Source: Cyanidioschyzon merolae
Lineage: Eukaryota
Reading direction: 5' to 3' (one strand)
Length of the DNA: 64,000 nucleotides
Assembly (NCBI GenBank): GCA_000091205.1
Contig: AP006497.2
The notes below the pieces were generated by a model. The model saw only the letters and a program-made list of their open reading frames with translations, ran no database searches and had not been told where the DNA came from. The position numbers were made by a program, and so were the translations under genes. Shown here piece after piece: positions 1-64,000 of this stretch (within the stretch, counting starts at the first letter, position 1; each line of letters opens with the position of its first letter).

Positions 1-772
1 ACAGCATCACGAAGATCGCGTCGATCCACATCTCCGAGAATGTTGGCGTCTCTGTGCGATACCCGTATGCACAGTCTGTTTCGTGCGGTACGCCTGGGGC
101 GTACCCAGCATACGCTGCTGACACCACCAGCTACGGATGTCGTGTGCATGCATCGAACAGTGCGTGTTCGGAGATTGCAGGACAAGTTGTAGCTGCCGGA
201 GCCGGGTCCATAAGCGCTGGATCGGGACAACTCGGGGAATGCACCGAGTTGGGAGCCATCATAAGCGGTGCACACGTTGGATAGATTTGTCGCTGTCGCG
301 CGTTTCACGAAGCGAATCTCGACAGCTAATCACCTGGACGGGTCGTGTGCACGTGAAGATCGCGGAGTCAGCGTGTGTGTCGACGCGCAGAATTCGTTGG
401 GTTCTGGCGTCGACAGATGCCCTCGACTGTGCAGCGCGCCGTGCTTGTTCACCATGGTGCCGGTCCAACAGACCCAAAGTTTGAAACTTGCCTGCCGTGT
501 TAGGTGTCAGGGGTCCATCGCGAGCTTCCAAAAAATATTTCGGAAAGCGTTCTATTCTTGCGCTGCAGCGGTGCCAGCGGCCTTGCCATGCGTCTGGTGC
601 TTGCCGAACCGCACGCGAGTCGTCATGATCAGACACAATGCATATCGTACTCGCTTGCGCTGTCGCAGAGCGAGCGCAATCCTTGTAGCACGCTGGTGTC
701 GTTGCTCTCTCGGACAGACGGCACGCGGAGAATGCACTGATGCAGACGAGCCACCGCAGGCATGGCGTTCGC

Positions 773-3169
773 CTACTGCGCTTGGCCCACGGCCGGTGAA
801 TCCCGCGCTGGACTTTTGGCATCACATCGGCTATCACAAGCTGATCCCGCCTGCGCTCGAGGTCGTATACTGAACAAATATCCGTCGGCATGTGCCGTAC
901 GCTTTGGTGAGCTCGGAAATACATGGCGCTCGGGCGCAGGGATCGGTTCGATGATGAAGCCACGAGCAAGCATTTCGTTCTCCGCCGTAATTCGCTGGCG
1001 GCGCAGCGCCTCATCAGCACTGAGATCGTCATCTGGATACAGTTTCTCAGCGGCACACACGTGCCAATCTATGGGTGCTCGTAGCACGTCTGGATCGCCT
1101 TCGCGATTGAAGGTTCCCACAGTCTTAACATCTTGTGGTAACCGACCACGTTTGGGTATCCATAAGAAATGACTGCCTTCATAATAGCAGCACTCCAGGG
1201 CGCGCTGAAAATCGATCGTTTCAAAAGTCAGGTGGGGATACTTGGCCTCGTCCATACACATGACCGATTCATGAGCATCCTGTGCATCCTCGAAAAAAGC
1301 GATCGCCGGTCCGAACGGAGTATCGACCGCGATCAATTCGTATATGGGAAACTCCTCATCAGACCGGATATACGATAGCACGGAAACTTCCTCGACATCC
1401 GTGAACGAGACGCGGACAGGATCACTTACCGGTTCGTGGACACCCTTTGCATTGCCGATTCCGTCGTCAGGAGTCCATCGCTCCTCGTCCACAGGCGGCC
1501 GGCTGGACGTGCGCTCATCCAAATCTCGAGGTAGCAAAGCGAGTGGCGAGCGCTCTGCCCCATGCTCTGCAGGTACGAGGTGTCTCGGCTCCGGTGCTAC
1601 GACTGGAAACGATGACGCTGTGGCGCTTCCAGTCGATCGAGCTCGGCCAGCATCCCCTGATCCCGTACTGCTCGGTTCCGCGGATGTGTCGCTGTCAGCA
1701 GTCGCACGACAGCCACCTGTACCGCGTTCCACTGACGCGGGTACAGAGCCGGCCTGCGAGCGCAGCGGATCGCACGATCTATGACAAGGCGTCATCGGGC
1801 CACTGGTGCCACCGAGAAAGGAACTGGAGCGGGATCCTACCCCTGGCGTCGCCCCCGATGTCCAGTTCCTCGTCATTTTGGTCTCATTGAGCCAAAAAGG
1901 ATTCCACTCAGCTAACTCGCGTTCCCATGCAGCAACAGCTGACCGTTTCACAGCGTCAAGAACAAAAGTGGGCGGTGATTCAAAAGTGGGTAGGCCGACT
2001 TGCTCCCAAATGAAATCCCAGAGGCGCTCGAGCCACCGCAGAGGACTTCCACGACCACTGATCCCGATGTCACGGTCCATTGGTGGCCCTGGAAGGCAGT
2101 CCGCTGACAACGACGGTGCTCCGGATGTCGCATCATACTCTGACACGACGGACTGCTGGCTGTCGTCCGCCCAGGGCCCAAAGCCAAGAAGCCCCCAGAG
2201 ACCACCGCCCCCGCCTAACCCTCGTTTTCGGCGCCAGCGTTGGAGCATTATCTTGTTGATCTCGTTCAGACGCAACCGGAAATCGTCTTCCGAGCTTGAA
2301 AAACTCGCTGGAAGAACCGCGGGGCTCGGGGGCCGCCGCCCTCCAATCGCCACCGTCGACCCGCCTAGCACAGGCTGCTTCGACAGGCTCTCGTTCAATT
2401 TCACCAGTTCTCCAAAAAGCTCCCGCCAACGCAAGCGCTCTGCCTCCTCCGTTTCCACCGCATTCTCTGAGGCGCCAGTCCCGACCGCTAGCGCAGCTCG
2501 CGGCAAGCAGCGAACGCGAGGTATCCCCGGTCGCTCACGCACCAACAACGTAGACGGTGTCACAACACGTCCATTCGAGCAGCCCGCGCTCAGCGTTGTT
2601 GAACTCGGCGATACATAGCCAACACTGAGGCCAGAATCAACCGAGCTCGACTCATGAGAACGCCACCACTGGCTCCGACCTGGAGGCGGCGAAGGCGTTT
2701 CCGTAACAGCTGTAGTGCGCTGCGGTGGACGCTTCCACGCATACGGCCAAACAGACGCCTGTAGTGCGCGCTGCCGCCCGGGCTGTGTTGCGGCAAGTGC
2801 GTTCGTTGCCTCCGATCGAGCCTGTGCGGGCTTCAGCCAAAACATATGCGTCGTGTTAGAAGGAGCCGTGCCCAGGCCTATAGTCCAATGAAAGACGACG
2901 AGTAGCGCGCACTGTTCAAGCGCGTGCGCGCCATCGACGTATCGAGCGCGCCCGGCGGGATTTGGAAATGGGTGCGCAGCGCGCCGAGACGTTGAGATCG
3001 CGCCTTCGGCATCATGGACGCGCACGTCGGTTGCTCGCCGCAAATTGCCACGCACGCGATGGGGTCTAGAAGAAACTGTAATAATTTGTAGATTTATGGA
3101 TGGTATGGATAAGAGGGGACACAGTGCTTGGACGCGCGATCGCCGCAGCTGGGACACGAATGGACACAA
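773..3169 (-). CDS. Hypothetical protein with a conserved-looking C-terminal domain. The true start is probably internal, for example near 2845 or downstream.
   Basis: 798-aa ORF. The N-terminal ~250 aa is S/R/P/G-rich low complexity typical of GC-rich spurious ORF or disordered sequence. The region from about aa 240 to the end has balanced, W/F/Y/E/K-rich composition (RWLERLWDFIWEQVGLPTF...EEFPIYELIAVDTPFGPAIAFFEDAQD...CCYYEGSHFLWIPKRG). The ORF start at 3169 lies only 44 bp from the stop of the next same-strand gene, so the annotated Met is unlikely. No family recognised. Confidence 0.4.
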   Translation of the reverse strand: MCPFVSQLRRSRVQALCPLLSIPSINLQIITVSSRPHRVRGNLRRATDVRVHDAEGAISTSRRAAHPFPNPAGRARYVDGAHALEQCALLVVFHWTIGLGTAPSNTTHMFWLKPAQARSEATNALAATQPGRQRALQASVWPYAWKRPPQRTTAVTETPSPPPGRSQWWRSHESSSVDSGLSVGYVSPSSTTLSAGCSNGRVVTPSTLLVRERPGIPRVRCLPRAALAVGTGASENAVETEEAERLRWRELFGELVKLNESLSKQPVLGGSTVAIGGRRPPSPAVLPASFSSSEDDFRLRLNEINKIMLQRWRRKRGLGGGGGLWGLLGFGPWADDSQQSVVSEYDATSGAPSLSADCLPGPPMDRDIGISGRGSPLRWLERLWDFIWEQVGLPTFESPPTFVLDAVKRSAVAAWERELAEWNPFWLNETKMTRNWTSGATPGVGSRSSSFLGGTSGPMTPCHRSCDPLRSQAGSVPASVERGTGGCRATADSDTSAEPSSTGSGDAGRARSTGSATASSFPVVAPEPRHLVPAEHGAERSPLALLPRDLDERTSSRPPVDEERWTPDDGIGNAKGVHEPVSDPVRVSFTDVEEVSVLSYIRSDEEFPIYELIAVDTPFGPAIAFFEDAQDAHESVMCMDEAKYPHLTFETIDFQRALECCYYEGSHFLWIPKRGRLPQDVKTVGTFNREGDPDVLRAPIDWHVCAAEKLYPDDDLSADEALRRQRITAENEMLARGFIIEPIPAPERHVFPSSPKRTAHADGYLFSIRPRAQAGSACDSRCDAKSPARDSPAVGQAQ

Positions 3170-3212
3170 GCAGGGCGCTGATGCTCGGTGCTCCCGGAGC
3201 GCGCTGCACGCA

Positions 3213-3782
3213 TCACAGAGGCTTCATTCGTTCTCCTGTGTGTGATGTCTTCTCGTCGACGAATCCGTTCTCATCTTCATGCTGGCGATCGTTGTTCGAG
3301 CCATGGATGATGGCACATCTCGCCTTGCGAGAGCCGCCCGGGTACAGCGCAAAGATGGAGGGTATCATGAAACGTTCGGGGTTCATGTTCATATGGTTGT
3401 TCGGGTTCGCGAGGTACTTGATTGCGCCGTATTCGTAAACAACCGAGTCGCCCCTGAATAAAATAACGTTGAAGCGGTATTCAGCATAATTTTCATGGAG
3501 GGCATGCACTCGCTCGTTTCTCCTCGACGTTTCCCCCGTGCCAAGCATTAGGCGTCTGTTGCAGGTAACGTTGAAAAGCTCCTCCGGAACCTCGACCGTT
3601 TTCAATTCCATAACGTAATCGTACATCTCTTTCAATAAATGGATTATTCCTGAAGAAGCCTTGCAAACACTCAAGGAGCTGGACGCGACACGGTTTCTGA
3701 TAGCCTCTGGCAGCTTTTCCTCATAGGGATCCTTGATATTCCATAGAAGAAAGGCTTTCACCTCTATCTCGTCGATCTGCAA
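3213..3782 (-). CDS. Small cupin-like protein, possibly thiol-dioxygenase or ARD-like. Assignment is weak.
   Basis: 189-aa ORF in a locally lower-GC segment with balanced amino-acid composition. A His-rich motif HALHENYAEYRFNVILFRGDSVVYEYG resembles the cupin metal-binding pattern H-x-H-x3-E ... G. No strong family signature. Confidence 0.35.
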   Translation of the reverse strand: MQIDEIEVKAFLLWNIKDPYEEKLPEAIRNRVASSSLSVCKASSGIIHLLKEMYDYVMELKTVEVPEELFNVTCNRRLMLGTGETSRRNERVHALHENYAEYRFNVILFRGDSVVYEYGAIKYLANPNNHMNMNPERFMIPSIFALYPGGSRKARCAIIHGSNNDRQHEDENGFVDEKTSHTGERMKPL

Positions 3783-4856
3783 TCTTTCGGCTAGCTTCTG
3801 ACGTCGGACCTCCGGCTTTCGCTTCTTTTCTTCTCCTGTTCCTTTTTACTCGGTTGTGAATTTCGTGTTGTTCTGGCAGCCGGTGATACCGGCCCAGCAA
3901 GATCCTCGACTTCCTTCTGCATAATGCTATGTTTTTGGAAGAAACACACTTTGAACGCATCTGCTATAAACCGTGAAAAATCTCTTGAATCCACTTACTT
4001 GACGCTTGAAGCACAACTGAAATGAAAGACTGTATTTTGTCACAACTTTAACCGAAATATATCTTGTACGGTAGAACGAAACGCTATTCGTTAGAAGCGC
4101 GTTCCTCCTCAACGGCGAGATGCGCGTCGTTGCTCTCGGCTGCGGAATATGGAGGTGCGCGACCCGACCCCAATATATAGAACAAAGAGCAGAAACTAAC
4201 CACTAACTTGCAACGACGTTACGATTTCTTTCCCTCTCTATGATAAACATGAAAAGAGGGTAGGGCTTTTCGTGCTGTCGAACGTTCGCCTTCTAGGCCG
4301 AGGTTCCCGCGGGCCGGACGAGTCTGCCGTGCAATCGCTCCGTATTCCTCTGCAGTGGCAGGTGCTGTGGTGAGATCTGAGCAACTCTTCTGCAGCGCAG
4401 GTAATTCTGGGACTCGGAGCGGGTAGCATGCGTCTGGGCGTTGCGCTTGTCCTAGTGGACATCTAGTGTGTCGCTTCGCGCTGTCGCAGGTAGTACGTTT
4501 GTCTGTGCAGATCGCAGGCTCCCAGCATGATAACTAGCCCTGATTCCGTGTCAGATGGAGCATCCCTCGATCCGACGCCCTATGCGGTTTGGCAAAGCCG
4601 TTCCAGCGTGGTGCTGCATCCCTACCAACGATATAGGCGCTTTGGCTGGAACTCAAAGCAGGCACTCGGCATAAGATAGAGCCTAGGAAAACGCCAGCAC
4701 ATCCGAGAGGAAGTAAAACGAACGGAGCCTGGAAACAGAGCGTGGAATCATGGATACGTCAACGCGCGCTATTCTCAAGGGCATCGGTCACGGAACGCTG
4801 GCCTCTGTGTCAACGACTCGCTCGAAACCGAATTCCGTTACGTCTCGCCTCTTCGT

Positions 4857-6266
4857 ATGCGTGCGCTTTGGCAGAGACTCGCACGAGCGCCGAGAGAGTT
4901 GTGGCTCATCTACTTGTTGAAACTACTCTCTTCCTATGCATACTTCAGTCTCTCGTTAGCGCTCGTCCTCTACCTGTCAGAGACGCTCGGCTACGATGAC
5001 GAAACTGCAGGTCTACTGTACGGGCTCTACGGGGTCGTTGCCAGCGCGTACGGCCTTGCGAGTGGCTGGCTCATCGATCGTCTGGGAGCACGTCGATCGT
5101 TGCTTTTCGGTGCAGCGCTGGGCACGCTTGGGCGCACTGCTTTGGCGGTGCTTTCGCAACGCCTCGTGGTGACAACGCTGCTGGTCACGGTGCTTCCGTT
5201 CGCCGAGTGTCTTGGGGTGCCTGTGCTAACAATATGCATCAAGCGGTATACGAGTGGCAAAGACGGTACTCGCACAGTGGCGTACTCGTTGTTCTACACG
5301 GTCATGAACGTTGCAGCGCTCTTGGCCGGGCCTGCCGTGGACCTCTGCCACCGATTCTGGGACTTGCGCGCCCTCTTCTGGACCTGTGCGCTCGCCAGCG
5401 CGGCCATGTTCGGTATCATCCTCCTGGGCGTCCGTGAAATCGAAGTCGACGCAGAAGGCCGAACTCGTGATTTTGTTTCACCGTTTGCGGGAGAGACGGT
5501 TTTGGAATCCCTGCGGCGCCTGGCCGTGGACCAGCGCTTCTGGCGCCTGCTCGTTTTCACGACGCTCATTGTGGGTGTTCGACTCATTTTCCGGCACCTG
5601 GACGCAACATTACCCAAGTATATGACTCGAGTGTTCGGTGAAAGTGCCCCATTCGGACTATTCTATGCAATTAATCCATTCATGATCATCACTCTGGTGC
5701 CGGTTCTTGGCGTTTACACCAGTCATATCGATCATTTCCAGATGATCCTATACGGATCATTTCTTTCGGGATTCTCGGTGTTTTGGATGATGCTCGGTGA
5801 TCGGTACTGGACGGTGGCTTTGTTCATCATGACGCTGTCTCTGGGCGAAGCGGTGTACTCGCCGCGGGTGTACGATTACACAATGGCAATCGCTGCGCGT
5901 GGTAGCGAGGGCACCTACACCTCGTTGGCGAGCCTGCCACTATTCGGCGTACAGTTTTTCACTGGCTGGATGAGCGGCACCTTGCTGCAGCGATATTGTC
6001 CTGCGAGCCCGGCCAGCGCTCGGCAGCCTCGAAAAATGTGGTTCATTATCGCGTTGGCAACCGCTTGGTCCCCACTAGGAATGTGGTTTGCTCGCAACTG
6101 GCTACGAACGGACGTTGCGTCGCGAAAGGCGACCGCATCCGCGGACGCATCACCGGCGAATGCCAATGTCGAGTACGCAACGACAGTTGAGGCCCCGGAT
6201 GCCGAACAAATGACGAAGCGAGCTGTACCCGAAGACAGCATTAGCCAAAGCGTATCAATTGAATAA
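4857..6266 (+). CDS. Major facilitator superfamily (MFS) transporter
   Basis: 469-aa ORF with about 12 hydrophobic helices. The N-terminal half (LIYLLKLLSSYAYFSLSLALVLYLSETLGY...GLYGVVASAYGLASGWLIDRLGARRSLLFGAALG) shows the MFS TM1-loop-TM2 architecture with a D-R-x-G-R-R-like motif. A hydrophilic C-terminal tail follows. Confidence 0.7.
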   Translation: MRALWQRLARAPRELWLIYLLKLLSSYAYFSLSLALVLYLSETLGYDDETAGLLYGLYGVVASAYGLASGWLIDRLGARRSLLFGAALGTLGRTALAVLSQRLVVTTLLVTVLPFAECLGVPVLTICIKRYTSGKDGTRTVAYSLFYTVMNVAALLAGPAVDLCHRFWDLRALFWTCALASAAMFGIILLGVREIEVDAEGRTRDFVSPFAGETVLESLRRLAVDQRFWRLLVFTTLIVGVRLIFRHLDATLPKYMTRVFGESAPFGLFYAINPFMIITLVPVLGVYTSHIDHFQMILYGSFLSGFSVFWMMLGDRYWTVALFIMTLSLGEAVYSPRVYDYTMAIAARGSEGTYTSLASLPLFGVQFFTGWMSGTLLQRYCPASPASARQPRKMWFIIALATAWSPLGMWFARNWLRTDVASRKATASADASPANANVEYATTVEAPDAEQMTKRAVPEDSISQSVSIE

Positions 6267-7768
6267 TCTTGTCAAGGCGGACGGCCCCGATCGTTGATCA
6301 GGTAGTACATACAAAACGATACCGAGCGGATGTTATCGCCACGATGGATGATCGCTAGCAGCCGCCAAGTCACAGGAAAAAGGCTCCAAATGCTTCGTAC
6401 GCGTCGTCATGCACGGCATACGACGCGACTCCAGTCTCGATATCGCGTTGGTTCGCTCTTGATGCGGCTCCGTCGAGTCACGTTTCCGAATACGGCACGC
6501 TCACCATGACTCGGTCTGAAGCCTTCGGTCATACCAAACAACATAGCAGCAGCGTAGCGGCTGTACCCGAACAATGAGATTCGTTGTGAGTTATCGTGTG
6601 GCATTCATGGCGAGGTCGCAACGCTAGCACTCCCTGAACCAGGCTTGTTACCCGAGCACAGTGGATAGACCAGGAGCTGCAGGACGTCTGCAACCCTCAT
6701 GGAGCGCGCTCAGTCGAACACACTACAATACAAGGGCCCGCTCTTCAGCTGTGATGATTCGTCACCACATGTATCCGAGCTAATCGGGGCACGCCTCTGA
6801 ATCATCACGCTCTGGGGCACCGATGTCGTTGCCGGTACCCCGCTGCGTTCGAATCATGAACGCCCAAGCCGTGTTACTCGTTTCGCGAAAGCAATGATAT
6901 TGCTGCCGATTCCGCGTGAATCGTAGGGATTTCTTTACGAACAAGCGGTGATTGCGCAAACCTGCTCCCGACCTTGCAGGCCGCTGTGCTCCATCGACGC
7001 TCGTTCACCCGGCAAATACGAGACTTTATGGGTAAGGGTATGCATGGGCTCGATGGCAAGCGACCGAGCGCGACTCCAAGGAACGGCACGCATCATCCTT
7101 CGACAGGCAAGATACAATATCAACGCTCATGGTCAGCGCGTTTCCCCCCTAAGATATCCTGAGCGCATCGTTCCGGTACAATCGCTCGTTACCATCAGAT
7201 ATCGAGTGCGTTGCGTACTGCCAAACTCGATACGATGCGAGATATGTTTTTTCCCCAGAGATGACAATAGCTACCAGGCAAGCGTTGCGAGGGACTTTTC
7301 GTCGGTTGCAGAGCCCCATGCAGGCATCGCGTGCAGTTGTTGCGGCAGATATGGCAACACCGATGATCAGCTCGTTCGCATCTGCCCGTGACATGCACGA
7401 ATACATCATGATATACGGTACCCGCGATGCATCGTAATTGCAGCGCTTGGCCAGACGACGACACCCGTCGGCATTGCGCTCCATTCCCGCACACAATCCA
7501 CAAAGATAGCATCCTATGGAGTATGGTTTCCGCGCTATGAAGGCAGCGCTCGGTCACGGGGTTGCGTATGTCACCGAAACTTGCACTGTCGTTGCGCCTT
7601 GGTCGTACCCTGGTAGACGTCACCCGATTCGGCCCATGCCTGGCGATTGTTGTTGCACTCGCTTACAGTACAATGCAGTTCAGCGTTGAAGCGCTTCTAG
7701 CGCAAGCGCTGAACTGCCCCTCAACGCCTACACAGATGCAGGAACCCAGCAGGAACCTAAATTGCAGA

Positions 7769-8929
7769 TCAACGAGACCAGCGCAAAAGTCCGCGATGTA
7801 GTTGCACTTCGAGGAGCTCGGCTCCAACCTCTCGTACAAGGCGATTCAGAATGGAGAGCTGCTGCCCCGATTGCGATATCAGGTTCACAACGCAGCCGCG
7901 GCGGTGAAAACGCCCAGTCCGGCCTGCACGATGTGCGTAGTGAATGGGGTCGGTCGGCAAGCCCGCTGCGTTGATGACAAGCCCCACATCCGGGAAATCG
8001 AGACCGCGAGCTGTCAGTTCCGTTGTAACCAGCACTCGAATGATGCCGTTCCGAAAGTAGTCCATGACTTGTGCCCGTTGAAACTTGCTTTTTCGGGGAC
8101 CGCTGCCCTCTATGCGGCCGGATAAGGCTGCCGCAATGACGCCTCGTGCATCGAGTCTCTCTGCGTAAATATCTGCCGTGCGTTGATCAGGCACGAACAC
8201 CAGAGTCTGTATCACAGCTTCGTTGGTGAGTTCAAGATTCTCGGTGCGGAGATGATCGGGATCGTCCCAGGATTGCTTCAGTGGATCCACGGGAGACACC
8301 AGCAATCGGGTGACGGCATAGGTGAGCCTCCGAATGGTGTCCATTCGCAGATGGTCCGGCACCTTGAGGTAAAAATGACGGATGGATTTCGGTAGCAGTG
8401 CCTGGCTGGTGTCGGCACCATGCCCGGTGCGCAGTAGGAATGGTTGCTTACGCGTGCACTGTAGCGCCGTTCGCAAAACGTGCGGCTGATCGCTAGTTGC
8501 CGAAACAAAAACAAACTGGCGCTCCTTTCCAGACGACGTCGGCGAGCGAAAATGGCGCAACAAGCGCTCTGTTTCCTCTAAGTGAACACCTTCGAGCAGG
8601 CGGTCTGCCTCATCGAGCACCACGGTTTCGAACGAGGCCGCGGGAAGCCTACGACCTCTGCGATCGATCATCACCTCGATCAGGCGTCCCGGGGTACCCA
8701 CAATGACCTGCGGTGGCAACTTGCGGAGGCGCTCGAGCTGTCTCTCCACACTGGTCAGGCCGATCAGGCCCTGCGCTCGAATGCTCAAGGATGCAAAACG
8801 CTCACATTCGCGGACGACCTGAACGACTAGTTCCTGACTCGGAACCATGACGAGTAAGGTAGGCGCGCTTCGTGCCGAGCCCCGCTCAATCTCCTCGCAA
8901 AGAGTATCGATCGTTGGTAGCAGATATGC
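7769..8929 (-). CDS. DEAD-box ATP-dependent RNA helicase, exon 2 (motifs Ia through VI)
   Basis: Translation from 8929 reads AYLLPTIDTLCEEIERGSARSAPTLLVMVPSQELVVQ (motif Ia PTRELA-like). Later motifs are TPGRL (Ib), VLDEADRLL (II, DEAD), SAT (III), TTELTARGLDFP (V) and HRAGRTGR (VI). The reading frame stays open upstream of the Met reported in the ORF track, back to an AG acceptor at 8930-8931. Confidence 0.8.
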   Translation of the reverse strand, partial: AYLLPTIDTLCEEIERGSARSAPTLLVMVPSQELVVQVVRECERFASLSIRAQGLIGLTSVERQLERLRKLPPQVIVGTPGRLIEVMIDRRGRRLPAASFETVVLDEADRLLEGVHLEETERLLRHFRSPTSSGKERQFVFVSATSDQPHVLRTALQCTRKQPFLLRTGHGADTSQALLPKSIRHFYLKVPDHLRMDTIRRLTYAVTRLLVSPVDPLKQSWDDPDHLRTENLELTNEAVIQTLVFVPDQRTADIYAERLDARGVIAAALSGRIEGSGPRKSKFQRAQVMDYFRNGIIRVLVTTELTARGLDFPDVGLVINAAGLPTDPIHYAHRAGRTGRFHRRGCVVNLISQSGQQLSILNRLVREVGAELLEVQLHRGLLRWSR

Positions 8930-9230
8930 CTAAACTCGATGCCAGCTCACTTCAATGGTTAGTTTTCTTGTTCGCTTTCAGCAGGAGCACTGAGGCTCGC
9001 GCTTCCGTTGCCCGGCCTGGAGCGGCAGGGCATGACGACTCGAGCGAGTCTCGGTCTCCCGAAGCAACCCTCGCGTCGTTCAACCGACGGAAAGTCTCTT
9101 TGCTCTCGGCCGCATTCCATCGATAGGACGCTAAGCGCTCAGCAACGCGACTGGCGCTCGCCGCCGCGTCGTCCGATCGTCAAACTTCGGCCTAGTTCCT
9201 CAAAGCCGCAGCGCATAATCCATAACTTAC
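8930..9230 (-). other. Spliceosomal intron (301 nt, phase 0) of the DEAD-box helicase gene
   Basis: On the minus strand the donor GTAAGT begins at 9230 and the acceptor TTTAG ends at 8930. Splicing joins ...GSGKTW to AYLLPTIDTL..., restoring the canonical DEAD-box spacing between motif I and motif Ia. Without splicing, the frame hits a stop 12 codons into the intron. Confidence 0.8.
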
Positions 9231-9992
9231 CCATGTCTTCCCGGAGCCTGTAGGCGCCTTAATCACGCCGCTCTGACCTGTTCTCAAAAGAGGAATCGCA
9301 CGACGCTGCACCAAGGTCGGTGCGTTGATGCCGTTTGCAGCCAGTATCGCCCGCACTTTTGCATTCGCGACCAGAGCGGAAAAGTCAGCGTCAGCATTCG
9401 CTATCTCCGCTTCGCTGTCACCGGGTATGAGATACGAGTCTATCAGGGAAGCCGACGCTGCTTCCACCTGCTCAGCTGGGCTCTTTTCGACCGCCGGAGA
9501 CGGCGGCAGCTTCGCAGATGAACCCGAACGTTGCCGTCGCTTTTCACCTGGGGGTGAAGCCAAGGCTTCTTGCCCGTTGCCGTTCCGTTTCTGTGCAAAG
9601 CTAGCTGGTTTACCATAGCCGTTTTTAGGGCCGTCACGAGCACTCGGTGGACCGGAAGCATCCCGACGTCGCGGGCGCTCGCGAGCCATGCACCACCAGC
9701 GATGCCGGCTGTAGCAACGTTCGCTGCTCCTCTCCAAAGCAGTGGAATTGTGCTTTCTCGCTGAGGGCACACTTGGGCTCAACGCAATCCAAGACGGTAT
9801 TTCCGTAATCGCCATCGAAAGAAAACCTCTTGAAGCACGCTCAGCGAAGAGGCCGTCGAGTCCAGCGGTGCCAGGACGCTGTGCACGTCGCCGCGGGGCA
9901 CTGGAATGACCCTCGCCCTCCTGCAACCCGCGCTGCACCTTGTTGTGCTGAACGAGTTGATCGTCGTAGAGGTAATCACGCGGTTTCCGCAT
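9231..9992 (-). CDS. DEAD-box RNA helicase, exon 1 (N-terminal extension, Q motif and Walker A). The start Met is uncertain.
   Basis: Encodes ...GINAPTLVQRRAIPLL (Q motif) and APTGSGKTW (motif I). The codon TGG at 9231-9233 is followed on the minus strand by GTAAGT. The ORF track runs through this into the intron and hits a stop at 9192. The N-terminal ~180 aa is an R/S/G-rich extension. The Met at 9992 overlaps the divergent EVE ORF start, so the real start may be a downstream Met. Confidence 0.7.
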
Positions 9993-10050
9993 GCTTGGAA
10001 CGATATTCGGGACCGGGTTATTGTTCTTGGTCCCAGTAACGCCAACTCTG

Positions 10051-10698
10051 ATGAAACTGCGGAAACGATCACTACCTGGTACTTGTGCTGCGAGCAGTCG
10101 CCGCGCTGGTGCTGTGCGAGCCCAGGTCGAGCGCTCTTCCCCAGAAGCAGAAGCGGTTCAGTTACCCGATCGTTCGGCGGAAAAGATCCAGAAACATCGC
10201 CTTGGAGCGAAGAAGCATGCCGTTGCGTATTATTTGGTAAAAAGCGAGGGTTCAGGGCCGCGCAAGTTCACCGTTGATGACCTTGCGGCGAGTCCTCTGC
10301 GTTGCACCAGCTGGGACGGCGTGCGTAACTTCCAGGCCCGCAACGTGCTACTATCCATGCAACTTGGAGACTTTGCCCTCTTCTATCACTCAAACTGTAA
10401 GCAAGCGGGGATAGTGGGCATTGTCGAGATCGTCCGGGAAGCCTACGTCGACCAGACCCAATTCGATAGCACGGACTCCGAGGCGTACGACCCCCGTGCG
10501 ACTCCCGACAAACCACGCTGGTATGCGGTGGACGTGAAACTTCAGTTGAAGCTACCGCGACCGATTCCGTTCGAGGAGTTGAAACAGTATGCAACGCCGG
10601 GCGGTCCACTGGACGGTATGCTGCTGTTCTCGCAGGCGCGCTTGAGCGTGCAACCGGTGCGCCCGGAGCATTTTCGATTTATTCTCGGCCTTTTTTGA
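10051..10698 (+). CDS. EVE (PUA-like) domain protein, thymocyte nuclear protein 1 (Thy28)-like
   Basis: The ORF is open from 9991. The conserved EVE core reads HAVAYYLVKSEGSGPRKFTVDDL...WDGVRNFQARNVLLSMQLGDFALFYHSNCKQAGIVGIVEIVREAYVDQTQFD...RWYAVDV, preceded by a basic region (MKLRKRS). The start at 10051 is chosen because the Met at 9991 overlaps the head-to-head helicase ORF. Confidence 0.75.
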   Translation: MKLRKRSLPGTCAASSRRAGAVRAQVERSSPEAEAVQLPDRSAEKIQKHRLGAKKHAVAYYLVKSEGSGPRKFTVDDLAASPLRCTSWDGVRNFQARNVLLSMQLGDFALFYHSNCKQAGIVGIVEIVREAYVDQTQFDSTDSEAYDPRATPDKPRWYAVDVKLQLKLPRPIPFEELKQYATPGGPLDGMLLFSQARLSVQPVRPEHFRFILGLF

Positions 10699-10924
10699 CT
10701 CTAGTCAACGAATCGCCTCGAACATAGGAATACAGCGAGGAAGCGCTGTCAAGGAAGTGCGCAGCAGCCCTGGGGAGCGTCTCGGGCGCCGGTTTGCACC
10801 AAACGAGCTTCGCTTGCGCGCTTGCCCGCCGTCGGGTATGCCCACGGAACGTGCGACCTGTTGGGTGTAACCACGAGCACATGCTGCCGATGACAGACGC
10901 TTTCTGCTATTCTAGAGTTGCTTG

Positions 10925-11200
10925 CTACGAGGCAAGAATATCCAGCTGTGCGTTTTACGACCATATGGGAGTGGCGGCTTTGCAGCAACTGCGGGGAGAC
11001 GTTCCCTTTTTTCCTCCAGTTACTGTGTGACGCAAGCATACCATGCCGTGCTTGCTAAGATCATGCGGGAGCGGCGGCTTTTCCAGCAACTGCCCCTAGA
11101 TGCTTTCCTTTTTCCGAAGTTGCTAGGACGCAAGCACATCATGCCGCTTTTTCTATGATCATGAGTGAGCAGTGGCTTTTTGTAGAGCACGGTATGCACT
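10925..11200. repeat. Degenerate tandem repeat, unit about 100 bp, about 2.5 copies, in a convergent 3' intergenic region
   Basis: Segments gggagtggcggctttgcagcaactgcgggga...gacgcaagcataccatgccgtgcttgctaagatcatgc and gggagcggcggcttttccagcaactgcccct...gacgcaagcacatcatgccgctttttctatgatcatgag are aligned in tandem. A third partial unit, tgagcagtggctttttgtagagcacggtatgcac, follows. Confidence 0.5.
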
Positions 11201-11555
11201 CCAGAACCGCATCAAGACAACCTGTGTCGATGTGATCGCCTCGATGACGCACTCTTGACGCATGGACGCACAATTCAGAGGGTATCCCTGAGAGACACCA
11301 GTGTCAGCTGCTCAAGTCGACGAGCATAGCATGGTGCTCGTCGTTTGCTGTCGCACACGTCACCGCATCAACAAGATTGGTGCAATCCTGCAACCCGGCG
11401 ATGCTGTGTTTAAACAATAGCCGACCGAAGCACCTCCAGGCCGCGAGGTGAACGCATCCATTTGCTCAGCAGACGCGAATCTCGATTCACCATCATCACG
11501 CGCTGGTGAACCGCGCGACCGCATGATCAGGCATTCACGAAAGAAGCTTTAACGA

Positions 11556-12815
11556 TCAGGCGGCCTTTTTCTTGGCTGCGTCTATTTTCTTCTGATCCAT
11601 ATGCTTCGCATACGAATAGATGAGGGTACCACCGACGGCGAGCGCCACACCGAGCCAATTAAGCGGGCGCATGATCGTACCAAATGCGATAACACTGGAT
11701 AATATGATAGCTAAACGCTTCACGACGTTACCAATCGAGAATGTCAATGGCGAAACATCCTCCAGTACGCCATACGATGCTTCGTTGTACAAGTGATAGA
11801 GCAGACTCGCCACTGCGATGTAGCCGAACACAGTGCCAGCGCCGATTCCCGGAATGCGGGACGCGACTTTCGGTAAACCTTCAAAGAGCAACGCCATGGG
11901 CAGCTCCAAGAAGAAGCTTATGATTGTGATCAGACCGTAGGTGTTGAAGGCGGTCAAGCTGGCGTCCTTCTTGGTGTCGCCGAGACTCACCTTGGAGGTT
12001 ACGTTTCGAGCGACAAACGCAAAGTTGCTCGCCATCGCGTTCAGGAAACCAGCCATCGTAAACGTTAACTCGCTGATGGATGAGAGTGCAACCCCAACGA
12101 TAATGGGAATCATGGCAAAGTACACCATGGGCGAGTAGTACTCGTGGAGAAAGAGCGCGGAACCCAGTGCACCGACCACTGGTTCCGCCGACTTCACCGT
12201 GTGCGTGAAGGAAATCGCTACCGACGAGAAAGATAAACAACTTGTCGCATGGCCTATGGTGTGGAAGAGAGACGGCAGAATTAGAGAGCGAATGAGCTTT
12301 CCGTTCACCTGCGGACGCCGGCGCAATCCCAGCAGCCACAGCACACTCACGTAGAGCGCTCCGACGCCAAGTTGTATCGTCGATAGAACCCAAGGATACG
12401 ACCACATATTCAACGTCTTCTTGTTCACGATATTAAAAACGACATTATACAGGTACCACATGAAGAACCAAAAACCGACTTTCAAGCGCTTTCGGCTAAG
12501 GCCAAGAAACACGGGTTTCGTCTGCGCGTCACCCGCGCTTGCCGGCATCGGTGACGACGGCGATGATGCGCTCTCCACCGCACAGCACAGCGCGCGACGT
12601 GAAACACCCACAGAGTGCACTGGAGCGGAGACGGCAGCACCGACTCGGGCCGGTCTCTTGGGGAGCACAACACCCCCGCAGCGAAACGCCGGCGAACCTT
12701 GAGACGCTAACCCAGACGCAGCGTGATGCACACGACTGCGCTGCAGCGTCCCCGTACCTCCGGGATGGACAAAGCTCAAACGCGTAGTGATGCACGCCGC
12801 ACGCATGGCTAGCAC
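11556..12815 (-). CDS. Triose-phosphate/phosphate translocator family (plastidic phosphate translocator-like, DMT superfamily) with an N-terminal extension
   Basis: The TPT core is strong: FWFFMWYLYNVVFNIVNKKTLN...SFTHTVKSAEPVV...LYHLYNEASYGVLEDVSPLTFSIGNVVKRL, with two halves of about 5 TM helices each and a C-terminal KKKAA tail. About 100 aa N-terminal to the first TM segment is S/A/R-rich with few acidic residues, which looks like a presequence. An alternative start is the Met at MPASAGD. Confidence 0.85.
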   Translation of the reverse strand: MLAMRAACITTRLSFVHPGGTGTLQRSRVHHAASGLASQGSPAFRCGGVVLPKRPARVGAAVSAPVHSVGVSRRALCCAVESASSPSSPMPASAGDAQTKPVFLGLSRKRLKVGFWFFMWYLYNVVFNIVNKKTLNMWSYPWVLSTIQLGVGALYVSVLWLLGLRRRPQVNGKLIRSLILPSLFHTIGHATSCLSFSSVAISFTHTVKSAEPVVGALGSALFLHEYYSPMVYFAMIPIIVGVALSSISELTFTMAGFLNAMASNFAFVARNVTSKVSLGDTKKDASLTAFNTYGLITIISFFLELPMALLFEGLPKVASRIPGIGAGTVFGYIAVASLLYHLYNEASYGVLEDVSPLTFSIGNVVKRLAIILSSVIAFGTIMRPLNWLGVALAVGGTLIYSYAKHMDQKKIDAAKKKAA

Positions 12816-14141
12816 TGCTTCAGAAACGTACGAACAGACCAGGAGAGATACCCAGGAACAGCAACTTCAGTTTCAAGTACGATCGTTTGCACGGCGTGCG
12901 CAACGACAGGTGCGGCGTCGATGATCGCGCCCTGGGGCGTCTGTGGCGGGCGGGGCGCCTCGCACTGCGCCAGCGCACATCGCGATGCCGCACCTGCACG
13001 CATGGGCCGTACAACATAGTATAAATATGGAAGTATGTAGACGCGTGATGTGTCGCTGGGCGGCGGGTACGCCACAGCCCAGCGCAGCACACAACATATC
13101 TGGTCAGTGCGGCGACACGGGTGCGCGTACGCATTACTCGAAGCGCTCGCGGTGTCGGTATGTTCGATATTCACGAGCGGACGCTGCTCCCGGGAGAGTC
13201 GAGATCTGGGTCGGCCGGGGCGTATCGAGTGCGCCAAAGCCGCCACTGGATGCTCGAGTACGACCACCAGAGGTATCGTATGTGCCGCAGCTTGTACATT
13301 GGCGCACCACCAGAAATTGCAATCCGTACCAGAACCCTGACAAATCCTTGTTGAGTCTACCAGCGGCTATTTCTTATCCGCTCTTTCCCTATAGATACCA
13401 GGCATAGTATCCCGTACGTCTCCATCTCATCTTTCCCTATAGATACCAAGCACAGCATCTTGTATATGTCCATCTCATCCTTCCCTATAGATACCAAGCA
13501 TAGTATCCCGAATATGTCCATCTCATCCTTCCCTATAGATACCAGGCATAGTATCCCGTACGTCTCCATCTCATCTTTCCCTATAGATACCAAGCACAGC
13601 ATCATGTATATGTCCATCTCATCCTTCCCTATAGATACCAAGCATAGTATCCCGAATATCTCCATCTCATCCTTCCCTATAGATACCAAGCACAGCATCT
13701 TGTATATGTCCATCCCATCCTTCCCTATAGATACCAAGCACAGCATCATGTATATGTCCATCTCATCCTTCCCTATAGATACCAAGCACAGCATCTTGTA
13801 TATGCCCATCTCATCCTTCCCTATAGATACCAAGCACAGCATCTTGTATATGCCCATCTCATCCTTCCCTATAGATACCAAGCACAGCATCTTGTATATG
13901 TCCATCCCATCCTTCCCTATAGATACCAAGCACAGCATCTTGTATATGCCCATCTCATCCTTCCCTATAGATACCAAGCATAGTATCCCGAATATCTCCA
14001 TCATCGACATAGCAGCGTCAGCGCTATGGACACCGTGCCTCCGCTGCGTCGATGGAAACGCGCGGCCGACGGCGCATCGGCCGGAGTACGCACCTCAGAC
14101 GCGTCAACTGAACAGCTCGCTGCTGGCTGCGGTATGCGTTT
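12816..14141. promoter_or_regulatory. Divergent (head-to-head) intergenic region between the TPT and family-A DNA polymerase genes. It contains the 48-bp minisatellite.
   Basis: The region is flanked by the start codons of two oppositely oriented genes at 12815 (minus) and 14142 (plus). No coding signature apart from the repeat-maintained ORFs. Confidence 0.4.
13378..14005. repeat. Minisatellite: 48-bp unit, about 13 tandem copies, in two alternating variants
   Basis: The unit tccatctcatccttccctatagataccaagcacagcatcttgtatatg is repeated head to tail. It alternates with a variant ending ...caagcatagtatcccgaatat(g/c)tc and a caggcatagtatcccgtacgtc form. The period is divisible by 3, so ORFs persist through it on both strands. 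Confidence 0.9.
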
Positions 14142-16988
14142 ATGCGCTGCGCTGCGTCGTTTCAGAGACCCGCAGAGAGCTACCATGATCTGCAGCCTAC
14201 GCTGACATTGCGAACGGAGTGCAACCAACGCAGTTCCCCGGTGAAGCGTCTTGAAACGCGTCCAGTTATCATGCGGTTAGGCGTAGGGTCTTGCCGGTTG
14301 TGGCTGGGCGCATTCGTGTACGCACTGCGTCCCGCTCTGCGAAGAGACGGAAACGTTTGGCAGCAGTGGCGCCGGGCACATGCCCTCGTGCCTGCTGTGC
14401 CTCGACGACGCTGGCTGTGTGCGAACGCCCGCCGTTCGGCTGCTAGTACCTGGGACGAGGAAACGGACGTGGTTGGTGACGAGTTCAGCTCCGTGAACCT
14501 GGTACAGGCGAGCGCGGCAAAGATAACCGAAGGCGACGAGTTCACCGCCCAGCGACTGCAGTTGCTGAACGCGCCTGAGCGCGAGAGCGCTGCCGCCACG
14601 CTCGAAAGGTCACCGCCGCCTGGTGTAACCGTCGTGCGCAACCGCGCAAGTGCGTTGCGCGTGATTGATCGGCTTTGGCAACTTCAGAAAGAGTCGGAGC
14701 TTCTTTACGGACGTCGGGCTGCTTCGGTGCCGAGGCGATGGCGTCTCATAACGGAGGGTTGTACCCACTCGAATGGCAACGGTGTGCTCCACGAGGACAA
14801 CACGCTCCAGTGCAAGCGTCTGTATCCACCGACCGCAGCGGACTGGATGGAGCACTCGCAGTGTTATCACGCTTGGGATACGGAAACCATTGGCATTGAT
14901 CCGACAGAGGACTCCCCTGTTGGGAAAGGTCAGGTGATCTGTCTCTCGGCGTTCTGTGGGCCGCGTGTAGACTTTGGGAATGGACCCCGCCTTTGGATCG
15001 ACAATTTTGGCGACGCACAAGGTACGCTGGACTATTTCAAGTCTTATTTCGAAAATGAGGAAATTCCCAAAGTTTGGCATAACTACAGCTTCGACCGAGC
15101 GGTCCTTTATAACCACGGCATCGACTGTCGAGGATTCGGCGGCGATACCATGCACATGAGCCGACTATTGGACGCAGCGAGACTGCGTTACTCTCTGGAG
15201 GCGCTCACGGAAGACTTTCTGCTGCGGAAGAAACGCAGCATGCGGGAGCTGTTCGGTCGGCCTCGTATTTTGAAAAATGGAAAACCAGGCAAGGAGATTA
15301 TCGTACCGTCCACCAGCGAACTCCAGATGGACCCTGAGACCATGTACCACTGGGTGCAGTATAGCACCTATGATGCCGAGGCAACCTGGTATCTGCGCGA
15401 TAAATTTGAGCGTCTGCTTCGTGAACAGGAGATCCTCGGCTCGGAGCGAACCATGTATGACCTTTATACGGAATGTTTCGTTCCTTTTGGTGCGGTCTTA
15501 ACCGATATGGAACGCATCGGCTTCAAGATTGATATTGCGCGACTCCAAGATGCGCAACGTGTAGCCGAAGCCGACCGCCAACGTTACACTGCAATGTTTC
15601 GAGAATGGGCAGCGCGCTACTGTGCTGATGCAATCCACATGAATGCCGAGTCGGAGAATCAAAAGCGCCAATTCTTTTTCGCCCCGGTCCGGAACAAGAA
15701 AACCGATGAATTGTTGCCAGCAGAGCGCACTTTCGAGGTCGAGAACACGGAACAGGTCGTGGAGTCCGCGGGGAAGAAGCCCCGCAAGAAGCGAACCATA
15801 CAAATATCCGGTCTCGGGCTGCCGCCCGTGGCGTTCACTGCAAGCGGTTGGCCGGCTTGCACGGCGGTGGTGCTGCGGAAACTGGCGGGCACGCCGAGCG
15901 CGAGTCCCGCCCAGGGCGGGCTCCTGTATGACTTTCTCACCAAAGAGCGACGGGAGAGCGCGGAGGATGCGCTTGCGGCGTGCAAAGCCGTTGAGGCGCT
16001 ACTTGAGGCTGGTGCAGTCGGCACCCTGCTCGACAGTTTCATCGATCCGCTGCAGAAGATGGTGGATAAGAACCATCGCATTCATGCGTCGCTCAACTTG
16101 AACACGGAAACAGGTCGGTTGTCGTCGCGGCGGCCGAATCTGCAAAATCAACCCGCTCTAGAGAAAGATCGCTATCGTGTTCGGGATGCTTTCACTTGCG
16201 AGGAGGGCAATACGCTGATTGTAGCGGACTATGGCCAACTCGAGCTGCGATTACTTGCGCATATCGCCAACTGCCGCAGCATGATTGAGGCGTTTAAGGC
16301 TGGTGGCGACTTTCATTCGCGCACGGCGAGCAGCATGTACCCGTACATCGCAGAATCCGTTGCCCGCGGCGACGTGCTTCTTGAACCCGAGCCCAATGCC
16401 AACGGACAGGCCACTTCGTCGAAGCCGCTGCTCAAGGATGTATACGCAGGGGAGCGACGTCGGGCCAAAACACTCAATTTTTCAATCGCATACGGGAAAA
16501 CGCCAGCTGGGCTGGCGCGAGACTGGGGCACCAGCCTGAAAGAAGCTCGCGAGACCGTAGATGCTTGGTACCGGGATCGACCCGAGGTTCGTGCCTGGCA
16601 GGAGCGCGCTATTAAGTTCGCGCAAACCCATGGATTCGTGAAAACGCTGCTGGGTCGACGGCGGCCTCTGCCGGAGATCAACTCCCCGAATACGAATGCG
16701 GCTCGCCATGCGGAACGTGCAGCGATTAACACCCCTCTCCAAGGTAGCGCAGCCGATGTTGTTATGAAAGCCATGCTGCTCATTCATAGCAACGCACGTT
16801 TGGCTGAACTTGGCTGGCGAATGATCCTCCAGGTCCACGATGAGATCATCCTCGAGGGGCCCGAAGAAACAGTCGAAGAAGCGGAAGCAATTGTCGTTCG
16901 GCTTATGCGTCAACCGTTCCGTGAACCGCTGCGCGTTGACCTCGCTGTTTCGGTCGCTCACGCGAAGACGTGGTTTCGTGCAAAGTAA
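14142..16988 (+). CDS. Organellar-type family-A DNA polymerase (Pol I-like, POP-like) with a 3'-5' exonuclease domain and an N-terminal targeting-like extension
   Basis: Exo motifs: YHAWDTETIGIDP (Exo I, DxE) and YSTYDAEATWYL (Exo II). Polymerase motifs: DYGQLELRLLAHIA (motif A), RRRAKTLNFSIAYGKT (motif B) and QVHDEIILEGPEE (motif C). The N-terminal ~100 aa is R-rich and acid-poor (MRLGVGSCRLWLGAFVYALRPALRR...), consistent with an organelle presequence. Confidence 0.85.
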   Translation: MRCAASFQRPAESYHDLQPTLTLRTECNQRSSPVKRLETRPVIMRLGVGSCRLWLGAFVYALRPALRRDGNVWQQWRRAHALVPAVPRRRWLCANARRSAASTWDEETDVVGDEFSSVNLVQASAAKITEGDEFTAQRLQLLNAPERESAAATLERSPPPGVTVVRNRASALRVIDRLWQLQKESELLYGRRAASVPRRWRLITEGCTHSNGNGVLHEDNTLQCKRLYPPTAADWMEHSQCYHAWDTETIGIDPTEDSPVGKGQVICLSAFCGPRVDFGNGPRLWIDNFGDAQGTLDYFKSYFENEEIPKVWHNYSFDRAVLYNHGIDCRGFGGDTMHMSRLLDAARLRYSLEALTEDFLLRKKRSMRELFGRPRILKNGKPGKEIIVPSTSELQMDPETMYHWVQYSTYDAEATWYLRDKFERLLREQEILGSERTMYDLYTECFVPFGAVLTDMERIGFKIDIARLQDAQRVAEADRQRYTAMFREWAARYCADAIHMNAESENQKRQFFFAPVRNKKTDELLPAERTFEVENTEQVVESAGKKPRKKRTIQISGLGLPPVAFTASGWPACTAVVLRKLAGTPSASPAQGGLLYDFLTKERRESAEDALAACKAVEALLEAGAVGTLLDSFIDPLQKMVDKNHRIHASLNLNTETGRLSSRRPNLQNQPALEKDRYRVRDAFTCEEGNTLIVADYGQLELRLLAHIANCRSMIEAFKAGGDFHSRTASSMYPYIAESVARGDVLLEPEPNANGQATSSKPLLKDVYAGERRRAKTLNFSIAYGKTPAGLARDWGTSLKEARETVDAWYRDRPEVRAWQERAIKFAQTHGFVKTLLGRRRPLPEINSPNTNAARHAERAAINTPLQGSAADVVMKAMLLIHSNARLAELGWRMILQVHDEIILEGPEETVEEAEAIVVRLMRQPFREPLRVDLAVSVAHAKTWFRAK

Positions 16989-17391
16989 GGGCGAGATTCG
17001 ATGTCAGCGGCATCGGAGAAACGGGCTCATGTGCCGGCTCTGCGAAGCGTCTGCAATCGGGCGAGACTCGGCTAGAGTGCTGCAAGATATCGCAGATACG
17101 GTGCTTCGGGCAAGCCATAGATTGTGTTGCAAGCATTCGAGAAAAAACGGGCTACTTGAACGCAGTCCTTCATCGTTCGGATGTTTGTCGCATCGTGGCT
17201 GGTCTAGGATGATGCTTCACGAGGGACTGCGGTTGAGGTCGCGGACGCTGAGCCCGGTTCCTCAGGTCGATGATCTGCACGCGGTGCGACGATTGCAGTT
17301 ACAACAGCGGTGGTACTGTGCACCATCAAAGAATGGCTCACTGAGCTTTCCGGAGGATCATAAAGGCCAAAAACCCGAAATCTTCCCAAAT

Positions 17392-18762
17392 CTACGAGGA
17401 AGATTTTCTCACAAAGGGATGCTCTAAAAGAGCCGAGGCTGGTAGACGTCGGCGGCAATTGAGTTCGAGCATCTTGCTGAGGAGGTCAAAGGCCTCGTCT
17501 GGAACTTCCGTCTCGGAGGCTGTGTTCGGCCGCCTGCCCACCCGCAGCTGGAGACACAGTTGGCGCAGGTCCACTCCAGGAAAATTGTTCGCGGGAACAA
17601 AAGGGCGTCGACAGGCTTTTGCTGCGGACGCTAGTTTCTGGGTCCCGAATATCTGCTCGAGTTCCAGGAGGGCTTCTTCGTCGCTGCTCGCGCGAAAGAA
17701 CGGATATTGACATGATAGCATGGATAAAAAGATGACGCCCGCGCTCCAGACATCGATGCAGGAATCTTGATCACGATATCGCAGAAGAATTTCGGGTGCA
17801 CGAAATCCGCGAGTTCCCGCCCGCGGTGCCTCTGCCGATTCCATGGTTACTGCCCTACGTCGAGTCCGATCCTCTGTTAAACGAGAGACTTTCCATGCGG
17901 GCGCTCTAGCTGGCGTCGGTGTGAAAACGGGCGCCGTCATCGCAAGTCGCCAGTCATCCAAGCGATCGCGGTCACTGGATACCGTGTCCACTGCATTAGC
18001 TCCTGAGGAAAGTTGCCGGCAAGCGGTTTGCGCCCTGGGATCCCGCCACAAGTTTTGCCCGGAATCGCAGTCGCGGTTTCGCGTTTGCTCGGATTTCTGG
18101 GCGAGGCCAAAGTCAACAAGCACCGCGGCGTCTGGATGCTTGCGATGAAAGAGAAAATTTCCCGGTTTCACATCCCTGTGGATGATCTGATGCCGCTCCA
18201 GAACACTGAGCACGTCCAGAAGCGCGCGCATGTACACGCGCATATCGTCGATGCCCATATCCGCGATCAGGAGACGGAACGGCTCATTAGGGTAGAGCGG
18301 CATCACCATCCAGACTTCATCGTCCCGGCGAAAGATACCCTCAAGGCGCGGAATACCTTTCTCCCCTTGGAGCCCACACAGAAAGCGCACTTCCTGCTGT
18401 ATTCGTCGCGGCTCGTTCGTTTTGTAGAAGCGTTTCACGGCATATGCACGATTTTGAGCGCACGCTTGGTCCAGCACGGCCCTGTACACAGTGCTAAACG
18501 TTCCTGCACCGACGCGTTCGTGCAAAACCAGTGGCGGCCACAAGCTACCGCCTCCACCAACATTTGAAGTATCCGTATATTGGGTCTCGTCAAGGCTTTC
18601 CTGGACGTCTTTCGGAATCGCGCGGGCTGATAATTGGTTTGACGATGTGCGCGCCAACACTTTCCACCTGGCGGAAAGCGCAGCTGCACTCCAGCACAGT
18701 TCCTGATGAGCCAACCCAGATATATACGCTCGTGGTATCGCCGCTGCAGACGTAATATCCAT
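17392..18762 (-). CDS. CDC7: Ser/Thr protein kinase, Cdc7 (DDK)-like
   Basis: Kinase motifs: GAGTFSTVYRAV (G-loop), AVKRF (VAIK), HRDVKPGNFLF (catalytic loop), DFGLAQ (DFG) and AGTRGFRAPEILL. The last is the Cdc7-type activation segment. A long kinase insert lies between DFG and APE, as in Cdc7. Confidence 0.75.
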   Translation of the reverse strand: MDITSAAAIPRAYISGLAHQELCWSAAALSARWKVLARTSSNQLSARAIPKDVQESLDETQYTDTSNVGGGGSLWPPLVLHERVGAGTFSTVYRAVLDQACAQNRAYAVKRFYKTNEPRRIQQEVRFLCGLQGEKGIPRLEGIFRRDDEVWMVMPLYPNEPFRLLIADMGIDDMRVYMRALLDVLSVLERHQIIHRDVKPGNFLFHRKHPDAAVLVDFGLAQKSEQTRNRDCDSGQNLWRDPRAQTACRQLSSGANAVDTVSSDRDRLDDWRLAMTAPVFTPTPARAPAWKVSRLTEDRTRRRAVTMESAEAPRAGTRGFRAPEILLRYRDQDSCIDVWSAGVIFLSMLSCQYPFFRASSDEEALLELEQIFGTQKLASAAKACRRPFVPANNFPGVDLRQLCLQLRVGRRPNTASETEVPDEAFDLLSKMLELNCRRRLPASALLEHPFVRKSSS

Positions 18763-21303
18763 ACGAGACTACCAACTTGGCCCAGGAAAGGTTCCCAGTT
18801 GCGGATCGCTTCAGTCAGTCCAGAATAAAAGAAAAGTTCAGCACGAGAGAAACGTGCATCCGGGGTGTTACACGGCGGACAATTTTTTGAAAGCACGCAC
18901 GCACGCACGCATCGCCCGTAAGGAACGTCGCCGCGCATTGCGATCATGCAGCGCGATGCAGCGTTCGCGCCATCACGCGTTGCCGGGCAATAGGGTGCAC
19001 GATTTGCCTGTCGCGCTCGAGGTGTTTGCTTTGTACTGGATTGTACAGGAGTCCAGTGGCGCGGCTGCCATGGCGCTGCGCTCGACGCGCTCTTCGCTAC
19101 CACGACGTGCACGCGTATCGTTGCATTGAACTGCATGGCGCAGGAAAGTAGCCCGGAGAAGAGGGTATTGATACACCGGTTTGGGTTCTTCAAAATGAAG
19201 CGAACTGATCGCTGGCGCGAGCGGTATGCAGTGCGGAGGAGAGAAGTTTGTCGGTTTCGCGACGATCGCGTATTATTTGCGAGCATGGACATGTCCATCC
19301 ATGCGCAGACTCCGACCATAGAGGATTTTTGCCTGCTGGTGGGAAGTGTTCTTTCTTCTGCGCTTATTTGCAAGGAATTGCGGCTTCGACTTCGATGCGA
19401 ACGTACGCCAAAGGGTATGTTTCGGAACCAGGGTTGGTGTTTGGGTCAGTACGCCCAGAAATAGTTCACATCGTCCAGTTCGAGGCATGTCGGCTGATAC
19501 GAGCGTAGAGCAACCATGGAGAGCCTCACCAATGAACAGCATCAATTCTGAAGCACCGCAGGACTTGAGGCAGTCGCTTGGACGTAGCCTCGAGGCCGCA
19601 TGCGGCCAGGTTTCACGGGGTCCATATCGCACTTCCCGTTGGTTCGCAGAGCAGCTGGCCCGCGACCTACATAAAAGAACTCGTAAGCGATACAGCTCTC
19701 TTTATGATTCTGTTTCGGACACTCTGCTGTGGACAGAGCAATCCATCTCTGAAATGTGACGTTGATTCGTCCAGCGTTTGCACTTTGTCTTGCTGCGCGA
19801 GCTCCTTGATCACAGCCACCGCCCGGCAATGACAGATGCGATTCGATCACCGGATCGCTTGGCTTTCAATATGCCCGTCAGGGCCGGCATTGACGCCCCG
19901 TCGGCTGCACCGGATACCACGGGGAGCGCAGCGTCACAACACAGCGGCTCAGTGCATGGCATGGATGCAGCGAGTTTCCTTTCAGTCACATCACGGGCAT
20001 TGCGTCGCAAATGAGCAAGAAGCGGCGGTCACGCACCCTGTAAGGTTTGGTTACCAGCATGTCTCAGGTGGCGAGCAGTGCCAGTTCCATGTGTTCAGAC
20101 GCTCTGCTGATGGCTTGAGATGCTCTCGTGAAGGCGATCAGAAACCGAACTCGCACTGCTGGACAAGAATTTCCCTGTGACGCATGGTCGTTTCCCGTTT
20201 GAAACACATTTAAACCAAATTTGGTCCCGTGATGAACATGATAGCGTTCTTGGCGACCTGGGAGAGCCAAAGCAAGTATTTGCCTCGGTCGGCTGCCACG
20301 AGCAGCATGCTGCTTCAGAGCCGCACGGAGAGGCATGTCCCGTGGGTCACTGTACAGCCGGCAACACGACTGGGTGCACTATGTCGCTGTATTGCTTCAG
20401 TAGCCGACTCCTTAGAAGGCGTGGCGAAACAGCACGATTCCCGTCCAACGCGTGCAGTGTATAGAGTGCAACCAAAGCGCCTAAGCCTCGATTCCAATCG
20501 AGAAGCGCATGGCTACACGGGGGCAACGAGCAGTGGCCGCCCTGACGCTTGTCCGCGAGGACCTCTGCACCCCCATGCTGATGATGTCGGTGTACTGAAC
20601 GCTTCCCGGTACGGCATCGGTGTCACCAGCGGAACTCGTGTACACGTTTGACGACGCGAAAATCACGTGCAACGCTCGCAGATACAGCCGCTGAAAGCGT
20701 ACAATACACGAAACAGGCCGTGGAATTAGAGTTTCTCCGAGCGGCTCCAGACTCGGAACTCGACCGCCTGCGCAAGCATCGCGCTTCGGCGTTCCATACA
20801 AAGCGTTCTGGGTAGAGAGAGCGTTCTAACCGGACGCCATTTCCATCCCAATCTCCAATCGTTACCTTTAGGCGAGGAATAGTTCGACGCGTATCCAGGA
20901 AACGGACGGTCTAAACGGCTGCTCAACTGGAGAAGCTTCAGGAGGCACCTGCGTATTCAGGTCCAAACACCAAATCCTCGGGTATCCCGCACGGCGCTCG
21001 TTATCGGAAACGCGCGAGTTCACAGAACCTCTAACAGCACTTGGCCCCACAGGAAGCGATCGCCATCACCGGAATGCGACCCAGACGGTATCGATCGACA
21101 CCATGACCTGCAGCAGTGATCGAGCGTTGCGGGTCGCGTCGCCAGTTCCTTGCCAAACCTGGCAGGAGAGCTCCAGCCTAAGTCTAACCACGTATAGAAA
21201 TGTAAAATATTGCGTTCACCGCTCCAGATTGCACGAGTGATCACCATTTCCGTAACACCAATACGTATAATCATCAAAAAACACGACACTTGCGACTGTA
21301 GCT

Positions 21304-23457
21304 TCACGAGCCCAGGAGTCTTCTGATTTCATTGACGACACATCGGGCGAGTGAGCTTGCATCCGCTTCGGTGTGCGCTTCTGCATAAACGCGCACAACA
21401 TCTTCCGTGCCGCTGGGGCGCACGACGATGCGCGCCCCAGCAACTGCTGACTCGTTTGCGGAAACGCTCTCACGAGCACTACGATAACTCGCCACGATGC
21501 GATCTATGCTTCGTTGGAGTTCGGGCGGCTCAACGACACGCTGATCGTAATCCGATGTTACAATCTGGTGACGGTCTGATACCCGCTCAACCAGATAAAC
21601 GCTCGCAAGCGGTGTATAGTAGGCAGTTGCCCAGTCTACCAACGACCAGCGTTTCCACTGTAGTATCGTGGCGATCAGGAGCAGATTCGCGATGCCGTCG
21701 CCAACACCTTGATTGGCGACTCGCGCGCAGCACCGTAAGGGAAGCGGCAATGTCGAAGCATGCGACTTCAACAGCGCATCGCTGAACAGAATCGTGCCGT
21801 GGCCATTGGGTTCAAAGTATAGGCCAATATCAAACCGTCTGGCTTCCTTCTCCAAATGCACGACTCCAGTCCAGGTGCAAATGATCTGTAGCTCAATGAC
21901 GCAGGCGTGATGCGCTCGCTGGGATTCCAGTTCGCGTTGCCGCTTGCGCCAGTACGCCACTGCGGCACCATTGGCGTACACGGTATGGACGAGCGCTACA
22001 CGCCAGGATTTCCGCGCTGCACCCGCTGCGGCCTCAGCGCATGTATTTTGGCTCAAGTACGCATGTTCGGGATGCAGAAACCCCAGCACAAAGTCCAGGA
22101 AGAGTGTTGCCGTCTGATCCCCGTCTAGCAACATGGCTACGCCCTGCGCATCCGCTAGGAAGCACACGAGGCGATCGGCATCGCCATCGAGACTCGCACC
22201 CTGACGTTCGGGTTTGCCAGCTGGGGTCTGTGGCCAACGCTGGGGCAGCCGGTTTCCTTTCTGGACCCAATCTGCTCCGCATTGCACGTTCAATAATTCC
22301 GTTTGGGCTGTCTCCTGGTTACAGCATACAATCTGGATACCGCACTGTGTGCGGAGCGCAGACGCCAGCTCGCACAGGAGCGGCGCACCGACCCCGTTCG
22401 CGCAGTCTACAACCCAGTGATCCATAAGCGCCCGGTGCTCCACGTCTGCCAAATGGAGTGCTTCCGAGAGCGCCCTCGTGGCCTCCACCAAGGTCGATTT
22501 GTAGCGGTTGAGCAGAAACAAGGGCCGTCGCTCGAATGCGTCCCGGAAGTTTGACAAGTCCGATTCGCGCATGTCGACAGGGCTTTCGTTCCACGCTCGG
22601 ACGACTGCGTGCATGGCCGGTGTCGTTGTCATGCCCAGAAGGAGCGCGTCCGCAAACGCCAACGTCTCGCCACCGGAGCATCTCGTCGCGCGCAGATAGT
22701 GTGAAAGCACGACACGTGCGCCTTCCTGCGCATTACTAGCGAGGTGCGGGCTCGAGCTTCTGCTATCATACCCCAAGAGAACGACCGGTATGCAGAGGGC
22801 GTCACGTATGGCCCGGGCCTCCGATATTTTTTCACGATGCACTTGTTCCAGAACGGTGGCGAGCGAGTCGGGCCCCGCTGATGCCCGGACCAGCCGAACA
22901 GCGAGGTGGATCCAAGTTGGGTCCGCCATGCCTCCGTTGGTATCGATAAACTTCACGCCATTCTCGTGCGGTGGGTTATGTGACGCAGTGATCATCAGTC
23001 CTACAGCTACAGTTCTGAACACTGAAGCCGACAAACCCGGAGCTCCCAGATCATCATGGTGTCCGACTTTGTTGGCAGGAAGAGTGCTTCGGGCCTCGGT
23101 TGTCGATGCCCTTTTGGAACCGTCGAGGGCGTGCCTCAGAGCTAGGAAACCTGCTGCGAGCCCGCAACAGAATGCAGCTTTATCGAACGCGTGATCTCGT
23201 GCTGAACCCCGAAGACCTGCCGCGCCGCACTGAAGGTCTTCTGGAACTGTGTCCGACCACGAAGGTAAATAGCGCGCAAGCTGGTGTGCCTCCCAGTCCA
23301 TATATGGCGTTGTCGCCCCACGAGAGCACCAGAGAACACTGCGCTCTGCGGGCACGACGAAGGAGAGTCGCAAATCGTTGAAGTACGGAAGCTTTCTCGC
23401 AGCGCTTGAACAGTCTCTCAAGAAGCTGGTGTCAGACAAAGAAAGGTGCCTGAACAA
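21304..23457 (-). CDS. AGM1: Phosphoacetylglucosamine mutase (AGM1/PGM3 family, UDP-GlcNAc biosynthesis)
   Basis: GAAGLRG (cf. GTAGFR), GLMITASHNPPHENGVKF (active-site Ser loop), LDGDADRLV (metal-binding loop), FEPNGHGT (sugar-binding) and VVRPSGTEDVVRVYAEA (phosphate-binding loop) all match this family. The start is the Met at 23457 or the internal Met at 23301. Confidence 0.85.
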   Translation of the reverse strand: MFRHLSLSDTSFLRDCSSAARKLPYFNDLRLSFVVPAERSVLWCSRGATTPYMDWEAHQLARYLPSWSDTVPEDLQCGAAGLRGSARDHAFDKAAFCCGLAAGFLALRHALDGSKRASTTEARSTLPANKVGHHDDLGAPGLSASVFRTVAVGLMITASHNPPHENGVKFIDTNGGMADPTWIHLAVRLVRASAGPDSLATVLEQVHREKISEARAIRDALCIPVVLLGYDSRSSSPHLASNAQEGARVVLSHYLRATRCSGGETLAFADALLLGMTTTPAMHAVVRAWNESPVDMRESDLSNFRDAFERRPLFLLNRYKSTLVEATRALSEALHLADVEHRALMDHWVVDCANGVGAPLLCELASALRTQCGIQIVCCNQETAQTELLNVQCGADWVQKGNRLPQRWPQTPAGKPERQGASLDGDADRLVCFLADAQGVAMLLDGDQTATLFLDFVLGFLHPEHAYLSQNTCAEAAAGAARKSWRVALVHTVYANGAAVAYWRKRQRELESQRAHHACVIELQIICTWTGVVHLEKEARRFDIGLYFEPNGHGTILFSDALLKSHASTLPLPLRCCARVANQGVGDGIANLLLIATILQWKRWSLVDWATAYYTPLASVYLVERVSDRHQIVTSDYDQRVVEPPELQRSIDRIVASYRSARESVSANESAVAGARIVVRPSGTEDVVRVYAEAHTEADASSLARCVVNEIRRLLGS

Positions 23458-25099
23458 CTCACTCTGCTACTGCGTTTCGATTTCGTTCGAGGATTTCTCT
23501 AGGTTGACAGCCTCATTCATGGAAAAGCCGGACTCAAGGTTCATGGTTTCATACGCCGGTGAAAGGATGCTGGGTCGCCCATGTATTGGCCTGACTCCAT
23601 CCCTTCTCTGTCGCTGGATCTCGTTACGTCATTCGAATCAAGACGATTCGCCACATACCCGTAATATTATTCGCAAAATAACCGCATTCCTTCTCACATT
23701 CACACGTACGAGCCTCCGGTCTTCTCACTTCCTCACGTGAAACATGGCTCAAAGCGGGCAAGCGTCAAGTTTTCGATGTTTCTATTTTAAACGAATCATG
23801 GGCAGTGCAGCTCGCTTCGCTCGATTGACAAGGAACGAAACTCCACGCGATCCCGTGACGGCCAGTTGAAATGCTCTTGCCGAAATCTCACTGGACTTGA
23901 CACGTCAATTCCGGTGGAAAGACTAATTGTCGGTTCTTTATAAATATAGATGACGTGAATTTCGACACGAGCCTGATACTCGCCCCAAGATGTACACCGA
24001 GAGGCTCGCGTCTCTTGTGTTTGCCTGATAGAGAGTCTTGGGTTCGGGCTTGAGGCACTGCAGCGATCGCTTCTATTCGAGATTGCGCCAGAAGGTTGCA
24101 CGAAGGACAAGCAGACAGATCCAAATTTTTCAACTTGGTCTCCAGCCCGAAGATTCGTTCCTACGCTTGGTTCACATGGAAGGCATCGGGTTCCACTAAT
24201 TCTCAACCGCACGGGATCGCATGCGCTTGCCTCTGCAGTGCATAGGTTATGCGCCCGAGGTGATCGTCCCGATCAAGCGCACGGTCGTAGAGTACGCCAT
24301 CGGACGCGGAAACGGGGCAGGGCATTGAGAGTGGCCTGCTTGGCCCGTCAAGAGCATGGACCAAGCGCTGAGGCAAGCGTGCGTTTGTCACAGGGCGGCG
24401 TTCGGAACCAGCGCATGTGCAGTGGCCATACGGGAACACCGGATCACAACCAAGTGTCGCCGCTGCACAGCGCACACCGAGGCTGCAAACAAACAAGATG
24501 AACATGCCAAGTGAAACTCCGATCGCAGCCGCCGCCTGTGCATCAAATGCTCCTAAATCGCCCGAAGCAGTGACATCGGACATCGAACGCTACCATCAAC
24601 ATCATTCAACTGCTGTCAACAAAGCTGCACGGACAAGAGAGATCCGCGCGCGCAACACCAGTGCTTCGAGCGCGGAAACGGAAGCAATCACAGAAACCCC
24701 CCGCAAACACCAATCTAGACGACACATGAAACTCACCCAAAGGTTAACGCATCCGATCGATCCAGAACATGCACTCCGCTTTATGTCGACTCGGACCACA
24801 TCGTGATTCGGTGCATCACCAGCTGCTTCGGCGAGCTGTTCGTGAGCTGCATGCGTTGCCGGCAGGCTGCAGGCGACGCAGCGGTCGCGTGCATGAGCGT
24901 GGCGCAGCGGGCGTCGCGGACACGCACCGTAAACACGCATACGCATGCATGCACGCACGCAGACGCACTGAGATGCGATCGCGCGCGGGCGCATGTCGCG
25001 GCACCATCGACGCTGCTGCCGCCGTAGAAGGCGCCTGGCGATGCATCGCGAACGGATGGCGACGCAGCGCGCGCCGTGGACACGTGGCGCGCATGATGC

Positions 25100-26899
25100 G
25101 TGCATTTTCCCTTGAACACGCAGGTATCGCCGGAAGTACACAGAGGGCACGCTGCCCCAGTACATATGCAGAGGCTTGCTCCTCATATGTCGGGAGCGGA
25201 TAGCTGCCGCAACTTTGATGGGCTTGAACCCTTCCGTGACCAGCGGGAACCACGGCCGTCTGGCAGCGGCGCGAGGAGCGGCGACGCAGTGCACGCTGCG
25301 GCTGGTCCGGTCAACGACTGGGGCGGCGGCGGCGGCGGCAGCGGCAACGCCGTGCGGGATCCTGCAGACACCAGAAACCTAAGGGATGCTGGGCAACACT
25401 TTCCACAAAAGAAAAGGCGCTTGAGTGAGGGCGAGTCAGAAGCGTTGATGCGTTTTCGAGAGCTTCGCTGTGAGCGACTTGACCTGAGCGAGTTGCCCCC
25501 GTTGATGCCGGCGAACGATATGCTATCCCCGGCAGCCGCACTCACACCGTCAGGTGCTATATCGGCCACGATTTCTGAAACAGAACTGCGACTGGTGCAG
25601 ACAATCGCAGAGTTTGGACAAAATACGAATACCCCGCGAATTCTAGCGGCGATCCAGGAACATCATCAAAAGGACCTACTGGGCATGCCCGCTGGGACTA
25701 CGCTCGGGCCCAGCAACATGCCCAGTACGCTCAAGCCATCGGATTCATTGCTCTCTAATGCAGCGCCAGCGGGACTTTCTGGGACACTGGACGCGATGTC
25801 GTCGCCAGCGCTCTCTCGGGACAGCGTTCCGAACGTTCCAGACTCGGGATCGATAACGCCGCCCATGGACAGTAACGTTGAGCCGCTCATGCCCGGTTCA
25901 ACGCTGGAATGGTGTCGCCAATACGCCCGTCAGATAAGCTGCCAATATGTTGACGAGCTGCGACGAAGGATGCGGGGCTCCTGTCGACAGTGCGCGGCGC
26001 CCTACGGCTCGTGCAGTCACCGGCCAGTCGACCGCGACGCTGCGCTGGGCGAATGGAGTGCGCTGTCGCCGTCACGCCGTCGAATTGCGAAGAACAGGGA
26101 AACGGCAGCTGTCTCACGCTTCCGCAAAAAGGTGTACATGGAGAGCCTCGAGCGAGCGATTATGAACCTGGAACGAAAATATATGGAAACGAGAAATGAA
26201 CTTGCACAACTTCGCAAACTCTTTGACATGAGCGTCACACCCGTGACACCGATGCATGGACGCGCGGCGCCAGCGACGCAGCCTGAGCGCAGGGCTGAGG
26301 CGGACAGTGCCGCGCGCCCGCCCTTGGCAACAGCTGCGAGTGACGCGACAGGCGCCCTGCAACTCATGGGTGCCGTCACCGCATCCGACGCCCTAGGCAT
26401 GCTCGATGCCGACCGCAGCCCGCCAAATGTGCAGCAGAGAGCACCTGGGCCGGTCGCACTGGCTGCTGAGCCCGCGGAACCGTCACCGCGACTGCTGGAG
26501 GGTTTCCTGCGTCCGCTCCTGGCCAGTGTGGGCATCGAAGGCGAGAACGCCGCAAACGCAATCTCCGGGGCGATGACGACGGCACTCCAGGATGCACAAT
26601 CGCGCTACGCCCTGCTGCATGCGCTGCGTATGTGCGCAGGCACCGTCGCCGGCACCCATGAATCCGAAGAAAACGTGGATGCAGCCACGGACTTGACTGG
26701 GCTGGCGACCAGCCCGTGTCTTCGTCCGTCAGCAGCACGCGCTCGAGCGAATTCCTGTTCCAAGTCGCCGGTCGAGGATCTGGCTGGCGACGCTTCGCCG
26801 CTCGCCCTGGGTCGCATGCACTCGTCTCCGATGGTGTCGGCACGGGCGTCGCGCGCCTCCGGCTCCAGACCTCCGGATTCGGCATCCTCAGGGGCCTAG
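25100..26899 (+). CDS. bZIP transcription factor with long low-complexity flanks
   Basis: Basic region plus leucine zipper: RRRIAKNRETAAVSRFRKKVYMESLERAIMNLERKYMETRNELAQLRKL (N-x7-R and R-x-RKK pattern). The rest is S/P/A-rich and includes a GGC-encoded Gly run. The N-terminal boundary is uncertain. Confidence 0.55.
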   Translation: MHFPLNTQVSPEVHRGHAAPVHMQRLAPHMSGADSCRNFDGLEPFRDQREPRPSGSGARSGDAVHAAAGPVNDWGGGGGGSGNAVRDPADTRNLRDAGQHFPQKKRRLSEGESEALMRFRELRCERLDLSELPPLMPANDMLSPAAALTPSGAISATISETELRLVQTIAEFGQNTNTPRILAAIQEHHQKDLLGMPAGTTLGPSNMPSTLKPSDSLLSNAAPAGLSGTLDAMSSPALSRDSVPNVPDSGSITPPMDSNVEPLMPGSTLEWCRQYARQISCQYVDELRRRMRGSCRQCAAPYGSCSHRPVDRDAALGEWSALSPSRRRIAKNRETAAVSRFRKKVYMESLERAIMNLERKYMETRNELAQLRKLFDMSVTPVTPMHGRAAPATQPERRAEADSAARPPLATAASDATGALQLMGAVTASDALGMLDADRSPPNVQQRAPGPVALAAEPAEPSPRLLEGFLRPLLASVGIEGENAANAISGAMTTALQDAQSRYALLHALRMCAGTVAGTHESEENVDAATDLTGLATSPCLRPSAARARANSCSKSPVEDLAGDASPLALGRMHSSPMVSARASRASGSRPPDSASSGA

Positions 26900-27116
26900 A
26901 CGTTTGCTTGCAGGCCACCACGGGAGCCGCTCTCCTTGTGCATGTGCATCCATTGAGCGTTGCGGTTGTGGTTGCTGGTGTCCTCATCTGTGAGAATGAG
27001 GAGCAATGGTGATGGCGCGCTAGCAAGCCTGAAACCAATCTGCCTTTTGCCTGGCATGTTTGGCTCGCGCACGCGTACGCAGGCATCGCTTCCGTCTGTG
27101 TGCGTCTCGCGTGGCT

Positions 27117-27456
27117 CGCAGCAGCAGCAGCAGCAGCAGTAGAACACAGGCGCGAACGGCGCGAGCAGTGCCCGTCGCGGTCGGATCTCGACTCCATGCA
27201 GTCGCAGTGCGTGGTCGGGCACCAATTCCACCGGCTGCCTGGCCTTGATCGGGCGTCAGGTATGTGGTTACGGGCGAGTGCATTACGAGATTCCGCCTTG
27301 GTGCATTTTTTAGGACAGTAAGAAACCCGCTGCGAGCGATTCATTGGATACCAAAAGCAGGTCAGGAAATGCAGCTTCATGAGATACGACAGCGTCCGCC
27401 GGGTGCTGTGAAGGATTCACTCCGAACCGGAAGCGATTTCCGGAATCAGTGCACTG

Positions 27457-27495
<39 letters not shown>

Positions 27496-27595
27496 GCGGT
27501 GCGTTGATCATTTCATTGGATGCTGAAAGCGATGCAGGGAATCCGTGCAGTTAGACACAGCAGTGTCTGTGTCTGTCTGTGTGTGTGTGTGTGTC
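27117..27595. repeat. Microsatellite cluster: (CAG)6 at about 27117-27138, (CAG)15 at about 27447-27493, (GT)n at about 27565-27595
   Basis: Direct reading: cagcagcagcagcagcag, a longer CAG run, and gtctgtgtctgtctgtgtgtgtgtgtgtgtc. They lie in the convergent region between the bZIP and V-ATPase d genes. Confidence 0.9.
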
Positions 27596-27834
27596 GAGCC
27601 TCCCTGCTGCGATCACAAACGCAACATCGAGCCGATCGCAAATCCTGGGAACCACAACAACCTGGGCGCTCCTTTCGACTGCGTTTTACTCAACTGCCGG
27701 GAGCGATATGATAGCTAGCTTGTCTATCGTACCAGCAAAGGCCTGTGCACCGACTTTTGCGAATGCCTCTGCGTATCGAGACTATTTGCCCTGTAGGCAT
27801 GCACAGGATGCCAGATACAGGTGCGTCTGTCGCT

Positions 27835-28884
27835 TCAGAGAATCGGGACCACGCGACTGGCATGTGCAAATTGCTTCTGCGTAATGCATTCAGCGATCCA
27901 GGTAAGGTTCCGGATTTCCTGTTCCAGCATCCGGAAGTAAGCATAGAAGACCCCGTAGTGGAACTGGGCATCGAAAGACTCGCGCAGAAGCTTCATCTCG
28001 AATTCTAAAAACTGATCCTCCAAGCTATATTCTCCCCGTTCAGCCGCTCGCTGGAAGAGCGCTCGGTATGTACTGCTGAGGTCCAGAGCCATGGCAACCG
28101 CTTGCAAGTCGTCCGCCCTCCCTAGTCGTTGGATGATCTCGTCGTCGAGTCCACCGGGCACCCGCGGAAAGAGCATCATTCGTTCATCCTTCCGTAATGA
28201 TGTTTCCAGTGAATTCAAAGTGATGTTGATGACTCGACGATCAGCCTCGAAAGCGATGAGCGTTGCCATGATTGACCCCGTCATGCCACCGATTCGCTCC
28301 ACACAGAGCTGATAGAAATCAGTAAGGTAAGCCTTGTACAGTAGGTTGCGGATGATTTCCACATTCATCTCCGTCAGGTCATGGACATTGACGCATTCCG
28401 CAAAATAGGGCGCCAACGGCGTATCGACCAGAATCTCTCTATAGAGTTCCTCTGGCGAGTGGATTGCTGTTAACGTTGCAATACCCTCGAATAGGCCCAG
28501 TGGGTGACACTTGTCCAGCAGCTCGCTGAGGTCGCGATTCCGGAGCACACCCATGAGCAGCAGAACTAAATTGTCGATCATGTACGGATACGTCACATAG
28601 TCCAGAAAGGTGGAGAGCGGTGCGTAGGATTGCCCGCGAATGCTCCGAAAGTCGTAAACGAGGCGGTTCATGAGGCAGTCGTACAGGGCCTGGGTCTGCA
28701 GGGGGGCTGGTTCATTCTGCAGCCATAAACCGTAATCCGAACTGTTCAGAATCGTGCGCATATCTTCTGGAGACTCGCACTGAGCCAAATTCGTGTAGTC
28801 TTGGCGACGGAGTAATGAAGCCTTGAGTCCTCTCACGACAGCCTCGAGGTAGCCGTTGTCGGCGTTAAACGTAAGCATATCCAT
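27835..28884 (-). CDS. VMA6: V-type H+-ATPase V0 subunit d
   Basis: The 349-aa ORF matches subunit d end to end in length. The canonical N-terminus is MDMLTFNADNGYLEAVVRGLKASLL (cf. MLFFNVDNGYLEGLVRGFK). Downstream come YDCLMNRLVYDF, FLDYVTYPYMIDNLVLL and a conserved C-terminal half. Complete and intronless. Confidence 0.9.
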   Translation of the reverse strand: MDMLTFNADNGYLEAVVRGLKASLLRRQDYTNLAQCESPEDMRTILNSSDYGLWLQNEPAPLQTQALYDCLMNRLVYDFRSIRGQSYAPLSTFLDYVTYPYMIDNLVLLLMGVLRNRDLSELLDKCHPLGLFEGIATLTAIHSPEELYREILVDTPLAPYFAECVNVHDLTEMNVEIIRNLLYKAYLTDFYQLCVERIGGMTGSIMATLIAFEADRRVINITLNSLETSLRKDERMMLFPRVPGGLDDEIIQRLGRADDLQAVAMALDLSSTYRALFQRAAERGEYSLEDQFLEFEMKLLRESFDAQFHYGVFYAYFRMLEQEIRNLTWIAECITQKQFAHASRVVPIL

Positions 28885-30373
28885 GGTGAACGCGCGAATC
28901 AGCCGTGCTGAACGGAGTCAGCACTTGCGGCTCGCTAGCAAACGCGCAACTGCTGAGTCAGCGATCACGAAATAAACACCAAGCACACGTCCGGACGTCA
29001 ATACCAGAAAAACTCGCTAGACTCGCTGAAGCGTCCCTGGAGAGCCACACCAGAAGAGTCGGCGATGGACGCGACACGGACTCAACTGTGCAAAGTCTTG
29101 CACACGTCGGTGCAAGCCGGTGCAAACCTGCGTCAAGCGTTCCTCAGCTTTTGATACGGCTCCGGCAGATCGTTTCAGATGTTGCTCGTGGTCAGCGAGC
29201 GGCGACGATGTCTGGCGCTCGAAACAGCGTCCACCGCAGTCGCGACTTGGGTTTAAGTTTGTTAACGCTGCTACGGTTGCTGCGGTGTGTGTCCACAGAA
29301 ACAATACGAGGGATCGTTGCGTATAGACCTCGGTTCTGCAGCGATGAGCAGGAAACCTCCAATCCAGACGCCGGTGCCGAATAAGGTTCTGACCTCGAAA
29401 TCGGGTACCCCGGGTGCCTCCTATGCCAGTTTCGAACGTTTGGACGATGTCGGCGCTCACCGCCTGCTAGCCAAAAACGTTTCAGCAGTCAAGCGTGGAC
29501 ACTTTTTAATCTGGTTCACAGAAGCGCTTACCACTATTTACAAGCACTCCGAGTCTTGAGCAGCCGAGCTCTTTTGAACGCTACGCTTTCGCCTGGCCAC
29601 CGCTCAGGCACCCCGATTGTCAGAGACGCTTTCAGCGTTCTGCAACACGAGCGAGCCCCTGGTGCTGTGCGCCCCAAATCCTCAGCGGTACCATACTGGA
29701 CTGGACTGGAATGGAAAGGAATAGAATGGACAGGCTGAGCACCGTTTCCGCTTGCCGAGGCGCTTTTCGCAGGTATCTTCCGAAATGCATTATCCTGTGT
29801 CGATACCATTTCTAGTCTTTGGGGCATCATATCTAGCAGCTTGCTTCGGAAACGCCTCGCCGAACACTGGTGACGACTCTGGTCGACGGGCATTCGTATC
29901 TAGCATCTATCTTCCGGGAAGCGTCACCAAAGGCAGGTAGCATTTCTAGTCTAAGGTCCATCGTTGCTAGCAGCTCCATTCTGAAAGAGACATGGAACCC
30001 TGGTAAAAGTACTAGACTGCTGGGAATCTGTTCTAGCATCTGTCTTCTAAGAAGCGCCACTGAACGATGGCAGCCTTCCTAGTCAACGGGACTTGGTTCG
30101 GAGCACCGGCACAGCGTCGATGTGCAGACTCGCCACTATCTCAATGTTGGTGCGTTCTCGGCACGACGCGGACGGCTCGTGACGAGCTTCGGCAGTGAAG
30201 CTAGGTTTTGGTGACTGCTTCCCACGAACTTACTCTCCTAGGAATATTAACAGGGATTGAGATAAGAACGCTAGAGCTTATAACGCAGCGGTCTAATCTG
30301 AGCAGTTACGACGAGCACTCGTTCGTGTTCTTCGTGTTTAACGTGAGCACAGCTTGCGTTTTACACCCCTGCT
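28885..30373. promoter_or_regulatory. Divergent intergenic region (V-ATPase d / deaminase) containing degenerate tandem repeats
   Basis: Flanked by start codons at 28884 (minus) and 30374 (plus). It contains the ctggactggactggaatggaaaggaatagaatgg tract and the ~100-bp repeated units listed separately. Confidence 0.35.
29690..30080. repeat. Degenerate tandem repeats (units of about 50-110 bp sharing a tctagcatct(a/g)tcttc...gaagcg(t/c)cac core), plus a short GGACT/GGAAT-type tract
   Basis: catttctagtctttggggcatcatatctagcagcttgcttcggaaacgcctcgccgaacactggtgacg is related to catttctagtctaaggtccatcgttgctagcagctccattctgaaagagacatgg. cgtatctagcatctatcttccgggaagcgtcaccaaaggcag is related to ctgttctagcatctgtcttctaagaagcgccactgaacgatggcag. 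Confidence 0.45.
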
Positions 30374-30970
30374 TTGTGTATGAGCAGCAGTACGAATAGC
30401 CATTCCGGAGATGAGAAAGCTTGCACTATTGCTCCAGGTCAAGTTTTGGAAGCTTCACAGGCAACCACGGAGCAGCTGCTACGCCACGCCGTAGAACTCG
30501 CGCGTCAAGGCGTTCGCAAGCGCGCTGGCGGTCCTTTCGGTGCAGTTATAGTCCGTAAACTGCCCGCGTCTGAGCATAGTGGTAAGCAGTTCGTTGAAAT
30601 ACTCGCTTCTGGTCATAACTGCGTTTTGAAAACGCAAGATCCTACGGCGCACGCGGAGATGGTTGTGCTTCGAGAAGCTGCACAGCGACTGAAGCGTCGG
30701 AACCTCTCGGACTGCGAGCTTTATACATCTTGCTTTCCGTGCGCGATGTGCTACGGGGCCATATGGTGGGCCAAAATACCCCGTTTCTGGTATGCTTCGA
30801 GGAGTGAGGATGCCGCCGGAGCGGGTTTTGATGACGCTCGCATCTATGAATGCTTGAGAGGAACGGGTCACGCAGACTTGCGAGGTGAGCATGTAACGAT
30901 TGCGGAACACCACGAGCCCTTCGAAGAATACCTGGACGCTCTCAAACATGGTCTATCAGAACTCTATTAA
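30374..30970 (+). CDS. CMP/dCMP-type zinc deaminase (nucleoside/guanine deaminase-like or tRNA adenosine deaminase-like)
   Basis: Zinc-binding signature: HAEMVVLREAA (H-A-E) and SCFPCAMCYGAIWWAKIP (P-C-x-x-C). The ORF is 198 aa. Confidence 0.8.
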   Translation: MCMSSSTNSHSGDEKACTIAPGQVLEASQATTEQLLRHAVELARQGVRKRAGGPFGAVIVRKLPASEHSGKQFVEILASGHNCVLKTQDPTAHAEMVVLREAAQRLKRRNLSDCELYTSCFPCAMCYGAIWWAKIPRFWYASRSEDAAGAGFDDARIYECLRGTGHADLRGEHVTIAEHHEPFEEYLDALKHGLSELY

Positions 30971-31866
30971 AAATGGAATCGGATCAAAATGTGCTGGCGG
31001 ACGCTGTGATGATGCGCTAGATCGATGCTCGCGCTAGAACACGGTTTATCAGAAGTTTTGGCAGAAAGGGAATAGGATCAAGATGCAGCGGGGATTCTGT
31101 GATGATGCTCCCGCCTCTCGGTCTCCATTATCGACGCTGCATGATTGTTTGGGTATGCGACTCGTTATTGAGCGCATATGTGCGCTCAAAGCTAGCTATC
31201 AGGCGGATCACGGAACACGAGTGTCATCGGGTCGTTCGCCTCCTCAAAAAGAGGTTTGGAGGCAGTCGCCTGAGGACTTCATGGGGTGCACGCTCCGGAG
31301 CGTGCACGGAGCCGAGCGTGCCGCTCCAGGACACCGGTTGTGGACACTGGCTGAGCAGCTCTACGATTCGCGCAGTCGCATCCACCGAGTTGCAGGAAGA
31401 TTCATTGATCGTACACCATACAAAACGACGTTCGAGCTCCTTTTTGCGTCATACGGGGTGCACGAACCACCGGATTTCTGTGGTATCGCTAACGCGCTGA
31501 CGTTTGCTTACCGCACAAGTGAGATCGAGCACGAGACGCACGCCTCGACGAGAAACTGCCTCGCTTTTCGTGCTCGTGAAGACCAGGGTAGCCAAGCTCC
31601 CGCAGATCGCGATGGACGGTGCTCTCTGTGCTTTCGCAGCCACAGGAATAAAATTAGATCATACGCTCTCACCATCGCTACCTTTGGCAGAATTCATTCT
31701 TTACGTCTGAGGCGCCAACAAACGGGTTTCAGCTGCCTTCGCTACGCGTCGCTATTGAGCAGGGTTCGTCCGCGTTGGTACGTCGCCGTTTTCGCGCACA
31801 GGCGGCAACGACATTGCCGCCTCGCAGACAAGACCCGAGGCTTCGGGTGACCGATGACAGGATACG

Positions 31867-33135
31867 CTATGCAGGACGTGTTCGTCGGAAATACCACCAG
31901 CACACGGATGCACCAGTGTACGCACAGGACGCGAGAACCCCCAGCAGACCCGTGAAATAAACAATCCGCTCGGTATGCTCCATCAGAATCGCGCGCGTCT
32001 CATACCAGCGTCGGGGATGTTTGAGCGCTCCTGCCGTAGCGCTTGTGGGTGGAAAAGTGTCGCTCGCCATGCGCGCTGCAACGACGTGTGCACCACGCAG
32101 GCCGAGGTCCTCGGCGAGCACCACTTTCACGGGAATGCGCCGCAAGATCGTGCTCACACGTCCTTTTTCCCGGAAACGCTTCAGAAAATCCGACTTGCCT
32201 TCCTGGAGCCATTCGAGGTTTTTAGGAGCTATTCCGCCCGCAATATAGAGACCACTAAACGGTAGGTATTTGAGCGCTGCGTTCCCGCACTCGGTACCGT
32301 AGATATCCATCATCATACGCATCGCCTGCGCGCAAAGGCCACACTCGTACACGTAGCGAGCGATGGTTGCAGCGCCATCATTCGATTCTAGGATGGATTT
32401 ATCGATACTTGGTTGCACTTTTTCGGGGTACTTTTCCCGCAGGAATTCATAAATGTTGACGAGTCCTCGTCCGCTGACGACGCGTTCCACAGAGACCCTA
32501 TGGCCGCTGTCACCGAACTTGTTTCGCAAGTACTGCAGAAGCTCCAACTCTAGTTCCGTTATTGGCGCAAAATCTACATGACCTCCCTCGGTCGCGTGTG
32601 CCTCATAGTGCCACACGGTGGATCCCTGACCCGACACATCCGGCTGGGCGCACGCAGTGAGGTAGCACTCCCCGAGACCAGTGCCGGCTCCGACACAAGC
32701 TTTTGGCTCACCAGCACTCGGCTCGCCACGCTGCAAGACATAACACTCGTCTGGCTCCCTCAACGTGAGCAGTCCGTACCCGTTCGAAACAAAATCGTTC
32801 AAGAAACGGACGCGATCAATATGGAACGCGTCTCGCAACTCATTCGCATCCAGAATCCACTGCTGTCGGTTCGTGAACGAGACCCGGTCGGCGACGACAG
32901 GTCCCGCTACCGCAAGGCACATAGCAGCGATATAGAAGGAGGCATCGTTGAGGTGTGCACGCGCTTCCTGCACGAAAGTGTCCAGTACATCGTGGAAGCG
33001 GGAAAACTGCTCGTTCCTATACGATGTTCTGTGGACGCACGGCTGAGCGCAGACATCATCCGAGTCTGTCGCATCGAATATCGCTAGGCGAGCATTCGTG
33101 CCCCCTATATCACCTGTCACAATTAACTTGCGCAT
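31867..33135 (-). CDS. glk: Bacterial-type glucokinase (Glk / ROK-unrelated family) with a C-terminal hydrophobic tail. The ORF is open further upstream, to 33684.
   Basis: MRKLIVTGDIGGTNARLAIFD (cf. bacterial Glk LVGDVGGTNARFAL) is followed by a glucokinase-fold body: GAGTGLGECYL and the LYIAGGIAPKN region. The C-terminus carries about 25 hydrophobic residues, IVYFTGLLGVLASCAYTGASVCWWYF, followed by RRTRPA. The 183 codons upstream of this Met are open and may be an N-terminal extension or the 5'UTR. Confidence 0.8.
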   Translation of the reverse strand: MRKLIVTGDIGGTNARLAIFDATDSDDVCAQPCVHRTSYRNEQFSRFHDVLDTFVQEARAHLNDASFYIAAMCLAVAGPVVADRVSFTNRQQWILDANELRDAFHIDRVRFLNDFVSNGYGLLTLREPDECYVLQRGEPSAGEPKACVGAGTGLGECYLTACAQPDVSGQGSTVWHYEAHATEGGHVDFAPITELELELLQYLRNKFGDSGHRVSVERVVSGRGLVNIYEFLREKYPEKVQPSIDKSILESNDGAATIARYVYECGLCAQAMRMMMDIYGTECGNAALKYLPFSGLYIAGGIAPKNLEWLQEGKSDFLKRFREKGRVSTILRRIPVKVVLAEDLGLRGAHVVAARMASDTFPPTSATAGALKHPRRWYETRAILMEHTERIVYFTGLLGVLASCAYTGASVCWWYFRRTRPA

Positions 33136-36100
33136 TCCTAAAGCATGAGCCGGTAGGTTTGCAGGCACGAGCGCTCTTGCCGCAGCCGCAAAGCGATAGC
33201 GGTATTCGCAATCGCGTACAAGGTTCGTGTGGTGACGCCAGACCGGCGTCGCTTGTCGTTGCCGCACATCCCTGCTGCAACGACAAGTCCGTACAATGAC
33301 GCAGATATTTTGGTTTGAAAGAATGTTTATATGGACTATGGATATCCAGATTGCGGGGCGGGTATTGGCTTCTGGGCAAGCGTCCATTAAACTGGACCCT
33401 ACCTCCAAGTTCCATAACTTGTACTTTCTTTCGGATGCACTGATCGGTTCGAACGTTCTATCAGACGCCGAGTACCCGCATTGAGCTCCTGTCTTTGCGC
33501 TTCTACCGTTGGAGTCGATGCATCCCGAAGACAGAGCGACTTTACCATACCACTGAAGGGCGTCGGCTCGAGATGTCGTGTACCCGACGCCAGGTCGTAT
33601 CTCGTTGTATGTTCGTGCTTGGAGAGACTGTGCAACAGGCCTGCTTTCGCGGCCTTTCGCGTTAGCGCAACCTAGCTCATACAAAGAATTCTGAATACCG
33701 AGTCACCGACTCGCAGTATTGTGTCGAATACGTCGTCGGTTCGTGTAGCGGGCCTGTGCTCGGCAAACACCGGTAATGAGTGCACGAATCGACGAACCCG
33801 CGCGCTCATCTGGTTTGCCGGACCCCCGTCCTGATATGTAGAAGGAGAGTTTCGTATCCACTAGTGAGTGATGTCGTTCGTATAAAGCGATGTCAGGTGC
33901 CAGGGCTGCACGCGATGTGAACGAGCGCCCTTATCAACTACATGTACATGTAGAGGATGCAGTCACGCACGGAGATCGCTTCGTTCCTGCTGCCAGCTTG
34001 GACAGCGTAAGCATAAACCTGTCAGAATGACGGCAGTTGCGTTCCAGCAGCAGGTTCACTGTGGTCCCCAGTGAATATCTAGTGTTTCGACACGGTATAG
34101 AGCCGAGGCTAACCACATCCCACGGATCCGCTCTTTGGTGCACGAATGAGTCCCTCTGGTACGAGCCGCGGACTTGAGCCTGCAGGCATGCTCACAAATT
34201 TTGAGACATTCATGTCATTCCACTTTCTTCTCAATGCTCGTATCAGCATAGAATTCTCGTCATATACGAGACCCCGGATACTGTAATCTTTATTTCGCAT
34301 TAGGGCGTTTGTGTTCCGGGATGAAACTGAAGGTTTGTTGTCTCTGCGCTATGATTTGCATTTTCTGTCGCGCGATGAAACGGTGCAAGTCGTTGACTTC
34401 TTCTGACTCTGGTCTTCGACAGCTCCGGAATGTTGCGGCACTCGTTGTCGTGATTGTTCCATGTGGTGCCTCATCTGGGAGCGTCTTCCCGGCATCCTCC
34501 ACGCTCTCAGTGCAGCACGCTGTCGATCGGAGAAGTATATGACCTTCTTTCAGTTTCGTTCGTTTCTTCATTGGTGATGGCCCTCGTCGTTATCACTTTC
34601 AAGTTCGTATGTCGACTTGCGCAACGAGTACACGCTTTCGACGTCCGGCATTCGCAGATGTCCACCACACGCACATGCAGTATTTCTGTAAACTTCTGTG
34701 TGGTCGCTTTCTATGCGCTGCATTTACGACGGGATATCGGACGCATGGCTACTGCACCCCAGTTTACGAACCAGATGACCGTCTTTTCGCCACTCGGCAT
34801 CAGAGGAGAATGCAGATCGCCTAGATTGCATTCTGGTCAAACGAGTGACGCAGAGCACCTCAGCTGCTGGTCTCCAGAACGAGCTCTGTGTTTCAGTTAT
34901 TCAGGGAGAACGCTCAAATTCGCTCGCATATGAGTATTGTCGCCTGAAATCGTCTTTTCGCAAATGGTGAGACGAGCAGTACCATCCTCTGTCTGTTGCC
35001 TCTCTTTTTGTGTTTTCTTCGCGCTGTAAACGAACCTCGCCTGGTGGTCCTCTCTTCTGCTGCTGGAATGACGCGTCTCTGACTCCGGACTAGAGTCTGA
35101 AAAGGTAAATTCGACGTCTGAAAAACCCGGGTCCACGCGTACGAATCTTTGGTTATCTTCCAGAATGCGGAAGACTTTCGTTGTCTCCGTTCTCGCCTAG
35201 AGATATTCGGCGATGCTCGAGGTTGAACCCTGACATCGTACCCGTGCGAGAGAAAACGGAAACAGAATTGACTGTCTATGGCTTCAGCAGCTTTGATATT
35301 GGAGTTTTTCTGGTAAACCTTCCTGTTCGTTGACTTACTCCATTTCATTTCGTTCTTTTCCTACTCATGATTTCATGGTGAGGTGGAGTTCCCATGACAC
35401 CCGAGAAACTGAAAGAAACGTAACCAATTGTGAAGCCAAGCATCCTCGGGCGGGAGAGCGAACGTCTTGGACGGCGTGTACCTCTTCTGCCTTATGAATC
35501 CCGTTCTCGCCAGGTATTCGCAGTGTTGACACCCTCTTCCAACGATTTCGTAGTACAGAGAAAATGCGAAACGTGTCGGAGACGAATGCTTCAGTCAGAG
35601 AGAATCCTTCGAGGGAATTCGTCTCCTCAAGTCTGCCGCGAGCTCGACAGCCAATTTCATCTTCGGTTTTCATTGGCGATCACTTCCGGTGAAATAGGAC
35701 GTCGAACTTTCGAACGATCCGGCGGGTGCCGCACAGACAAGCTCTCTCTCTCTCTCTCGAAACGCCCTCGATTTAGTTACCATGCATCAGCTTGACTTAA
35801 TGAACGACACGAAACCCGATATTCATCAGGACGTGATTCGTTTCTGCCGTCGCCATCGTGATGGGAAGCTCCACGTGCATCTGCGTCATTCCAAAGAGAT
35901 ACGCCTTCATTGACGCTCACTGTTCGTGCCCTTCGGTTTCTTCTTCATTTCGTCCGGGTTACAAAGCACCGAATTCATCAACGCTTAACCTGAGACTCGA
36001 GCTGATACTTTTCCTGCAGTTGTTTCGGTGCCTCTTGAAACAAGCGATGACACAAGCGTAAGAAAGTTCTCATTCAGGGAAGGCAGCACGTTTTTGGGAG

Positions 36101-36764
36101 CGTTGCTCGCCCATGCTCTCGCTTTCTCGCGTGAGCGTCCTCTAGGCGTCTGTCACAAGGGAAACAAACGAGCGTGTGCCTGGCGTCAAAGGTCGCGAAA
36201 GAGAATTCTCAAAAAGTAGCAGTTCGTCAGAGCGTCTGGCTCGCTTTCCACTCCTTTGACGAGGATAGCTTCATAAGGAAGACGGAGGCTTTATCCGTTG
36301 AGGATGACGTTCCTCGAGGAAACAGCTCAGCTTCAAACTTCAGATGCGAAATTTTCCTTGCGTTACTGCTTCCCGTTCTCTCCCCGCGGTTAACTCGGAC
36401 GCTGCATCTCTCCTGCGCACCAGAGGATGCCGTACCCTTATCCAAACAGAATCATTTCGGTGTTCTCGTTGAAAAGCACCTTCGACCGCTGATTCAATAG
36501 AAACCCCCTGAAAGATCCGAAGCACCTCTGTCTTGCACCAGAAGAGACGTCCCTGTTTCAGCGCAGCGCTACGCGATGCACGGGTTGCATCCATCGCGCT
36601 CCGGCGCATGCGCGATCGATAGCGCCCAGTACTCGTGAAGCGTTCAACGCAACGTTCGTTATCCGGCAAGGCAAGGCAAGGCAAGGCCGGTACACTCCAG
36701 AGCACGATACGTGAGTTTTCAATAGAACATACTCCACATCCTTCAGATAGAGGTCAAGAGAAGC

Positions 36765-37955
36765 ATGGCGCTTGTTGCTGCGGGTTTTCGTACAGTGGTG
36801 CAGCGACGCTTTGGTAGCGCGCAAGCTGCAGCCGCTGCTGCAACAGAGTTCTTTTACGAACGAAACGGACCAGTCGACACAGTTCTAAAACGAAGATCCA
36901 TCGAAGACTCATCGTCGGGGAAGGCCCTGCCGCGGAACGCAGCTCGCGTCGAACTGCTCGCTTTTCCGCTGACGCCCTTTGATGTCGCAGCGATCGAGCG
37001 CGGCTATCGAAGCACGGGAGTGGCGGGTGTTCAAGGCATCGCCCGTGTTACAGCCGCGGCACCAGAGACCCCGTTCCAAGTGGGTGACCTGGTGTTGGCG
37101 TTGCCAGCGATGCCTGGCACCTGGCGTGATCACGCAACGGTGCCGAACGCGAGCGAAGCGTTCGTCGCTGTTCCCGCAACCTTGCGTCGTGCAATCGAGG
37201 ACAAAGTTCCCGGTATGCTTGAAAGAGCGGCAACTTTACTAGGGGCACCTGCAATGGCTTATAGGCTTCTGGAGGAGCATGGCATCCAACCCGGTGAAAC
37301 CATCCTGCTGAACGATGCCGATGGTGCGGTGGGGCTCGCCCTGGTGCAGCTCGCCAACATGCGCGGTATCAAGACGGTTTCCCTTGTCGATGATGAGATT
37401 CCCGAGGATGAATTACCACCTGAAGGCCATGTCGAATCCTATGCGGTGGTCGCTGAGCGTATTAAAGCACTCGGCAGCGATGTTGTGGTCAGCAGCTCAT
37501 TTGCCCGTCAGACGGCCACTTTTCGTGAATTAGTTTCTGAGCTTGCTGGTAATCGTGGTATGCCGCGTGTCGCTTTTAACGGATCAGGTGGTGCTTCGGC
37601 AAGGCAATTGATATCCTGTCTGCGACCGCATGGAACCCTGGTGACGTACAGTGGTCGCCGCGCTACCCAGCCCTTGGTCATTCCAACAAGCGCATTCACT
37701 GAATTTCAGCTGAATCTGAAGGGATTCAACCTCATGCTCTGGCTCGAGAATGCACCTCGAGACCAAGTCCAGGCTATGGTTGATGCGCTCGGGCAAGCGA
37801 TGACTCGCGGTGCGCTGACCGGCTGGCTCGAGCGAAAAAGCTTCGCATCCCTCCAGATCACCGACATTGCCACGATCCGATCAGGGACCAGACCTCGCCA
37901 GTTGGTCGCTATCACCGCAGCCGGGCAATCACTGGTCCAGTTAGCTGGGCCCTGA
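36765..37955 (+). CDS. MECR: Mitochondrial trans-2-enoyl-CoA/ACP reductase (MECR/Etr1-like, MDR superfamily), type II fatty-acid synthesis
   Basis: GVAGVQGIARVTAAAP...FQVGDLVLALPAMPGTWRDHATVPNASEAFVAVP matches the MECR substrate-binding region (PGTWR). A Rossmann segment GETILLNDADGAVGLALVQLANMRGIKTV follows. The N-terminus MALVAAGFRTVVQRRFGS is presequence-like. Confidence 0.8.
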   Translation: MALVAAGFRTVVQRRFGSAQAAAAAATEFFYERNGPVDTVLKRRSIEDSSSGKALPRNAARVELLAFPLTPFDVAAIERGYRSTGVAGVQGIARVTAAAPETPFQVGDLVLALPAMPGTWRDHATVPNASEAFVAVPATLRRAIEDKVPGMLERAATLLGAPAMAYRLLEEHGIQPGETILLNDADGAVGLALVQLANMRGIKTVSLVDDEIPEDELPPEGHVESYAVVAERIKALGSDVVVSSSFARQTATFRELVSELAGNRGMPRVAFNGSGGASARQLISCLRPHGTLVTYSGRRATQPLVIPTSAFTEFQLNLKGFNLMLWLENAPRDQVQAMVDALGQAMTRGALTGWLERKSFASLQITDIATIRSGTRPRQLVAITAAGQSLVQLAGP

Positions 37956-39748
37956 ACTTTGGCGATTGGAAGCAGACCCCGGAACTTACCGATGAAGGCT
38001 GTGCGCCTTCGACGGCGCCTTCGTACCGGAGCGCTGCCGTCGCGGAGCGCACCGCAGGTATCAGCAGGTACTGGATGCGTCGTGCATCGAGCGCCCGTCA
38101 CAATGAACGCACAGGTCGAATGAAGGACTCGTAGGAGGCGGCAGCGGCACTGGTGAAGAGCAGCGATCTTCAACGCGGACGCTGTCATCGGCTGGTGGCG
38201 CCCATCGTCTGCCCAAGTTGTGAGCGCGCGCACCGCGACCAGTAGTGCTATACTGATGACACTTTCCCCGCTTTACTCCTTTTCGTACGTGACTGGTGCA
38301 AGCGCGCATGCTCTGGACACGTGCAAGCCGAAATGCCGTAGCCCCCAGCGCACCGCGGAGCTTCGGATCTGGCGTGGCTCTTGAATACGAACGCATCTGG
38401 CATAGCGTCCCATTCTGGGTATTGCCGCGGCTTTATTGCCGCATTGCACATCGTAAGCTGTTCAAACCAGGTAGAGAGGAACCACCTCCGCTTCCAGGAT
38501 GTGTCGAAGGTCGCTGTCTAAAGTGCGTCCCGCTACACTTGGTATGGATACCCGAGTCGTTCGGAATCGTTCGCAGGCAGCAGCCGAGTCTACGCCACCG
38601 TGGAATCCCCCAGCGGGCTAGCGTCCTCAAGTCTACTGATTCATTTCATTTGTGCAAAATTCATGACCGGGTTCGTCCGTGTTGTGAAGATCGTGTATTG
38701 TGAGTCGAACACCGGGTGCGCAGTGTAAAGCGAACGTACCGCGTCAGTCTTACACGGTACCGGGTCGGGGCTAGCCCCTGAAGCGCTGTTTCGCTACGAA
38801 TGACGTTGATCCAGATCCCTCGTCGTTCATCGCAAACAAATACCGCGAATACGACTAGATCGCTGGTAGCGACCAAGGTCAACTTCGCACGCCCGGAAAC
38901 AGCGACCGCACCAGTGACCAGCTGCGACGTTTGGACACGGCTACGGTGCTGCAGCGGTTCCGCGAGTGCCCGCTGTCACCGTTCGAACACCCGAGCGACA
39001 CTTTGAAGACTGCCAGCCGGTTAGCGACACGTCCTGGCAGGAGTGTTCGACGAGCAGCGTTTCACGAGAAGTGAGCTGTCCAATGCTCGGTTTGCTCTAG
39101 TGTTCAGCGCTGCGTGCCGCGGGAAGCGAATGAGGAGCGCGACATCCAGTTTCCCCTGGAATCATTTGAGGCGTCTATGCTTTCCTGTGGAACGAGACTT
39201 CTCCAGTAGGGCGCTCTAGAACTGAAAGAATATACTGAGGTTTTCGTCGTCGCCAGCCTGCATATTCTTGGTGCTCCGGAGCGTAACGGAACGTCAGCAC
39301 CTCCGTCCATGCAGCTGCCTCGCCTCGGGGACGGGCAATCACCAGACAACCCATCGACATGGTCTAATAGTCGGCGTGGCAGTCAGCATACATGCTAAAT
39401 GGCCATGAACTCGAGGTTTTACAGGCACCACGATTCGCAAGTAGGTAGGCTCCGACATCGATACGGTCAACGGCAGTGAACGCTGCATGCTCATATGTGC
39501 CCCGCAGGTTGCACGTTGCAAAACCAGCAGAACCGCAGATACCAGCACGCGTGTATCGAACGACTCCTCATTGGAGTTGAATAAGAACGTAGTATCCGGG
39601 GAGCATTCGTTCCATTACCAACCGCGGATGCTTCCGTGTACGGGCGGTTACCGAACGTGGCCTCTATCGATGCAGCGCAATCGGCACCGTGCCAGGCTGG
39701 ACGCTGGTCGTCCAGTACTCCAGCGGGCGCTGCTCCAGACGGTCTACT

Positions 39749-41467
39749 TCAAACGCACTCTTGGCCGAAATCACGCGTAAAGCGCTCGTATGCTCCTAAA
39801 TCTGCTTTGCTGACAGTCGGCTTGGTATGGAGCAGTACTTCTTCGAAATCACTGTAACGGACATCGGGTACGAGCAGCTTGTCGGCTGGGACGTCGTACA
39901 GGTTCATTTCCACTGCTCCTGGTGCCGCCGGAGAGCACGGCGTCCAGAGTAGCTCTGCAGATGCAGTGTTCGTGAACCGAACACCGCGCGCCGCATTGTT
40001 GTTCGAGGATGTATCTTCGGCACCGCCGTCTCTCTGCAGGGTTCGATGGTGTGGACGCGGCGATACTTGTCGGAAATGCGTCGCCATTTGCAGGCGCCGA
40101 ATCGGCTGCATGATTGCATCACGGACAACGATTTCGATATCCGCACCGCTGTAGCCTTCAGTTACATGGGCAAGGCGCTCGAAATCGCAAGCGCTGAGAC
40201 TATGTGGTGTATCTCCGATGTGAATTTCGAACATTCTCCGACGCGAGCGTTCATCTGGAAGTGGAATGTATATCCGGCGCTCGAACCGCCGTCGAATAGC
40301 CGGATCCAGCTGCCATGGCAAATTGGTGGCGCCCAGTACCAAGACGTGCTTTCCCTCCTTACGAGTCTCATCACCAGTTGAAAGGCCTTCTTGCATCTGC
40401 ACCAAGAATTCTGTTTTGATTCTTCGAGTTGAATCAGAGTCAGATTCGGATCTGCTCGAACAGAGCGCATCCACTTCATCAATAAAGATAATAGAGGGTG
40501 CAGACTCGCGCGCCATTCGAAAGAGTTGTCGAATGAGCTTTTCTGATTCACCCTGCCATTTGCTGACCAGATCTGCAGACGACACGCTGAAAAACGATGC
40601 CGCACTTTCTGTGGCAACAGCCTTTGCAAGGTACGACTTACCGGTGCCCGGTGGGCCGTACAGCAGAATACCACGCCACGGTTCTCTCTTACCGGTAAAA
40701 AGCAACGGTAAGCGCATCGGGAGCACAACCGCTTCCTTCAGTGCCTCTTTCGCGCCGTCTAGACCAGCTACATCATTCCAGCGAACCTGGGGGCGTTCGC
40801 GAACGATCACGGACGCCAGTTGCTGGCGCAGGCGCTCGGTCTCGTCTTTGGTTGGAGCCGAGGCGGCGGTACCCGCTTTCTCAGCACCAGCGCCAGAACC
40901 GCCGCTTCCATCAGCAGGCCCTCTACCGCGGCGTCGCTCTCGAGCTGCTGCTGCTGCTGCTGCTGCTGCTGCCCCGTTCGACTCACCCGAGCCGGTGTGC
41001 GGGCTCAGGGTAGCCGCCGCCGTCGCACCTCCGTTTGTGTACGACTCGCTCTCGAAGGGCAACCCGTCCGCACCGTCGTCGCTCCCCGAGGCCTGTTCAT
41101 AGGCGCCACGCTTCAGCAGCTCCTTAATAGATTCAGCACGTGATATGTACTCACGCACACGAGTCTGTAAGAGCACCCGGGTTCTCTCGGACTTTTCCCA
41201 GCGAATCGCGGTCATCAGGTACTCGATAGCACGAAGATAGTAGTGATACGCCGCCTCAAACGTCTCATGGTCCCGTGTTCTCCGCGCCTCTCGATCAGTT
41301 TGAGTCGCTTTATTCGCGAACTCTATTCCTTTGTCCACAAACGAAGTCATTACGCTTGTAACGCGGAAAGCGTCCCCCAGGCTGCAAGCCCAGGCTTTGG
41401 CAGACAAAAACGCACTGTTTTGCCTGGACAGCACCGCGCGCGCACGCAACGCGCACCCGCTGGCCAT
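39749..41467 (-). CDS. VPS4: Vps4-type AAA ATPase (MIT domain plus AAA plus Vps4 C-terminal domain), ESCRT-III disassembly
   Basis: The MIT domain reads [77 protein letters not shown]. Walker A is [21 protein letters not shown]. Walker B is [10 protein letters not shown], then the SRC/arginine-finger region, and the Vps4 C-terminus ...[11 protein letters not shown]. The linker holds an Ala run from (GCT)n. The probable start is the Met at 41353 (MTSFVDKG). Confidence 0.85.
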
Positions 41468-41974
41468 TGCGATGCGCTGCTGCGCGCGATCATCCGAACG
41501 GGGGTGTGTGTGCGTTTCGCCGGTGTCCAGTGAATATGGGATGCTGTGCTGTTCGTATTGTCCCTATATGTTCAGATATTTGTGGGCGAGTGTTCGTTGT
41601 ACTGTCTCGATTGTACAGGTTCAGAGAAATGGGGCTTGTGGATGCTATAGACGTTTTAGGATGCATGATCGTGTTTGTTTGTTTGTGTTTTGGAGTGATT
41701 TCTCTTCGATGCTTTGTCGCTGACATTCGGAAAGACAGCGGCGTGAAGACGATTCGCGATAAGCTCGAGCTAGGGATCGTGTCATACTGGATATGATGAT
41801 GATGGTGATGCAGGTGCTGCGTACGAGGCTGCACGCTTCTCCATGTGCACGGACGGCGAGCGCTAGTCATGCATATTTCAGGTTTCGGATCTTGCCGATC
41901 CAAGGCAAGTCGTGTGCGCAGCACACGGTGCAGTTGTTGATGGACAAGGTCGAATAGTCATCGATGTGGTTTCT

Positions 41975-42680
41975 TGGCGATTTGCTCATCAGCTTGGTCC
42001 GGATATTCACTGAAGGTGTCGCGTGAAATGATCGATTCCGTTCGGAAGATAAATCTTCCTCTCTTTGTGGCCTTGAATGAAACGATTTTCGACGCTAGTG
42101 TGATATCTTTTATGGGATGCAATCGTGGAGGCTCCGATCTTTACTGTTTGCATGAAAAAGGGTCTTGAACTCGGGCTTGCGTCATTGGAGCGATAGGTTA
42201 CAGTGAAGTGCGCGTCGCAGCGTGTAACGAAGCGAACACAGGCGGATGGAGATTGTCGTATTCCCTTCCAGCTTGGATTCTTCTTTCAGTGTTTGTTTTA
42301 TCATGGACAACAGTGCATGGAAACCATCGATCGATTGGAGCAGCTTGTAAAGCGGCATGTGACGAAGCGAGCACTGGCGAATGGACTTTGGTCGTATTCC
42401 TCTTCAGCTTGGATTCTTCTTTCAGTGTTTGTTTTATCATGGACAACGATTCATGCAAACCATTCATCGAATGGAGTGTCGAGCGCTCATATGGCCGGTA
42501 GCCAGCGCACTCGCCGAAGGGGTCGCCCGGAACAATGCCGTATTCGTACGATACGGCACTGGGTGCATAGACGGTGTAGAGCATCTAGAAGAGCCCTATG
42601 GAGGCCTCAAGAGCATGTACCAAGCTATGAAGCAAGCGCTCACGAGCGACGGGGCGGCTCCTGGAGAAAGAGTTGTGGTG
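41975..42680. repeat. Dispersed repeat, copy A, internally repetitive (137-bp tandem duplication plus an inverted internal motif)
   Basis: The two copies are about 75% identical by eye: 42001-42180 matches the reverse complement of 54780-54960 (catgaaaaagggtcttgaactcgggcttgc against catgaaacagggtcttggagtcggatttgg). Within copy A, cgtattcccttccagcttggattcttctttcagtgtttgttttatcatggacaac is repeated in tandem about 137 bp later. Its reverse complement (atgaagcaagcgctc) recurs at about 42610. Confidence 0.6.
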
Positions 42681-44941
42681 GACCTACCGACGCATCTGAT
42701 CGCAGGCAAGAGCCGCCCCTGTGAAGAATCTGACGAGGTTGTCTACAACGAAGATGAAACAGGCAGTGGAATAGTGGAGAGCTATTTTCGCCTGTGGATG
42801 ACATGCGTCGCCAACATTTGGAAGCTTCGAAATCGGCACCTTGACGATGCCATCGACATCCTTCGACTGCTGACAACGGAGCTAGAGGTACAAGAGAGAC
42901 AGTCACATCGAAAGACGTCGAGAATATGGAGCAAAAATGAAGCAGTCGGAGAACAAGGCGGCGGAGACTGGTGCTGATCACAGTAAAACGGGTTGCAAAC
43001 TTTATCGTGTATGCGCGAGTTAGAGGACCCTCTCTATGCCATTCCGGCTCGGGCGTAGACTCAAACACCAACAGACATCTTGATCCGCGAGGCGTGTCTC
43101 GGCATGCTTTCGATGCTAGTAACGACAATTGATCTGCTTTCTGGCTAGTTTTTCTTTTTCGCAGGGTGCAGAATCGTTTACACAAAGCAGGTATCTCCGA
43201 TTGCGCAGTATTGTCAGCAGCCGGGAGAGCATCCATCTTTCCTCATCATACGCCCAGACGCTACCAGCTGCCGGCTACTGGAGACGCTCGTTTCGACAGC
43301 CGCTTCGTCAGCGTTCATGGTCGCTGAGGTGCATCAATCTCACCCGGTGCACGCCTGCTGCTGGCTCTCAGAAACGACTGCTTCGTCCCTGCACAGAGAC
43401 ACCCATGTTACGCCAATCGCAGACAGGTCGTCCGTTATGGAATACGTTCGCGACCTATCGACTGATATTCTGGGTAAAATGCAGGTTGGGAGCGCTGCTC
43501 GGCGAAAGGACGTCTTCACCAGACCCGCGAAGGCGTCACCTCGTAGACAAACGGATCGGGTCGGTGCATCCAATGTATCAGGCGGAAAGCTCTCTTCAAC
43601 CCAACCACCTCTGGAGACGAGGCTCTGTTGTCCATCTTCTGACAAGTCCGGTTTATCCTTTGTAGCAACGTGTGCCCTTGATATGCAGACATACTGCGAC
43701 AGTCCCCGAAGCTGTACTCTAGAAAATGTCTCTCGTCATGCGACGTTGAAGAGAGTCTGGCTATCACGATTAGGCTTTGCGGCAACCGGTTGCAGAGCTC
43801 ACAACGCCCCGCAGGCCTCTACAGAACGCGAACGAAAAAATATGATCAAAAGTACCAGGATTCATGGGCACTTATGGTGATCATGGAAGCGGCCGCAGTT
43901 TGTCGAGACAATGCCTTCGATGAGTCGCTCATGCATCCTCGATGAAACATAACAACATGTGCATCGTTCACGGGACATGCTTCAGCCATGGTTTTCGTAC
44001 GATCTACGATCGGCGCACCCGCCTAGATACTTTACAGGCTTTGTCTTTCGTGGAACAGGTAATTCAGTAGGATGTTTGCATACCAGAAGGCAACGGATCG
44101 CTCGCTGGCACTAGGCATGCACCAAGAAGACGTTCAGCAACGGAACGTGAGTTCCCCTGCTAAAGACGTCGAGCAGCTCCAATTTGGATATCGACGGACG
44201 ATGTTCCTCAGCAGCTCTTTCAAGCTCGTTCTCCTCTGCATTGCTTGAATGGTCAGTGACCTCGCGTCCACAGCAGCAAGCCCAAGACGTATATGAACGA
44301 GCTGCCGCTGACATAGCTGAGTGATAAGCGGCTAGTTGCCATCCGTACGCCAACATCAGAAAGCATCAGCATCGCTACCTTGTATACTTCCATCGTCGAG
44401 GTCGAGCGACCAGCGCAGATATCCTTGCGAACATCTGCAACAGAATTCGGTAAAACCGGTATCAACAAGTTGCTGATCTCCTAAACAAGGAAAACCATCA
44501 TGCTAAGCTACTGCTCTGGAGAGCAGCGCATGCTCCAAGCTCGCTGCGTTCAGCCATTCAGCATGAGCATAGCGCCACCGTGCTTGCTGCAGATATAAGA
44601 ATCCCGCCTATCTCGATAAAAGTGGCTGCTATGGGTGTACGCTGCCATCCGGGTCGCCGCACAGCAAGCGCACCACCAGCAACAGACGATGGAGCGTTAC
44701 TGCACCTGCGAAACAACGTTGCACATGCGCTGTGTTCAGGTTGTGGTGACGTCGCAGCACTAAAGCCGCGCCACGAAAGGAAGCAGCAACGAAGGCTATA
44801 GGCTCTGGACACTAGCACTGAGGATAACGTTAGATTAGAGTTGCACCCCTGAGACGAAGTTCTGCACGGTGAACGCTGTACGGAGCGAGCGGCGCCAGCT
44901 GCTGGGCGCAGCGGCCAGCGTTCCACTTCCAGTCACAGCGC

Positions 44942-47698
44942 ATGGGTCGGGCTCGGGAGCCCGCGTATCGTAAGAGGGGTTTTCAACGGACCTGGATCAG
45001 CAAAGTTTATCTGGCAAACTTAGGCGAGTCATCGGCGGTGGATGAAACGCAGTCCCCAAACCTCGGTCTAACGTGCTGGGCACCGTCGATATGTCCTGCT
45101 AGCCAGCACGGACGTGCTGGCGCTTTCCTCCCGCTGGCTTCTGGACCAATTGTTGGCCTCCTGAGGCACCGCCCGGACCGCAGAGAGCGCCTCCAGACGA
45201 GCTTGAACGCTCGGAGCGCCACCGCGGAAGCGAAACGCTTCTTTCTCCAGCGGCGTCGATGCCACCATGCACCGCAAGCCTTTTCTAGGGCGCTTCATAC
45301 ACCGCCGAGAGGCCAGCGCACGCTGCATGACTCCCAGTTTTTGGGAAGAGCAAGTGAGTTTCACCGACCTTGTCTGCTACGGCGACAAGCACGTGCACCA
45401 TGGTCCTTGTGCATGGAGCAAGGCGACCGCGCTTCCGCTTCGGAGCGTACAACTCCTCCGCGTACCGCAAATGACGTTCAGCAAGGCATCCAAGAGGCAA
45501 GTCAGCGAAAAGCCGGTGCACGAAGACACCCGGGGCGGCGTTTTGCTGCGTTTACGCAGATGCTGGCCCGTCGTTCGACCTACCGCGATGGCCTCGTGCT
45601 GCTCCTGCTCGTACTGCTGGCATATGCCATGGCGGGAACCACGAGTTATGCCATAACGCAGCGCTATGATCCAAGTGCGGTACGAATATCGTGCGACCCG
45701 CGCGTGCTACCGGCGTACGGTTTCCAGTCGCTCATGAGACTGGTACTGGCCTACGGATTCTCACTGGTATTCTCGTTAATCTACGCGTACATTGCGTACA
45801 GGGCCTCGTTTGCTGCGCAAGTGCTGCTTCTCATTATTGACGTTTTGCAATCCGTCCCTATTCTCGCTTTTGTCCCAGCAGCAGTGCTGGGCCTGATCGC
45901 CATGTTTCCAGGGCAACGCATTGGGGTCGAGCTGGCAGCGATGCTGTTGCTCTTCACCTCGATGGCGTGGAATATGCTTCTTGGCTTTTACCAGTCCCTA
46001 ATATCCATACCGCCGGACCTGATGGAGGCAGCCAGAATACTGCGACTCTCAGCGTGGCGGCGTTTTTGGTTGCTGGAAGCGCCTTCGGGCGTGTGCTCCC
46101 TCGTCTGGAACTCCATTATCTCCGTGTCCAGCGGGTGGTTCTTTCTGATAAGCATCGAGAGCTTCTCACTGGGGCCCGGCAGAGAATATCGTCTGCCGGG
46201 CTTGGGAAGTTTCCTTGCTGAGGCTGCGGATCGAGGCAATATGCGCGCGATCTTCTGGGGTCTGTTCACTGTAGTGTCGCTTATTATCTGCATCGATATG
46301 TTGATCTGGCGTCCGCTGATCGTCTGGAGTGAGCGCTTCAAGTTCTCGACGAACGCCAGTTCCGGCATCGGGGCGATCAGTTCGCTGCAGAGGAAGGCAT
46401 CGCGCTCGCCTTCGTCGTCGTCGTCTGGGCTGCGTTCGTCACTGGGGTCGGACGCTAATTTCGCGGATGAAGACGACGACCGCGAGAACGATAACTACGA
46501 CGACGACGACGACGATGATGATGAGAATGACGCGTCTTCTTTCGCGTGGGCTGGTGCACCACGTCGGCAGTTCCGTGTTCTGGAGCTTGTCCAGATACCG
46601 GATGCAACCGCGAGTGCCACAAGCAGCGCGCCCGGACTCGCGATCATGCACAGCATCGAAGGTGAGTCTGCTCCCGGAGCCGAGCAGGTTGTCATCCAAC
46701 AACGCGAACTGGACGCACCACGAAGCATCGTGTTTGCATATTTCCAGCGCTCTCCATTGATGCGTGCCGTTCACCGGCGATTCTTTCTGCCTCTCTGGCA
46801 GAAATTCATTGATGCAGACGTGATCTGGGAGCGTGCAACGGAAACAACTTCCCAGACGCTGGCACTAGCCTGGAAGCGCGTGCATCAGCCGCATCTGTTG
46901 CTGCGGCTCTGGGGCTTTATGGTTCGTTTGCTTACATGGAGCAGTGTGCTGGGCATCGCCTGGTTGGCGTTTCTGGCGTTTCGCGTTGCCCACCACGCGC
47001 TACGGATTCTGCAGACGATTTCGTGGCGCTCGTGGATCACCATTCTGAGCTGTGCTGGACTGACCTTTGGTCGTGTGCTGACGGCTTTAGCGCTCTCGTT
47101 ATTATGGACAGTTCCACTGGGGGTTGCTGTCGGGTGCTCACCGGCACTGGCTCGCGTCCTCCAGCCGCTAGTCCAGATCGCTGCTTCCGTGCCAGCGACG
47201 GCAGTATTCCCGTTTCTGCTCCTGGGGTTAGCGAATTTCGGCGGGCTTGGCTTGCAGATTGGCTCGATCCTCTTGATGATGTTCGGCACGATGTGGTACA
47301 TTCTGTTCAACGTCATTGCAGGTGCTGCAGCGATTCCCGCGGAGCTCTGGGAAGTTGACGCGGTTTACAACAAGGCCACAGACTCGTGGCTTGCTCGCCA
47401 GTGGAGACGATGGCGCTTTCTCATCCTGCCCGGTATCTTCCCATACCTCATCACTGGTATTGTTACGGCTGTTGGAGGCGCGTGGAATGCGAGCATCGTT
47501 AGTGAGTACGTCCAGTTCCAGGGCCAGATTTTATCGACCAAAGGTCTGGGGGCGCTCATATCGAACGCAGCGGCTCGTGGTGATTTACCGTTGCTGTTAG
47601 CGGGGACCCTGGTCATGTCTAGTTTGGTGCTGCTCACGAATCGTTTTGTCTGGGCGCCACTCTACAAGTTAGCGCGTGAACGCTACACGCTCAACTAG
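44942..47698 (+). CDS. Bacterial-type ABC importer permease: two fused BPD_transp_1 (binding-protein-dependent transport inner-membrane) domains, NitT/TauT- or FbpB-like, joined by an acidic linker
   Basis: EAA motifs occur in both halves: MEAARILRLSAWRRFWLLEAPSGV in the first, and ELWEVDAVYNKATDSWLARQWRRWRFLILPGIFPYLITGIVTAVGGAWNASIVSEY...GLGALI in the second. There are about 6 TM helices per half. A poly-Asp/Asn linker (DEDDDRENDNYDDDDDDDDEND, encoded by (GAC)n) separates them. The N-terminal 206 aa are R/A/P-rich low complexity, so the real start may be the Met at 45560 (MLARRSTYRDGLVLLLLVLL). No ABC ATPase or solute-binding protein ORF is present in the window. Confidence 0.8.
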   Translation: MGRAREPAYRKRGFQRTWISKVYLANLGESSAVDETQSPNLGLTCWAPSICPASQHGRAGAFLPLASGPIVGLLRHRPDRRERLQTSLNARSATAEAKRFFLQRRRCHHAPQAFSRALHTPPRGQRTLHDSQFLGRASEFHRPCLLRRQARAPWSLCMEQGDRASASERTTPPRTANDVQQGIQEASQRKAGARRHPGRRFAAFTQMLARRSTYRDGLVLLLLVLLAYAMAGTTSYAITQRYDPSAVRISCDPRVLPAYGFQSLMRLVLAYGFSLVFSLIYAYIAYRASFAAQVLLLIIDVLQSVPILAFVPAAVLGLIAMFPGQRIGVELAAMLLLFTSMAWNMLLGFYQSLISIPPDLMEAARILRLSAWRRFWLLEAPSGVCSLVWNSIISVSSGWFFLISIESFSLGPGREYRLPGLGSFLAEAADRGNMRAIFWGLFTVVSLIICIDMLIWRPLIVWSERFKFSTNASSGIGAISSLQRKASRSPSSSSSGLRSSLGSDANFADEDDDRENDNYDDDDDDDDENDASSFAWAGAPRRQFRVLELVQIPDATASATSSAPGLAIMHSIEGESAPGAEQVVIQQRELDAPRSIVFAYFQRSPLMRAVHRRFFLPLWQKFIDADVIWERATETTSQTLALAWKRVHQPHLLLRLWGFMVRLLTWSSVLGIAWLAFLAFRVAHHALRILQTISWRSWITILSCAGLTFGRVLTALALSLLWTVPLGVAVGCSPALARVLQPLVQIAASVPATAVFPFLLLGLANFGGLGLQIGSILLMMFGTMWYILFNVIAGAAAIPAELWEVDAVYNKATDSWLARQWRRWRFLILPGIFPYLITGIVTAVGGAWNASIVSEYVQFQGQILSTKGLGALISNAAARGDLPLLLAGTLVMSSLVLLTNRFVWAPLYKLARERYTLN

Positions 47699-48209
47699 GA
47701 GCAGCGCAGTGACGCCGATCCAGGTTGTTTCACTGCTAGGATTGGAGGCTCTTTGTGATGATAGATCCCCTGGTATCTGTGTTCGATACCTGTAGTGGTG
47801 CAACTTGCAAGACTAGACCCTAACTTTAAATCAGTTCTGTGTTTAGTACATGGCTCATGAATGACTAGTGCGTTCTTCGGGATTAGACGGTAAAATGCAG
47901 CACTTTGGTTACTCCGGGCGCTAGGCTTGCCCAGTGACAGTCTTCCCGATGACAGGTGCTTCAATACAACAAAGCGCATCCAGAGAGCGATGCAAGGCCT
48001 ACCTTCTCAGCATGATCGGTGTCGGGAAACGCCCTGCATGACAACGTGTCGTCAACCGTTATACCGGGGGCGGTACGGGAACGCTCCGTACGCGAAGCCA
48101 TCGTCATGCTGCGCGTTTGCTCTGCTTCTGCAGGTCCGAATCATCCATGCAACATATACAATCAATAACTTTTAGCATATGCGTCTCCGGATGCAAACAC
48201 AATGCATCA

Positions 48210-49088
48210 CTAGCGACTTTTTTGCTGGTGTGAAGACGCACCCCGTCGCTGCGGCGCCCTCGCCCGGACAGCTGCAGATTTCAATGGGTTCGGGAAGAAC
48301 GCGTTTCGGTTCAGTGACTTGTACTCGGCAAAGTTCTCCAAATACCACTGATGGTTGCTCCGTGCCCTGGGGTATAAGTTCGAAAACGTCCAAAGCGCGA
48401 ATGAGAACGCTGCCCACGTCTGTGCGGCGATCGCAAAACCCGTCCATTCCACAAACTCAGAGAAGTAGTTCGGCGCGCTGACGTAGCGATACAGACCACC
48501 ATATGGAATAGCGTAACGTTTCTCTTTGATCTCTTCAGGGTTTCGCCGCAACGCTCTCGTGATCGCGTCGCTATGCCAGTTGCCAATCAAGCCACACACC
48601 CAAAGCAATAAGCCGCTGCAGAATGCCCAGTCCAAGGACCGACGCGAGCGAATGACCAATTCGTAAACGAACAGTGCTTTCGCATTTAAATAGGTGTTAA
48701 TGACGCAGAACAGGATAGCTGTCGAAACAACAGTGAAGGTGGTAGGCTTCGAGCCTCCACGCATCCGCAGAGGGAACACAAAGGCGCGGTTCGCATAGTG
48801 AACAAGCCAACAGAACGCCAACGTAACAGTCATCCACTCCCGTTCATCAAACCCGAGCTTCAAGAGTTTGTCGGTACGCTGACGAAGCCAACGAGTCAGG
48901 TACACGGCCATAATCAGGAACGAGGGGCTCTCTTGTATGATCCAGCCCAGGTCGCTGCGCAGCGTAGGGCCCCAGCCGGTACGCAAATGCCGCCCGTATG
49001 GTGCTGATACGAGGAAAAGCACTGGAAACACAAGTACGGCGAGAGCAATCCAGCTCCATAATAGTGCATCATCCGAAAGAAGGTTCAT
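48210..49088 (-). CDS. Steroid 5-alpha-reductase family (3-oxo-5-alpha-steroid 4-dehydrogenase, DET2-like) membrane protein
   Basis: N-terminal ...SAPYGRHLRTGWG (cf. DET2 APYGRH) and the C-terminal family signature YVSAPNYFSEFVEWTGFAIAAQTWAAFSFALWTFSNLYPRARSNHQWYLENF. The ORF is 292 aa and multi-TM. Confidence 0.85.
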   Translation of the reverse strand: MNLLSDDALLWSWIALAVLVFPVLFLVSAPYGRHLRTGWGPTLRSDLGWIIQESPSFLIMAVYLTRWLRQRTDKLLKLGFDEREWMTVTLAFCWLVHYANRAFVFPLRMRGGSKPTTFTVVSTAILFCVINTYLNAKALFVYELVIRSRRSLDWAFCSGLLLWVCGLIGNWHSDAITRALRRNPEEIKEKRYAIPYGGLYRYVSAPNYFSEFVEWTGFAIAAQTWAAFSFALWTFSNLYPRARSNHQWYLENFAEYKSLNRNAFFPNPLKSAAVRARAPQRRGASSHQQKSR

Positions 49089-49483
49089 TATGAAAGGGGG
49101 CGATACCGCTTCACGTTCAAAACACCACGATCCAATTCTGTATCATAGCCGTATGTGAAGCGCGAGGTGATATGCGGTGCGGCGCATCATCAGAGACGCC
49201 ATCCCTGCACGAGATCGATGCGCCTGAACGGTTTCAATCTGTATATTTCTTGACATGATGGAAGGGAATGGACATGGCATGAACGGATCCAACACAGCCA
49301 TGAACGCCCATGATATAAATTAGAACATCAATGTATCTGTTAGTACAAGGAAGACAGTCGGTTGACGGATGCACCCCTGGCGGACGCACTGCGTACCCGC
49401 TGCAGCGACTGTGCAGAACGTTGCCTGCACCTCCGGCAGCTGGTCTCTTTGGTTACCGTGGTTCGCTCTTCACAGAGTCAGCG
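49089..49483. promoter_or_regulatory. Putative bidirectional promoter between the steroid-5-alpha-reductase and TUG/UBX genes
   Basis: Head-to-head arrangement with about 400 bp between start codons, using the TUG start at 49484. Positional inference only. Confidence 0.3.
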
Positions 49484-51586
49484 ATGGTGTTCTTGATTGT
49501 GGATTTTAGCGAAGTAAGCCGGGGTGGCGTGAAAGCGCGGGTCCAGGTTACACCGAACAGCCTGCTGTCGGAAGTTCTGCGACAAGCCTGGGAACAGGTG
49601 CAGACAAGGTGCGGGAGCGCTGTTGGCGACGCTGCCGAGCCTCGGCTCGCATCTTTACCGGCAAACTGGGGACTTCGGCATGGGAAACGCTGGCTAGACT
49701 TGTCGCTACCTTTTCGGCTGTCGGGTTTATCGGCTCAGGCCCGGATAGTTGTTGACGAGCGCAGTGTCAGTGAAACGGCGAAGACGAGCGTTACTGGAAA
49801 ACCTGGACAGACAGCAGACCTCGCTCAGGGCGTCACACCTGCGCATTCGCTGACTGTGGCTGTGCAGTACGAGAGCGACCCCCCAGAGCGCTACATCGCA
49901 CCTGCAGTATTGGAGGATACGCTCTGGAGCGTGCTCGAGCGGGCGAATCCGGAGCGTCTGTGGTGGTGCCGCCCCTACTTGCTAGTCGCACGGTACCTGG
50001 AGACTGCGCACTATGGAGTCAGCCATTTTCGAAGCCTCCGCTTACGAGATCTGGGCCTAAGTCCGGGCACGCGTCTCCTGATTCGAATACAGTGCCTCAC
50101 CACGGATGACGACTCCGGTGGCTGGGAGGAGGTGGAAGCGTCGGCAGGGGCGGCTCGATCGCCGGTCGCTTCCAACAGGCACGATCACGCGGATGCAACA
50201 GGCGGTTCTGATATCGCATCTGTGGACAAGGTGAGCAGCGGTCAGGCGGCGACGCGAGAATCACAGGCAACTGCCGATTTGCATCTGCAGCATGTCGAGC
50301 AGCAAAGTACGCACCTGGTTTTGGGAAATCCAGGAGCGAAGTCCGCTTTCGTGGATGCCCCAGCACGCGTGCTCGACACTGTCTCCCGAACGATCGAGGA
50401 GCCAGCAGCATCATCTCCGCAAGGAGAGCGCGTGCCGGTTACTGGCTCCAGTGATCCCTCGACTGCCAATGGTGATCGGCAAAGAGACACGCGAGCCGAC
50501 GCGAGCACGAACCCACGGACACCGTCGCCTTCAAGTCGAGGCGCGAGGCCGTCCACTTACGCTCTTGTCGAGATGCACGAAGTGGACACCTCTGTCCCGA
50601 AAGTCGATGGAGTCGTAGCTGAGCCAGCGGATGCACGAAACTCGGCCTCGTCGGTGAACACGGAATCAGGTACAACCCAGATACCTATACAGGGAGCGGA
50701 GTCAACCTCGGAGCTGCTGATTCCAGGTCGCACTGCATCTGACGCCCCTGTTTTAGAGACGAACGGAAATGCAGGAGCACCTGCAGGTCAGGTGCCTGAG
50801 CGGTATGTCCGTTTCTACCTGCCGACGACGATCCGCTTTGATGCGCAGCTCCTCGACCTACCCGATACTTTTTACGATCTAACACCGGGGGAACTGCGAC
50901 GGATCCTTCATGCACAGCAGCGACAACAGGAAGAAGCAACCGTTCTCCGAACCCGCAGGCATACAACTGCTTCACGAGCAGGCGCAACGCAGCCGGAGCA
51001 GTGTGTGGTACGTGTCCGGCTTCCCGATCAGACGGTCATTGAGGGTCGTTTCTGGTGCAACGAAAGCCTAGACGACCTGTACGCTTTCGTGCGGCGCTTT
51101 GTAACGAGCACGAACGGGGCCTTGGACGCATTCAAGCTCTATCAAACGCCACCGAAACGGGTGCTGCATGCCGGGCCAACAACGCTGCACCAAGTGCAAC
51201 TCTGCCCAGCTTCTGTGCTAGTCCTGGTTCCGTCAACATCGAATACGTATGTTACTCTGGGCTTGCGCCCAGAATTTCGTTCTCGCTTGGAGAAGTCCCC
51301 GCTGGAGGCTGCATTTGCGAAGGAGGTTGCACAGGCAGAGGCGCTGCGTCGCGAGTATGCTGGTGTCATTTCGTCACCACATACCACGCCACCGGAGGCT
51401 GCCGCGGCGACCGCAGACGGCACGGCAGCCAACGCCGGCAAGCAGATTCGTTCGGAAGATGCAGGTACCGGAGATCGCGAGCCGGATGCTTTCTCGAAGG
51501 CGGATAGAGCTCGCAACGACGCTGAGCAGCAGTTGAAGCAGCGGTTGCCCAAGTGGTGGCGGCGTCCTCCAGGTGGGCGTTCGTGA
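49331..51586 (+). CDS. TUG/ASPL (ASPSCR1/UBXD9)-like UBX-domain protein, a p97/Cdc48 cofactor. Probable start at the Met at 49484.
   Basis: The N-terminal TUG-UBL1-like segment reads MVFLIVDFSEVSRGGVKARVQVTPNSLLSEVLRQAWEQV (cf. ASPL NGRRHTVKVTPSTVLLQVLED). The C-terminal UBX domain reads CVVRVRLPDQTVIEGRFWCNESLDDLYAFVRRFV...FKLYQTPPKRVL (cf. RIQIRFPDGHVLQAQF...LYAFVRE...LFTAFPRR). The middle is long and disordered. Confidence 0.65.
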   Translation: MYLLVQGRQSVDGCTPGGRTAYPLQRLCRTLPAPPAAGLFGYRGSLFTESAMVFLIVDFSEVSRGGVKARVQVTPNSLLSEVLRQAWEQVQTRCGSAVGDAAEPRLASLPANWGLRHGKRWLDLSLPFRLSGLSAQARIVVDERSVSETAKTSVTGKPGQTADLAQGVTPAHSLTVAVQYESDPPERYIAPAVLEDTLWSVLERANPERLWWCRPYLLVARYLETAHYGVSHFRSLRLRDLGLSPGTRLLIRIQCLTTDDDSGGWEEVEASAGAARSPVASNRHDHADATGGSDIASVDKVSSGQAATRESQATADLHLQHVEQQSTHLVLGNPGAKSAFVDAPARVLDTVSRTIEEPAASSPQGERVPVTGSSDPSTANGDRQRDTRADASTNPRTPSPSSRGARPSTYALVEMHEVDTSVPKVDGVVAEPADARNSASSVNTESGTTQIPIQGAESTSELLIPGRTASDAPVLETNGNAGAPAGQVPERYVRFYLPTTIRFDAQLLDLPDTFYDLTPGELRRILHAQQRQQEEATVLRTRRHTTASRAGATQPEQCVVRVRLPDQTVIEGRFWCNESLDDLYAFVRRFVTSTNGALDAFKLYQTPPKRVLHAGPTTLHQVQLCPASVLVLVPSTSNTYVTLGLRPEFRSRLEKSPLEAAFAKEVAQAEALRREYAGVISSPHTTPPEAAAATADGTAANAGKQIRSEDAGTGDREPDAFSKADRARNDAEQQLKQRLPKWWRRPPGGRS

Positions 51587-52991
51587 ATCCTTCTGTTCGG
51601 GTCAGGAAATCCACAGCTTTGCAGCTTCTGACTCGTGTTGCGTGCAGCGAGGGCAACTCAGCCGGCATGGACGCCCTCACAAACACGCCCATGCACACAC
51701 GCAAACGCACGTCTACGCCCCGGACTAGAGACAGAGCACTCGGTTGCCGGTACGGAGTCATCACGTCTACACATGCGGTTTGCGCCCAGTGCGCGTCTGC
51801 ACATATCCACGCAGGCGAAACAGATGCCGAATTTGAGACGCTCTGATCAGTCACCAGAGCGCTCTGTCGCCGGTAAACTTTCGTTGCGAGAGTCGCTACT
51901 TTTGCAGCAACTACCGCAGACATGAGTATAGTTTCTTTTACCCCGCAATTGCCTGCGTTTCCGCTACGCAGCATGGAACGCTCCCGTTGCATAATCCAGG
52001 CTCAGCTGCGCGGTGTCGTCCAGTTCGAGCCTCTGTCGCTGTCTTAGATTCTAAACCGGCAATGTATCGCTTGTTTAAACATCGCCGAAGCCTACAATAC
52101 AACAACCGCTCGGCAACAGTGGCGACACGTACAGCGTCTCTTGCTCGACGCCCATTCCAGGAGACGTCTCCGCACGATGTCTCACTATCTCATGATGCGG
52201 ACGAAGCGTCCTCATTCGGTCAGACGTTCTCAGGTGGCGGTTATGGCGCTGCTGGACCCCGAGCATTCTCGCATTCGCGTACGCACTGAGTGCCAGCATA
52301 CGATCCTGGGACGCGCTTGGCGCCTAATCCGCAAGCTTCTTTCATGGAGTCGGATTTATGCATCAGACCAGGATTCCCCGAGAAGGCATTTTCAGCTGTT
52401 AAGCAAGAAAAAAAGAGCTAAGCTCTCCGGATCCATCAGCATTCTACGTACCCCAGAGTGGTTTCCAAGTCTGGAAAGAAAGATAGACCAGGCTGGTGCG
52501 ATCGGTGTTCTGGGTGCAGCGTCTTGTGCTGACGCCTCCGGTAACGCGGAATGCGCCGGTTCCGCCACGGTTTTCGCACGGCGACGTCACGGCTTGGGCG
52601 AATGCCTCGTACGGTTTCTTTCATGACCTAGGACCGTTGTTTCTGACCAAGGATCCCCTAGTGACTGTCACCTATCGATATCGAAGGAAATGTCGTGAAC
52701 GGGTGAAGACGCGCAGTCTCAGCTCCGGGGCATCGATGCACGGAGCAGCAGCATAGAAGCTGGACGTATCTGGTCAATGATGATCCTATCCGTTCTCATG
52801 CGTGACAATGGTAGATAAGATCCTAAACATTCATAAAATTACAAATAAGTATAATATAATACATATTCATAAAGGAGCATGGGCGCCGTCGCAGCGCGCA
52901 CGTCGTCAGCGCATCGCAATCTCTGCCTCAGTGCACCGCTATTAGTTTGGACGCTAACGTCAAGTTTTCGTGTTGGTTAGTGTGACTGCGC

Positions 52992-53468
52992 ATGACCGAG
53001 GTGCAGACAGAGCGTGCGTTCCAGAAGCAGGAGGCGGTGTCGTTGAATGGGCCGGCAGTGAGATTCCATGGTGCCCGGAAGCGCTGGTACAAGTCTATCG
53101 GGCTCGGGATCAAGATCCCGCGCGAAGCCATCGAAGGCACGTATATCGACAAAAAGTGCCCCTTCACGAGCAACGTGAGCATCCGTGGCCGTATTCTTCG
53201 TGGCGTAGTTGTGAGTACTAAAATGACGCGCACAGTCATTGTGCGACGGGACTATTTACACTGGGTGGCCAAGTACCGGCGGTACGAGCGCCGGCACCGC
53301 AACATTCCGTGCCATGCCGCGCCCTGCTTTCGGTTACAAGAGGGAGACATTGTTACCATTGGCCAGTGTCGACCTCTGAGTAAAACTGTGCGCTTTAACG
53401 TTATCCGAGTTGATCGATCTGCTGGCGGAAAAGACAGGACTGGCAAGAAGATGTTCACGGGTCTATAA
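52992..53468 (+). CDS. RPS11: Cytosolic ribosomal protein S11 (uS17)
   Basis: Near-colinear with eukaryotic RPS11: [13 protein letters not shown]...[69 protein letters not shown]...[23 protein letters not shown]. 158 aa, intronless. Confidence 0.9.
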
Positions 53469-54559
53469 GTGTTGCACATAGTGCGCAGGCGTGGCGAACG
53501 CGTTCCACGTAACCGGCGTCGCGAACATACACACACACTAGGAACCGTTAAGGCACGAGGGCGCCTAGATCGGAACAGGTTTCTGGAACTGATATGGGTA
53601 CGTCGGCAGTTCGTGCGGATAGGTTTGGGACAATCTTGAAGCGGTATGCGCGAGTCTGGTCGAGAGGCGTAGCTACCAGTTCACGGGCGCAAGCGCGTCC
53701 GACGAGACCTCTCACTGCCACGCCCAGAGGATGCCTCTCGTGCGGGCGTGAAGGATCACACATGTTCGTGTGTTGGGACCTACTTTTCTGCGTCTGTGAA
53801 GGTATGGCGAACGCTGTGGTGTGGGCGTTGTGCCCGATATAGGAGATGCATCGCGCGGTATCTGTTTGATGCTGGTTCAAACGTCTCTTTTTTCCAGCGG
53901 CGGAAGTATCCGATTCTATGTTGTTTTCCTCGATGGTGCAGTAATTGATCTGCCGACGCTCCAGAACCGCCCAGAGACACTGCGGTTACGCGCATCGCTC
54001 ACACTACATCCAACATGAGAGTTTAGAGTGCAATAAAAATCGCAGCACCGCACACATACACCTAGTGCAGAATAAAATAGGACGGGCCTAGTCACCTAAA
54101 ACGAGTGTACCCTCTGAAGCTTGCATTCCTTTGCATTGTCATGAACATAAGCGTTTACGGTTTGTAGGCGACAATTTCCTTTGCTTCCTACTCATCTGCG
54201 ATTTGAAACGCGCAGGTCCCTCACGTCCGTCCAGTTCCGTGTTCAGCAACCAGGAGATGTTGATGGTAGCTGTACGATCCCGACGTCGCTGATTTCGAAT
54301 GTTGCCCGTGTACTTCATGCGCAGGCGGTAGTTGCCATCTATACTGCAGTCGATATCTGCATTTGCGTTTTATACACGCTTGGAACGTGGTTCGCGGCGT
54401 TGACACTTGACTTTGGTTAGGTGTTCCCTCTGTGTCCACCGATTCTCCATGTCCTTCGATGGCCGGTCTGTGACTCGTCAGGGCTTCCTGCATCGCTCGA
54501 CACATGCCCTGCATGGATACCGGAGGCTCCCTCGATGCTCTCCTCCGACTCCCGGTCAG

Positions 54560-54990
54560 GTGCCGCACCCCACGATTACGCGCTTGTTCGATGCGAGCGC
54601 CTCGATGATACCTGCCTGCTGCATGCACAAGCGCATGATGTTCCACCCGATAATTGATTTGTGGAACGCGATGTCGTCCATGATGAAACAAGCACTGGAA
54701 GGAGAAGCCAGGCTGGACAATACCCCGAGAAATTTCGATCCATCGACGCTCGCTTCACTTGAAGCGATGGCTCCGATGACCCAAATCCGACTCCAAGACC
54801 CTGTTTCATGCAAGCAGAAGTGACGACAGCCTCCGGGAGCGCATCTCATGAAAGGTATCATGCCGCTGTCGAAAGCCGTTTCGTCGATGACTCCATAGCC
54901 AGAGGGACTTGTCGTTCGAATGGAATCGATCACGCGACGCGGGTTGTTCAACAAGCTTTCAGCATGATTGTGTACTGAACTCCTCAAGGG
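54560..54990. repeat. Dispersed repeat, copy B (inverted relative to copy A at about 41975-42680)
   Basis: The reverse complement of 54600-54960 aligns with 41990-42380 at about 75% identity (gtgatcgattccattcgaacgac against gaaatgatcgattccgttcggaag; ...catcatggacgacatcgcg against ...tatcatggacaacagtgcatgg). Short ORFs on either strand translate to related peptides in the two copies: FMGCNRGGSDLYCLHEKGS and FMRCAPGGCRHFCLHETGS; PAWILLSVFVLSWTT and PAWLLLPVLVSSWTT. Confidence 0.6.
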
Positions 54991-55285
54991 ACGACTTCGG
55001 GTTTGTTCCTTCGTCCATCAAGCGGCGTGAATCGTTGCGCCCATGAGTTGCCAACGAACGGAAAGATCAACAACTTGAAGCATGCGTGATTCGAGCATGC
55101 TTTTCATACGGAAATGAAAAGCTCAGACGCTTGAAAATGTACCTTGGATCATGGTCTTGGTCATGTTACGAACGTCTGTTCGACGCTTACGCGAATCACT
55201 CTGATTCCGATGACGTCATGAATTCCAGGGGCAAGGCATCGAAGACGTCACTCTGGACATACGACCGAGAATCCTAGAACTACAC

Positions 55286-58200
55286 ATGAATCCTCAACGC
55301 ATATTTCTGCACTTTGCAAGTCGAGACTTTTGCTCTAACCCATTCGGAAACAAAAGTCACAAAGCAGGAAGCGAGCATCCGGTACACTGCCCTATTCCAG
55401 TCTGGCACACAGACCGATGCAGCAGCGCCCCGATTCGGCAGCGGAACAGAAGCGCCGCTCCTGGACACACTGCTCCGTTTGTTTTTGAGCGCTCGCCGAG
55501 CTCCGGGGAATGCGTTCCGGGAACGATCATGACATCCCAGCGAGAACTCCTTCGTTACGTGGAGAGTGATTTGCGGTCTCTGGTAGCGAAGCTGGGGAAA
55601 CGAAAAGTTGAACGAGCGTTTGTCGAAGATCTCCCGTTTCTTACGGAGCGTTTCTCGAGCTGGAAGAGTGCCGTGGAACGCGTACTGACGCAGTTGCGTG
55701 AGGATGATACGCAAGCTCGTCTTTCGTTCTCACTTTCGATCGACCTGGTGGGTCACGTGCTCATCCACAACGTACAGTCAGTGGAGAACTGGCGTAAAAG
55801 TGAAGCAAGTACGCTTCTTGCACTGGGGCTTCTGCACCGTCTCGCAAGCCAGGCAGCGTTGCCAAGCCACCGCGTCGCAGACGTCGTCGCCTTGCTGAGC
55901 TATTTCGTTCTCAGTGTTCAGAAACTGGTCCTTCGAAGCGAGTTTTCGAAGCGTCGTTGGTTGATTTATGGCGAGCGCAACGGTGCCCAGGTTCCGGGAA
56001 CGAACTCGGATCAATCGGACGCAACGGACTCGTTTTCACGTCGATCCTCGCCCGGAACAGTATCTTTGGTGGAAGAGGCCCTCGAGCAAGCCACCTGCGA
56101 GCAAACAGCTGCGGTCGGACAACGTGCCACCGAAACCCAAGTGCTGCCGGGAAACGACCTAGTCTTGGTCGAGCGGCAACTGCTACGAGTCCTCCAGGTC
56201 CTTTTCGAAATACCATCTGTGCAACACAGGGCCGGTGCAGCTCAGGAATACGATGTAGACGCTTCGAAATCAGACTCAGCGGCTAGTGTCTCCAAAATGT
56301 GCCAAGCATCCCTACCACAGCGACTATTTACGCTCCTGACGCTGATTGAGCAGCTTCCCGGAGTGACTGCAGTGGTTGCTCGCACTGCAGCAGCTGCGTT
56401 AGAGCGATACTGCACAGCATTATTCGAGGATCGTCTCTGGAGAGAGCAAGTCGCGATAGCTTTCGTGGAGGATCTCTGTTTGCTGACGCTGGAACGGCCG
56501 CCTGTTCACGGCTTTGGGACGCTCTTGTCCCTGCAGGTCCAGACGAACACGAGCAGTCCAGTCGAGTTGCCGGGTGCTTCGGCCTCTGCCGCAGAGCGCA
56601 CGTCATCATCGCTGCAGCAAGAGCGACGAGCACAGGCGTCGCCCGAGGCCGAGGACCTTGACGAAGCCCGAGAGGGCCATCCAGAATCGCTATCCGCCGC
56701 TCAAGTGACGTCCACTGGTGCGATGCAACAGAAGGAAACGTATTGCCTGGAAGTGATCACCCCAAGCCCTGATGTTATGACGTCGCTGCTGGCGGAAGCG
56801 CTGGGCAGGGCGATGCGTGGTGGTCTCGCTCCCCAGGCTTGCCTGCTCAAGCGTCTTTTTCCTTTCGTCGAAGCACAGCTGAATGAGGCCGAGCTCTCCT
56901 GGTCAATATGCAGTCTCGCAGCCGCGTTAATCCAGGCACCGGTGGCCTCGTTTGGCGCCCTGCTCGCGTCACTTGCTGGAAGGATGCTGGAGCAATTAAG
57001 GGTCTCGATGGATCCGAGCTATTCATCATCTGACACGAATCCTAATCAAGTTCTGTTGATGCATCATCGCGCACTCTTGTTGATCGAGACTTTTCGCGAT
57101 GCATTGCTTACCGGAGCGTCCACTGCAGAGGACCGTGCTTTTATCAGCAACAGCAGCAGCAGCAGCAGCTCCTGGTCACCACAAGCGCTACTCCGATACC
57201 TGGAGCGCGAATCAGATAGGACGTTCGCGTCACAAAACGCTGCTGCTGGAGCAGGCGATACGACCTCAGCGCTGGGTACGGAACAAAAATCGTTGCCTTC
57301 AGTCGATGAGCGACGTCGTCTTCGGGAGGACGTTGTTACGTCCCGAGAAACAAGCGCGGAGGCCTTTTCAAAATTGCCTGCGTCGGAGACCGGGGGTATA
57401 CTCACTCAGTGGGTGGCGATGCTGCAGCTGTGTGTCACCACCGGCACATCGATGGTGACGGAGCTGCAAATGCTGCCCACAGGTCCGTTGCGGCATCAGC
57501 GCCCGCTACTTCGCCAACTCGGGCAACTTATCGAGGAGCCCAAGCATAGAAACCTGGACGGCGAACTCTGGGGGCAGCTTACGAGCGCGGCGCTGGGTCT
57601 GCTTTTCGTCTTGTTGGAAGCCACCGATCCCGTGGCGGATGTGGACTTTCTGCGACGCACCTGGCCGGACTTTTTGACGGCGTTTGGAGCTTTGCTCGCA
57701 CGTGCACAGCAGGTTCCGGCGGTGGTGCTTCAGCCGCTCATCGAACGGGGCATGGATTCTTTGCTCCAGCGTCTGGCAGTTGTACGGAGCTCTGTGGACG
57801 CGCCCTCGATCATGAATGACTCCAGCACCGACGCATCTGGGCTTCTTGGTGGCTCTGCTGGGCAGCCACCTGCGATGCATGGCTCGACGTCGGCACTGGA
57901 ACCCTTTGAGACGGTGTTCATCTGCCTGTGTCGTACCCTGCGGCTGGTGCGAAGTACACGATCCGCCTCTGCTTCTGCTTCCGACAGCGAGGCTGTGCAT
58001 GTGTTGACCTGCCTTGGGCGCGTTTTACAGAGCAACTTGCAGCGCGCGCTTTCGACAATGCACGAATCGGAGTACAACACGAACACACCGCAAGCTGTGG
58101 TCGAACGCAGGCCGCTTTGTAGTTCCTGGAGTCCCAATACTTGGCTTGCTCTCGTGGAGAGCATTCTAATCGCAGGAGACGACGATCGTGATGCTGCCTC

Positions 58201-61200
58201 GGGTGAGCCGATGCTTGATCCCGTGATCGACAGCAGCTTCGAGCACTGGGACAAGTACCTATTGCAGCAGCAGCAGCAGCAGCAGCAGCAGCGCGCAGTA
58301 GGCTGCGTTCCCGCAGTGGCGTTGCTACGAGCGCTTTTCACTGTTGCTCACGCGGCCCAGGAAGACACCTCCACGCGGAACCGTGCCTTTTTACATGCCG
58401 TCTTCGTCGTCAAAGCATACTTGAACGCTGTCCAGCGGCAAGCAAGGGCAGCAATTGTTGCCTCAAACGGAGATGGACCCTATACTGGAAATGCCTGGAC
58501 AATACCAACATCAAATGCTACGAATGCTGCTGTTGTTACAGCAACCGGTCCCTCTGAATGGCCTGATGGTACAGGCACCGAGCAGGCATCCACGGAAACA
58601 GGCGAGCAAGTCGCTAGCGGCGCTATGTCGTATGCGAGCACCACTGGAACTCAACCGCCTTTCCTGTTTTGGCAGACACCAGTAGCGGCTCAAGTTTGGG
58701 ACTTGTTTGCGCAGTTCGTTCCCATGATGGCCTCTACAGATCACGTCCAAGTCTTGAATGGATGGCGCGGACTCTTCCAACAACTCTTCCTCGCACAGAG
58801 CATAGACGATAAGACCGCGGCGGCGCCAGATGCGGTACAACACGCGTTTCGACCGACACCGCAGGCACCGCTGTTCGCTCCGCTGCTGCAGCTTATCGAA
58901 CAGAGGCGAGATAACGCTCAGTCGGATCGAGTGGACGGGGCTGTGATCTCCAATGCGATATCGCCACTGCGTCTTTTCCGAGAGATTCTGCAGCTCGTCA
59001 TGACGCTGGTTCAGGACTATGGCGAGCTTTTCGTTGCTGACGGCTGGTACGCCGTGCTCACGCTGTGCAAGGAGGCAGTGCTTGCGGGTCACGACCCGCT
59101 GACATTCACATCCGAAACAGATCGCAAGGGTATTCATGATGCCGGTTTTGCCTTGCTGCAACTCTTGGCTAAGGAGTATGCGTCCAGTTTTTTGCACCAA
59201 CCGGCTGCATCAGAAGTTCGAACGCTGTGGCTAGAAACCTTGACATCATGGGCGCTGCATGCCGCTGATGTGAACATGGCGCTCAGCAGCATTGGGATGC
59301 TGTGGAGTCTCTGCGACCTCCTGCAACCGAGCGAATCAACAGATGCCGCGTTATGGTGCCGAGTGCTCTCTACCTTGGCGCGTCTCTGTATAACGGAGCG
59401 CGTCGATGTCCGAAACAGTGCACTGAAGACGTTTCTCGGAACGCTGTTGGCTCATGGCCAAAACCTAGTGGAGCACGACCGCTGGCGAGGGATCTGGGAA
59501 GAGGCGCTCTTGCCGCTCATCGAAGGGCTCTTGGTGCGCTCACCGGCACCCTCGTCGCTGGCTGGTGAAGGTACCGCGCTAGAAGCGCCAGTAGAGGCAA
59601 CATCAACAACCACCGATGCCTCTGCAGAGGCGACAGCGAAGCATGCGCCGGCACGCGCGCTCACCAGCGCTACTACCAACGATGATGGCAATGATAGAAC
59701 CATCGTCAAAGGTGATGCTGTTGTTGGGATGCATCCAGCAAGTGCAAAAGATGCAATCAAGCACTGGAACGCGAGTCGACTGCTTCTCATAGAGGGCCTC
59801 GTGCGACTTATCCAACAATACCTGGTTAGTCGCTGGTTAGCTCTGGAAGCATTTCCGCGCCACTGGGAATCGCTGCTAGACTATTGGGAGCAAACCAGCT
59901 GCCTCTATGACGTCCACAAGAGCCCGCCGTCGAACCAGGAAGCGCTTTTGATCGCACTGGTTGCGTTGTGGCAGACCTCGCTGGAAACGCTGAGCCAGGT
60001 CGTTTGCTGTGAGCCGGCATTGCCCGGCTCCCGATCGTCCAACCAAAGCGCTCGGCAACTCTGGTTGCAGACCTGGCAACGCGCCCAGCGACGGGCTTTT
60101 CTCGCCAACTGCTGGCCGCGTTTCTCTGTGAGCGTCGTCGAGAGCATCGTGCAGGCGTTGTTGTCGCTGTGCGGACGCGTTCAACAGCAGACACCAGATG
60201 TGGATATTCTCGATATCGTGCAGAGCCTGGGATACCAGTGTCTCGAGGCGCTTATCGAGGACACCATAGACCCCAAAGTCGCCAAGGCATCCTCCGCCAC
60301 ACTAGGGATGCAACGGGGCAAACCGGTGCAACGATCCGCACTCGTACGCGACGTTTTCGACGTGCTCGCGCGTTGGCCCGGTGACTCGGTAGGTGTTCAC
60401 CGATGTGCGCATCTGAATGCCCTGCTATCCTTCCTGGAACGTATATGCGGGAGCATTATACGAGCCACGACGGGATCAGCGGCTGGTGTGACCTCCAGCG
60501 ACGAACATTCTGTGATGCTCTGCATTGTCCAGGGCACGCTGGAGCGACTCGTACGCGGAATGCCTCCGAGTGCCACTTGTGCGGCAGAGCAGGAGCAGTT
60601 GGTGCTTCGTTTTCTGGAGCTGCTTGCGAGCATCCTGGTACCGAGGCGTACCTGGAACGGGAGTCTAGTAGCTGCTGTCGTCGACGGGTCGTCCACAGCA
60701 CCAACCGATGCACCAGCAGCATCTGCACAGCAACAGCCGAGCAGCCTGGTGAGCACCAAACATGTCAGCGGTGCGAACGCGTTTGTCGAGAGTGCCGTGT
60801 TCTCGCTTGCTGCCCTGGTTGACAAGCTTGAAGACAACGAGGAGACCAGGGCGCTGCTGACGGATGCGGTGCTTGCACGTATTGCTGCGCTGTGTGAGCG
60901 CTTTCTCTTCGAGCACGACATCCCCCTGCCTGAATCCTTTGACGGTGGCACGCTCCATATGATTCACACTGGTCAACTGGATGAAGAGAAATGCAGCATC
61001 GTGATGTTACAGCTGGGTGCGCGCCTCGGTCTGGTGGACTTGCTCGAGCGTGCACTGGGCCTCGCCCCGGATATCTCGGTGGACGAACACTGGTTTTTAC
61101 TCGTTACGAGCGCCTATCGCTTCAATCTGCGTCTTGCTGCTATAGAGGCTCTGTTTCACGTCGCTGCTGGACTGGATTCTGGGGCGGCACCTGCTTCGCC

Positions 61201-61456
61201 ATTTGCGCTGAGCCGCCTGGCGAGCGCCGCGTCTACGGTGGCCGCAGCACGTGTGGCAGTTCAGCGTTTGATGCAACGAGTCGAGCGGTGCGCTGCTGCG
61301 TATCGACGTCAGTCGGGGTGCTGTCCACTGCCGTACCTCATGCGAATGTTCGAGGCCTATGTGCGATTTCAGGCGGACGCGCTTACGAAGCGTGGTGTTC
61401 ACTTGTCCTCTGCAGCAGACGTTGGGACTCAGAGAGCAGCAAACGGCACAGCGTGA
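55286..61456 (+). CDS. MON2: Mon2-like large ARM/HEAT scaffold protein (BIG/GBF-related but no Sec7 catalytic motif seen). Probable start at the Met at 55529.
   Basis: The 2056-aa uninterrupted ORF has a helical-repeat composition throughout. The N-terminus MTSQRELLRYVESDLRSLVAKLGKRK resembles the Mon2 N-terminus (LE.DLR.LS.E.KKK). The C-terminal region ...VDVRNSALKTFLGTLLAHGQNLVEHDRWRGIWEEALLPLIEGLL matches the conserved Mon2/BIG C-terminal EVR..A..TLF...HG motif. No FRLPGE Sec7 motif is present. Poly-Q and poly-S tracts come from (CAG)n. Confidence 0.7.
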   Translation: MNPQRIFLHFASRDFCSNPFGNKSHKAGSEHPVHCPIPVWHTDRCSSAPIRQRNRSAAPGHTAPFVFERSPSSGECVPGTIMTSQRELLRYVESDLRSLVAKLGKRKVERAFVEDLPFLTERFSSWKSAVERVLTQLREDDTQARLSFSLSIDLVGHVLIHNVQSVENWRKSEASTLLALGLLHRLASQAALPSHRVADVVALLSYFVLSVQKLVLRSEFSKRRWLIYGERNGAQVPGTNSDQSDATDSFSRRSSPGTVSLVEEALEQATCEQTAAVGQRATETQVLPGNDLVLVERQLLRVLQVLFEIPSVQHRAGAAQEYDVDASKSDSAASVSKMCQASLPQRLFTLLTLIEQLPGVTAVVARTAAAALERYCTALFEDRLWREQVAIAFVEDLCLLTLERPPVHGFGTLLSLQVQTNTSSPVELPGASASAAERTSSSLQQERRAQASPEAEDLDEAREGHPESLSAAQVTSTGAMQQKETYCLEVITPSPDVMTSLLAEALGRAMRGGLAPQACLLKRLFPFVEAQLNEAELSWSICSLAAALIQAPVASFGALLASLAGRMLEQLRVSMDPSYSSSDTNPNQVLLMHHRALLLIETFRDALLTGASTAEDRAFISNSSSSSSSWSPQALLRYLERESDRTFASQNAAAGAGDTTSALGTEQKSLPSVDERRRLREDVVTSRETSAEAFSKLPASETGGILTQWVAMLQLCVTTGTSMVTELQMLPTGPLRHQRPLLRQLGQLIEEPKHRNLDGELWGQLTSAALGLLFVLLEATDPVADVDFLRRTWPDFLTAFGALLARAQQVPAVVLQPLIERGMDSLLQRLAVVRSSVDAPSIMNDSSTDASGLLGGSAGQPPAMHGSTSALEPFETVFICLCRTLRLVRSTRSASASASDSEAVHVLTCLGRVLQSNLQRALSTMHESEYNTNTPQAVVERRPLCSSWSPNTWLALVESILIAGDDDRDAASGEPMLDPVIDSSFEHWDKYLLQQQQQQQQQRAVGCVPAVALLRALFTVAHAAQEDTSTRNRAFLHAVFVVKAYLNAVQRQARAAIVASNGDGPYTGNAWTIPTSNATNAAVVTATGPSEWPDGTGTEQASTETGEQVASGAMSYASTTGTQPPFLFWQTPVAAQVWDLFAQFVPMMASTDHVQVLNGWRGLFQQLFLAQSIDDKTAAAPDAVQHAFRPTPQAPLFAPLLQLIEQRRDNAQSDRVDGAVISNAISPLRLFREILQLVMTLVQDYGELFVADGWYAVLTLCKEAVLAGHDPLTFTSETDRKGIHDAGFALLQLLAKEYASSFLHQPAASEVRTLWLETLTSWALHAADVNMALSSIGMLWSLCDLLQPSESTDAALWCRVLSTLARLCITERVDVRNSALKTFLGTLLAHGQNLVEHDRWRGIWEEALLPLIEGLLVRSPAPSSLAGEGTALEAPVEATSTTTDASAEATAKHAPARALTSATTNDDGNDRTIVKGDAVVGMHPASAKDAIKHWNASRLLLIEGLVRLIQQYLVSRWLALEAFPRHWESLLDYWEQTSCLYDVHKSPPSNQEALLIALVALWQTSLETLSQVVCCEPALPGSRSSNQSARQLWLQTWQRAQRRAFLANCWPRFSVSVVESIVQALLSLCGRVQQQTPDVDILDIVQSLGYQCLEALIEDTIDPKVAKASSATLGMQRGKPVQRSALVRDVFDVLARWPGDSVGVHRCAHLNALLSFLERICGSIIRATTGSAAGVTSSDEHSVMLCIVQGTLERLVRGMPPSATCAAEQEQLVLRFLELLASILVPRRTWNGSLVAAVVDGSSTAPTDAPAASAQQQPSSLVSTKHVSGANAFVESAVFSLAALVDKLEDNEETRALLTDAVLARIAALCERFLFEHDIPLPESFDGGTLHMIHTGQLDEEKCSIVMLQLGARLGLVDLLERALGLAPDISVDEHWFLLVTSAYRFNLRLAAIEALFHVAAGLDSGAAPASPFALSRLASAASTVAAARVAVQRLMQRVERCAAAYRRQSGCCPLPYLMRMFEAYVRFQADALTKRGVHLSSAADVGTQRAANGTA

Positions 61457-62327
61457 CTTGAGCGCCCTTGAGCTAGGCGGAAAACGGGCTATGGACAACG
61501 TCGAAGCCGTACCGAGGTTTCCAGGGTCCGGTTGAAGCGCAGGCACGATTCTTGTTTGCACCCGTATCAGGCTTTGTGGCGACTCGAGCGGAACGCAGCA
61601 GCCACGAACGCAATAGGGGTTGCACGTCTACCCGTTTCGCCACCTGAGGAGAGAACTGGATGGATTCGCTGCGCTTCAAAGTACGACGCTGATGTTGCGT
61701 GCGAGATGTTCAACCGCACGCCGCTTCCTGATAAACGGGATCGGGTCAGCTCGATACTTTGCTCTTTACGATCGATGTTGTGGAAGCAGTTGCATATCGA
61801 TGCACAGCGAGAAACCTTTCTCACGGCCTGTGCGGATATCATGAGCATCGTGTGCACGGTATTTTGCTTTCTGCACCCGATTTTGTTGTGGGAGTAGTTG
61901 GTTGCTGAAGCAGAGCGAGACAATTCATTCGCGCCTGGTGAGCGTCTCGCTGGCATCCGCTTTCGTTCGCAGAGCCGTGCGCAGCAACATAATATAGGGC
62001 GCAGGTTCCCGCGTAGGAGCCTAGGGAACTCGCGCAGCGTCCTCCTGCAACAGCGCATCGCGGTTTCCGAAGTATCCTTGTGAGGCTCTTTACCCGCAAA
62101 ACCAGTAGCTGTTCTCAATAGCGTGAATGAAAAGGGCGGCATCTGCTCCAGAAGCCGTTATCGGGTGTAGCGGCGGCGACACTTACCTCAACGCAGTTCA
62201 TTGCGACAAGCGCAACCATCGTATGCACGGACGAGCCCCCGCTGATACCCATACGACTCACCAGGTAAACAACGAACACATACACGACATCAGTGTACAG
62301 GAAATGCTGCCGATGCAAAGTCCATCC

Positions 62328-63407
62328 CTACGGTGCAGGTCGATCGAGCAGTGCTGGATCCAGCTTGCAGTGCAGTTCCTGCTGCGCTTCGAATAGGCGA
62401 AGGAACGCCTCAACGGCGGCACGTGTATCCGCTCGCCAGCAGAGTGTCGCCCTCAGCTTATCGATAGATGATCTCTCCGCTGCACTATCGTTGTGCGCTG
62501 ACGCTGTATCCAGCGGAAGATAGCAGCGTTGCCGTAGGGTAGACTCTGGCCACTGGCCTCCTTCCGCCGGTACCAGCTCGAGAACGCGCCCCAGGAACCA
62601 GAACGTCACCGCCGGTCGACGAAGCGTGCCTTTCCCGTCCAAAGAGTCAGTACACGGGACCGCTTCACAGAGACTGCAGTGCCGAACCAGCGGTCGAAGT
62701 AGTTGCACACGGGCACCGGCCTCCTCGAAGGCCTCGCGACAGGCCGCAGCAGCGGGTGTTTCACCGACCTCGACACCGCCGGCCGGTAAGATGTAACGGG
62801 CTGGCTGTTGCCCCGCTTGTCGCTGATTAGCGCCGTCGCTGGTTTGATGTCGAGACGTCACAGCTAGGATGAAGCGCTCATCCGGTGACAGGGCCAACAC
62901 ACCGGCTCGCACGCGAGCATCCAAGGCGCTCCGGTCGGCGGAAAGCCTCTGGGCACAGCGGCACGGCTCGAAGCCAGTCACAGTTTGCCATCCGAGCTCC
63001 GAGACTGAAGCTGGTGTATCGTCCGACATTATAGGGCGGCTCAGACCCCACCGCGCTACTGGTCTGGGGGTCGCATTCCCGCAGACCTTGTGCTTTGGTA
63101 CCCGCGAGCAACGCAGAAGCCGGTCAACGTCGCTGTTGCGCACTGTTCGAAACGAAGCGCTGTACGCGCAGGGTAACGTTTGTGTGAATCGAAACGCTTC
63201 TCTGCGGCTGTGTTCGCTGCTCGGGCGCCTTCGGGGACGCATGGCTACCTTAAGCTTCCTTTTCGGTACGTCTTCTGCCAGGTTCACTTCAGGACACGAT
63301 GCATGGTCGCGGGCGGGTGTCCGAGCGTCGTGGAACGTGGCGCCAGCCCAGCGTTTGCCCCGAGCGAAGGTCGGACTGCGGACCCTGGTGGCGCGCACCA
63401 AGAGCAC
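62328..63407 (-). CDS. NUDIX hydrolase. The likely true start is the Met at 63029, since the upstream ORF extension overlaps the SmpB gene.
   Basis: Nudix box GGVEVGETPAAAACREAFEEAGARV (G-x5-E-x7-REUxEExGU). The C-terminus is unique. The ORF upstream of the Met at 63029 is R/S/P-rich and overlaps the opposite-strand SmpB ORF. Confidence 0.7.
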   Translation of the reverse strand: MLLVRATRVRSPTFARGKRWAGATFHDARTPARDHASCPEVNLAEDVPKRKLKVAMRPRRRPSSEHSRREAFRFTQTLPCAYSASFRTVRNSDVDRLLRCSRVPKHKVCGNATPRPVARWGLSRPIMSDDTPASVSELGWQTVTGFEPCRCAQRLSADRSALDARVRAGVLALSPDERFILAVTSRHQTSDGANQRQAGQQPARYILPAGGVEVGETPAAAACREAFEEAGARVQLLRPLVRHCSLCEAVPCTDSLDGKGTLRRPAVTFWFLGRVLELVPAEGGQWPESTLRQRCYLPLDTASAHNDSAAERSSIDKLRATLCWRADTRAAVEAFLRLFEAQQELHCKLDPALLDRPAP

Positions 63408-63876
63408 CTCGAGTCCTAGCGTCGAAAACCGTCGAATAAACTTTCAGTATGAGGTTCTTTGGACCTTGGAATGTGGAATAGAGCTCAAAGGAACGGAGAT
63501 TAAGTCGGTGCGGGCGGGGAAGATGAACATCCGAGACGCGTTTGCGCGGGCGAAGCGAGGAACCAACGACCTCTGGCTCTATAACTGCCATATTGCGCCA
63601 CATGACCGAACAGCGACGTTCTTCAACCACCAACCGACACGACCTCGCCGTCTCTTAGCGCATAAACAGGAAATTCGGCGGTTGCTGCAGGCTCAAGAGG
63701 AAAAGGGACTTACGCTGGTACCGCAGCGGTGTTACTTCGACCAGCGCCAGCGGCTGAAAGTGCTGCTCGCAGTCGCCCGTGGTAAGAAACTTCACGACAA
63801 ACGCGAGAGTATTCGGGAACGTGACGAGGCACGTTCCATGAAACGATTCGCCAAATACGACCTGAGAGACTTGTAG
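63241..63876 (+). CDS. smpB: SmpB (tmRNA-binding trans-translation protein) with an N-terminal organellar presequence-like extension. The ORF is open from 62869.
   Basis: The core is colinear with bacterial SmpB: NFQYEVLWTLECGIELKGTEIKSVRAGKMNIRDAFARAKRGTNDLWLYNCHIAPHD...RRLLAHKQEIRRLLQAQEEKGLTLVPQRCYFDQRQRLKVLLAVARGKKLHDKRESIRERDEARSMKRFAK (cf. E. coli GKKQHDKR). It is preceded by about 65 aa of S/T/A/R-rich, acid-poor sequence starting at MATLSFLFGTSSARF. Confidence 0.85.
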   Translation: MATLSFLFGTSSARFTSGHDAWSRAGVRASWNVAPAQRLPRAKVGLRTLVARTKSTSSPSVENRRINFQYEVLWTLECGIELKGTEIKSVRAGKMNIRDAFARAKRGTNDLWLYNCHIAPHDRTATFFNHQPTRPRRLLAHKQEIRRLLQAQEEKGLTLVPQRCYFDQRQRLKVLLAVARGKKLHDKRESIRERDEARSMKRFAKYDLRDL

Positions 63877-64000
63877 AGGGCCATGCCCACCAGCGTTGTG
63901 GCTGCATGCCTTGTGTCGTCCGCGATGCTGCTTCGAGGTCGTTTGAGCAACCGCGGTAGCCGCTGGGGCCCAGTTCCTTGGCTTGCATGAATAGGCACAT

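Follow-up and report, generated by a model that had tools for sequence, protein, structure and literature searches.

Inverted repeats bracketing a 12-kb gene block of Cyanidioschyzon merolae are worn-out copies of a scattered transposon with transposase and Fanzor1 remnants

In a 64-kb stretch of nuclear DNA from Cyanidioschyzon merolae 10D (the window), a 12-kb block coding for an ABC permease, SRD5A, a TUG/UBX protein and RPS11 is flanked by two inverted repeats (copies A and B), which a first-pass annotation had read as the footprint of a composite transposon, an inversion breakpoint pair or two insertions of a MITE-like element. Together with a third copy (C), these repeats are very probably independent, ancient and dead insertions of one dispersed non-autonomous family of Tc1/mariner-IS630 (ITm, DDE_3) transposons. 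The last of the three readings was thus essentially right, as the repeats belong to a dispersed family with 27-bp terminal inverted repeats (TIRs), TA ends and no functional transposase. Since A and B are two of three worn-out copies of a scattered transposon, the 12-kb block that they enclose belongs to the ordinary DNA of the host and is not a mobile or foreign island. On the finding as it was originally posed, the message is negative.

The inverted homology between the Vps4–ABC permease gap and the RPS11–Mon2 gap is real and lies far beyond chance (E ~1e-40): in a self-blastn of the window, 54634–55245 matches 42347–41703 (E=2.5e-41) and 54091–54756 matches 43028–42364 (E=2.6e-38). Instead of the ~75% identity over ~400 bp claimed earlier, the two copies show ~60–62% by blastn and 58% across the whole element, with 70% only in the best 198-nt block of an inverted-repeat search (42020–42217 with 54744–54941), and in place of repeats of 400–700 bp the homologous units, with their termini mapped, measure 1.36–1.54 kb. 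Nor do they fill the only two large intergenic spaces, as the window has several other gaps of 1.5–3 kb; moreover, given the existence of copy C, the A/B pair is not exclusive. The copies, as delimited by self-blastn, an nhmmer profile and termini mapped with the TIR consensus, and the remnants within them (TIRs placed by local alignment to that consensus) are as follows:

41516–43057, plus strand: copy A, 1542 bp including an internal duplication; neighbours Vps4 (start 41467, minus strand) and the ABC permease (start 44942, plus strand)
41516–41565, plus strand: decayed 5' TIR and subterminal region of copy A, with a 3' TIR remnant at 43025–43057
42217–42340 and 42352–42476, plus strand: tandem duplication in copy A, ~85–88% identical, period 136 nt
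42786–42872, plus strand: Fanzor1/TnpB C-terminus remnant of copy A, FRLWMTCVANIWKLRNRHLDDAIDILRLL
54057–55415, minus strand: copy B, 1359 bp; neighbours RPS11 (52992–53468, plus strand) and Mon2
55365–55415, minus strand: decayed 5' TIR and subterminal region of copy B, with a 3' TIR remnant at 54057–54086
54559–55017, minus strand: longest stop-free transposase-core remnant in the window, 153 codons, in copy B
54244–54330, minus strand: Fanzor1/TnpB C-terminal remnant of copy B, YRLRMKYTGNIRNQRRRDRTATINISWLL
23422–24799, plus strand: copy C, 1378 bp; neighbours a phosphoacetylglucosamine mutase gene (minus strand) and a bZIP gene (plus strand)
23422–23472 and ~24775–24799, plus strand: 5' and 3' TIR remnants of copy C
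24522–24617, plus strand: Fanzor1/TnpB C-terminal remnant of copy C, reading ERYHQHHSTAV in one frame and ATINIIQLL in another (24589–24615)

The three copies make up 6.7% of the window, and each ends 50–150 nt from the start of a neighbouring gene.

The earlier statement that the element has no transposase-like ORF holds insofar as no ORF is intact; in substance it is wrong, as the repeat itself is a decayed transposase gene. The stop-free core of copy B carries a first aspartate motif VIDETAFD (54868–54891) and a second one, CFIMDDIAFHKS (54655–54690); on its own it matches Pfam DDE_3 (E=0.0018, 18.6 bits) and aligns with intact transposases. The duplication in copy A doubles the second-aspartate motif (CFIMDNS, 42294–42314, and CFIMDND, 42430–42450) and the frame there is broken, while copy C has NIDDVNFD as its first motif (23943–23966) and has lost the second through a 1-nt deletion. 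No intact ORF is found in A, B or C, and the mismatches among them have no period-3 pattern. Coding paralogues, as an explanation of the homology, were rejected, since a shared ORF is absent and the mismatches fall evenly across codon phases.

The ends of the element emerged solely from an alignment of 19 copies, whose consensus is 1380 bp long. Its TIRs, TACACCCGTGTCAGACTAGAATGGAAC and TACACCCATGTCAGAATAAAATGGAAC, are 27 bp in length, complementary at 24 of the 27 positions and end in TA; conservation falls to background immediately outside them, and nearly all copies cover profile positions 3 to 1320. Searched singly, copies B and C gave no TIR match above shuffles, and a candidate in copy A that did exceed them was discarded, as it lies inside the element and not at its end. 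TA is present at the 3' end of 12 of the 19 copies and at the 5' end of 5, where it is not separable from the TIR ends; it may represent the target-site duplication.

Reconstruction of the ancestor likewise brings out its coding content. The score against Pfam DDE_3 (PF13358; gathering score 28.6) rises from 18.6 bits in copy B to 29.2 in a 3-copy, 40 in an 8-copy and 42 (E=1.1e-10) in the 19-copy consensus, this last value being modest since nothing but a reconstructed ancestor is available for scoring. The 3-copy consensus also matches the NCBIfam IS630 model NF033545 (E=6e-7). Upstream, the 19-copy consensus matches HTH_Tnp_Tc3_2 (E=2.9e-4) and HTH_33 (E=9e-4), both under their gathering scores; in alignments with intact relatives, this N-terminal region falls colinearly on their HTH regions. 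These relatives are metagenomic DD35E transposases (P0072, P0081, P0067, P0129 and P0153; DDE_3 E=1e-23 to 1e-30), which match the 8-copy consensus in tblastn with E=1.6e-36 to 8e-41 over ~250 aa and single copies with 1e-5 to 1e-20. Judged by these sequence matches, the element is a member of the Tc1/mariner-IS630 (ITm) group, of DDE_3 and DD35E type. Word-indexed searches with the copy B ORF and the 3-copy consensus returned as protein relative only copy B itself, and a PDB sequence search returned nothing relevant.

Both catalytic aspartates are present in the consensus (IDETAF, FIMDNIAFHK), but the catalytic glutamate, which follows the second aspartate by 35 residues in the intact relative P0081, is missing: where the relatives have PPYSPWFNPIE, the consensus reads EYSPRGSPRRSP and then a stop. 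The same endpoint, SPRRSP followed by a stop at the place of YSPWFNPIE in the intact proteins, is common to many independent copies, which marks the family as a non-autonomous derivative and not an active member. An autonomous partner sharing these TIRs did not turn up, and viral contigs gave neither a TIR match nor anything related to the intact transposase.

Between the transposase stop and the 3' TIR, in another frame, lies the C-terminus (~165 residues) of a Fanzor1/TnpB protein. Its match to PF07282 climbs from 19.8 bits in the 8-copy consensus to 32.5 bits (E=9.7e-8) in the 19-copy consensus, exceeding the gathering score of 26.3, and is significant only in the consensus and in no single window copy. 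The consensus reads VIVGYGTG, then TTAKCHRC and, 26 residues on, CMKC and, after a further 10, RDFNAAINIL, restoring the canonical RD motif (NRDFNAAINIL); of this, FRLWMTCVANIWKLRNRHLDDAIDILRLL in copy A corresponds to the RD-x-NAAxNI motif and to the zinc ribbon's second CxxC. The remnant thus has a [TS][TS]-x-x-C4 zinc ribbon with the RD motif after it, as in the definition of Bao and Jurka 2013. A full-length Fanzor ORF, its N-terminal part and the first RuvC aspartate are absent, only the ~165 C-terminal codons being there. The consensus also aligns with the Fanzor1 C-termini of the PUl-1 and CMe-1 elements, at blastp values (E=1e-6 and 2e-5) that are not counted as evidence since they come from a two-sequence database. 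A motif of the form YGTG..GEH had been a candidate for the YSP..NPIE motif of the transposase; it was rejected, as the 19-copy consensus shows it to be the (V/I)(A/V)YG(A/T)G motif of Fanzor in the other frame. No Fanzor gene was found beside the intact transposase relatives, which come from short contigs with a GC content of 46–49%.

The family is dispersed at at least 100 sites in the C. merolae genome. A profile search gives 120 hits at E<=1e-3, of which ~105 are distinct short decayed ORF clusters, and a metagenome scan gives 55 loci; 25 distinct genomic copies were recovered, and the count is thus a lower bound from ORF clusters and metagenome contigs and not a whole-genome number. Such a multitude of dispersed copies is what the first-pass annotation had itself named as evidence against its reading of the pair. 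One family member, CYME_CME048C on chromosome 5, is annotated as a hypothetical protein, and the family as a whole is apparently undescribed. The copies are 68–77% identical to the consensus and about equidistant from each other, with a mean pairwise identity of 57.4% (sd 1.9; 190 comparisons). At 58.2%, A and B stand at the 63rd percentile of these pairs, and are thus not sister copies; the closest relative of copy B is a copy at another locus.

These relationships bear on the two readings that give the pair a role in moving the block. If A and B were IS-like arms that mobilised the 12 kb with the bacterial-type ABC permease as cargo, one could point to their inverted arrangement with outward-facing 5' TIRs, a geometry that is formally compatible, and to the BPD_transp_1 domain of the permease. 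However, A and B are no closer than random family members, a third copy lies 17 kb away outside the block amid the many dispersed ones, and the element encodes no functional transposase; furthermore, block and flanks do not differ in base composition, and the other genes of the block (RPS11, UBX, SRD5A) are core eukaryotic housekeeping genes. Its order and orientation are also kept in all ten independent strain contigs that span it, at ~99.2% identity, leaving such a composite transposon extremely improbable. The same ten contigs show no orientation polymorphism of the kind expected had ectopic recombination between the once-young, similar copies flipped the block. While inverted repeats can mediate inversions and A and B are rightly oriented for it, recombination is impossible now at their 58% identity, which is itself unremarkable in the family, and marks of exchange are absent, each copy following the order of the consensus along its whole length. 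An inversion is highly unlikely to account for the pair.

The pattern may be best understood as the remains of a single expansion of a deletion derivative. As reconstructed, the master element runs from TA and a 25-bp TIR through a putative HTH and a two-aspartate transposase, the ~165-residue Fanzor C-terminus and a short 3' region to a second TIR and TA. Most likely, a mariner-type transposon with genes for both a transposase and Fanzor1, of a sort known in oomycetes and algal viruses, lost an internal segment, and the resulting derivative retained both ends. With transposase presumably supplied in trans, it could have spread to its 100 or more sites in one burst, after which all copies would have drifted neutrally to ~27% from the consensus; the opposite orientation of A and B in their two intergenic regions would then be due to chance.

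Neutral decay of the copies is supported by their identity to the consensus and the even spread of their mismatches. In the strain comparison, the window copies have 10.5 polymorphisms per kb as against 18.6 in other intergenic DNA (Fisher p=2.6e-4) and almost no indels, which pure neutrality would not predict; in copy B 7 sites vary over ~1.2 kb, against 30–35 per kb in its flanks. The window figures rest on small counts, and diversity around copy C is low overall. The purifying selection on the family that these figures suggest was not reproduced in thirteen other copies, which at 7.8 polymorphisms per kb resemble intergenic DNA (7.2) and exceed ORFs (4.6).

It is these window figures that lend some colour to the view that copies B and C at least are functional non-coding paralogues exapted as regulatory DNA or RNA genes, as do the nearness of the copies to gene starts and the folding of the 3' 223 nt of the consensus, which is better than that of shuffles (z=-2.56; matched by 4 of 200). 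In one form of it, the copies may still contain the guide (omega) RNA scaffold segment of a Fanzor locus. Such exaptation is nonetheless quite improbable, given the ordinary polymorphism of the thirteen other copies, the 43% mutual divergence of the copies without conserved blocks beyond shared ancestry, and the absence of Rfam matches in the window. In TnpB/Fanzor systems, the omega RNA scaffold is encoded from the 3' end of the Fanzor ORF through the right end. One might accordingly conceive of the family as a guide-RNA-only parasite that used both transposase and Fanzor nuclease in trans, with B-like copies still expressed or exapted; this is a long shot, though if it were true the master copy would have kept exactly the omega-RNA-scaffold part, and the high copy number could reflect that.

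Among known systems, the closest parallels to the reconstructed element are the mariner/Tc1-type transposons that code for both a transposase and Fanzor1, namely PUl-1 and PUl-2 of Pythium ultimum and PGv-1 of the Phaeocystis globosa virus (Bao and Jurka 2013, PMC3627910). These likewise have a mariner-type DDE transposase at the 5' side, Fanzor1 at the 3' side, TIRs of 24–33 bp and TA ends, and the Fanzor remnant aligns with PUl-1 at the GYG/AYG motif, across the zinc ribbon and at NRD-x-NAA-x-N. In contrast to their 3.6–4.4 kb and 1–8 copies, however, the C. merolae element has 1.38 kb and at least 100 decayed copies, and with ~260 transposase codons lacking the catalytic E and ~165 Fanzor codons it cannot be autonomous. 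With ITm elements in general it shares a DDE_3 core, here behind a putative HTH region, the motifs IDETxF and (F/L)(I/L)MDNxxFHK, short TIRs, TA ends and a size a little over 1 kb, but in its copies as in its consensus the third catalytic residue is missing and the frame is not open. The usual criteria for a MITE are a length under ~800 bp, no coding capacity, TIRs and a high copy number. The family resembles MITEs such as the Stowaway-type derivatives of Tc1/mariner in being non-autonomous, with TIRs kept, a high copy number from one burst, a star-like phylogeny and a bias towards gene-proximal intergenic DNA, whether through preference or through survival there; at 1380 bp with long coding remnants it departs from the criteria of size and coding capacity, yet works like a MITE. 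P-MITE reported no MITEs in C. merolae (PMC3964958).

The genome does hold another abundant Fanzor-derived element, CMe-1A/TE-N2_CMe, with ~150 + 70 copies, which equals the 253-copy WSV486-like element of Nozaki 2007 (PMC3627910, PMC1955436). That A, B and C are pieces of this known element might be entertained on the grounds that both are abundant and decayed, with truncated ORFs and Fanzor-like sequence, and that at one locus (L024) the 3' end of CMe-1A directly adjoins a copy of the mariner-type family. The identity is refuted at the DNA level, where blastn with the published CMe-1A consensus of 3169 bp hits neither the three copies nor the consensus of the family, but does hit two other places in the window (3203–4733 and 33316–33572); protein similarity in the Fanzor part is confined to C-terminal motifs (24% identity), leaving this reading with practically no probability. 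The two families are nevertheless alike in their genome, in being Fanzor-derived and under-annotated and in a similar age (~80% identity to consensus for CMe-1A vs 68–77%), and differ in that CMe-1A is unclassified and without TIRs while the family described here has clear TIRs and a mariner-type transposase remnant.

The genome of C. merolae is a textbook case of one poor in transposable elements. Three copies in 64 kb, at least 25 distinct copies and ~105 ORF clusters mean that ancient DNA-transposon relics are clearly under-annotated in it. Transposons had been put at 0.7% of it, with only eight class II elements (Nozaki 2007, PMC1955436). A mariner-type transposase linked to a Fanzor1 gene in a red alga is also a data point on how Fanzor genes travel. 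An apparent rearrangement at window position 25129, where the tail of one locus (L016) diverges, was set aside as an AT-rich chimeric assembly. The relics also affect gene models, as transposon sequence extends into the starts of two mechanical ORFs, those of Mon2 and an AGM1-like gene: the 5' end of copy B overlaps the first codons of the Mon2 ORF (ATG at 55286), and gene calls on the strain contigs place the Mon2 start ~73 codons later (~55505).

The inverted similarity reported for the intergenic spaces on either side of the 12-kb block (ABC permease, SRD5A, TUG/UBX and RPS11, with Vps4 and Mon2 outside) is borne out both by a repeat search of the window, which finds arms of 198 nt at 42020-42217 and 54744-54941 (70% identity), and by sensitive self-blastn, which aligns copies A and B as two colinear pieces, 41703-43028 against 55245-54091 (60–62% identity; E=2.5e-41 and 2.6e-38). 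By self-blastn, the repeat is thus about three times longer than the 400–700 bp first proposed, and its identity is near 60% instead of 75%. Nor do A and B form an exclusive pair: a third homologous segment, copy C, lies at 23564-24650 (E=1.5e-61 against B), direct relative to A and inverted relative to B, and a DNA profile of the three copies finds no fourth in the window. Termini mapped back from a reconstructed consensus give the following extents, which sum to 4.3 kb (6.7% of the window):

41516-43057, copy A, with an internal tandem duplication of 136 nt
54057-55415, copy B
23422-24799, copy C

The mechanical ORFs of two neighboring genes extend into these copies, that of Mon2 (ATG 55286) into copy B (55286-55504) and that of a phosphoacetylglucosamine-mutase-like gene (to 23457) into copy C (23301-23457). 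Gene callers on strain contigs place the Mon2 start later, at ~55505, and the mutase-like start at ~23300; the long N-termini in both gene models are to be distrusted.

None of the three copies has a long ORF or a codon-phase bias, mismatches between them being evenly distributed over the three phases, and an Rfam search gave no match. The longest stop-free stretch (copy B, 54559-55017, minus strand) carries the motifs VIDETAFD and CFIMDDIAFHKS and has a weak Pfam DDE_3 match (E=0.0018, 18.6 bits). The decisive test of transposase ancestry is whether this signal rises as the ancestor is rebuilt: the majority consensus of three copies reaches 29.2 bits (E=9e-7; NCBIfam IS630 transposase E=6e-7), that of eight copies 40 bits, and that of 19 copies 42 bits (E=1.1e-10); upstream of DDE_3, the 19-copy consensus also matches HTH_Tnp_Tc3_2 and HTH_33 weakly. 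When a profile of fragments from the window was searched exhaustively against 1.84 billion representative proteins, 120 matches came back at E<=1e-3. Of these, ~105 are short R/S/C-rich pseudo-ORFs, i.e., further decayed copies, and a few are intact proteins of 260–324 aa with HTH and DDE_3 domains (E=1e-23 to 1e-30), whose triad, IDETGF / LMDNVAFHK / PPYSPWFNPIE, has a DD35E arrangement. In tblastn, these intact relatives match the 8-copy consensus over ~250 residues at E=1.6e-36 to 8e-41 and single copies only at 1e-5 to 1e-20. These matches establish that the repeat was once a transposase gene, of the Tc1/mariner-IS630 superfamily, and has since decayed. The first-pass annotation had held that the element has no transposase-like ORF of its own; the copies indeed lack a long one, but the rising DDE_3 scores show what they decayed from.

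Contigs fetched for a few of the matches hold further copies, two of them within one 20-kb locus, and scanning metagenomes once with a single 10-residue pattern confirmed 55 loci. With the same locus in several samples counted once, 25 distinct genomic copies were recovered, including 19 that are complete and have flanking sequence; as a lower bound on copy number, this already makes the family a large and dispersed one. Nearly every copy covers profile positions 3 to 1320, and the unit is therefore discrete. In the 19-copy alignment, conservation falls to background at both ends, and the termini of the consensus are inverted repeats (5' TACACCCGTGTCAGACTAGAATGGAAC; 3' end as reverse complement TACACCCATGTCAGAATAAAATGGAAC) that agree at 24 of 27 positions. 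Their terminal TA fits the TA target duplication of the Tc1/mariner-IS630 superfamily but occurs in only 12/19 individual copies at the 3' end and 5/19 at the 5' end, so that the duplication is at most a putative one. One decayed ORF cluster includes CYME_CME048C (BAM79278.1; P0188), annotated on chromosome 5 of strain 10D as a 334-aa hypothetical protein; it shares a 90% cluster with P0041, a decayed copy of the family (profile E=7.5e-14), and has probably been misannotated as a gene.

The copies are 68–77% identical to the consensus (Jukes-Cantor 0.28–0.41), and the 190 pairwise identities are tightly spread (mean 57.4%, sd 1.9, range 52–62%), a star phylogeny, as a single ancient burst and subsequent neutral decay would produce. 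Within this spread, A-B stands at 58.2% (63rd percentile), B-C at 56.1% and A-C at 53.9%, and the closest relative of B is a copy at another locus; A and B are therefore not sister copies.

In frame 0, the 1380-bp consensus encodes an almost uninterrupted HTH and DDE_3 protein ending ...FIMDNIAFHKSSIEWNSVRLRVQRTEYSPRGSPRRSP*, where intact relatives continue ...TPPYSPWFNPIEN. In the alignment of copies with intact transposases, the stop after FIMDNIAFHKSSIEWNSVRLRVQRTEYSPRGSPRRSP is common to many independent copies; the catalytic glutamate was therefore missing before the element was amplified, and the family is non-autonomous. In another frame, from ~nt 860 onward, the consensus gives ...PVIVGYGTGRGNGGGHRGEPSVPVKGMYRAMKQAF...VVDIWEHLTTAKCHRC...CMKC...NRDFNAAINILRLL..., which is the TnpB/Fanzor C-terminal signature, [TS][TS]-x-x-C4 zinc finger-x(5,50)-RD (Bao and Jurka, PMC3627910). 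The top Pfam match of this frame is PF07282 (Cas12f1-like TNB, formerly OrfB_Zn_ribbon), whose score climbs from 19.8 bits on the 8-copy consensus to 32.5 bits (E=9.7e-8) with 19 copies, which exceeds the gathering score. This segment can also be aligned to the C-terminal part of Fanzor1 in CMe-1 and in PUl-1, a Pythium mariner element with both transposase and Fanzor1. The simplest model we infer is that of a deletion derivative: a mariner-Fanzor1 transposon would have lost the end of its transposase and most of Fanzor by internal deletion, and the remaining 1.38 kb would then have been mobilised in trans. TnpB/Fanzor guide RNAs are encoded at the 3' end of such elements; the last 223 nt of the consensus at that end fold somewhat more favorably than shuffled versions (z=-2.56), which fits that location but proves nothing.

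As for known repeats, C. merolae has been described with class I (26) and class II (8) elements and with a 3.2-kb interspersed element, present 253 times, that has a truncated ORF similar to WSSV WSV486 (Nozaki et al. 2007, PMC1955436). The Fanzor1 in WSSV is SWv-1, and C. merolae has CMe-1A, an unclassified, TIR-less Fanzor1 element of 3169 bp in ~150 copies, plus TE-N2_CMe (Bao and Jurka 2013, PMC3627910); the 253-copy repeat is evidently CMe-1A. Direct comparison with the published CMe-1A consensus placed two fragments in the window:

3203-4733, minus strand, CMe-1A fragment, 78.7% identical to consensus positions 90-1624
33316-33572, plus strand, CMe-1A fragment, 80.5% identical to consensus positions 4-255

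These account for the self-blast match between 33404-33572 and 4733-4566, both ends of which are CMe-1A. The published consensus matches neither copies A, B and C nor the family consensus; identity with CMe-1A is thus rejected, and the mariner-type family is different. It may take in the eight "bacterial-like" transposase relics of Nozaki et al. No description of it was found in the searchable literature, Repbase left aside, and the reconstructed 1380-bp element, apparently undescribed, will interest specialists to a modest degree, since its host genome has the reputation of almost lacking DNA transposons. At locus L024 (10001-11420), the CMe-1A 3' end (Fanzor C-terminus ...KRMEFANKDFNAAINIIRCAV...) abuts a 5'-truncated mariner-type copy beginning at profile position ~281; at the junction, which was called as one 342-aa read-through ORF (P0090), the two families are inserted one into or next to the other.

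C. merolae is a compact, nearly intron-free red alga, and the window, at 56% G+C, carries genes on both strands. The 292-aa ORF at 48210-49088 (minus strand) is identical to BAM81621.1/XP_005537657.1, a probable 3-oxo-5-alpha-steroid 4-dehydrogenase of C. merolae 10D, and the window is therefore its nuclear DNA. The gene names first given agree with the Pfam labels on strain contigs (Vps4, BPD_transp_1 permease, Steroid_dh, TUG-UBL1/UBX, Ribosomal_S17 and a large Mon2-like protein). The first-pass annotation had offered three readings of the bracketed block. As a composite transposon, A and B would be arms mobilising it; against this, copy C lies outside the block, the transposase is dead and A and B resemble each other no more than they do any other family member, which leaves this reading without support. 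As for collinearity, ten independent hot-spring metagenome contigs spanning the block, all ~99.2% identical to the window, keep genes and repeat copies in unchanged order and orientation (10/10), as do ten more of ~99.2% identity over copy C and its surroundings. Nothing supports an ancient inversion of the block between then-young copies A and B, in a comparison limited to strains of ~99.2% identity. The block has the base composition of its surroundings and is host DNA. The third reading, insertions of a MITE-like element, is essentially right, the 1380-bp unit being larger than a MITE, and the explanation is an ordinary one: each copy is a separately inserted relic of an ancient mariner/IS630-type transposon, abundant and non-autonomous, to which a Fanzor1 remnant is fused. 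The one apparent breakpoint, at window 25129, where L016 (13729-15282; contig Ga0506616_00041) changes from C. merolae to AT-rich DNA encoding a TPR protein, was rejected as a rearrangement, being an AT-rich chimeric join; the contig of L019 stops nearby, at 25127, which suggests an assembly-breaking GC-rich simple repeat at ~25127-25129.

Among strains, the three copies show 10.5 variable sites/kb, other intergenic DNA in the window 18.6 (Fisher p=2.6e-4) and CDS 8.8. Copy B (54051-55299) has 7 variable sites in ~1.2 kb across 7–8 strain contigs, and its immediate flanks (53471-54090, 55276-55504) have 30–35 per kb. As a family-wide trait, this low diversity is rejected: 13 other copies, each in two to four strains, are as variable (7.8/kb) as other intergenic DNA (7.2; long ORFs 4.6). 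Across the family, the copies thus behave as neutral sequence, the data arguing against constraint, and the low diversity of copy B, less so of copy C, remains a small-sample local oddity.

The intact DD35E relatives at L026–L028 lie on contigs of 46–49% G+C (k141_719607, Ga0307947_1000075, Ga0307972_1052277); on the 53-kb contig of L027, almost all ORFs in the 12.8 kb read are without a Pfam match, and another alga or a large virus are candidate hosts. Within the block lies the gene that follows:

44942-47698, plus strand, ABC permease of 918 aa with a bacterial-type BPD_transp_1 domain

Its long, low-complexity N-terminal half precedes the permease domain. In NCBIfam it comes closest to the SaoP, NtrB and TauC permeases, at E=5e-17 to 1e-8, well short of the cut-offs in every case. 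A plastid-targeted endosymbiont gene and a later transfer are candidate origins, and nothing ties it to the transposon copies. A tandem array of 96-bp period at 13376-14002, with units ~87–91% identical to each other, sits in overlapping ORFs (13357-14010, minus strand; 13460-14188, plus strand) and is the sole 1-kb bin of the window with a strong negative GC skew (-0.26).

Follow-up and report, generated by a model that had tools for sequence, protein, structure and literature searches.

CMO283C of Cyanidioschyzon merolae: a fused ABC permease with a candidate ATPase partner, probably inherited from the plastid's cyanobacterial ancestor

We consider it highly probable that CMO283C, a nuclear gene of Cyanidioschyzon merolae, contributes the membrane subunit to a two-component ABC transporter, kept by red algae as a heritage from the cyanobacterial ancestor of their plastid. 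The gene lies in a 64-kb stretch of C. merolae 10D nuclear DNA, the whole of which was analysed and is called the window below. In the ORF list of the window its complete reading frame occupies 44942..47698 on the + strand, starts with ATG and encodes 918 amino acids plus a stop; the product, a fused double permease, is an exact match to XP_005537656.1/BAM81620.1. CMO283C is an already known, annotated gene, labelled 'unknown ABC anion transporter' in the databases and discussed previously (PMC10154280). A first-pass annotation had described this reading frame as a tandem bacterial-type permease in a eukaryotic setting. Its observation is confirmed, and its interpretation is partly supported.

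The locus

Two BPD_transp_1 halves are indeed present in the 918-residue reading frame: in the Pfam profile search PF00528 matches CMO283C in two stretches with 78 bits (gathering score 26.4). It is equally correct that a type-I importer permease of bacterial type sits here in a genuine eukaryotic nuclear locus. The flanking genes (Vps4, steroid 5-alpha-reductase, UBX/TUG, Mon2, glucokinase and V-ATPase d) are eukaryotic, and the composition of CMO283C is host-like, as had been noted (GC3 of 0.635 versus 0.56-0.64 in the neighbouring genes). Bacterial contamination or mis-assembly, for which the bacterial type of the protein is the sole support, has a negligible chance of being the explanation. 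Against it stand the eukaryotic neighbours and the uniform composition, an identical gene order in an independent Cyanidiococcus assembly, an apparently intron-interrupted orthologue in Galdieria (the gene range is not directly translatable to the protein), and N-terminal and linker additions in CMO283C that are not found in bacteria.

CMO283C is fully syntenic in Cyanidiococcus, a related protist with the orthologue at the corresponding position, and Galdieria keeps the adjacency to the Steroid_dh gene. The gene had also been placed within a block bracketed by an inverted repeat. A weak inverted pair does exist (42020-42217 and 54744-54941; 198 nt, 70% complementary), but it does not mark an insertion, since the gene order in Cyanidiococcus is the same without the repeat. 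The pair belongs to a dispersed repeat that has a third copy at 23960-24073.

An ancestral double permease

With its 12 helices, CMO283C forms a pseudo-heterodimer: it combines two type-I importer halves, both NitT-like, whose fusion was already in place in bacteria. A tblastn search gave 597 bacterial matches from several phyla; in all 80 of the loci that were kept both halves are covered, the matches spanning residues about 210-918 of CMO283C. The protein is collinear from end to end with fused permeases of 574-579 amino acids in cyanobacteria and of 574-607 amino acids across bacteria. Its two halves share 27% identity, whereas identity between either half and its bacterial counterpart is 40-47%. 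The fusion and the linker are therefore older than the transfer, and what had been taken for a notable eukaryotic fusion is an ancestral architecture, conserved linker included.

The N-terminal extension (aa 1-215; 44942..45586, +) has no counterpart in bacterial homologues in the alignment. It is rich in Arg (16% R; 39 K+R versus 14 D+E), is predicted to be disordered (pLDDT about 33 over residues 1-196) and is presumed to be a plastid transit peptide. An N-terminal Phe is missing from it, and comparison with Cyanidiococcus shows conservation nowhere but around M158, so that either M1 or M158 (at 45413) could be the start; metagenome gene calls of 760/761 amino acids begin at M158.

The first transmembrane half (aa 216-470; 45587..46351, +), defined by Pfam and hydropathy, has six hydrophobic segments. 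Its best Pfam stretch is 276-451, it is modelled with pLDDT 75-94, and it shares 47% identity with the first half in bacterial members. Its EAA loop, EAARILRLSAWRRFWLLEAPSG (aa 362-383; 46025..46090, +), was read from the translation; the motif is recognisable in EAARILRLSAWRRFWLLEAP at aa 362-381, and the alignments show little or no variation at E362, W372, R374, F375, W376, P381 and G383. The ATPase presumably docks at this loop.

Next comes an acidic, Ser-rich linker insert (aa about 471-590; 46352..46711, +; alignment columns 530-650), which the alignment contains solely in Cyanidioschyzon, Cyanidiococcus and Cyanidium and which is disordered (pLDDT below 50 at 491-578). It includes a (GAC)n microsatellite (46472..46515, +; found by TRF) that is translated into a run of eight Asp (aa 520-527). 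C. merolae alone has this run, whose length varies: in the environmental variant P0001 it is one Asp shorter. All ten differences between P0001 and CMO283C are confined to the N-terminal extension or the linker, the insert holding two of them (502 and 534) together with the poly-Asp length change (520). The poly-Asp tract had been proposed to join the two domains. The tract is real, but the joining role is not borne out: it sits inside a lineage-specific insert, and the inter-domain linker that houses this insert already exists in bacteria.

The conserved part of the linker and the first helix of the second half (aa 591-690; 46712..47011, +; motif SIVFAYFQRSPLMRAV), delimited by alignment, are common to CMO283C and cyanobacteria. 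Red algae and cyanobacteria vary little or not at all at S595, S604, R608 and P617, and helices are modelled at 596-690 with pLDDT 57-92. The second transmembrane half, also BPD_transp_1 (aa 691-918; 47012..47695, +), carries the GGAWNASIVSEY motif and is delimited by NCBIfam stretches at 699-896, a PDB sequence match to CmpB at 705-900 and Foldseek; its pLDDT is 81-97. In red algae its EAA loop (aa 804-830; 47351..47431, +; alignment columns 898-930) has the degenerate form EVDAVY...RWRFLILP; the cyanobacterial orthologues have the canonical EAA. Judged from the alignments, the additions made in the algal lineage are the N-terminal extension and the disordered linker insert, and nothing else.

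The proposed likeness to the NitT/TauT family is borne out at the level of the superfamily. The NCBIfam matches are all of this kind and all far below their equivalog cut-offs: SaoP with 62.1 versus 295, NtrB (TIGR01183) with 54.9 versus 209, and TauC (NF007545) with 34.9 versus 342. In the structure model both halves have pLDDT 80-97, and Foldseek matches it to CmpB, NrtB, FbpB, OpuA, SugAB, MetI and ModB; CmpB and NrtB are the best PDB matches, and each half superposes on them with TM 0.63-0.68 at an rmsd of about 3.2 A, the top match reaching TMt 0.66-0.68. CMO283C was also considered as an NrtB/CmpB or TauC equivalog, and this was rejected on the scores below the curated cut-offs.

Kinship with the Fbp-type iron permeases, also suggested earlier, reduces to analogy. 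Fbp systems use the binding protein FbpA. FbpB of the FbpBC ferric-ion importer of Thermus thermophilus (PDB 9j4r) likewise has two type-I halves in one chain, and the whole CMO283C model aligns with it over 720 columns (TMt 0.60), but identity in this Foldseek match is 14%, and the two fusions are independent. No Fbp/CysTW-type match of CMO283C was found in NCBIfam or Pfam.

A candidate ATPase partner on another chromosome

The partner ATPase of the bacterial fused permeases has a characteristic architecture, ABC_tran followed by a C-terminal PF09821 domain (AAA_assoc_C, winged-helix-like). In 78 of the 80 bacterial loci, such an ATPase is encoded next to the permease and in the same orientation. 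Binding-protein-like genes (Phosphonate-bd/NMT1) account for one of 63 upstream neighbours, and no binding-protein family is among the commonest downstream families. Permease and PF09821 ATPase are shown by this to form an almost obligate two-gene module in bacteria, without a conserved solute-binding protein; Nostoc punctiforme (L001, 4477-7740) provides an example, and the cyanobacterial orthologue is accompanied by one PF09821-bearing ATPase and no binding protein. Type-I importers normally need a binding protein. Going by gene content, this family appears to need none, which would be unusual. A binding protein might conceivably be encoded unlinked from the module. The same permease/ATPase system is present in Ca. 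Liberibacter asiaticus as CLIBASIA_02415/02420 (PMC3688454).

A search of the C. merolae genome for the ATPase, as the first-pass annotation had proposed, led to CMK129C (P0412 = XP_005536544.1). It has ABC_tran at 122-259 (2e-32) and AAA_assoc_C at 478-599 (2.6e-31), is 44% identical to the Nostoc partner ATPase over its full length, and begins with a rhodophyte Phe-motif N-terminus. The pair is unlinked, CMK129C lying on an 852,849-bp chromosome and CMO283C on one of 902,900 bp, as would be expected after transfer to the nucleus. The statement that the permease is without partner subunits is correct locally, as neither an ABC-ATPase-like ORF nor a second permease turned up in any frame of the window, which has no binding-protein gene either, but it fails genome-wide. 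The missing binding protein loses its meaning as well, the native bacterial module having no conserved one either. Permease and PF09821 ATPase co-occur across red algae. Among the eukaryotes seen, the module family is confined to this group plus one homologue of the CMK129C-type ATPase in Rhodelphis, which is non-photosynthetic. From gene adjacency in bacteria and this co-distribution we infer that CMO283C and CMK129C probably interact.

The algal system compares best with the bacterial COG4986 module of duplicated permease and PF09821 ATPase. It has the same two halves in one chain from end to end (40-56% identity), the same architecture of the partner ATPase and no binding protein, and the two red-algal genes are orthologous to the pair found in cyanobacteria. 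Unlike the bacterial genes, those of the alga are on different nuclear chromosomes; their products carry targeting extensions at the N-terminus and disordered inserts in the linker, and the second EAA loop is degenerate (EVD). A plastid-envelope ABC importer of BPD_transp_1 type, derived from cyanobacteria and with nuclear-encoded subunits, is known from Chlamydomonas (SulP/SulP2-Sabc-Sbp). This sulfate permease differs in belonging to the CysT/CysW subfamily, in dividing its permease between two genes and in having a binding protein; beyond the Pfam family, no homology between SulP/SulP2 and CMO283C was seen.

Origin

In neighbour-joining trees with limited cyanobacterial sampling, red algae group together with a bootstrap of 100 for the permease and 100 for the ATPase, and red algae plus cyanobacteria with 100 and 82, respectively (the ATPase values are without Rhodelphis). 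The permease gene is present across Rhodophyta, and its position as sister to cyanobacteria indicates transfer from the endosymbiont. The horizontal transfer and rarity first invoked for CMO283C are contradicted by this distribution, by this sister position and by the synteny with Cyanidiococcus.

One could still imagine an orphan permease, horizontally acquired, newly fused and partnerless, perhaps working as a stand-alone channel or carrier. The host-like composition and a window devoid of ABC ATPase and second permease agree with such an orphan, but the fusion is ancestral in bacteria, the genome also encodes the partner ATPase, which accompanies the permease across red algae, synteny of the gene extends to other Cyanidiophyceae, and CMO283C together with all red algae is sister to cyanobacteria. 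We regard the orphan as very improbable. The ancestral fusion, the CMK129C partner and the cyanobacterial grouping make CMO283C an ordinary endosymbiont-derived gene rather than an orphan horizontal acquisition.

Targeting and mode of action

Both subunits have N-terminal extensions in all red algae. In most red-algal orthologues of both, and in CMK129C, the N-terminus reads MxAFV, MAFV, MFV or MFT; a Phe motif is described for rhodophyte plastid precursors (PMC2222254). The extension of CMO283C itself has no such N-terminal motif and is unconserved, and the predictors are split over it (TargetP: thylakoid lumen; PredAlgo: other). TargetP and PredAlgo both call CMK129C plastidial, the TargetP output again being 'thylakoid lumen'. 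Our literature searches found no report of experimental plastid localisation of either protein. The plastid association that had been raised for CMO283C is supported by the orthologues, and it seems likely from the N-termini that both proteins are imported into the plastid.

If correct, a CMK129C dimer on the stromal face would dock onto both EAA loops, and ATP hydrolysis would drive alternating access of the fused permease with no dedicated binding protein involved. The membrane would be the inner envelope, or less likely the thylakoid. The N-terminal extension and the poly-Asp insert, disordered and fast-evolving, would play no part in transport. The complex may instead work off the envelope (in the thylakoid or its lumen, a mitochondrion or another membrane) or as an exporter. 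The TargetP and PredAlgo calls described above and the C. merolae permease extension without a Phe motif could be read in this way, and sequence cannot reveal the direction of transport. We nevertheless find these options improbable: orthologues of both subunits have canonical plastid-type N-termini for rhodophytes, the cyanobacterial ancestry of both fits a plastid, and a thylakoid location would still be plastidial.

What might be transported

That the substrate of the CMO283C system is a small ion is the weakest step of our reading. CmpBCD and NrtBCD use two different ATPases, one of them with a C-terminal domain resembling a binding protein, and the binding protein CmpA/NrtA. CMO283C could be the red-algal equivalent of BCT1/CmpB or of NrtB and pump inorganic carbon or nitrate into the plastid. 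CmpBCD/BCT1 (PDB 9u9z, 9ua0, 9ua1) and NrtBCD (8w9m, 8wm7, 8wm8) share with it the permease fold and the NitT superfamily. Among solved structures, CmpB and NrtB come closest both by sequence (E 1.7e-6) and by fold, the sub-threshold NtrB match agrees with them, and CMO283C has been listed as the reciprocal best hit of cmpB (PMC10154280). The CmpB/NrtB reading underlies the listing of CMO283C as a candidate of the carbon-concentrating mechanism. Yet the NtrB score is 54.9 bits against a cut-off of 209 and identity to CmpB and NrtB is about 20%; these are single-domain proteins of about 280 residues, with two same-sequence chains per complex in place of a fused chain, and the algal system has one type of ATPase, with PF09821, and no binding protein of CmpA/NrtA type. 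Furthermore, the CMO283C transcript level has no significant CO2 response, the module is common in the non-photosynthetic Acidobacteriota, Bifidobacterium and Liberibacter, and Rhodelphis has its ATPase homologue without photosynthesis. The bicarbonate/nitrate label rests on weak homology, and we think it unlikely to be right.

Another potential substrate is Mg2+. To our knowledge, every NitT/TauT relative characterised so far transports anions or small organic molecules, and no ABC-type Mg2+ importer is known to us. A full-length M-box (RF00380) lies directly upstream, on the same strand, of two bacterial modules, L055 (123 bits) and L107 (141 bits); it is absent from the other 103 of the 105 loci scanned, cyanobacteria and B. 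minimum included, and from the closest relatives of L055, and this evidence applies to bacterial modules and not to the nuclear gene CMO283C. Bbr_0406-07 of B. breve likewise has an M-box (PMC5746004), and M-boxes 'almost always' precede genes of Mg2+ transporters (PMC4072509). In some bacteria the partner ATPase is fused to MgtE_N(+CBS), to a KdpD sensor domain or to PTS_EIIA_2 (EIIA2), and the KdpD-fused ATPase has a permease as its neighbour. An M-box before some modules, and fusions of some ATPases to the cytosolic Mg2+-sensing domains of MgtE, recall the M-box-regulated Mg2+ transporters MgtE, CorA, MgtA and NrmT (PMC4072509), though these have no sequence or fold relation to CMO283C and the M-box is rare (2/105 loci).

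Taken together, M-boxes and the MgtE_N/CBS, KdpD and EIIA2 fusions would point to cation homeostasis. A role in acquisition or homeostasis of Mg2+ or another cation is a tentative possibility for the CMO283C system; we rank it over bicarbonate or nitrate because it is the sole option with regulatory evidence. A bolder version, to which we give somewhat less credence, is that the module is an unrecognised ABC-type acquisition system for Mg2+ or a related cation, switched on by Mg2+ limitation, and that red algae may have retained it from the cyanobacterial endosymbiont as a supply route of Mg2+ to the plastid.

Implications

The known Mg2+ route of green plants is of CorA/MRS2 type, and C. merolae is genetically modifiable. 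If the Mg2+ proposal is true, the red-algal plastid route differs from that of green plants, and both the 'anion transporter' label and the bicarbonate-pump candidacy of CMO283C are wrong. M-box riboswitches, and the fusion of some ATPases to sensor domains (MgtE, KdpD and PtsN-type), give a testable functional lead towards cation homeostasis, and bacterial strains deficient in Mg2+ transport exist for complementation (PMC4072509).

Whatever the substrate is, CMO283C and CMK129C are now matched as a pair whose orthologues make up a single two-gene module in bacteria; its permease/PF09821 ATPase family is widespread there and uncharacterised. They are not equivalents of CmpB, CmpC and CmpD, and are therefore weaker candidates for a bicarbonate pump when the carbon-concentrating mechanism of C. 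merolae is modelled.

The gene and its surroundings

The fused double permease CMO283C is encoded on the plus strand of the window by an ATG-initiated ORF of 918 aa (44942..47698), and Pfam finds BPD_transp_1 (PF00528) in two stretches of the product, with 78 bits where the gathering threshold is 26.4. The coordinates and the two domains proposed in the first-pass annotation agree with these results. When subfamilies were compared, NCBIfam models of the NitT/TauT type did match, every one of them far under its cut-off (SaoP 62 against 295; NtrB 55 against 209; TauC 35 against 342). The protein is identical to XP_005537656.1/BAM81620.1, an "unknown ABC anion transporter" of C. merolae 10D encoded on a 902,900-bp chromosome, and appears in Steensma et al. 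2023 (PMC10154280) among candidate bicarbonate transporters, as one resembling cmpB. Since it has been both annotated and listed, the gene is already known and discussed. We found no functional study of CMO283C, of the C. merolae ATPase CMK129C or of the domain PF09821 in the literature.

Base composition is even throughout the window. The GC3 of the ORF (0.635) falls within the range of its neighbours (0.56-0.64), as had been claimed from the sequence, and the surrounding genes are eukaryotic: Vps4, a steroid 5-alpha-reductase, a UBX/TUG protein, Mon2, a glucokinase and V-ATPase subunit d. When all six frames of the window were scanned from stop to stop, neither an ABC-ATPase-like ORF nor a further permease came up. 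Between Vps4 and the permease lie 3.5 kb (41468-44941) with no convincing ORF; the frames on either strand overlap one another and reach 198 aa at most. The equivalent spacer in Cyanidiococcus (L006 9041-10001) is about 960 bp. What might lie there is a gene missed by annotation, a non-coding RNA or DNA derived from repeats.

It had also been proposed that inverted repeats bracket the block in which the permease lies. With a seed of 12 and a minimum length of 30 no inverted repeats were found; a laxer scan gave a 198-nt pair, 70% complementary, that brackets 12.5 kb (42020-42217 and 54744-54941). The pair exists, but it is a dispersed intergenic repeat and no mark of permease insertion. The window has at least three copies of this repeat of about 200 nt, with pairwise identities of 69-75%; the third and weaker one is at 23960-24073. 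Each of the paired copies holds a short ATG-initiated frame (MQTVKIGAS... and MQAEVTTAS...), and the similarity reaches beyond the frame. Neither the Cyanidiococcus locus nor that of Galdieria has the repeat. We rejected the pair as a sign of a mobile block, given the third copy, this absence and a gene order that Cyanidiococcus shares both within the bracket and beyond it. A perfect (GCT)n run inside Vps4 (40942-40972), which encodes poly-Ala, and an equally perfect (CAG)n run inside Mon2 (57145-57171) appear in the repeat scan as spurious inverted repeats.

An ancestral fusion

The closest relatives of CMO283C are, in order, those of Cyanidiococcus (71%), Cyanidium and Galdieria, followed by other red algae (Rhodosorus, Porphyridium, Pyropia, Gracilaria, Gracilariopsis, Agarophyton and Eucheuma). 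When prokaryotes were scanned with one genome for each species, at least 597 relatives came up, and 80 of these were kept. Among these 80 the best matches are from Cyanobacteria, then from Acidobacteriota, Chloroflexota, Verrucomicrobiota, Gemmatimonadota, Dictyoglomota and Proteobacteria, and every match spans both halves. The bacterial proteins, 574-607 aa long, align collinearly with CMO283C all the way from its first helix to its C-terminus, a conserved piece of the inter-domain linker included. The fusion, first taken for a eukaryotic peculiarity, is shared with bacteria. The two halves of CMO283C are 27% identical to each other, while each is 40-47% identical to the corresponding bacterial half; because of this difference, duplication and fusion must have long preceded the transfer to the alga.

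Two segments only have no bacterial counterpart: the N-terminal extension (aa 1-215), found in all red algae, and an acidic, Ser-rich linker insert (about aa 485-590), found in Cyanidioschyzon, Cyanidiococcus and Cyanidium only. The poly-Asp run lies within this insert and occurs in C. merolae alone. The (GAC)n array behind it (46472-46515; eight Asp, residues 520-527) is as real as first described, but it is not what joins the two domains, the linker being already bacterial; the tract is a microsatellite insertion into a pre-existing linker. Its length differs between strain 10D and P0001, an environmental variant of 917 aa. These two proteins differ at ten places, six in the extension and four in the linker (one Asp fewer included), and nowhere in the transmembrane halves.

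In the AlphaFold2 model both halves have pLDDT of about 80-97, and residues 1-196 and 491-578 are disordered. A Foldseek search of the PDB placed CmpB (9u9z, 9ua0, 9ua1) and NrtB (8w9m, 8wm7, 8wm8) at the top, with TM of 0.63-0.68 (target-normalised), rmsd of about 3.2 A and about 20% identity. The predicted fold confirms a type-I importer of the NitT kind. In contrast, FbpB of Thermus (9j4r), with which CMO283C aligns over 720 columns at 14% identity in Foldseek, was fused independently, and the FbpB-type resemblance suggested earlier is one of analogous architecture and not of kinship.

The partner ATPase

In Nostoc punctiforme a 441-aa ATPase (ABC_tran + AAA_assoc_C, PF09821) has the permease directly downstream, and no binding protein lies beside the pair. 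This arrangement is general among the 80 kept of at least 597 bacterial relatives: an adjacent ATPase with the C-terminal PF09821 domain is encoded on the same strand at 78 of 80 loci, in the order ATPase-permease at 65 and permease-ATPase at 8. No conserved third gene flanks the bacterial module, and a binding-protein-like gene is the upstream neighbour in just one of 63 cases. The immediate-upstream neighbours of the ATPase-permease pair that do recur are a stand-alone response-regulator receiver (12/63) and a GH77 4-alpha-glucanotransferase (9/63). These loci (L012-L087) are mostly from Acidobacteriota, with KdpC upstream in one case, and the recurrence is probably lineage-specific synteny. 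Li et al. 2012 (PMC3688454) termed the same arrangement in Liberibacter a "possible novel ABC system". In the system they described, the permease has its two transmembrane domains in tandem and the ATPase has a C-terminal PF09821 that is a predicted winged helix, with neither binding protein nor assigned substrate. The permease of Liberibacter crescens belongs to the essential gene set (PMC4837290). Judged from these gene neighbourhoods, the lack of a binding protein would be the native state of the module.

A search of a large protein database with the Nostoc ATPase returned close cyanobacterial relatives only and was uninformative on red algae. Among representatives clustered at 50% identity, the cluster of the red-algal partner ranked seventh of 1.84 billion, and looking up the cluster led to a C. 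merolae ATPase of 653 aa, XP_005536544.1, encoded on an 852,849-bp chromosome. We identify it as CMK129C, because PMC10154280 lists that gene under the same annotation. It has an N-terminal extension of about 115 aa, ABC_tran at 122-259 and AAA_assoc_C at 478-599, and aligns with the Nostoc protein along its full length at 44% identity. A low-complexity insert lies between its ABC and PF09821 domains (residues about 350-470, about 87 gap columns against Nostoc). Both subunits having such inserts, the linkers of both have been enlarged in the Cyanidioschyzon lineage. A search with CMK129C gave the same architecture in Cyanidium, three Galdieria species, Agarophyton, Gracilaria, Hildenbrandia, Pyropia and Porphyridium, and then in cyanobacteria. 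The permease had been described as being without partner subunits; since CMK129C lies elsewhere in the genome, on another chromosome, that description holds for the window only.

Origin and residency

Trees of both subunits were built by neighbour-joining with 100 bootstraps and limited cyanobacterial sampling. In the permease tree red algae are monophyletic (100) and join cyanobacteria against other bacteria (100); in the ATPase tree without the long-branch Rhodelphis the corresponding values are 100 and 82. With the Rhodelphis ATPase included, its long branch breaks the monophyly of eukaryotes. Rhodelphis marinus is a non-photosynthetic sister lineage of red algae, and its PF09821 ATPase homologue (P0349, EukProt) is extended at the N-terminus by about 75 aa and has a very long branch.

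Cyanidiococcus has the same gene order as C. merolae from V-ATPase d to Mon2, and in Galdieria partita the permease still adjoins the Steroid_dh gene. Permease and Steroid_dh (3-oxo-5-alpha-steroid 4-dehydrogenase-like) are neighbours in three genera, with a different orientation in Galdieria; the pair spans 44942-49088 in the window, L006 10001-13971 in Cyanidiococcus and L007 8001-11118 in Galdieria partita. Such pairing is deep microsynteny in Cyanidiophyceae. In Galdieria, direct translation of the gene range fails to give the protein, which suggests introns. Contamination was set aside on account of the shared order in Cyanidiococcus and the microsynteny kept in Galdieria. A rare horizontal acquisition, as first supposed, is contradicted by a permease that is shared across red algae and groups with cyanobacteria at a bootstrap of 100, and a recent one by synteny, the red-algal clade and constraint. 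Taken together, the trees, synteny, microsynteny and constraint mark the permease gene as an old one, under constraint, that came from the endosymbiont.

Targeting

Florideophyte permeases begin with MPAFV, MVAFV, MTAFV, MAAFV or MTTFV, and the ATPases with MAFV (Hildenbrandia, Pyropia), MFVV (Porphyridium), MFAAP (Cyanidium) or MFTIP (CMK129C). A Phe in such a position is the motif of rhodophyte plastid precursors, described in PMC2222254. TargetP/PredAlgo give "thylakoid lumen, chloroplast" for CMK129C and "thylakoid lumen, other" for CMO283C. The extension of CMO283C is basic (16% Arg), has no Phe motif at its start and significantly resembles that of Cyanidiococcus only around M158, where metagenome gene callers begin the protein. 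The start codon is uncertain and may be either M1 or M158. A plastid location is well supported by sequence for the permease family and for the partner ATPase; CMO283C itself would be located there by extension.

What might be transported

The "anion" label of CMO283C is due to distant NitT/TauT homology and to nothing else. If the protein were a bicarbonate or nitrate transporter similar to CmpB or NrtB, its match to cmpB (24% identity, E 8e-5, reciprocal best hit; PMC10154280) would be explained. However, it fails the equivalog test (NtrB 55 against 209), the subunit composition is different, and its transcript has no significant response to CO2 (PMC10154280). Moreover, the module is plentiful in non-photosynthetic bacteria, and the ATPase has a homologue in the non-photosynthetic Rhodelphis. 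We consider such a role improbable.

A different suggestion comes from regulation. An M-box, which is a Mg2+ riboswitch, precedes the COG4986 operon Bbr_0406-07 of B. breve (PMC5746004). Shin et al. 2014 (PMC4072509) note that such riboswitches stand "almost always" upstream of Mg2+ transporters, a logic that led them to NrmT. In our Rfam survey of bacterial and metagenomic loci the M-box is the sole riboswitch class beside the module, at 2 of 105 loci. In L055, from a proteobacterial MAG, a full-length M-box lies on the strand of the module at 4329-4502, scoring 123 bits where the gathering threshold is 44; downstream of it come a terminator-like GC hairpin with a T-run (about 4564-4603) and, next, the permease with its ribosome-binding site and start. 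In L107 a full-length M-box on the same strand (122-285; 141 bits) precedes the permease (537-2261) and the PF09821 ATPase (2267-3574). No M-box was found at 12 diverse loci (five of them cyanobacterial), in B. minimum or in the nearest relatives of L055, and we dropped it as a general feature of the module. The association is sporadic but specific.

Among long ATPase homologues (P0258, P0266, P0267, P0269, P0314 and P0321; L090 525-4010), none is fused to a permease; the additional parts are sensor domains. MgtE_N occurs once N-terminally and once C-terminally with CBS, P0266 being the MgtE_N/CBS fusion, and a KdpD sensor domain and PTS_EIIA_2 occur twice each. The gene for a KdpD-fused ATPase lies directly downstream of a BPD_transp_1 permease. 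MgtE_N, KdpD sensor and PTS_EIIA_2 domains are linked to Mg2+ and K+ homeostasis. We know of no ABC-type Mg2+ importer. From these associations we would suggest, tentatively, that the module may have a role in the homeostasis of Mg2+ or other cations, a possibility for which we would claim no better than a minority chance.

Conclusion

CMO283C is a real but ordinary gene: annotated, conserved in red algae, nuclear and of cyanobacterial origin. It encodes the fused permease of a two-gene ABC system that has been catalogued but not characterized. Its interest lies in a module whose substrate is without assignment, in the apparent independence of that module from a binding protein, and in the magnesium lead.

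Follow-up and report, generated by a model that had tools for sequence, protein, structure and literature searches.

Introduction

Bacterial SmpB proteins, e.g. those of T. thermophilus, T. maritima and E. coli, have been solved in complex with the ribosome, and they act together with a tmRNA in which a tRNA-like domain is combined with a tag reading frame. In structures of bacterial trans-translation the C-terminal tail of SmpB fills the empty mRNA channel, and the tmRNA of E. coli comprises 363 nt. A related arrangement is found in the mitochondria of oomycetes and jakobids, where the RNA gene has stayed in the mitochondrial genome while that of SmpB, provided with an import signal, has moved to the nucleus (Hafez et al. 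2013; Gray et al. 2020, PMC7050145). The tmRNAs of these mitochondria are strongly reduced, and those of jakobids even lack a tag frame. Gray et al. (2020, PMC7050145) scored Rhodophyta as negative for this system.

In plastids, SmpB is nuclear-encoded and imported (Himeno et al. 2014), and the red alga Cyanidioschyzon merolae provides a described example. Its SmpB is listed as "Algal plastid-targeted, Cyanidioschyzon merolae" (Hudson et al. 2014, PMC4131195), and a preprint of 2025 that cites Jacob et al. 2005 presents the protein as localised to the plastid and able to function in bacterial trans-translation. This (Jacob et al. 2005, J Biol Chem 280:5503; Hudson, Lau and Williams 2014, PMC4131195) is the very gene analysed here, BAM81626.1 / XP_005537662.1; the nuclear gene, the N-terminal extension and the plastid-encoded ssrA are all shared, i.e. 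there is no biological difference. The gene has been in the databases and the literature since 2005, and the finding is not new. The locus tag CMO290C did not occur in the literature searched, and in Janouskovec 2013 and Lee 2016 ssrA or tmRNA is mentioned in the reference lists only. tmRNA is among the housekeeping transcripts of a C. merolae organelle microarray.

Here we compare the locus with these systems. We consider it about 93% probable that this nuclear gene of C. merolae 10D encodes the plastid SmpB, and we argue that its database model probably starts too far upstream.

Results

A nuclear gene encodes a complete SmpB

The window, i.e. the whole stretch of 64,000 nt of contig AP006497.2 that was analysed, contains an uninterrupted open reading frame of 335 codons at 62869-63876 on the plus strand, which is annotated by NCBI as "ssrA RNA (tmRNA)-binding protein, small protein B" (BAM81626.1 / XP_005537662.1, 335 aa). 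The 211-aa protein that starts at an internal ATG of this frame, at position 63241, matches the NCBIfam equivalog NF003843 with 176.7 bits (cutoff 130; residues 53-205), the equivalog TIGR00086 with 169.1 bits (cutoff 119.1) and Pfam PF01668 with 172.8 bits (cutoff 27; residues 61-205). These family matches are far above chance level, and phmmer against the PDB yields E = 8e-39. The coordinates of all features are compiled in Table 1.

Four open reading frames of the window are exact matches to C. merolae 10D proteins on one NCBI record of 902,900 bp, and the flanking genes are eukaryotic, coding for V-ATPase subunit d, Vps4, a UBX/TUG protein, a protein kinase and a plant organellar DNA polymerase. 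Thus, the gene is nuclear DNA of C. merolae 10D, and both the nuclear-encoded SmpB and the eukaryotic flanks that an earlier note on this DNA had recognised from the letters alone are borne out. The G+C content of the gene, 59%, is similar to that of the remainder of the window. Neither a tmRNA nor any other Rfam family was detected when the window was searched for both, as expected for a nuclear region.

Eight environmental contigs allow the locus to be compared with independent assemblies. All eight carry a call for the identical 211-aa protein, which is recorded on 36 contigs in the collection, and they differ from the window by 0-2 nt over the 636-nt coding sequence. The gene order NUDIX, SmpB, ribose-5-phosphate isomerase is kept in 8/8 contigs, as is the divergent arrangement of the NUDIX and SmpB genes, and the region between their start codons may be a putative shared promoter and 5' leader. 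The NUDIX hydrolase gene itself is a neighbour outside the SmpB system.

Table 1. Features of the SmpB locus; positions refer to the window.
Feature	Position	Strand	Remarks
NUDIX hydrolase gene CMO289C	62328..63029	-	233 aa + stop; exact match to BAM81625.1; Pfam NUDIX 46.3 bits
In-frame upstream extension	62869..63240	+	372 nt; used in NCBI 335-aa model BAM81626.1; no Pfam match
Region between divergent NUDIX and SmpB start codons	63030..63240	.	211 bp; from gene coordinates
Site deciding the gene model	63189..63192	+	AAT CGA (open) in the window, AAC TGA (stop) in all eight environmental contigs
SmpB coding sequence, precursor form	63241..63876	+	211 aa + stop; NCBIfam and Pfam matches over curated cutoffs; conserved gene model
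Presequence, putative plastid transit peptide	63241..63411	+	residues 1 to ~57; missing from cyanobacterial SmpBs in alignment
SmpB beta-barrel core	63412..63795	+	residues ~58-185; AlphaFold2 pLDDT ~90-95
GKKLHDKR motif	63781..63804	+	residues 181-188; junction of core and C-terminal tail; read directly
Basic C-terminal tail	63796..63873	+	residues 186-211; helix 187-210 predicted (AlphaFold2 model)

Beyond the family matches, the protein has all parts of a bacterial SmpB. Its predicted fold is the SmpB oligonucleotide-binding beta-barrel: in a Foldseek search against the PDB the top 21 matches were all SmpB chains, and the AlphaFold2 model superimposes on the structures from T. maritima, T. 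thermophilus and A. aeolicus with target-normalised TM scores of 0.85-0.92 and an rmsd of 1.3-2.0 Å. The GKKLHDKR motif, which the earlier note had read in the bacterial-type core, is present, and G181, K182, K183, D186, K187 and R188 are invariant in an alignment with cyanobacterial SmpBs and the E. coli protein; the tail that follows aligns with bacterial SmpB tails. Core fold, invariant residues, the GKKxHDKR junction and a basic helical tail are thus shared with the bacterial proteins, and the reading frame encodes a true and complete SmpB.

The coding sequence probably starts at position 63241

If the annotated model was correct, the product would be a protein of 335 aa that begins at 62869 with MKRSSGDRANTP... 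and in which the Phe-rich segment described below would be internal. The 10D sequence is indeed open from 62869 and NCBI adopts this model. We nevertheless regard it as unlikely, as the frame is open in the window through an adjacent TC/CT swap at positions 63189-63190 relative to the environmental contigs, all of which (8/8) have a TGA at 63190-63192, 17 codons upstream of the ATG at 63241; these near-identical contigs differ by only 0-2 nt over the coding sequence. Moreover, the first 161 nt of the upstream extension overlap the NUDIX coding sequence on the opposite strand, and the orthologues from Cyanidiococcus and Cyanidium, with 207 and 231 aa, respectively, leave no room for the extension.

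Two further observations point in the same direction. The 335-aa form occurs on one contig only, the NCBI record, as opposed to 36 for the 211-aa form, although contigs with a call for the 211-aa product were more likely to be retrieved. Codon usage scores -0.008 and -0.069 bits per codon in the extension, below the 5th percentile of in-frame windows, and 0.086 in the SmpB coding sequence, but this is a weak test as the region of the transit peptide scores low as well (0.018). Based on the stop codon, the NUDIX overlap and the short orthologues, the start at 63241 is better supported than the annotated model, in agreement with the start given for the protein in the earlier note. Position 62869, where that note had let the gene begin, would only be the start of the longest open reading frame, and the 372 nt that follow it are probably not translated, being better read as 5' leader or promoter and as antisense of the NUDIX gene.

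The N-terminus resembles a rhodophyte transit peptide

Unlike bacterial SmpB, the C. merolae protein has a presequence that is predicted to be disordered (AlphaFold2 pLDDT < 50 at residues 1-55). It extends beyond the bacterial N-termini by about 50-57 aa, as the HMM match begins at residue 53-61 and the alignment with cyanobacterial SmpBs agrees with this. Residues 1-57 contain 9 K/R, 1 D/E and 14 S/T, and Phe is found at residues 6, 8 and 15. The N-terminus quoted in the earlier note, MATLSFLFGTSSARF..., is correct and so is its description as S/T/R-rich and acid-poor, whereas the length of about 65 aa given there is too high. Phe has been described as a hallmark of rhodophyte transit peptides in C. 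merolae (PMC9407449). The composition of the presequence is typical and the Phe residues near its N-terminus are in keeping with a rhodophyte transit peptide, suggesting putative plastid targeting.

A plastid genome encodes the cognate tmRNA

The earlier note had predicted an ssrA gene in an organelle genome of the organism. We took the tag peptide from the C. merolae chloroplast entry in the built-in list of ARAGORN, back-translated it and scanned it against metagenomes; generic patterns of the tmRNA T-arm were dropped as queries as they would match many bacterial tmRNAs. The tag matched a single contig of 149,616 bp, in which both ARAGORN and Rfam RF00023 (58.6 bits, cutoff 47) call a tmRNA gene at 9842-10074 on the minus strand. 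This contig is metagenomic, i.e. it is not from strain 10D, and it is assigned by its size and by three exactly matching proteins, the products of rbcL, rbcS and infB, which are identical to C. merolae NP_848945, NP_848946 and NP_848940. A plastid genome that agrees with C. merolae in all three proteins compared thus encodes the tmRNA that is cognate to SmpB, just as predicted.

The RNA has a canonical tRNA-like domain with the 5' sequence GGGGCUG, a G3-U pair and a T-arm ending in CAGCUCCA, and its tag reading frame is ANQILPFSIPVKHLAV. In contrast to the tmRNA of E. coli it is compact (~233-246 nt), the central pseudoknot region being largely deleted in the Rfam alignment. It also differs from the mitochondrial tmRNAs in that its tag frame is intact.

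The SmpB core is closest to cyanobacterial proteins

Apart from the Cyanidiales, all top matches that bear an organism name are cyanobacterial, with 50-56% identity, and the median identity of the core is 53.5% to cyanobacteria and 46.5% to alphaproteobacteria. Group-specific HMMs score 197.9 bits (cyanobacterial), 177.1 bits (alphaproteobacterial) and 200.7 bits (mixed bacteria); as the cyanobacterial profile does not beat the mixed one, this result argues only against alphaproteobacteria.

In a neighbor-joining tree of 70 SmpBs (142 columns, 200 bootstraps) the protein groups with other N-terminally extended algal SmpBs and adjoins the cyanobacteria. Orthologues with such extensions are found in Cyanidiococcus, Cyanidium, Porphyridium and an ochrophyte, and the Cyanidiales trio is recovered with 93.5% bootstrap. 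The grouping of cyanobacterial with algal SmpBs stays under 10% and deep nodes reach 4.5-5.5%, i.e. the tree yields the algal/cyanobacterial placement but not the support at depth, and we do not claim that the tree proves a cyanobacterial origin. A clade of the window protein and alphaproteobacteria that excludes cyanobacteria appears in at most 1% of the replicates. Clustering with cyanobacteria was also reported from an unpublished tree (Hudson et al. 2014, PMC4131195). Cyanobacterial ancestry of the core is thus favoured, but weakly resolved.

Discussion

The earlier note had left open whether the presequence directs SmpB to the mitochondrion or to the plastid. Judged from sequence and literature, the organelle is very probably the plastid rather than the mitochondrion, as the best bacterial matches are cyanobacterial, the N-terminus is Phe-rich and the record for Rhodophyta shows neither SmpB nor tmRNA in mitochondria.

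SmpB might instead enter the mitochondrion, either exclusively or as a dual-targeted protein, and serve a reduced mitochondrial tmRNA that went unrecognised, as in jakobids and oomycetes. A basic, acid-poor presequence would also suit mitochondrial import, and Gray et al. (2020, PMC7050145) point out that mitochondrial ssrA genes show little conservation and easily escape detection. We consider this very unlikely, however, since the same study records neither SmpB nor tmRNA for the mitochondria of Rhodophyta (Table S3B), the alphaproteobacterial HMM falls 21 bits below the cyanobacterial one, the tree hardly ever joins the protein to alphaproteobacteria alone, a cognate plastid tmRNA exists and the protein is called plastid-targeted in the literature. 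The oomycete and jakobid systems follow the same logic but differ from C. merolae SmpB in organelle and ancestry. Slightly less likely still is a second role beside the plastid one, be it by dual targeting or by a longer 10D isoform with another destination, made from the open upstream frame, in which SmpB would also serve the mitochondrion together with a highly reduced, so far unrecognised mitochondrial tmRNA of red algae; none of our results points to it. The bacterial-type core with its 50-56% identity to cyanobacterial proteins might suggest contamination with bacterial DNA, or a gene that was recently acquired by horizontal transfer and plays no part in an organelle. This is effectively refuted by the synteny common to eight independent assemblies and by the N-terminally extended orthologues, the more so as the gene lies between eukaryotic genes within a chromosome-scale C. 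merolae record and has the G+C content found elsewhere in the window.

With the plastid as the putative destination, the bacterial system and the literature suggest the following course. The 211-aa precursor would be synthesised in the cytosol, its basic, Ser/Thr-rich and Phe-containing transit peptide would direct import across the plastid envelope and would then be cleaved off, and mature SmpB would bind to the tRNA-like domain of plastid tmRNA that is charged with alanine. Translation would subsequently change over to the reading frame of the tmRNA, the nascent chain would receive a tag ending in HLAV and be degraded by stromal proteases, and the ribosome would be freed at the tmRNA stop codon.

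As compared to the database entry of the algal SmpB, we favour the shorter model (211 aa, start at 63241). The entry probably has 124 codons too many at its N-terminus, so that targeting predictors would fail to see the transit peptide, and positions 63189-63190 of the reference warrant re-checking. The practical gain of this correction of the gene model is small and no new biology is added. Unlike in bacteria, the C. merolae protein and its RNA partner are encoded in different genomes, and the case illustrates a known rule of organellar trans-translation, namely that the RNA partner stays in the organelle while the protein partner moves to the nucleus, in the red lineage, whose plastids, in contrast to those of land plants, keep the bacterial ribosome-rescue pathway (2025 preprint).

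SmpB and its genomic setting

The window contains an open frame of 335 codons (Table) whose translation is identical to BAM81626.1/XP_005537662.1, named "ssrA RNA (tmRNA)-binding protein, small protein B" by NCBI, and an internal ATG of this frame encodes a product of 211 aa. Within the 211-aa product, the SmpB equivalog NF003843 covers residues 53-205 at 176.7 bits (cutoff 130) and Pfam PF01668 covers residues 61-205 at 172.8 bits; the equivalog TIGR00086 scores 169.1 bits (cutoff 119.1). Among PDB sequences, phmmer matches the product to Thermotoga maritima SmpB (E = 8e-39) and to 14 further distinct SmpB sequences. In an AlphaFold2 model based on an alignment of 49 sequences, residues 60-185 show a pLDDT of ~90-95, residues 187-210 form a C-terminal helix and residues 1-55 remain below 50; all 21 best Foldseek matches of the model in the PDB are SmpB chains (TM up to 0.92, rmsd 1.3-2.0 Å). 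Of the eight residues of the GKKLHDKR motif, six (G181, K182, K183, D186, K187 and R188) do not vary across the aligned sequences, among them SmpB of E. coli. The assignment of this frame to SmpB in the earlier note is thus borne out by NCBIfam, Pfam, phmmer, Foldseek and the motif alike.

Four other ORFs of the window match C. merolae 10D nuclear proteins exactly, all located on one NCBI record of 902,900 bp (Table), and plainly eukaryotic genes, i.e. those for V-ATPase subunit d, Vps4, a UBX/TUG protein and a protein kinase, are found elsewhere in the window. The G+C content is uniform (0.50-0.60 per 2-kb bin; SmpB bin 0.59). No tRNA, tmRNA or Rfam family was matched within the window, as expected for an RNA partner that is not nuclear. 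The window also harbours two tandem repeats, the one with the 48-bp unit ~140 bp upstream of the organellar DNA polymerase gene, and, between a 2056-aa Mon2/TPR-like gene and the NUDIX gene, a 191-aa ORF that lacks a Pfam match and is called as a gene (190-191 aa) on all eight environmental contigs used for comparison below.

Coordinates of the features in the window and on the plastid contig L089
Feature	Sequence	Position	Strand	Details
SmpB, 335-aa model	window	62869-63876	+	BAM81626.1
SmpB, 211-aa model	window	start 63241	+	ATG
Additional 124 codons	window	62869-63240	+	no Pfam match
GKKLHDKR	window	63781-63804	+	residues 181-188
Codon CGA	window	63190-63192		TGA in environmental contigs
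TC-to-CT swap	window	63189-63190		AAT CGA (window), AAC TGA (contigs)
Plant organellar DNA polymerase	window	14142-16988		BAM81611, exact match
ABC anion transporter	window			BAM81620, exact match
Enoyl reductase-like protein	window			BAM81618, exact match
NUDIX protein CMO289C	window			BAM81625, exact match
191-aa ORF	window	61567-62142	-	
Tandem repeat, 48-bp unit	window	13385-14002		12.9 copies, 90% matches, TRF score 942
Tandem repeat, 136-bp unit	window	42227-42476		1.8 copies, 87% matches, intergenic
tmRNA (ARAGORN)	L089	9842-10087	-	tag ANQILPFSIPVKHLAV
tmRNA (Rfam RF00023)	L089	9839-10074		58.6 bits, gathering score 47
5' part of ARAGORN tmRNA	L089	10071-10087	-	start 13 nt upstream of Rfam start
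tRNA, anticodon CAU	L089	9752-9840	-	89 nt

The plastid tmRNA partner

The built-in tag table of ARAGORN has an entry "Cyanidioschyzon merolae Chloroplast ANQILPFSIPVKHLAV". This tag plus a stop codon, back-translated to an IUPAC pattern, gave exactly one match among JGI metagenome contigs, on the 149,616-bp contig L089, where both ARAGORN and Rfam find a tmRNA (Table). The rbcL (488 aa), rbcS (138 aa) and infB (446 aa) products of L089 agree residue for residue with NP_848945.1, NP_848946.1 and NP_848940.1 of the C. merolae plastid, so that the contig represents a plastid genome of the C. merolae type; the locus ends with a 16S rRNA gene. The tmRNA has the 5' end GGGGCUG, with a G3-U pair against the 3' strand CAGCUCC; its T-arm reads GGACGUGGGUUCAAUUCCCAC, its discriminator is A, and CCA is not encoded. 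Most of the central pseudoknot region of the RF00023 model falls into deletions when the sequence is aligned to it, which fits the reduced plastid tmRNAs known from the literature (Himeno et al. 2014).

The reasoning of the earlier note, which predicted an organellar ssrA gene from a nuclear SmpB with a presequence, is sound and its prediction holds, the organelle being the plastid. For the mitochondrion, Rhodophyta are scored negative for both SmpB and tmRNA (Table S3B in Gray et al. 2020, PMC7050145).

At the 5' side of the L089 tmRNA, AGGGCUGUAACAU precedes the true-looking end GGGGCUGUAAGG, i.e. the first bases are nearly duplicated, and position 10074 is the probable 5' end of the mature RNA. 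The tRNA 1 nt downstream of the gene has an unusually long variable arm and, as drawn by ARAGORN, an 8-bp acceptor stem. Its antisense is matched by the Rfam model 'Plastid-ycf2 5UTR' with a 12-nt insertion (36.9 bits, short of the gathering score, 65.7), so that this model resembles the reverse complement of a CAU tRNA.

Presequence and ancestry of SmpB

HMM bounds, alignment and pLDDT consistently make the N-terminus ~50-57 residues longer than that of cyanobacterial SmpBs; this presequence is shorter than the ~65 aa proposed earlier. Residues 1-57 comprise 9 K/R, 1 D/E, 14 S/T and 9 Ala; positions 6, 8 and 15 are Phe. Phe near the N-terminus has been described as typical of rhodophyte transit peptides, including those in C. 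merolae import experiments (PMC9407449; for background see PMC2222254). Unconserved, Phe-containing extensions are also found in the orthologues from Cyanidiococcus, Cyanidium and Porphyridium and in several other N-terminally extended homologues. We infer that SmpB is targeted by this putative transit peptide.

Among the best 120 matches in 5.8 billion proteins, all those with an organism name are cyanobacterial (48-60% identity), cyanidialean orthologues aside. Compared with labelled bacterial SmpBs from GTDB genomes, the core has a median identity of 53.5% to cyanobacteria versus 46.5% to alphaproteobacteria, and HMMs score 197.9 (cyanobacterial), 177.1 (alphaproteobacterial) and 200.7 bits (mixed bacteria). 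In an NJ tree the three Cyanidiales SmpBs group at 93.5% bootstrap and sit, together with Porphyridium and other extended proteins, beside cyanobacteria, with deep nodes below 10% support, while a grouping with alphaproteobacteria receives at most 1%. Identity, HMMs and tree favour, short of proof, a cyanobacterial origin of the core, in agreement with Hudson et al. 2014 (PMC4131195), who mention an unpublished tree in which it clusters with cyanobacteria. Three contigs from GTDB genomes (L069, L043, L051) are probably mis-binned or mislabelled: the SmpB of a MAG contig labelled Bordetella parapertussis groups with picocyanobacteria, and those of the contigs assigned to Frankia sp. RB7 and to Sediminibacterium ginsengisoli fall into a tight group with Bradyrhizobium.

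Proposed trans-translation in the plastid

Two components are observed: an SmpB gene in the nucleus whose product carries a presequence, and a tmRNA of the plastid in which both the tRNA-like domain and the tag frame are intact. By analogy with bacterial trans-translation and the literature, SmpB would be made in the cytosol, imported and freed of its presequence, and would then bind the tRNA-like domain of Ala-tmRNA; template switching would add the ANQILPFSIPVKHLAV tag, after which translation would terminate, the ribosome would be released and the tagged product would be proteolysed. According to a 2025 preprint, which cites Jacob et al. 2005, the SmpBs of C. merolae and Thalassiosira are plastid-localised and functional in bacterial trans-translation, and a C. 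merolae organelle microarray lists tmRNA among housekeeping transcripts.

The gene is already known: it is annotated by NCBI, cited in reviews and recent work, and entered under "Algal plastid-targeted, Cyanidioschyzon merolae" in the paper on the tmRNA/SmpB database (Hudson et al. 2014, PMC4131195), the window SmpB being not merely similar to that entry but the same gene.

The start codon of SmpB

Eight contigs from environmental metagenomes (JGI, ENA) encode the identical 211-aa protein and share with the window the gene order NUDIX, SmpB, ribose-5-phosphate isomerase; their 636-nt CDS has 0-2 nt differences from that of the window. In all eight, an adjacent two-base swap turns CGA into TGA, which ends the upstream frame 17 codons ahead of the internal ATG, i.e. 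in this comparison the 335-aa ORF is open in the reference only. Retrieval favoured contigs on which a 211-aa product is called; nevertheless, the longer form is recorded on one contig only, the NCBI record, versus 36 contigs with the 211-aa form. Besides this TGA and the lack of a Pfam match, the 335-aa model is opposed by the overlap of the first 161 nt of the extension with the opposite-strand NUDIX CDS, by orthologues too short to hold it (Cyanidiococcus 207 aa, Cyanidium 231 aa) and, weakly, by its codon usage. From these sequence comparisons we conclude that 63241, the start proposed in the earlier note, is the functional one, and BAM81626.1 looks 124 codons too long. The dinucleotide of the reference either stems from an erroneous transposition of two bases or is a strain-specific variant by which the frame is opened by chance. 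The sole by-product of value is the evidence for an N-terminal over-extension of the public gene model, which would mask the transit peptide.
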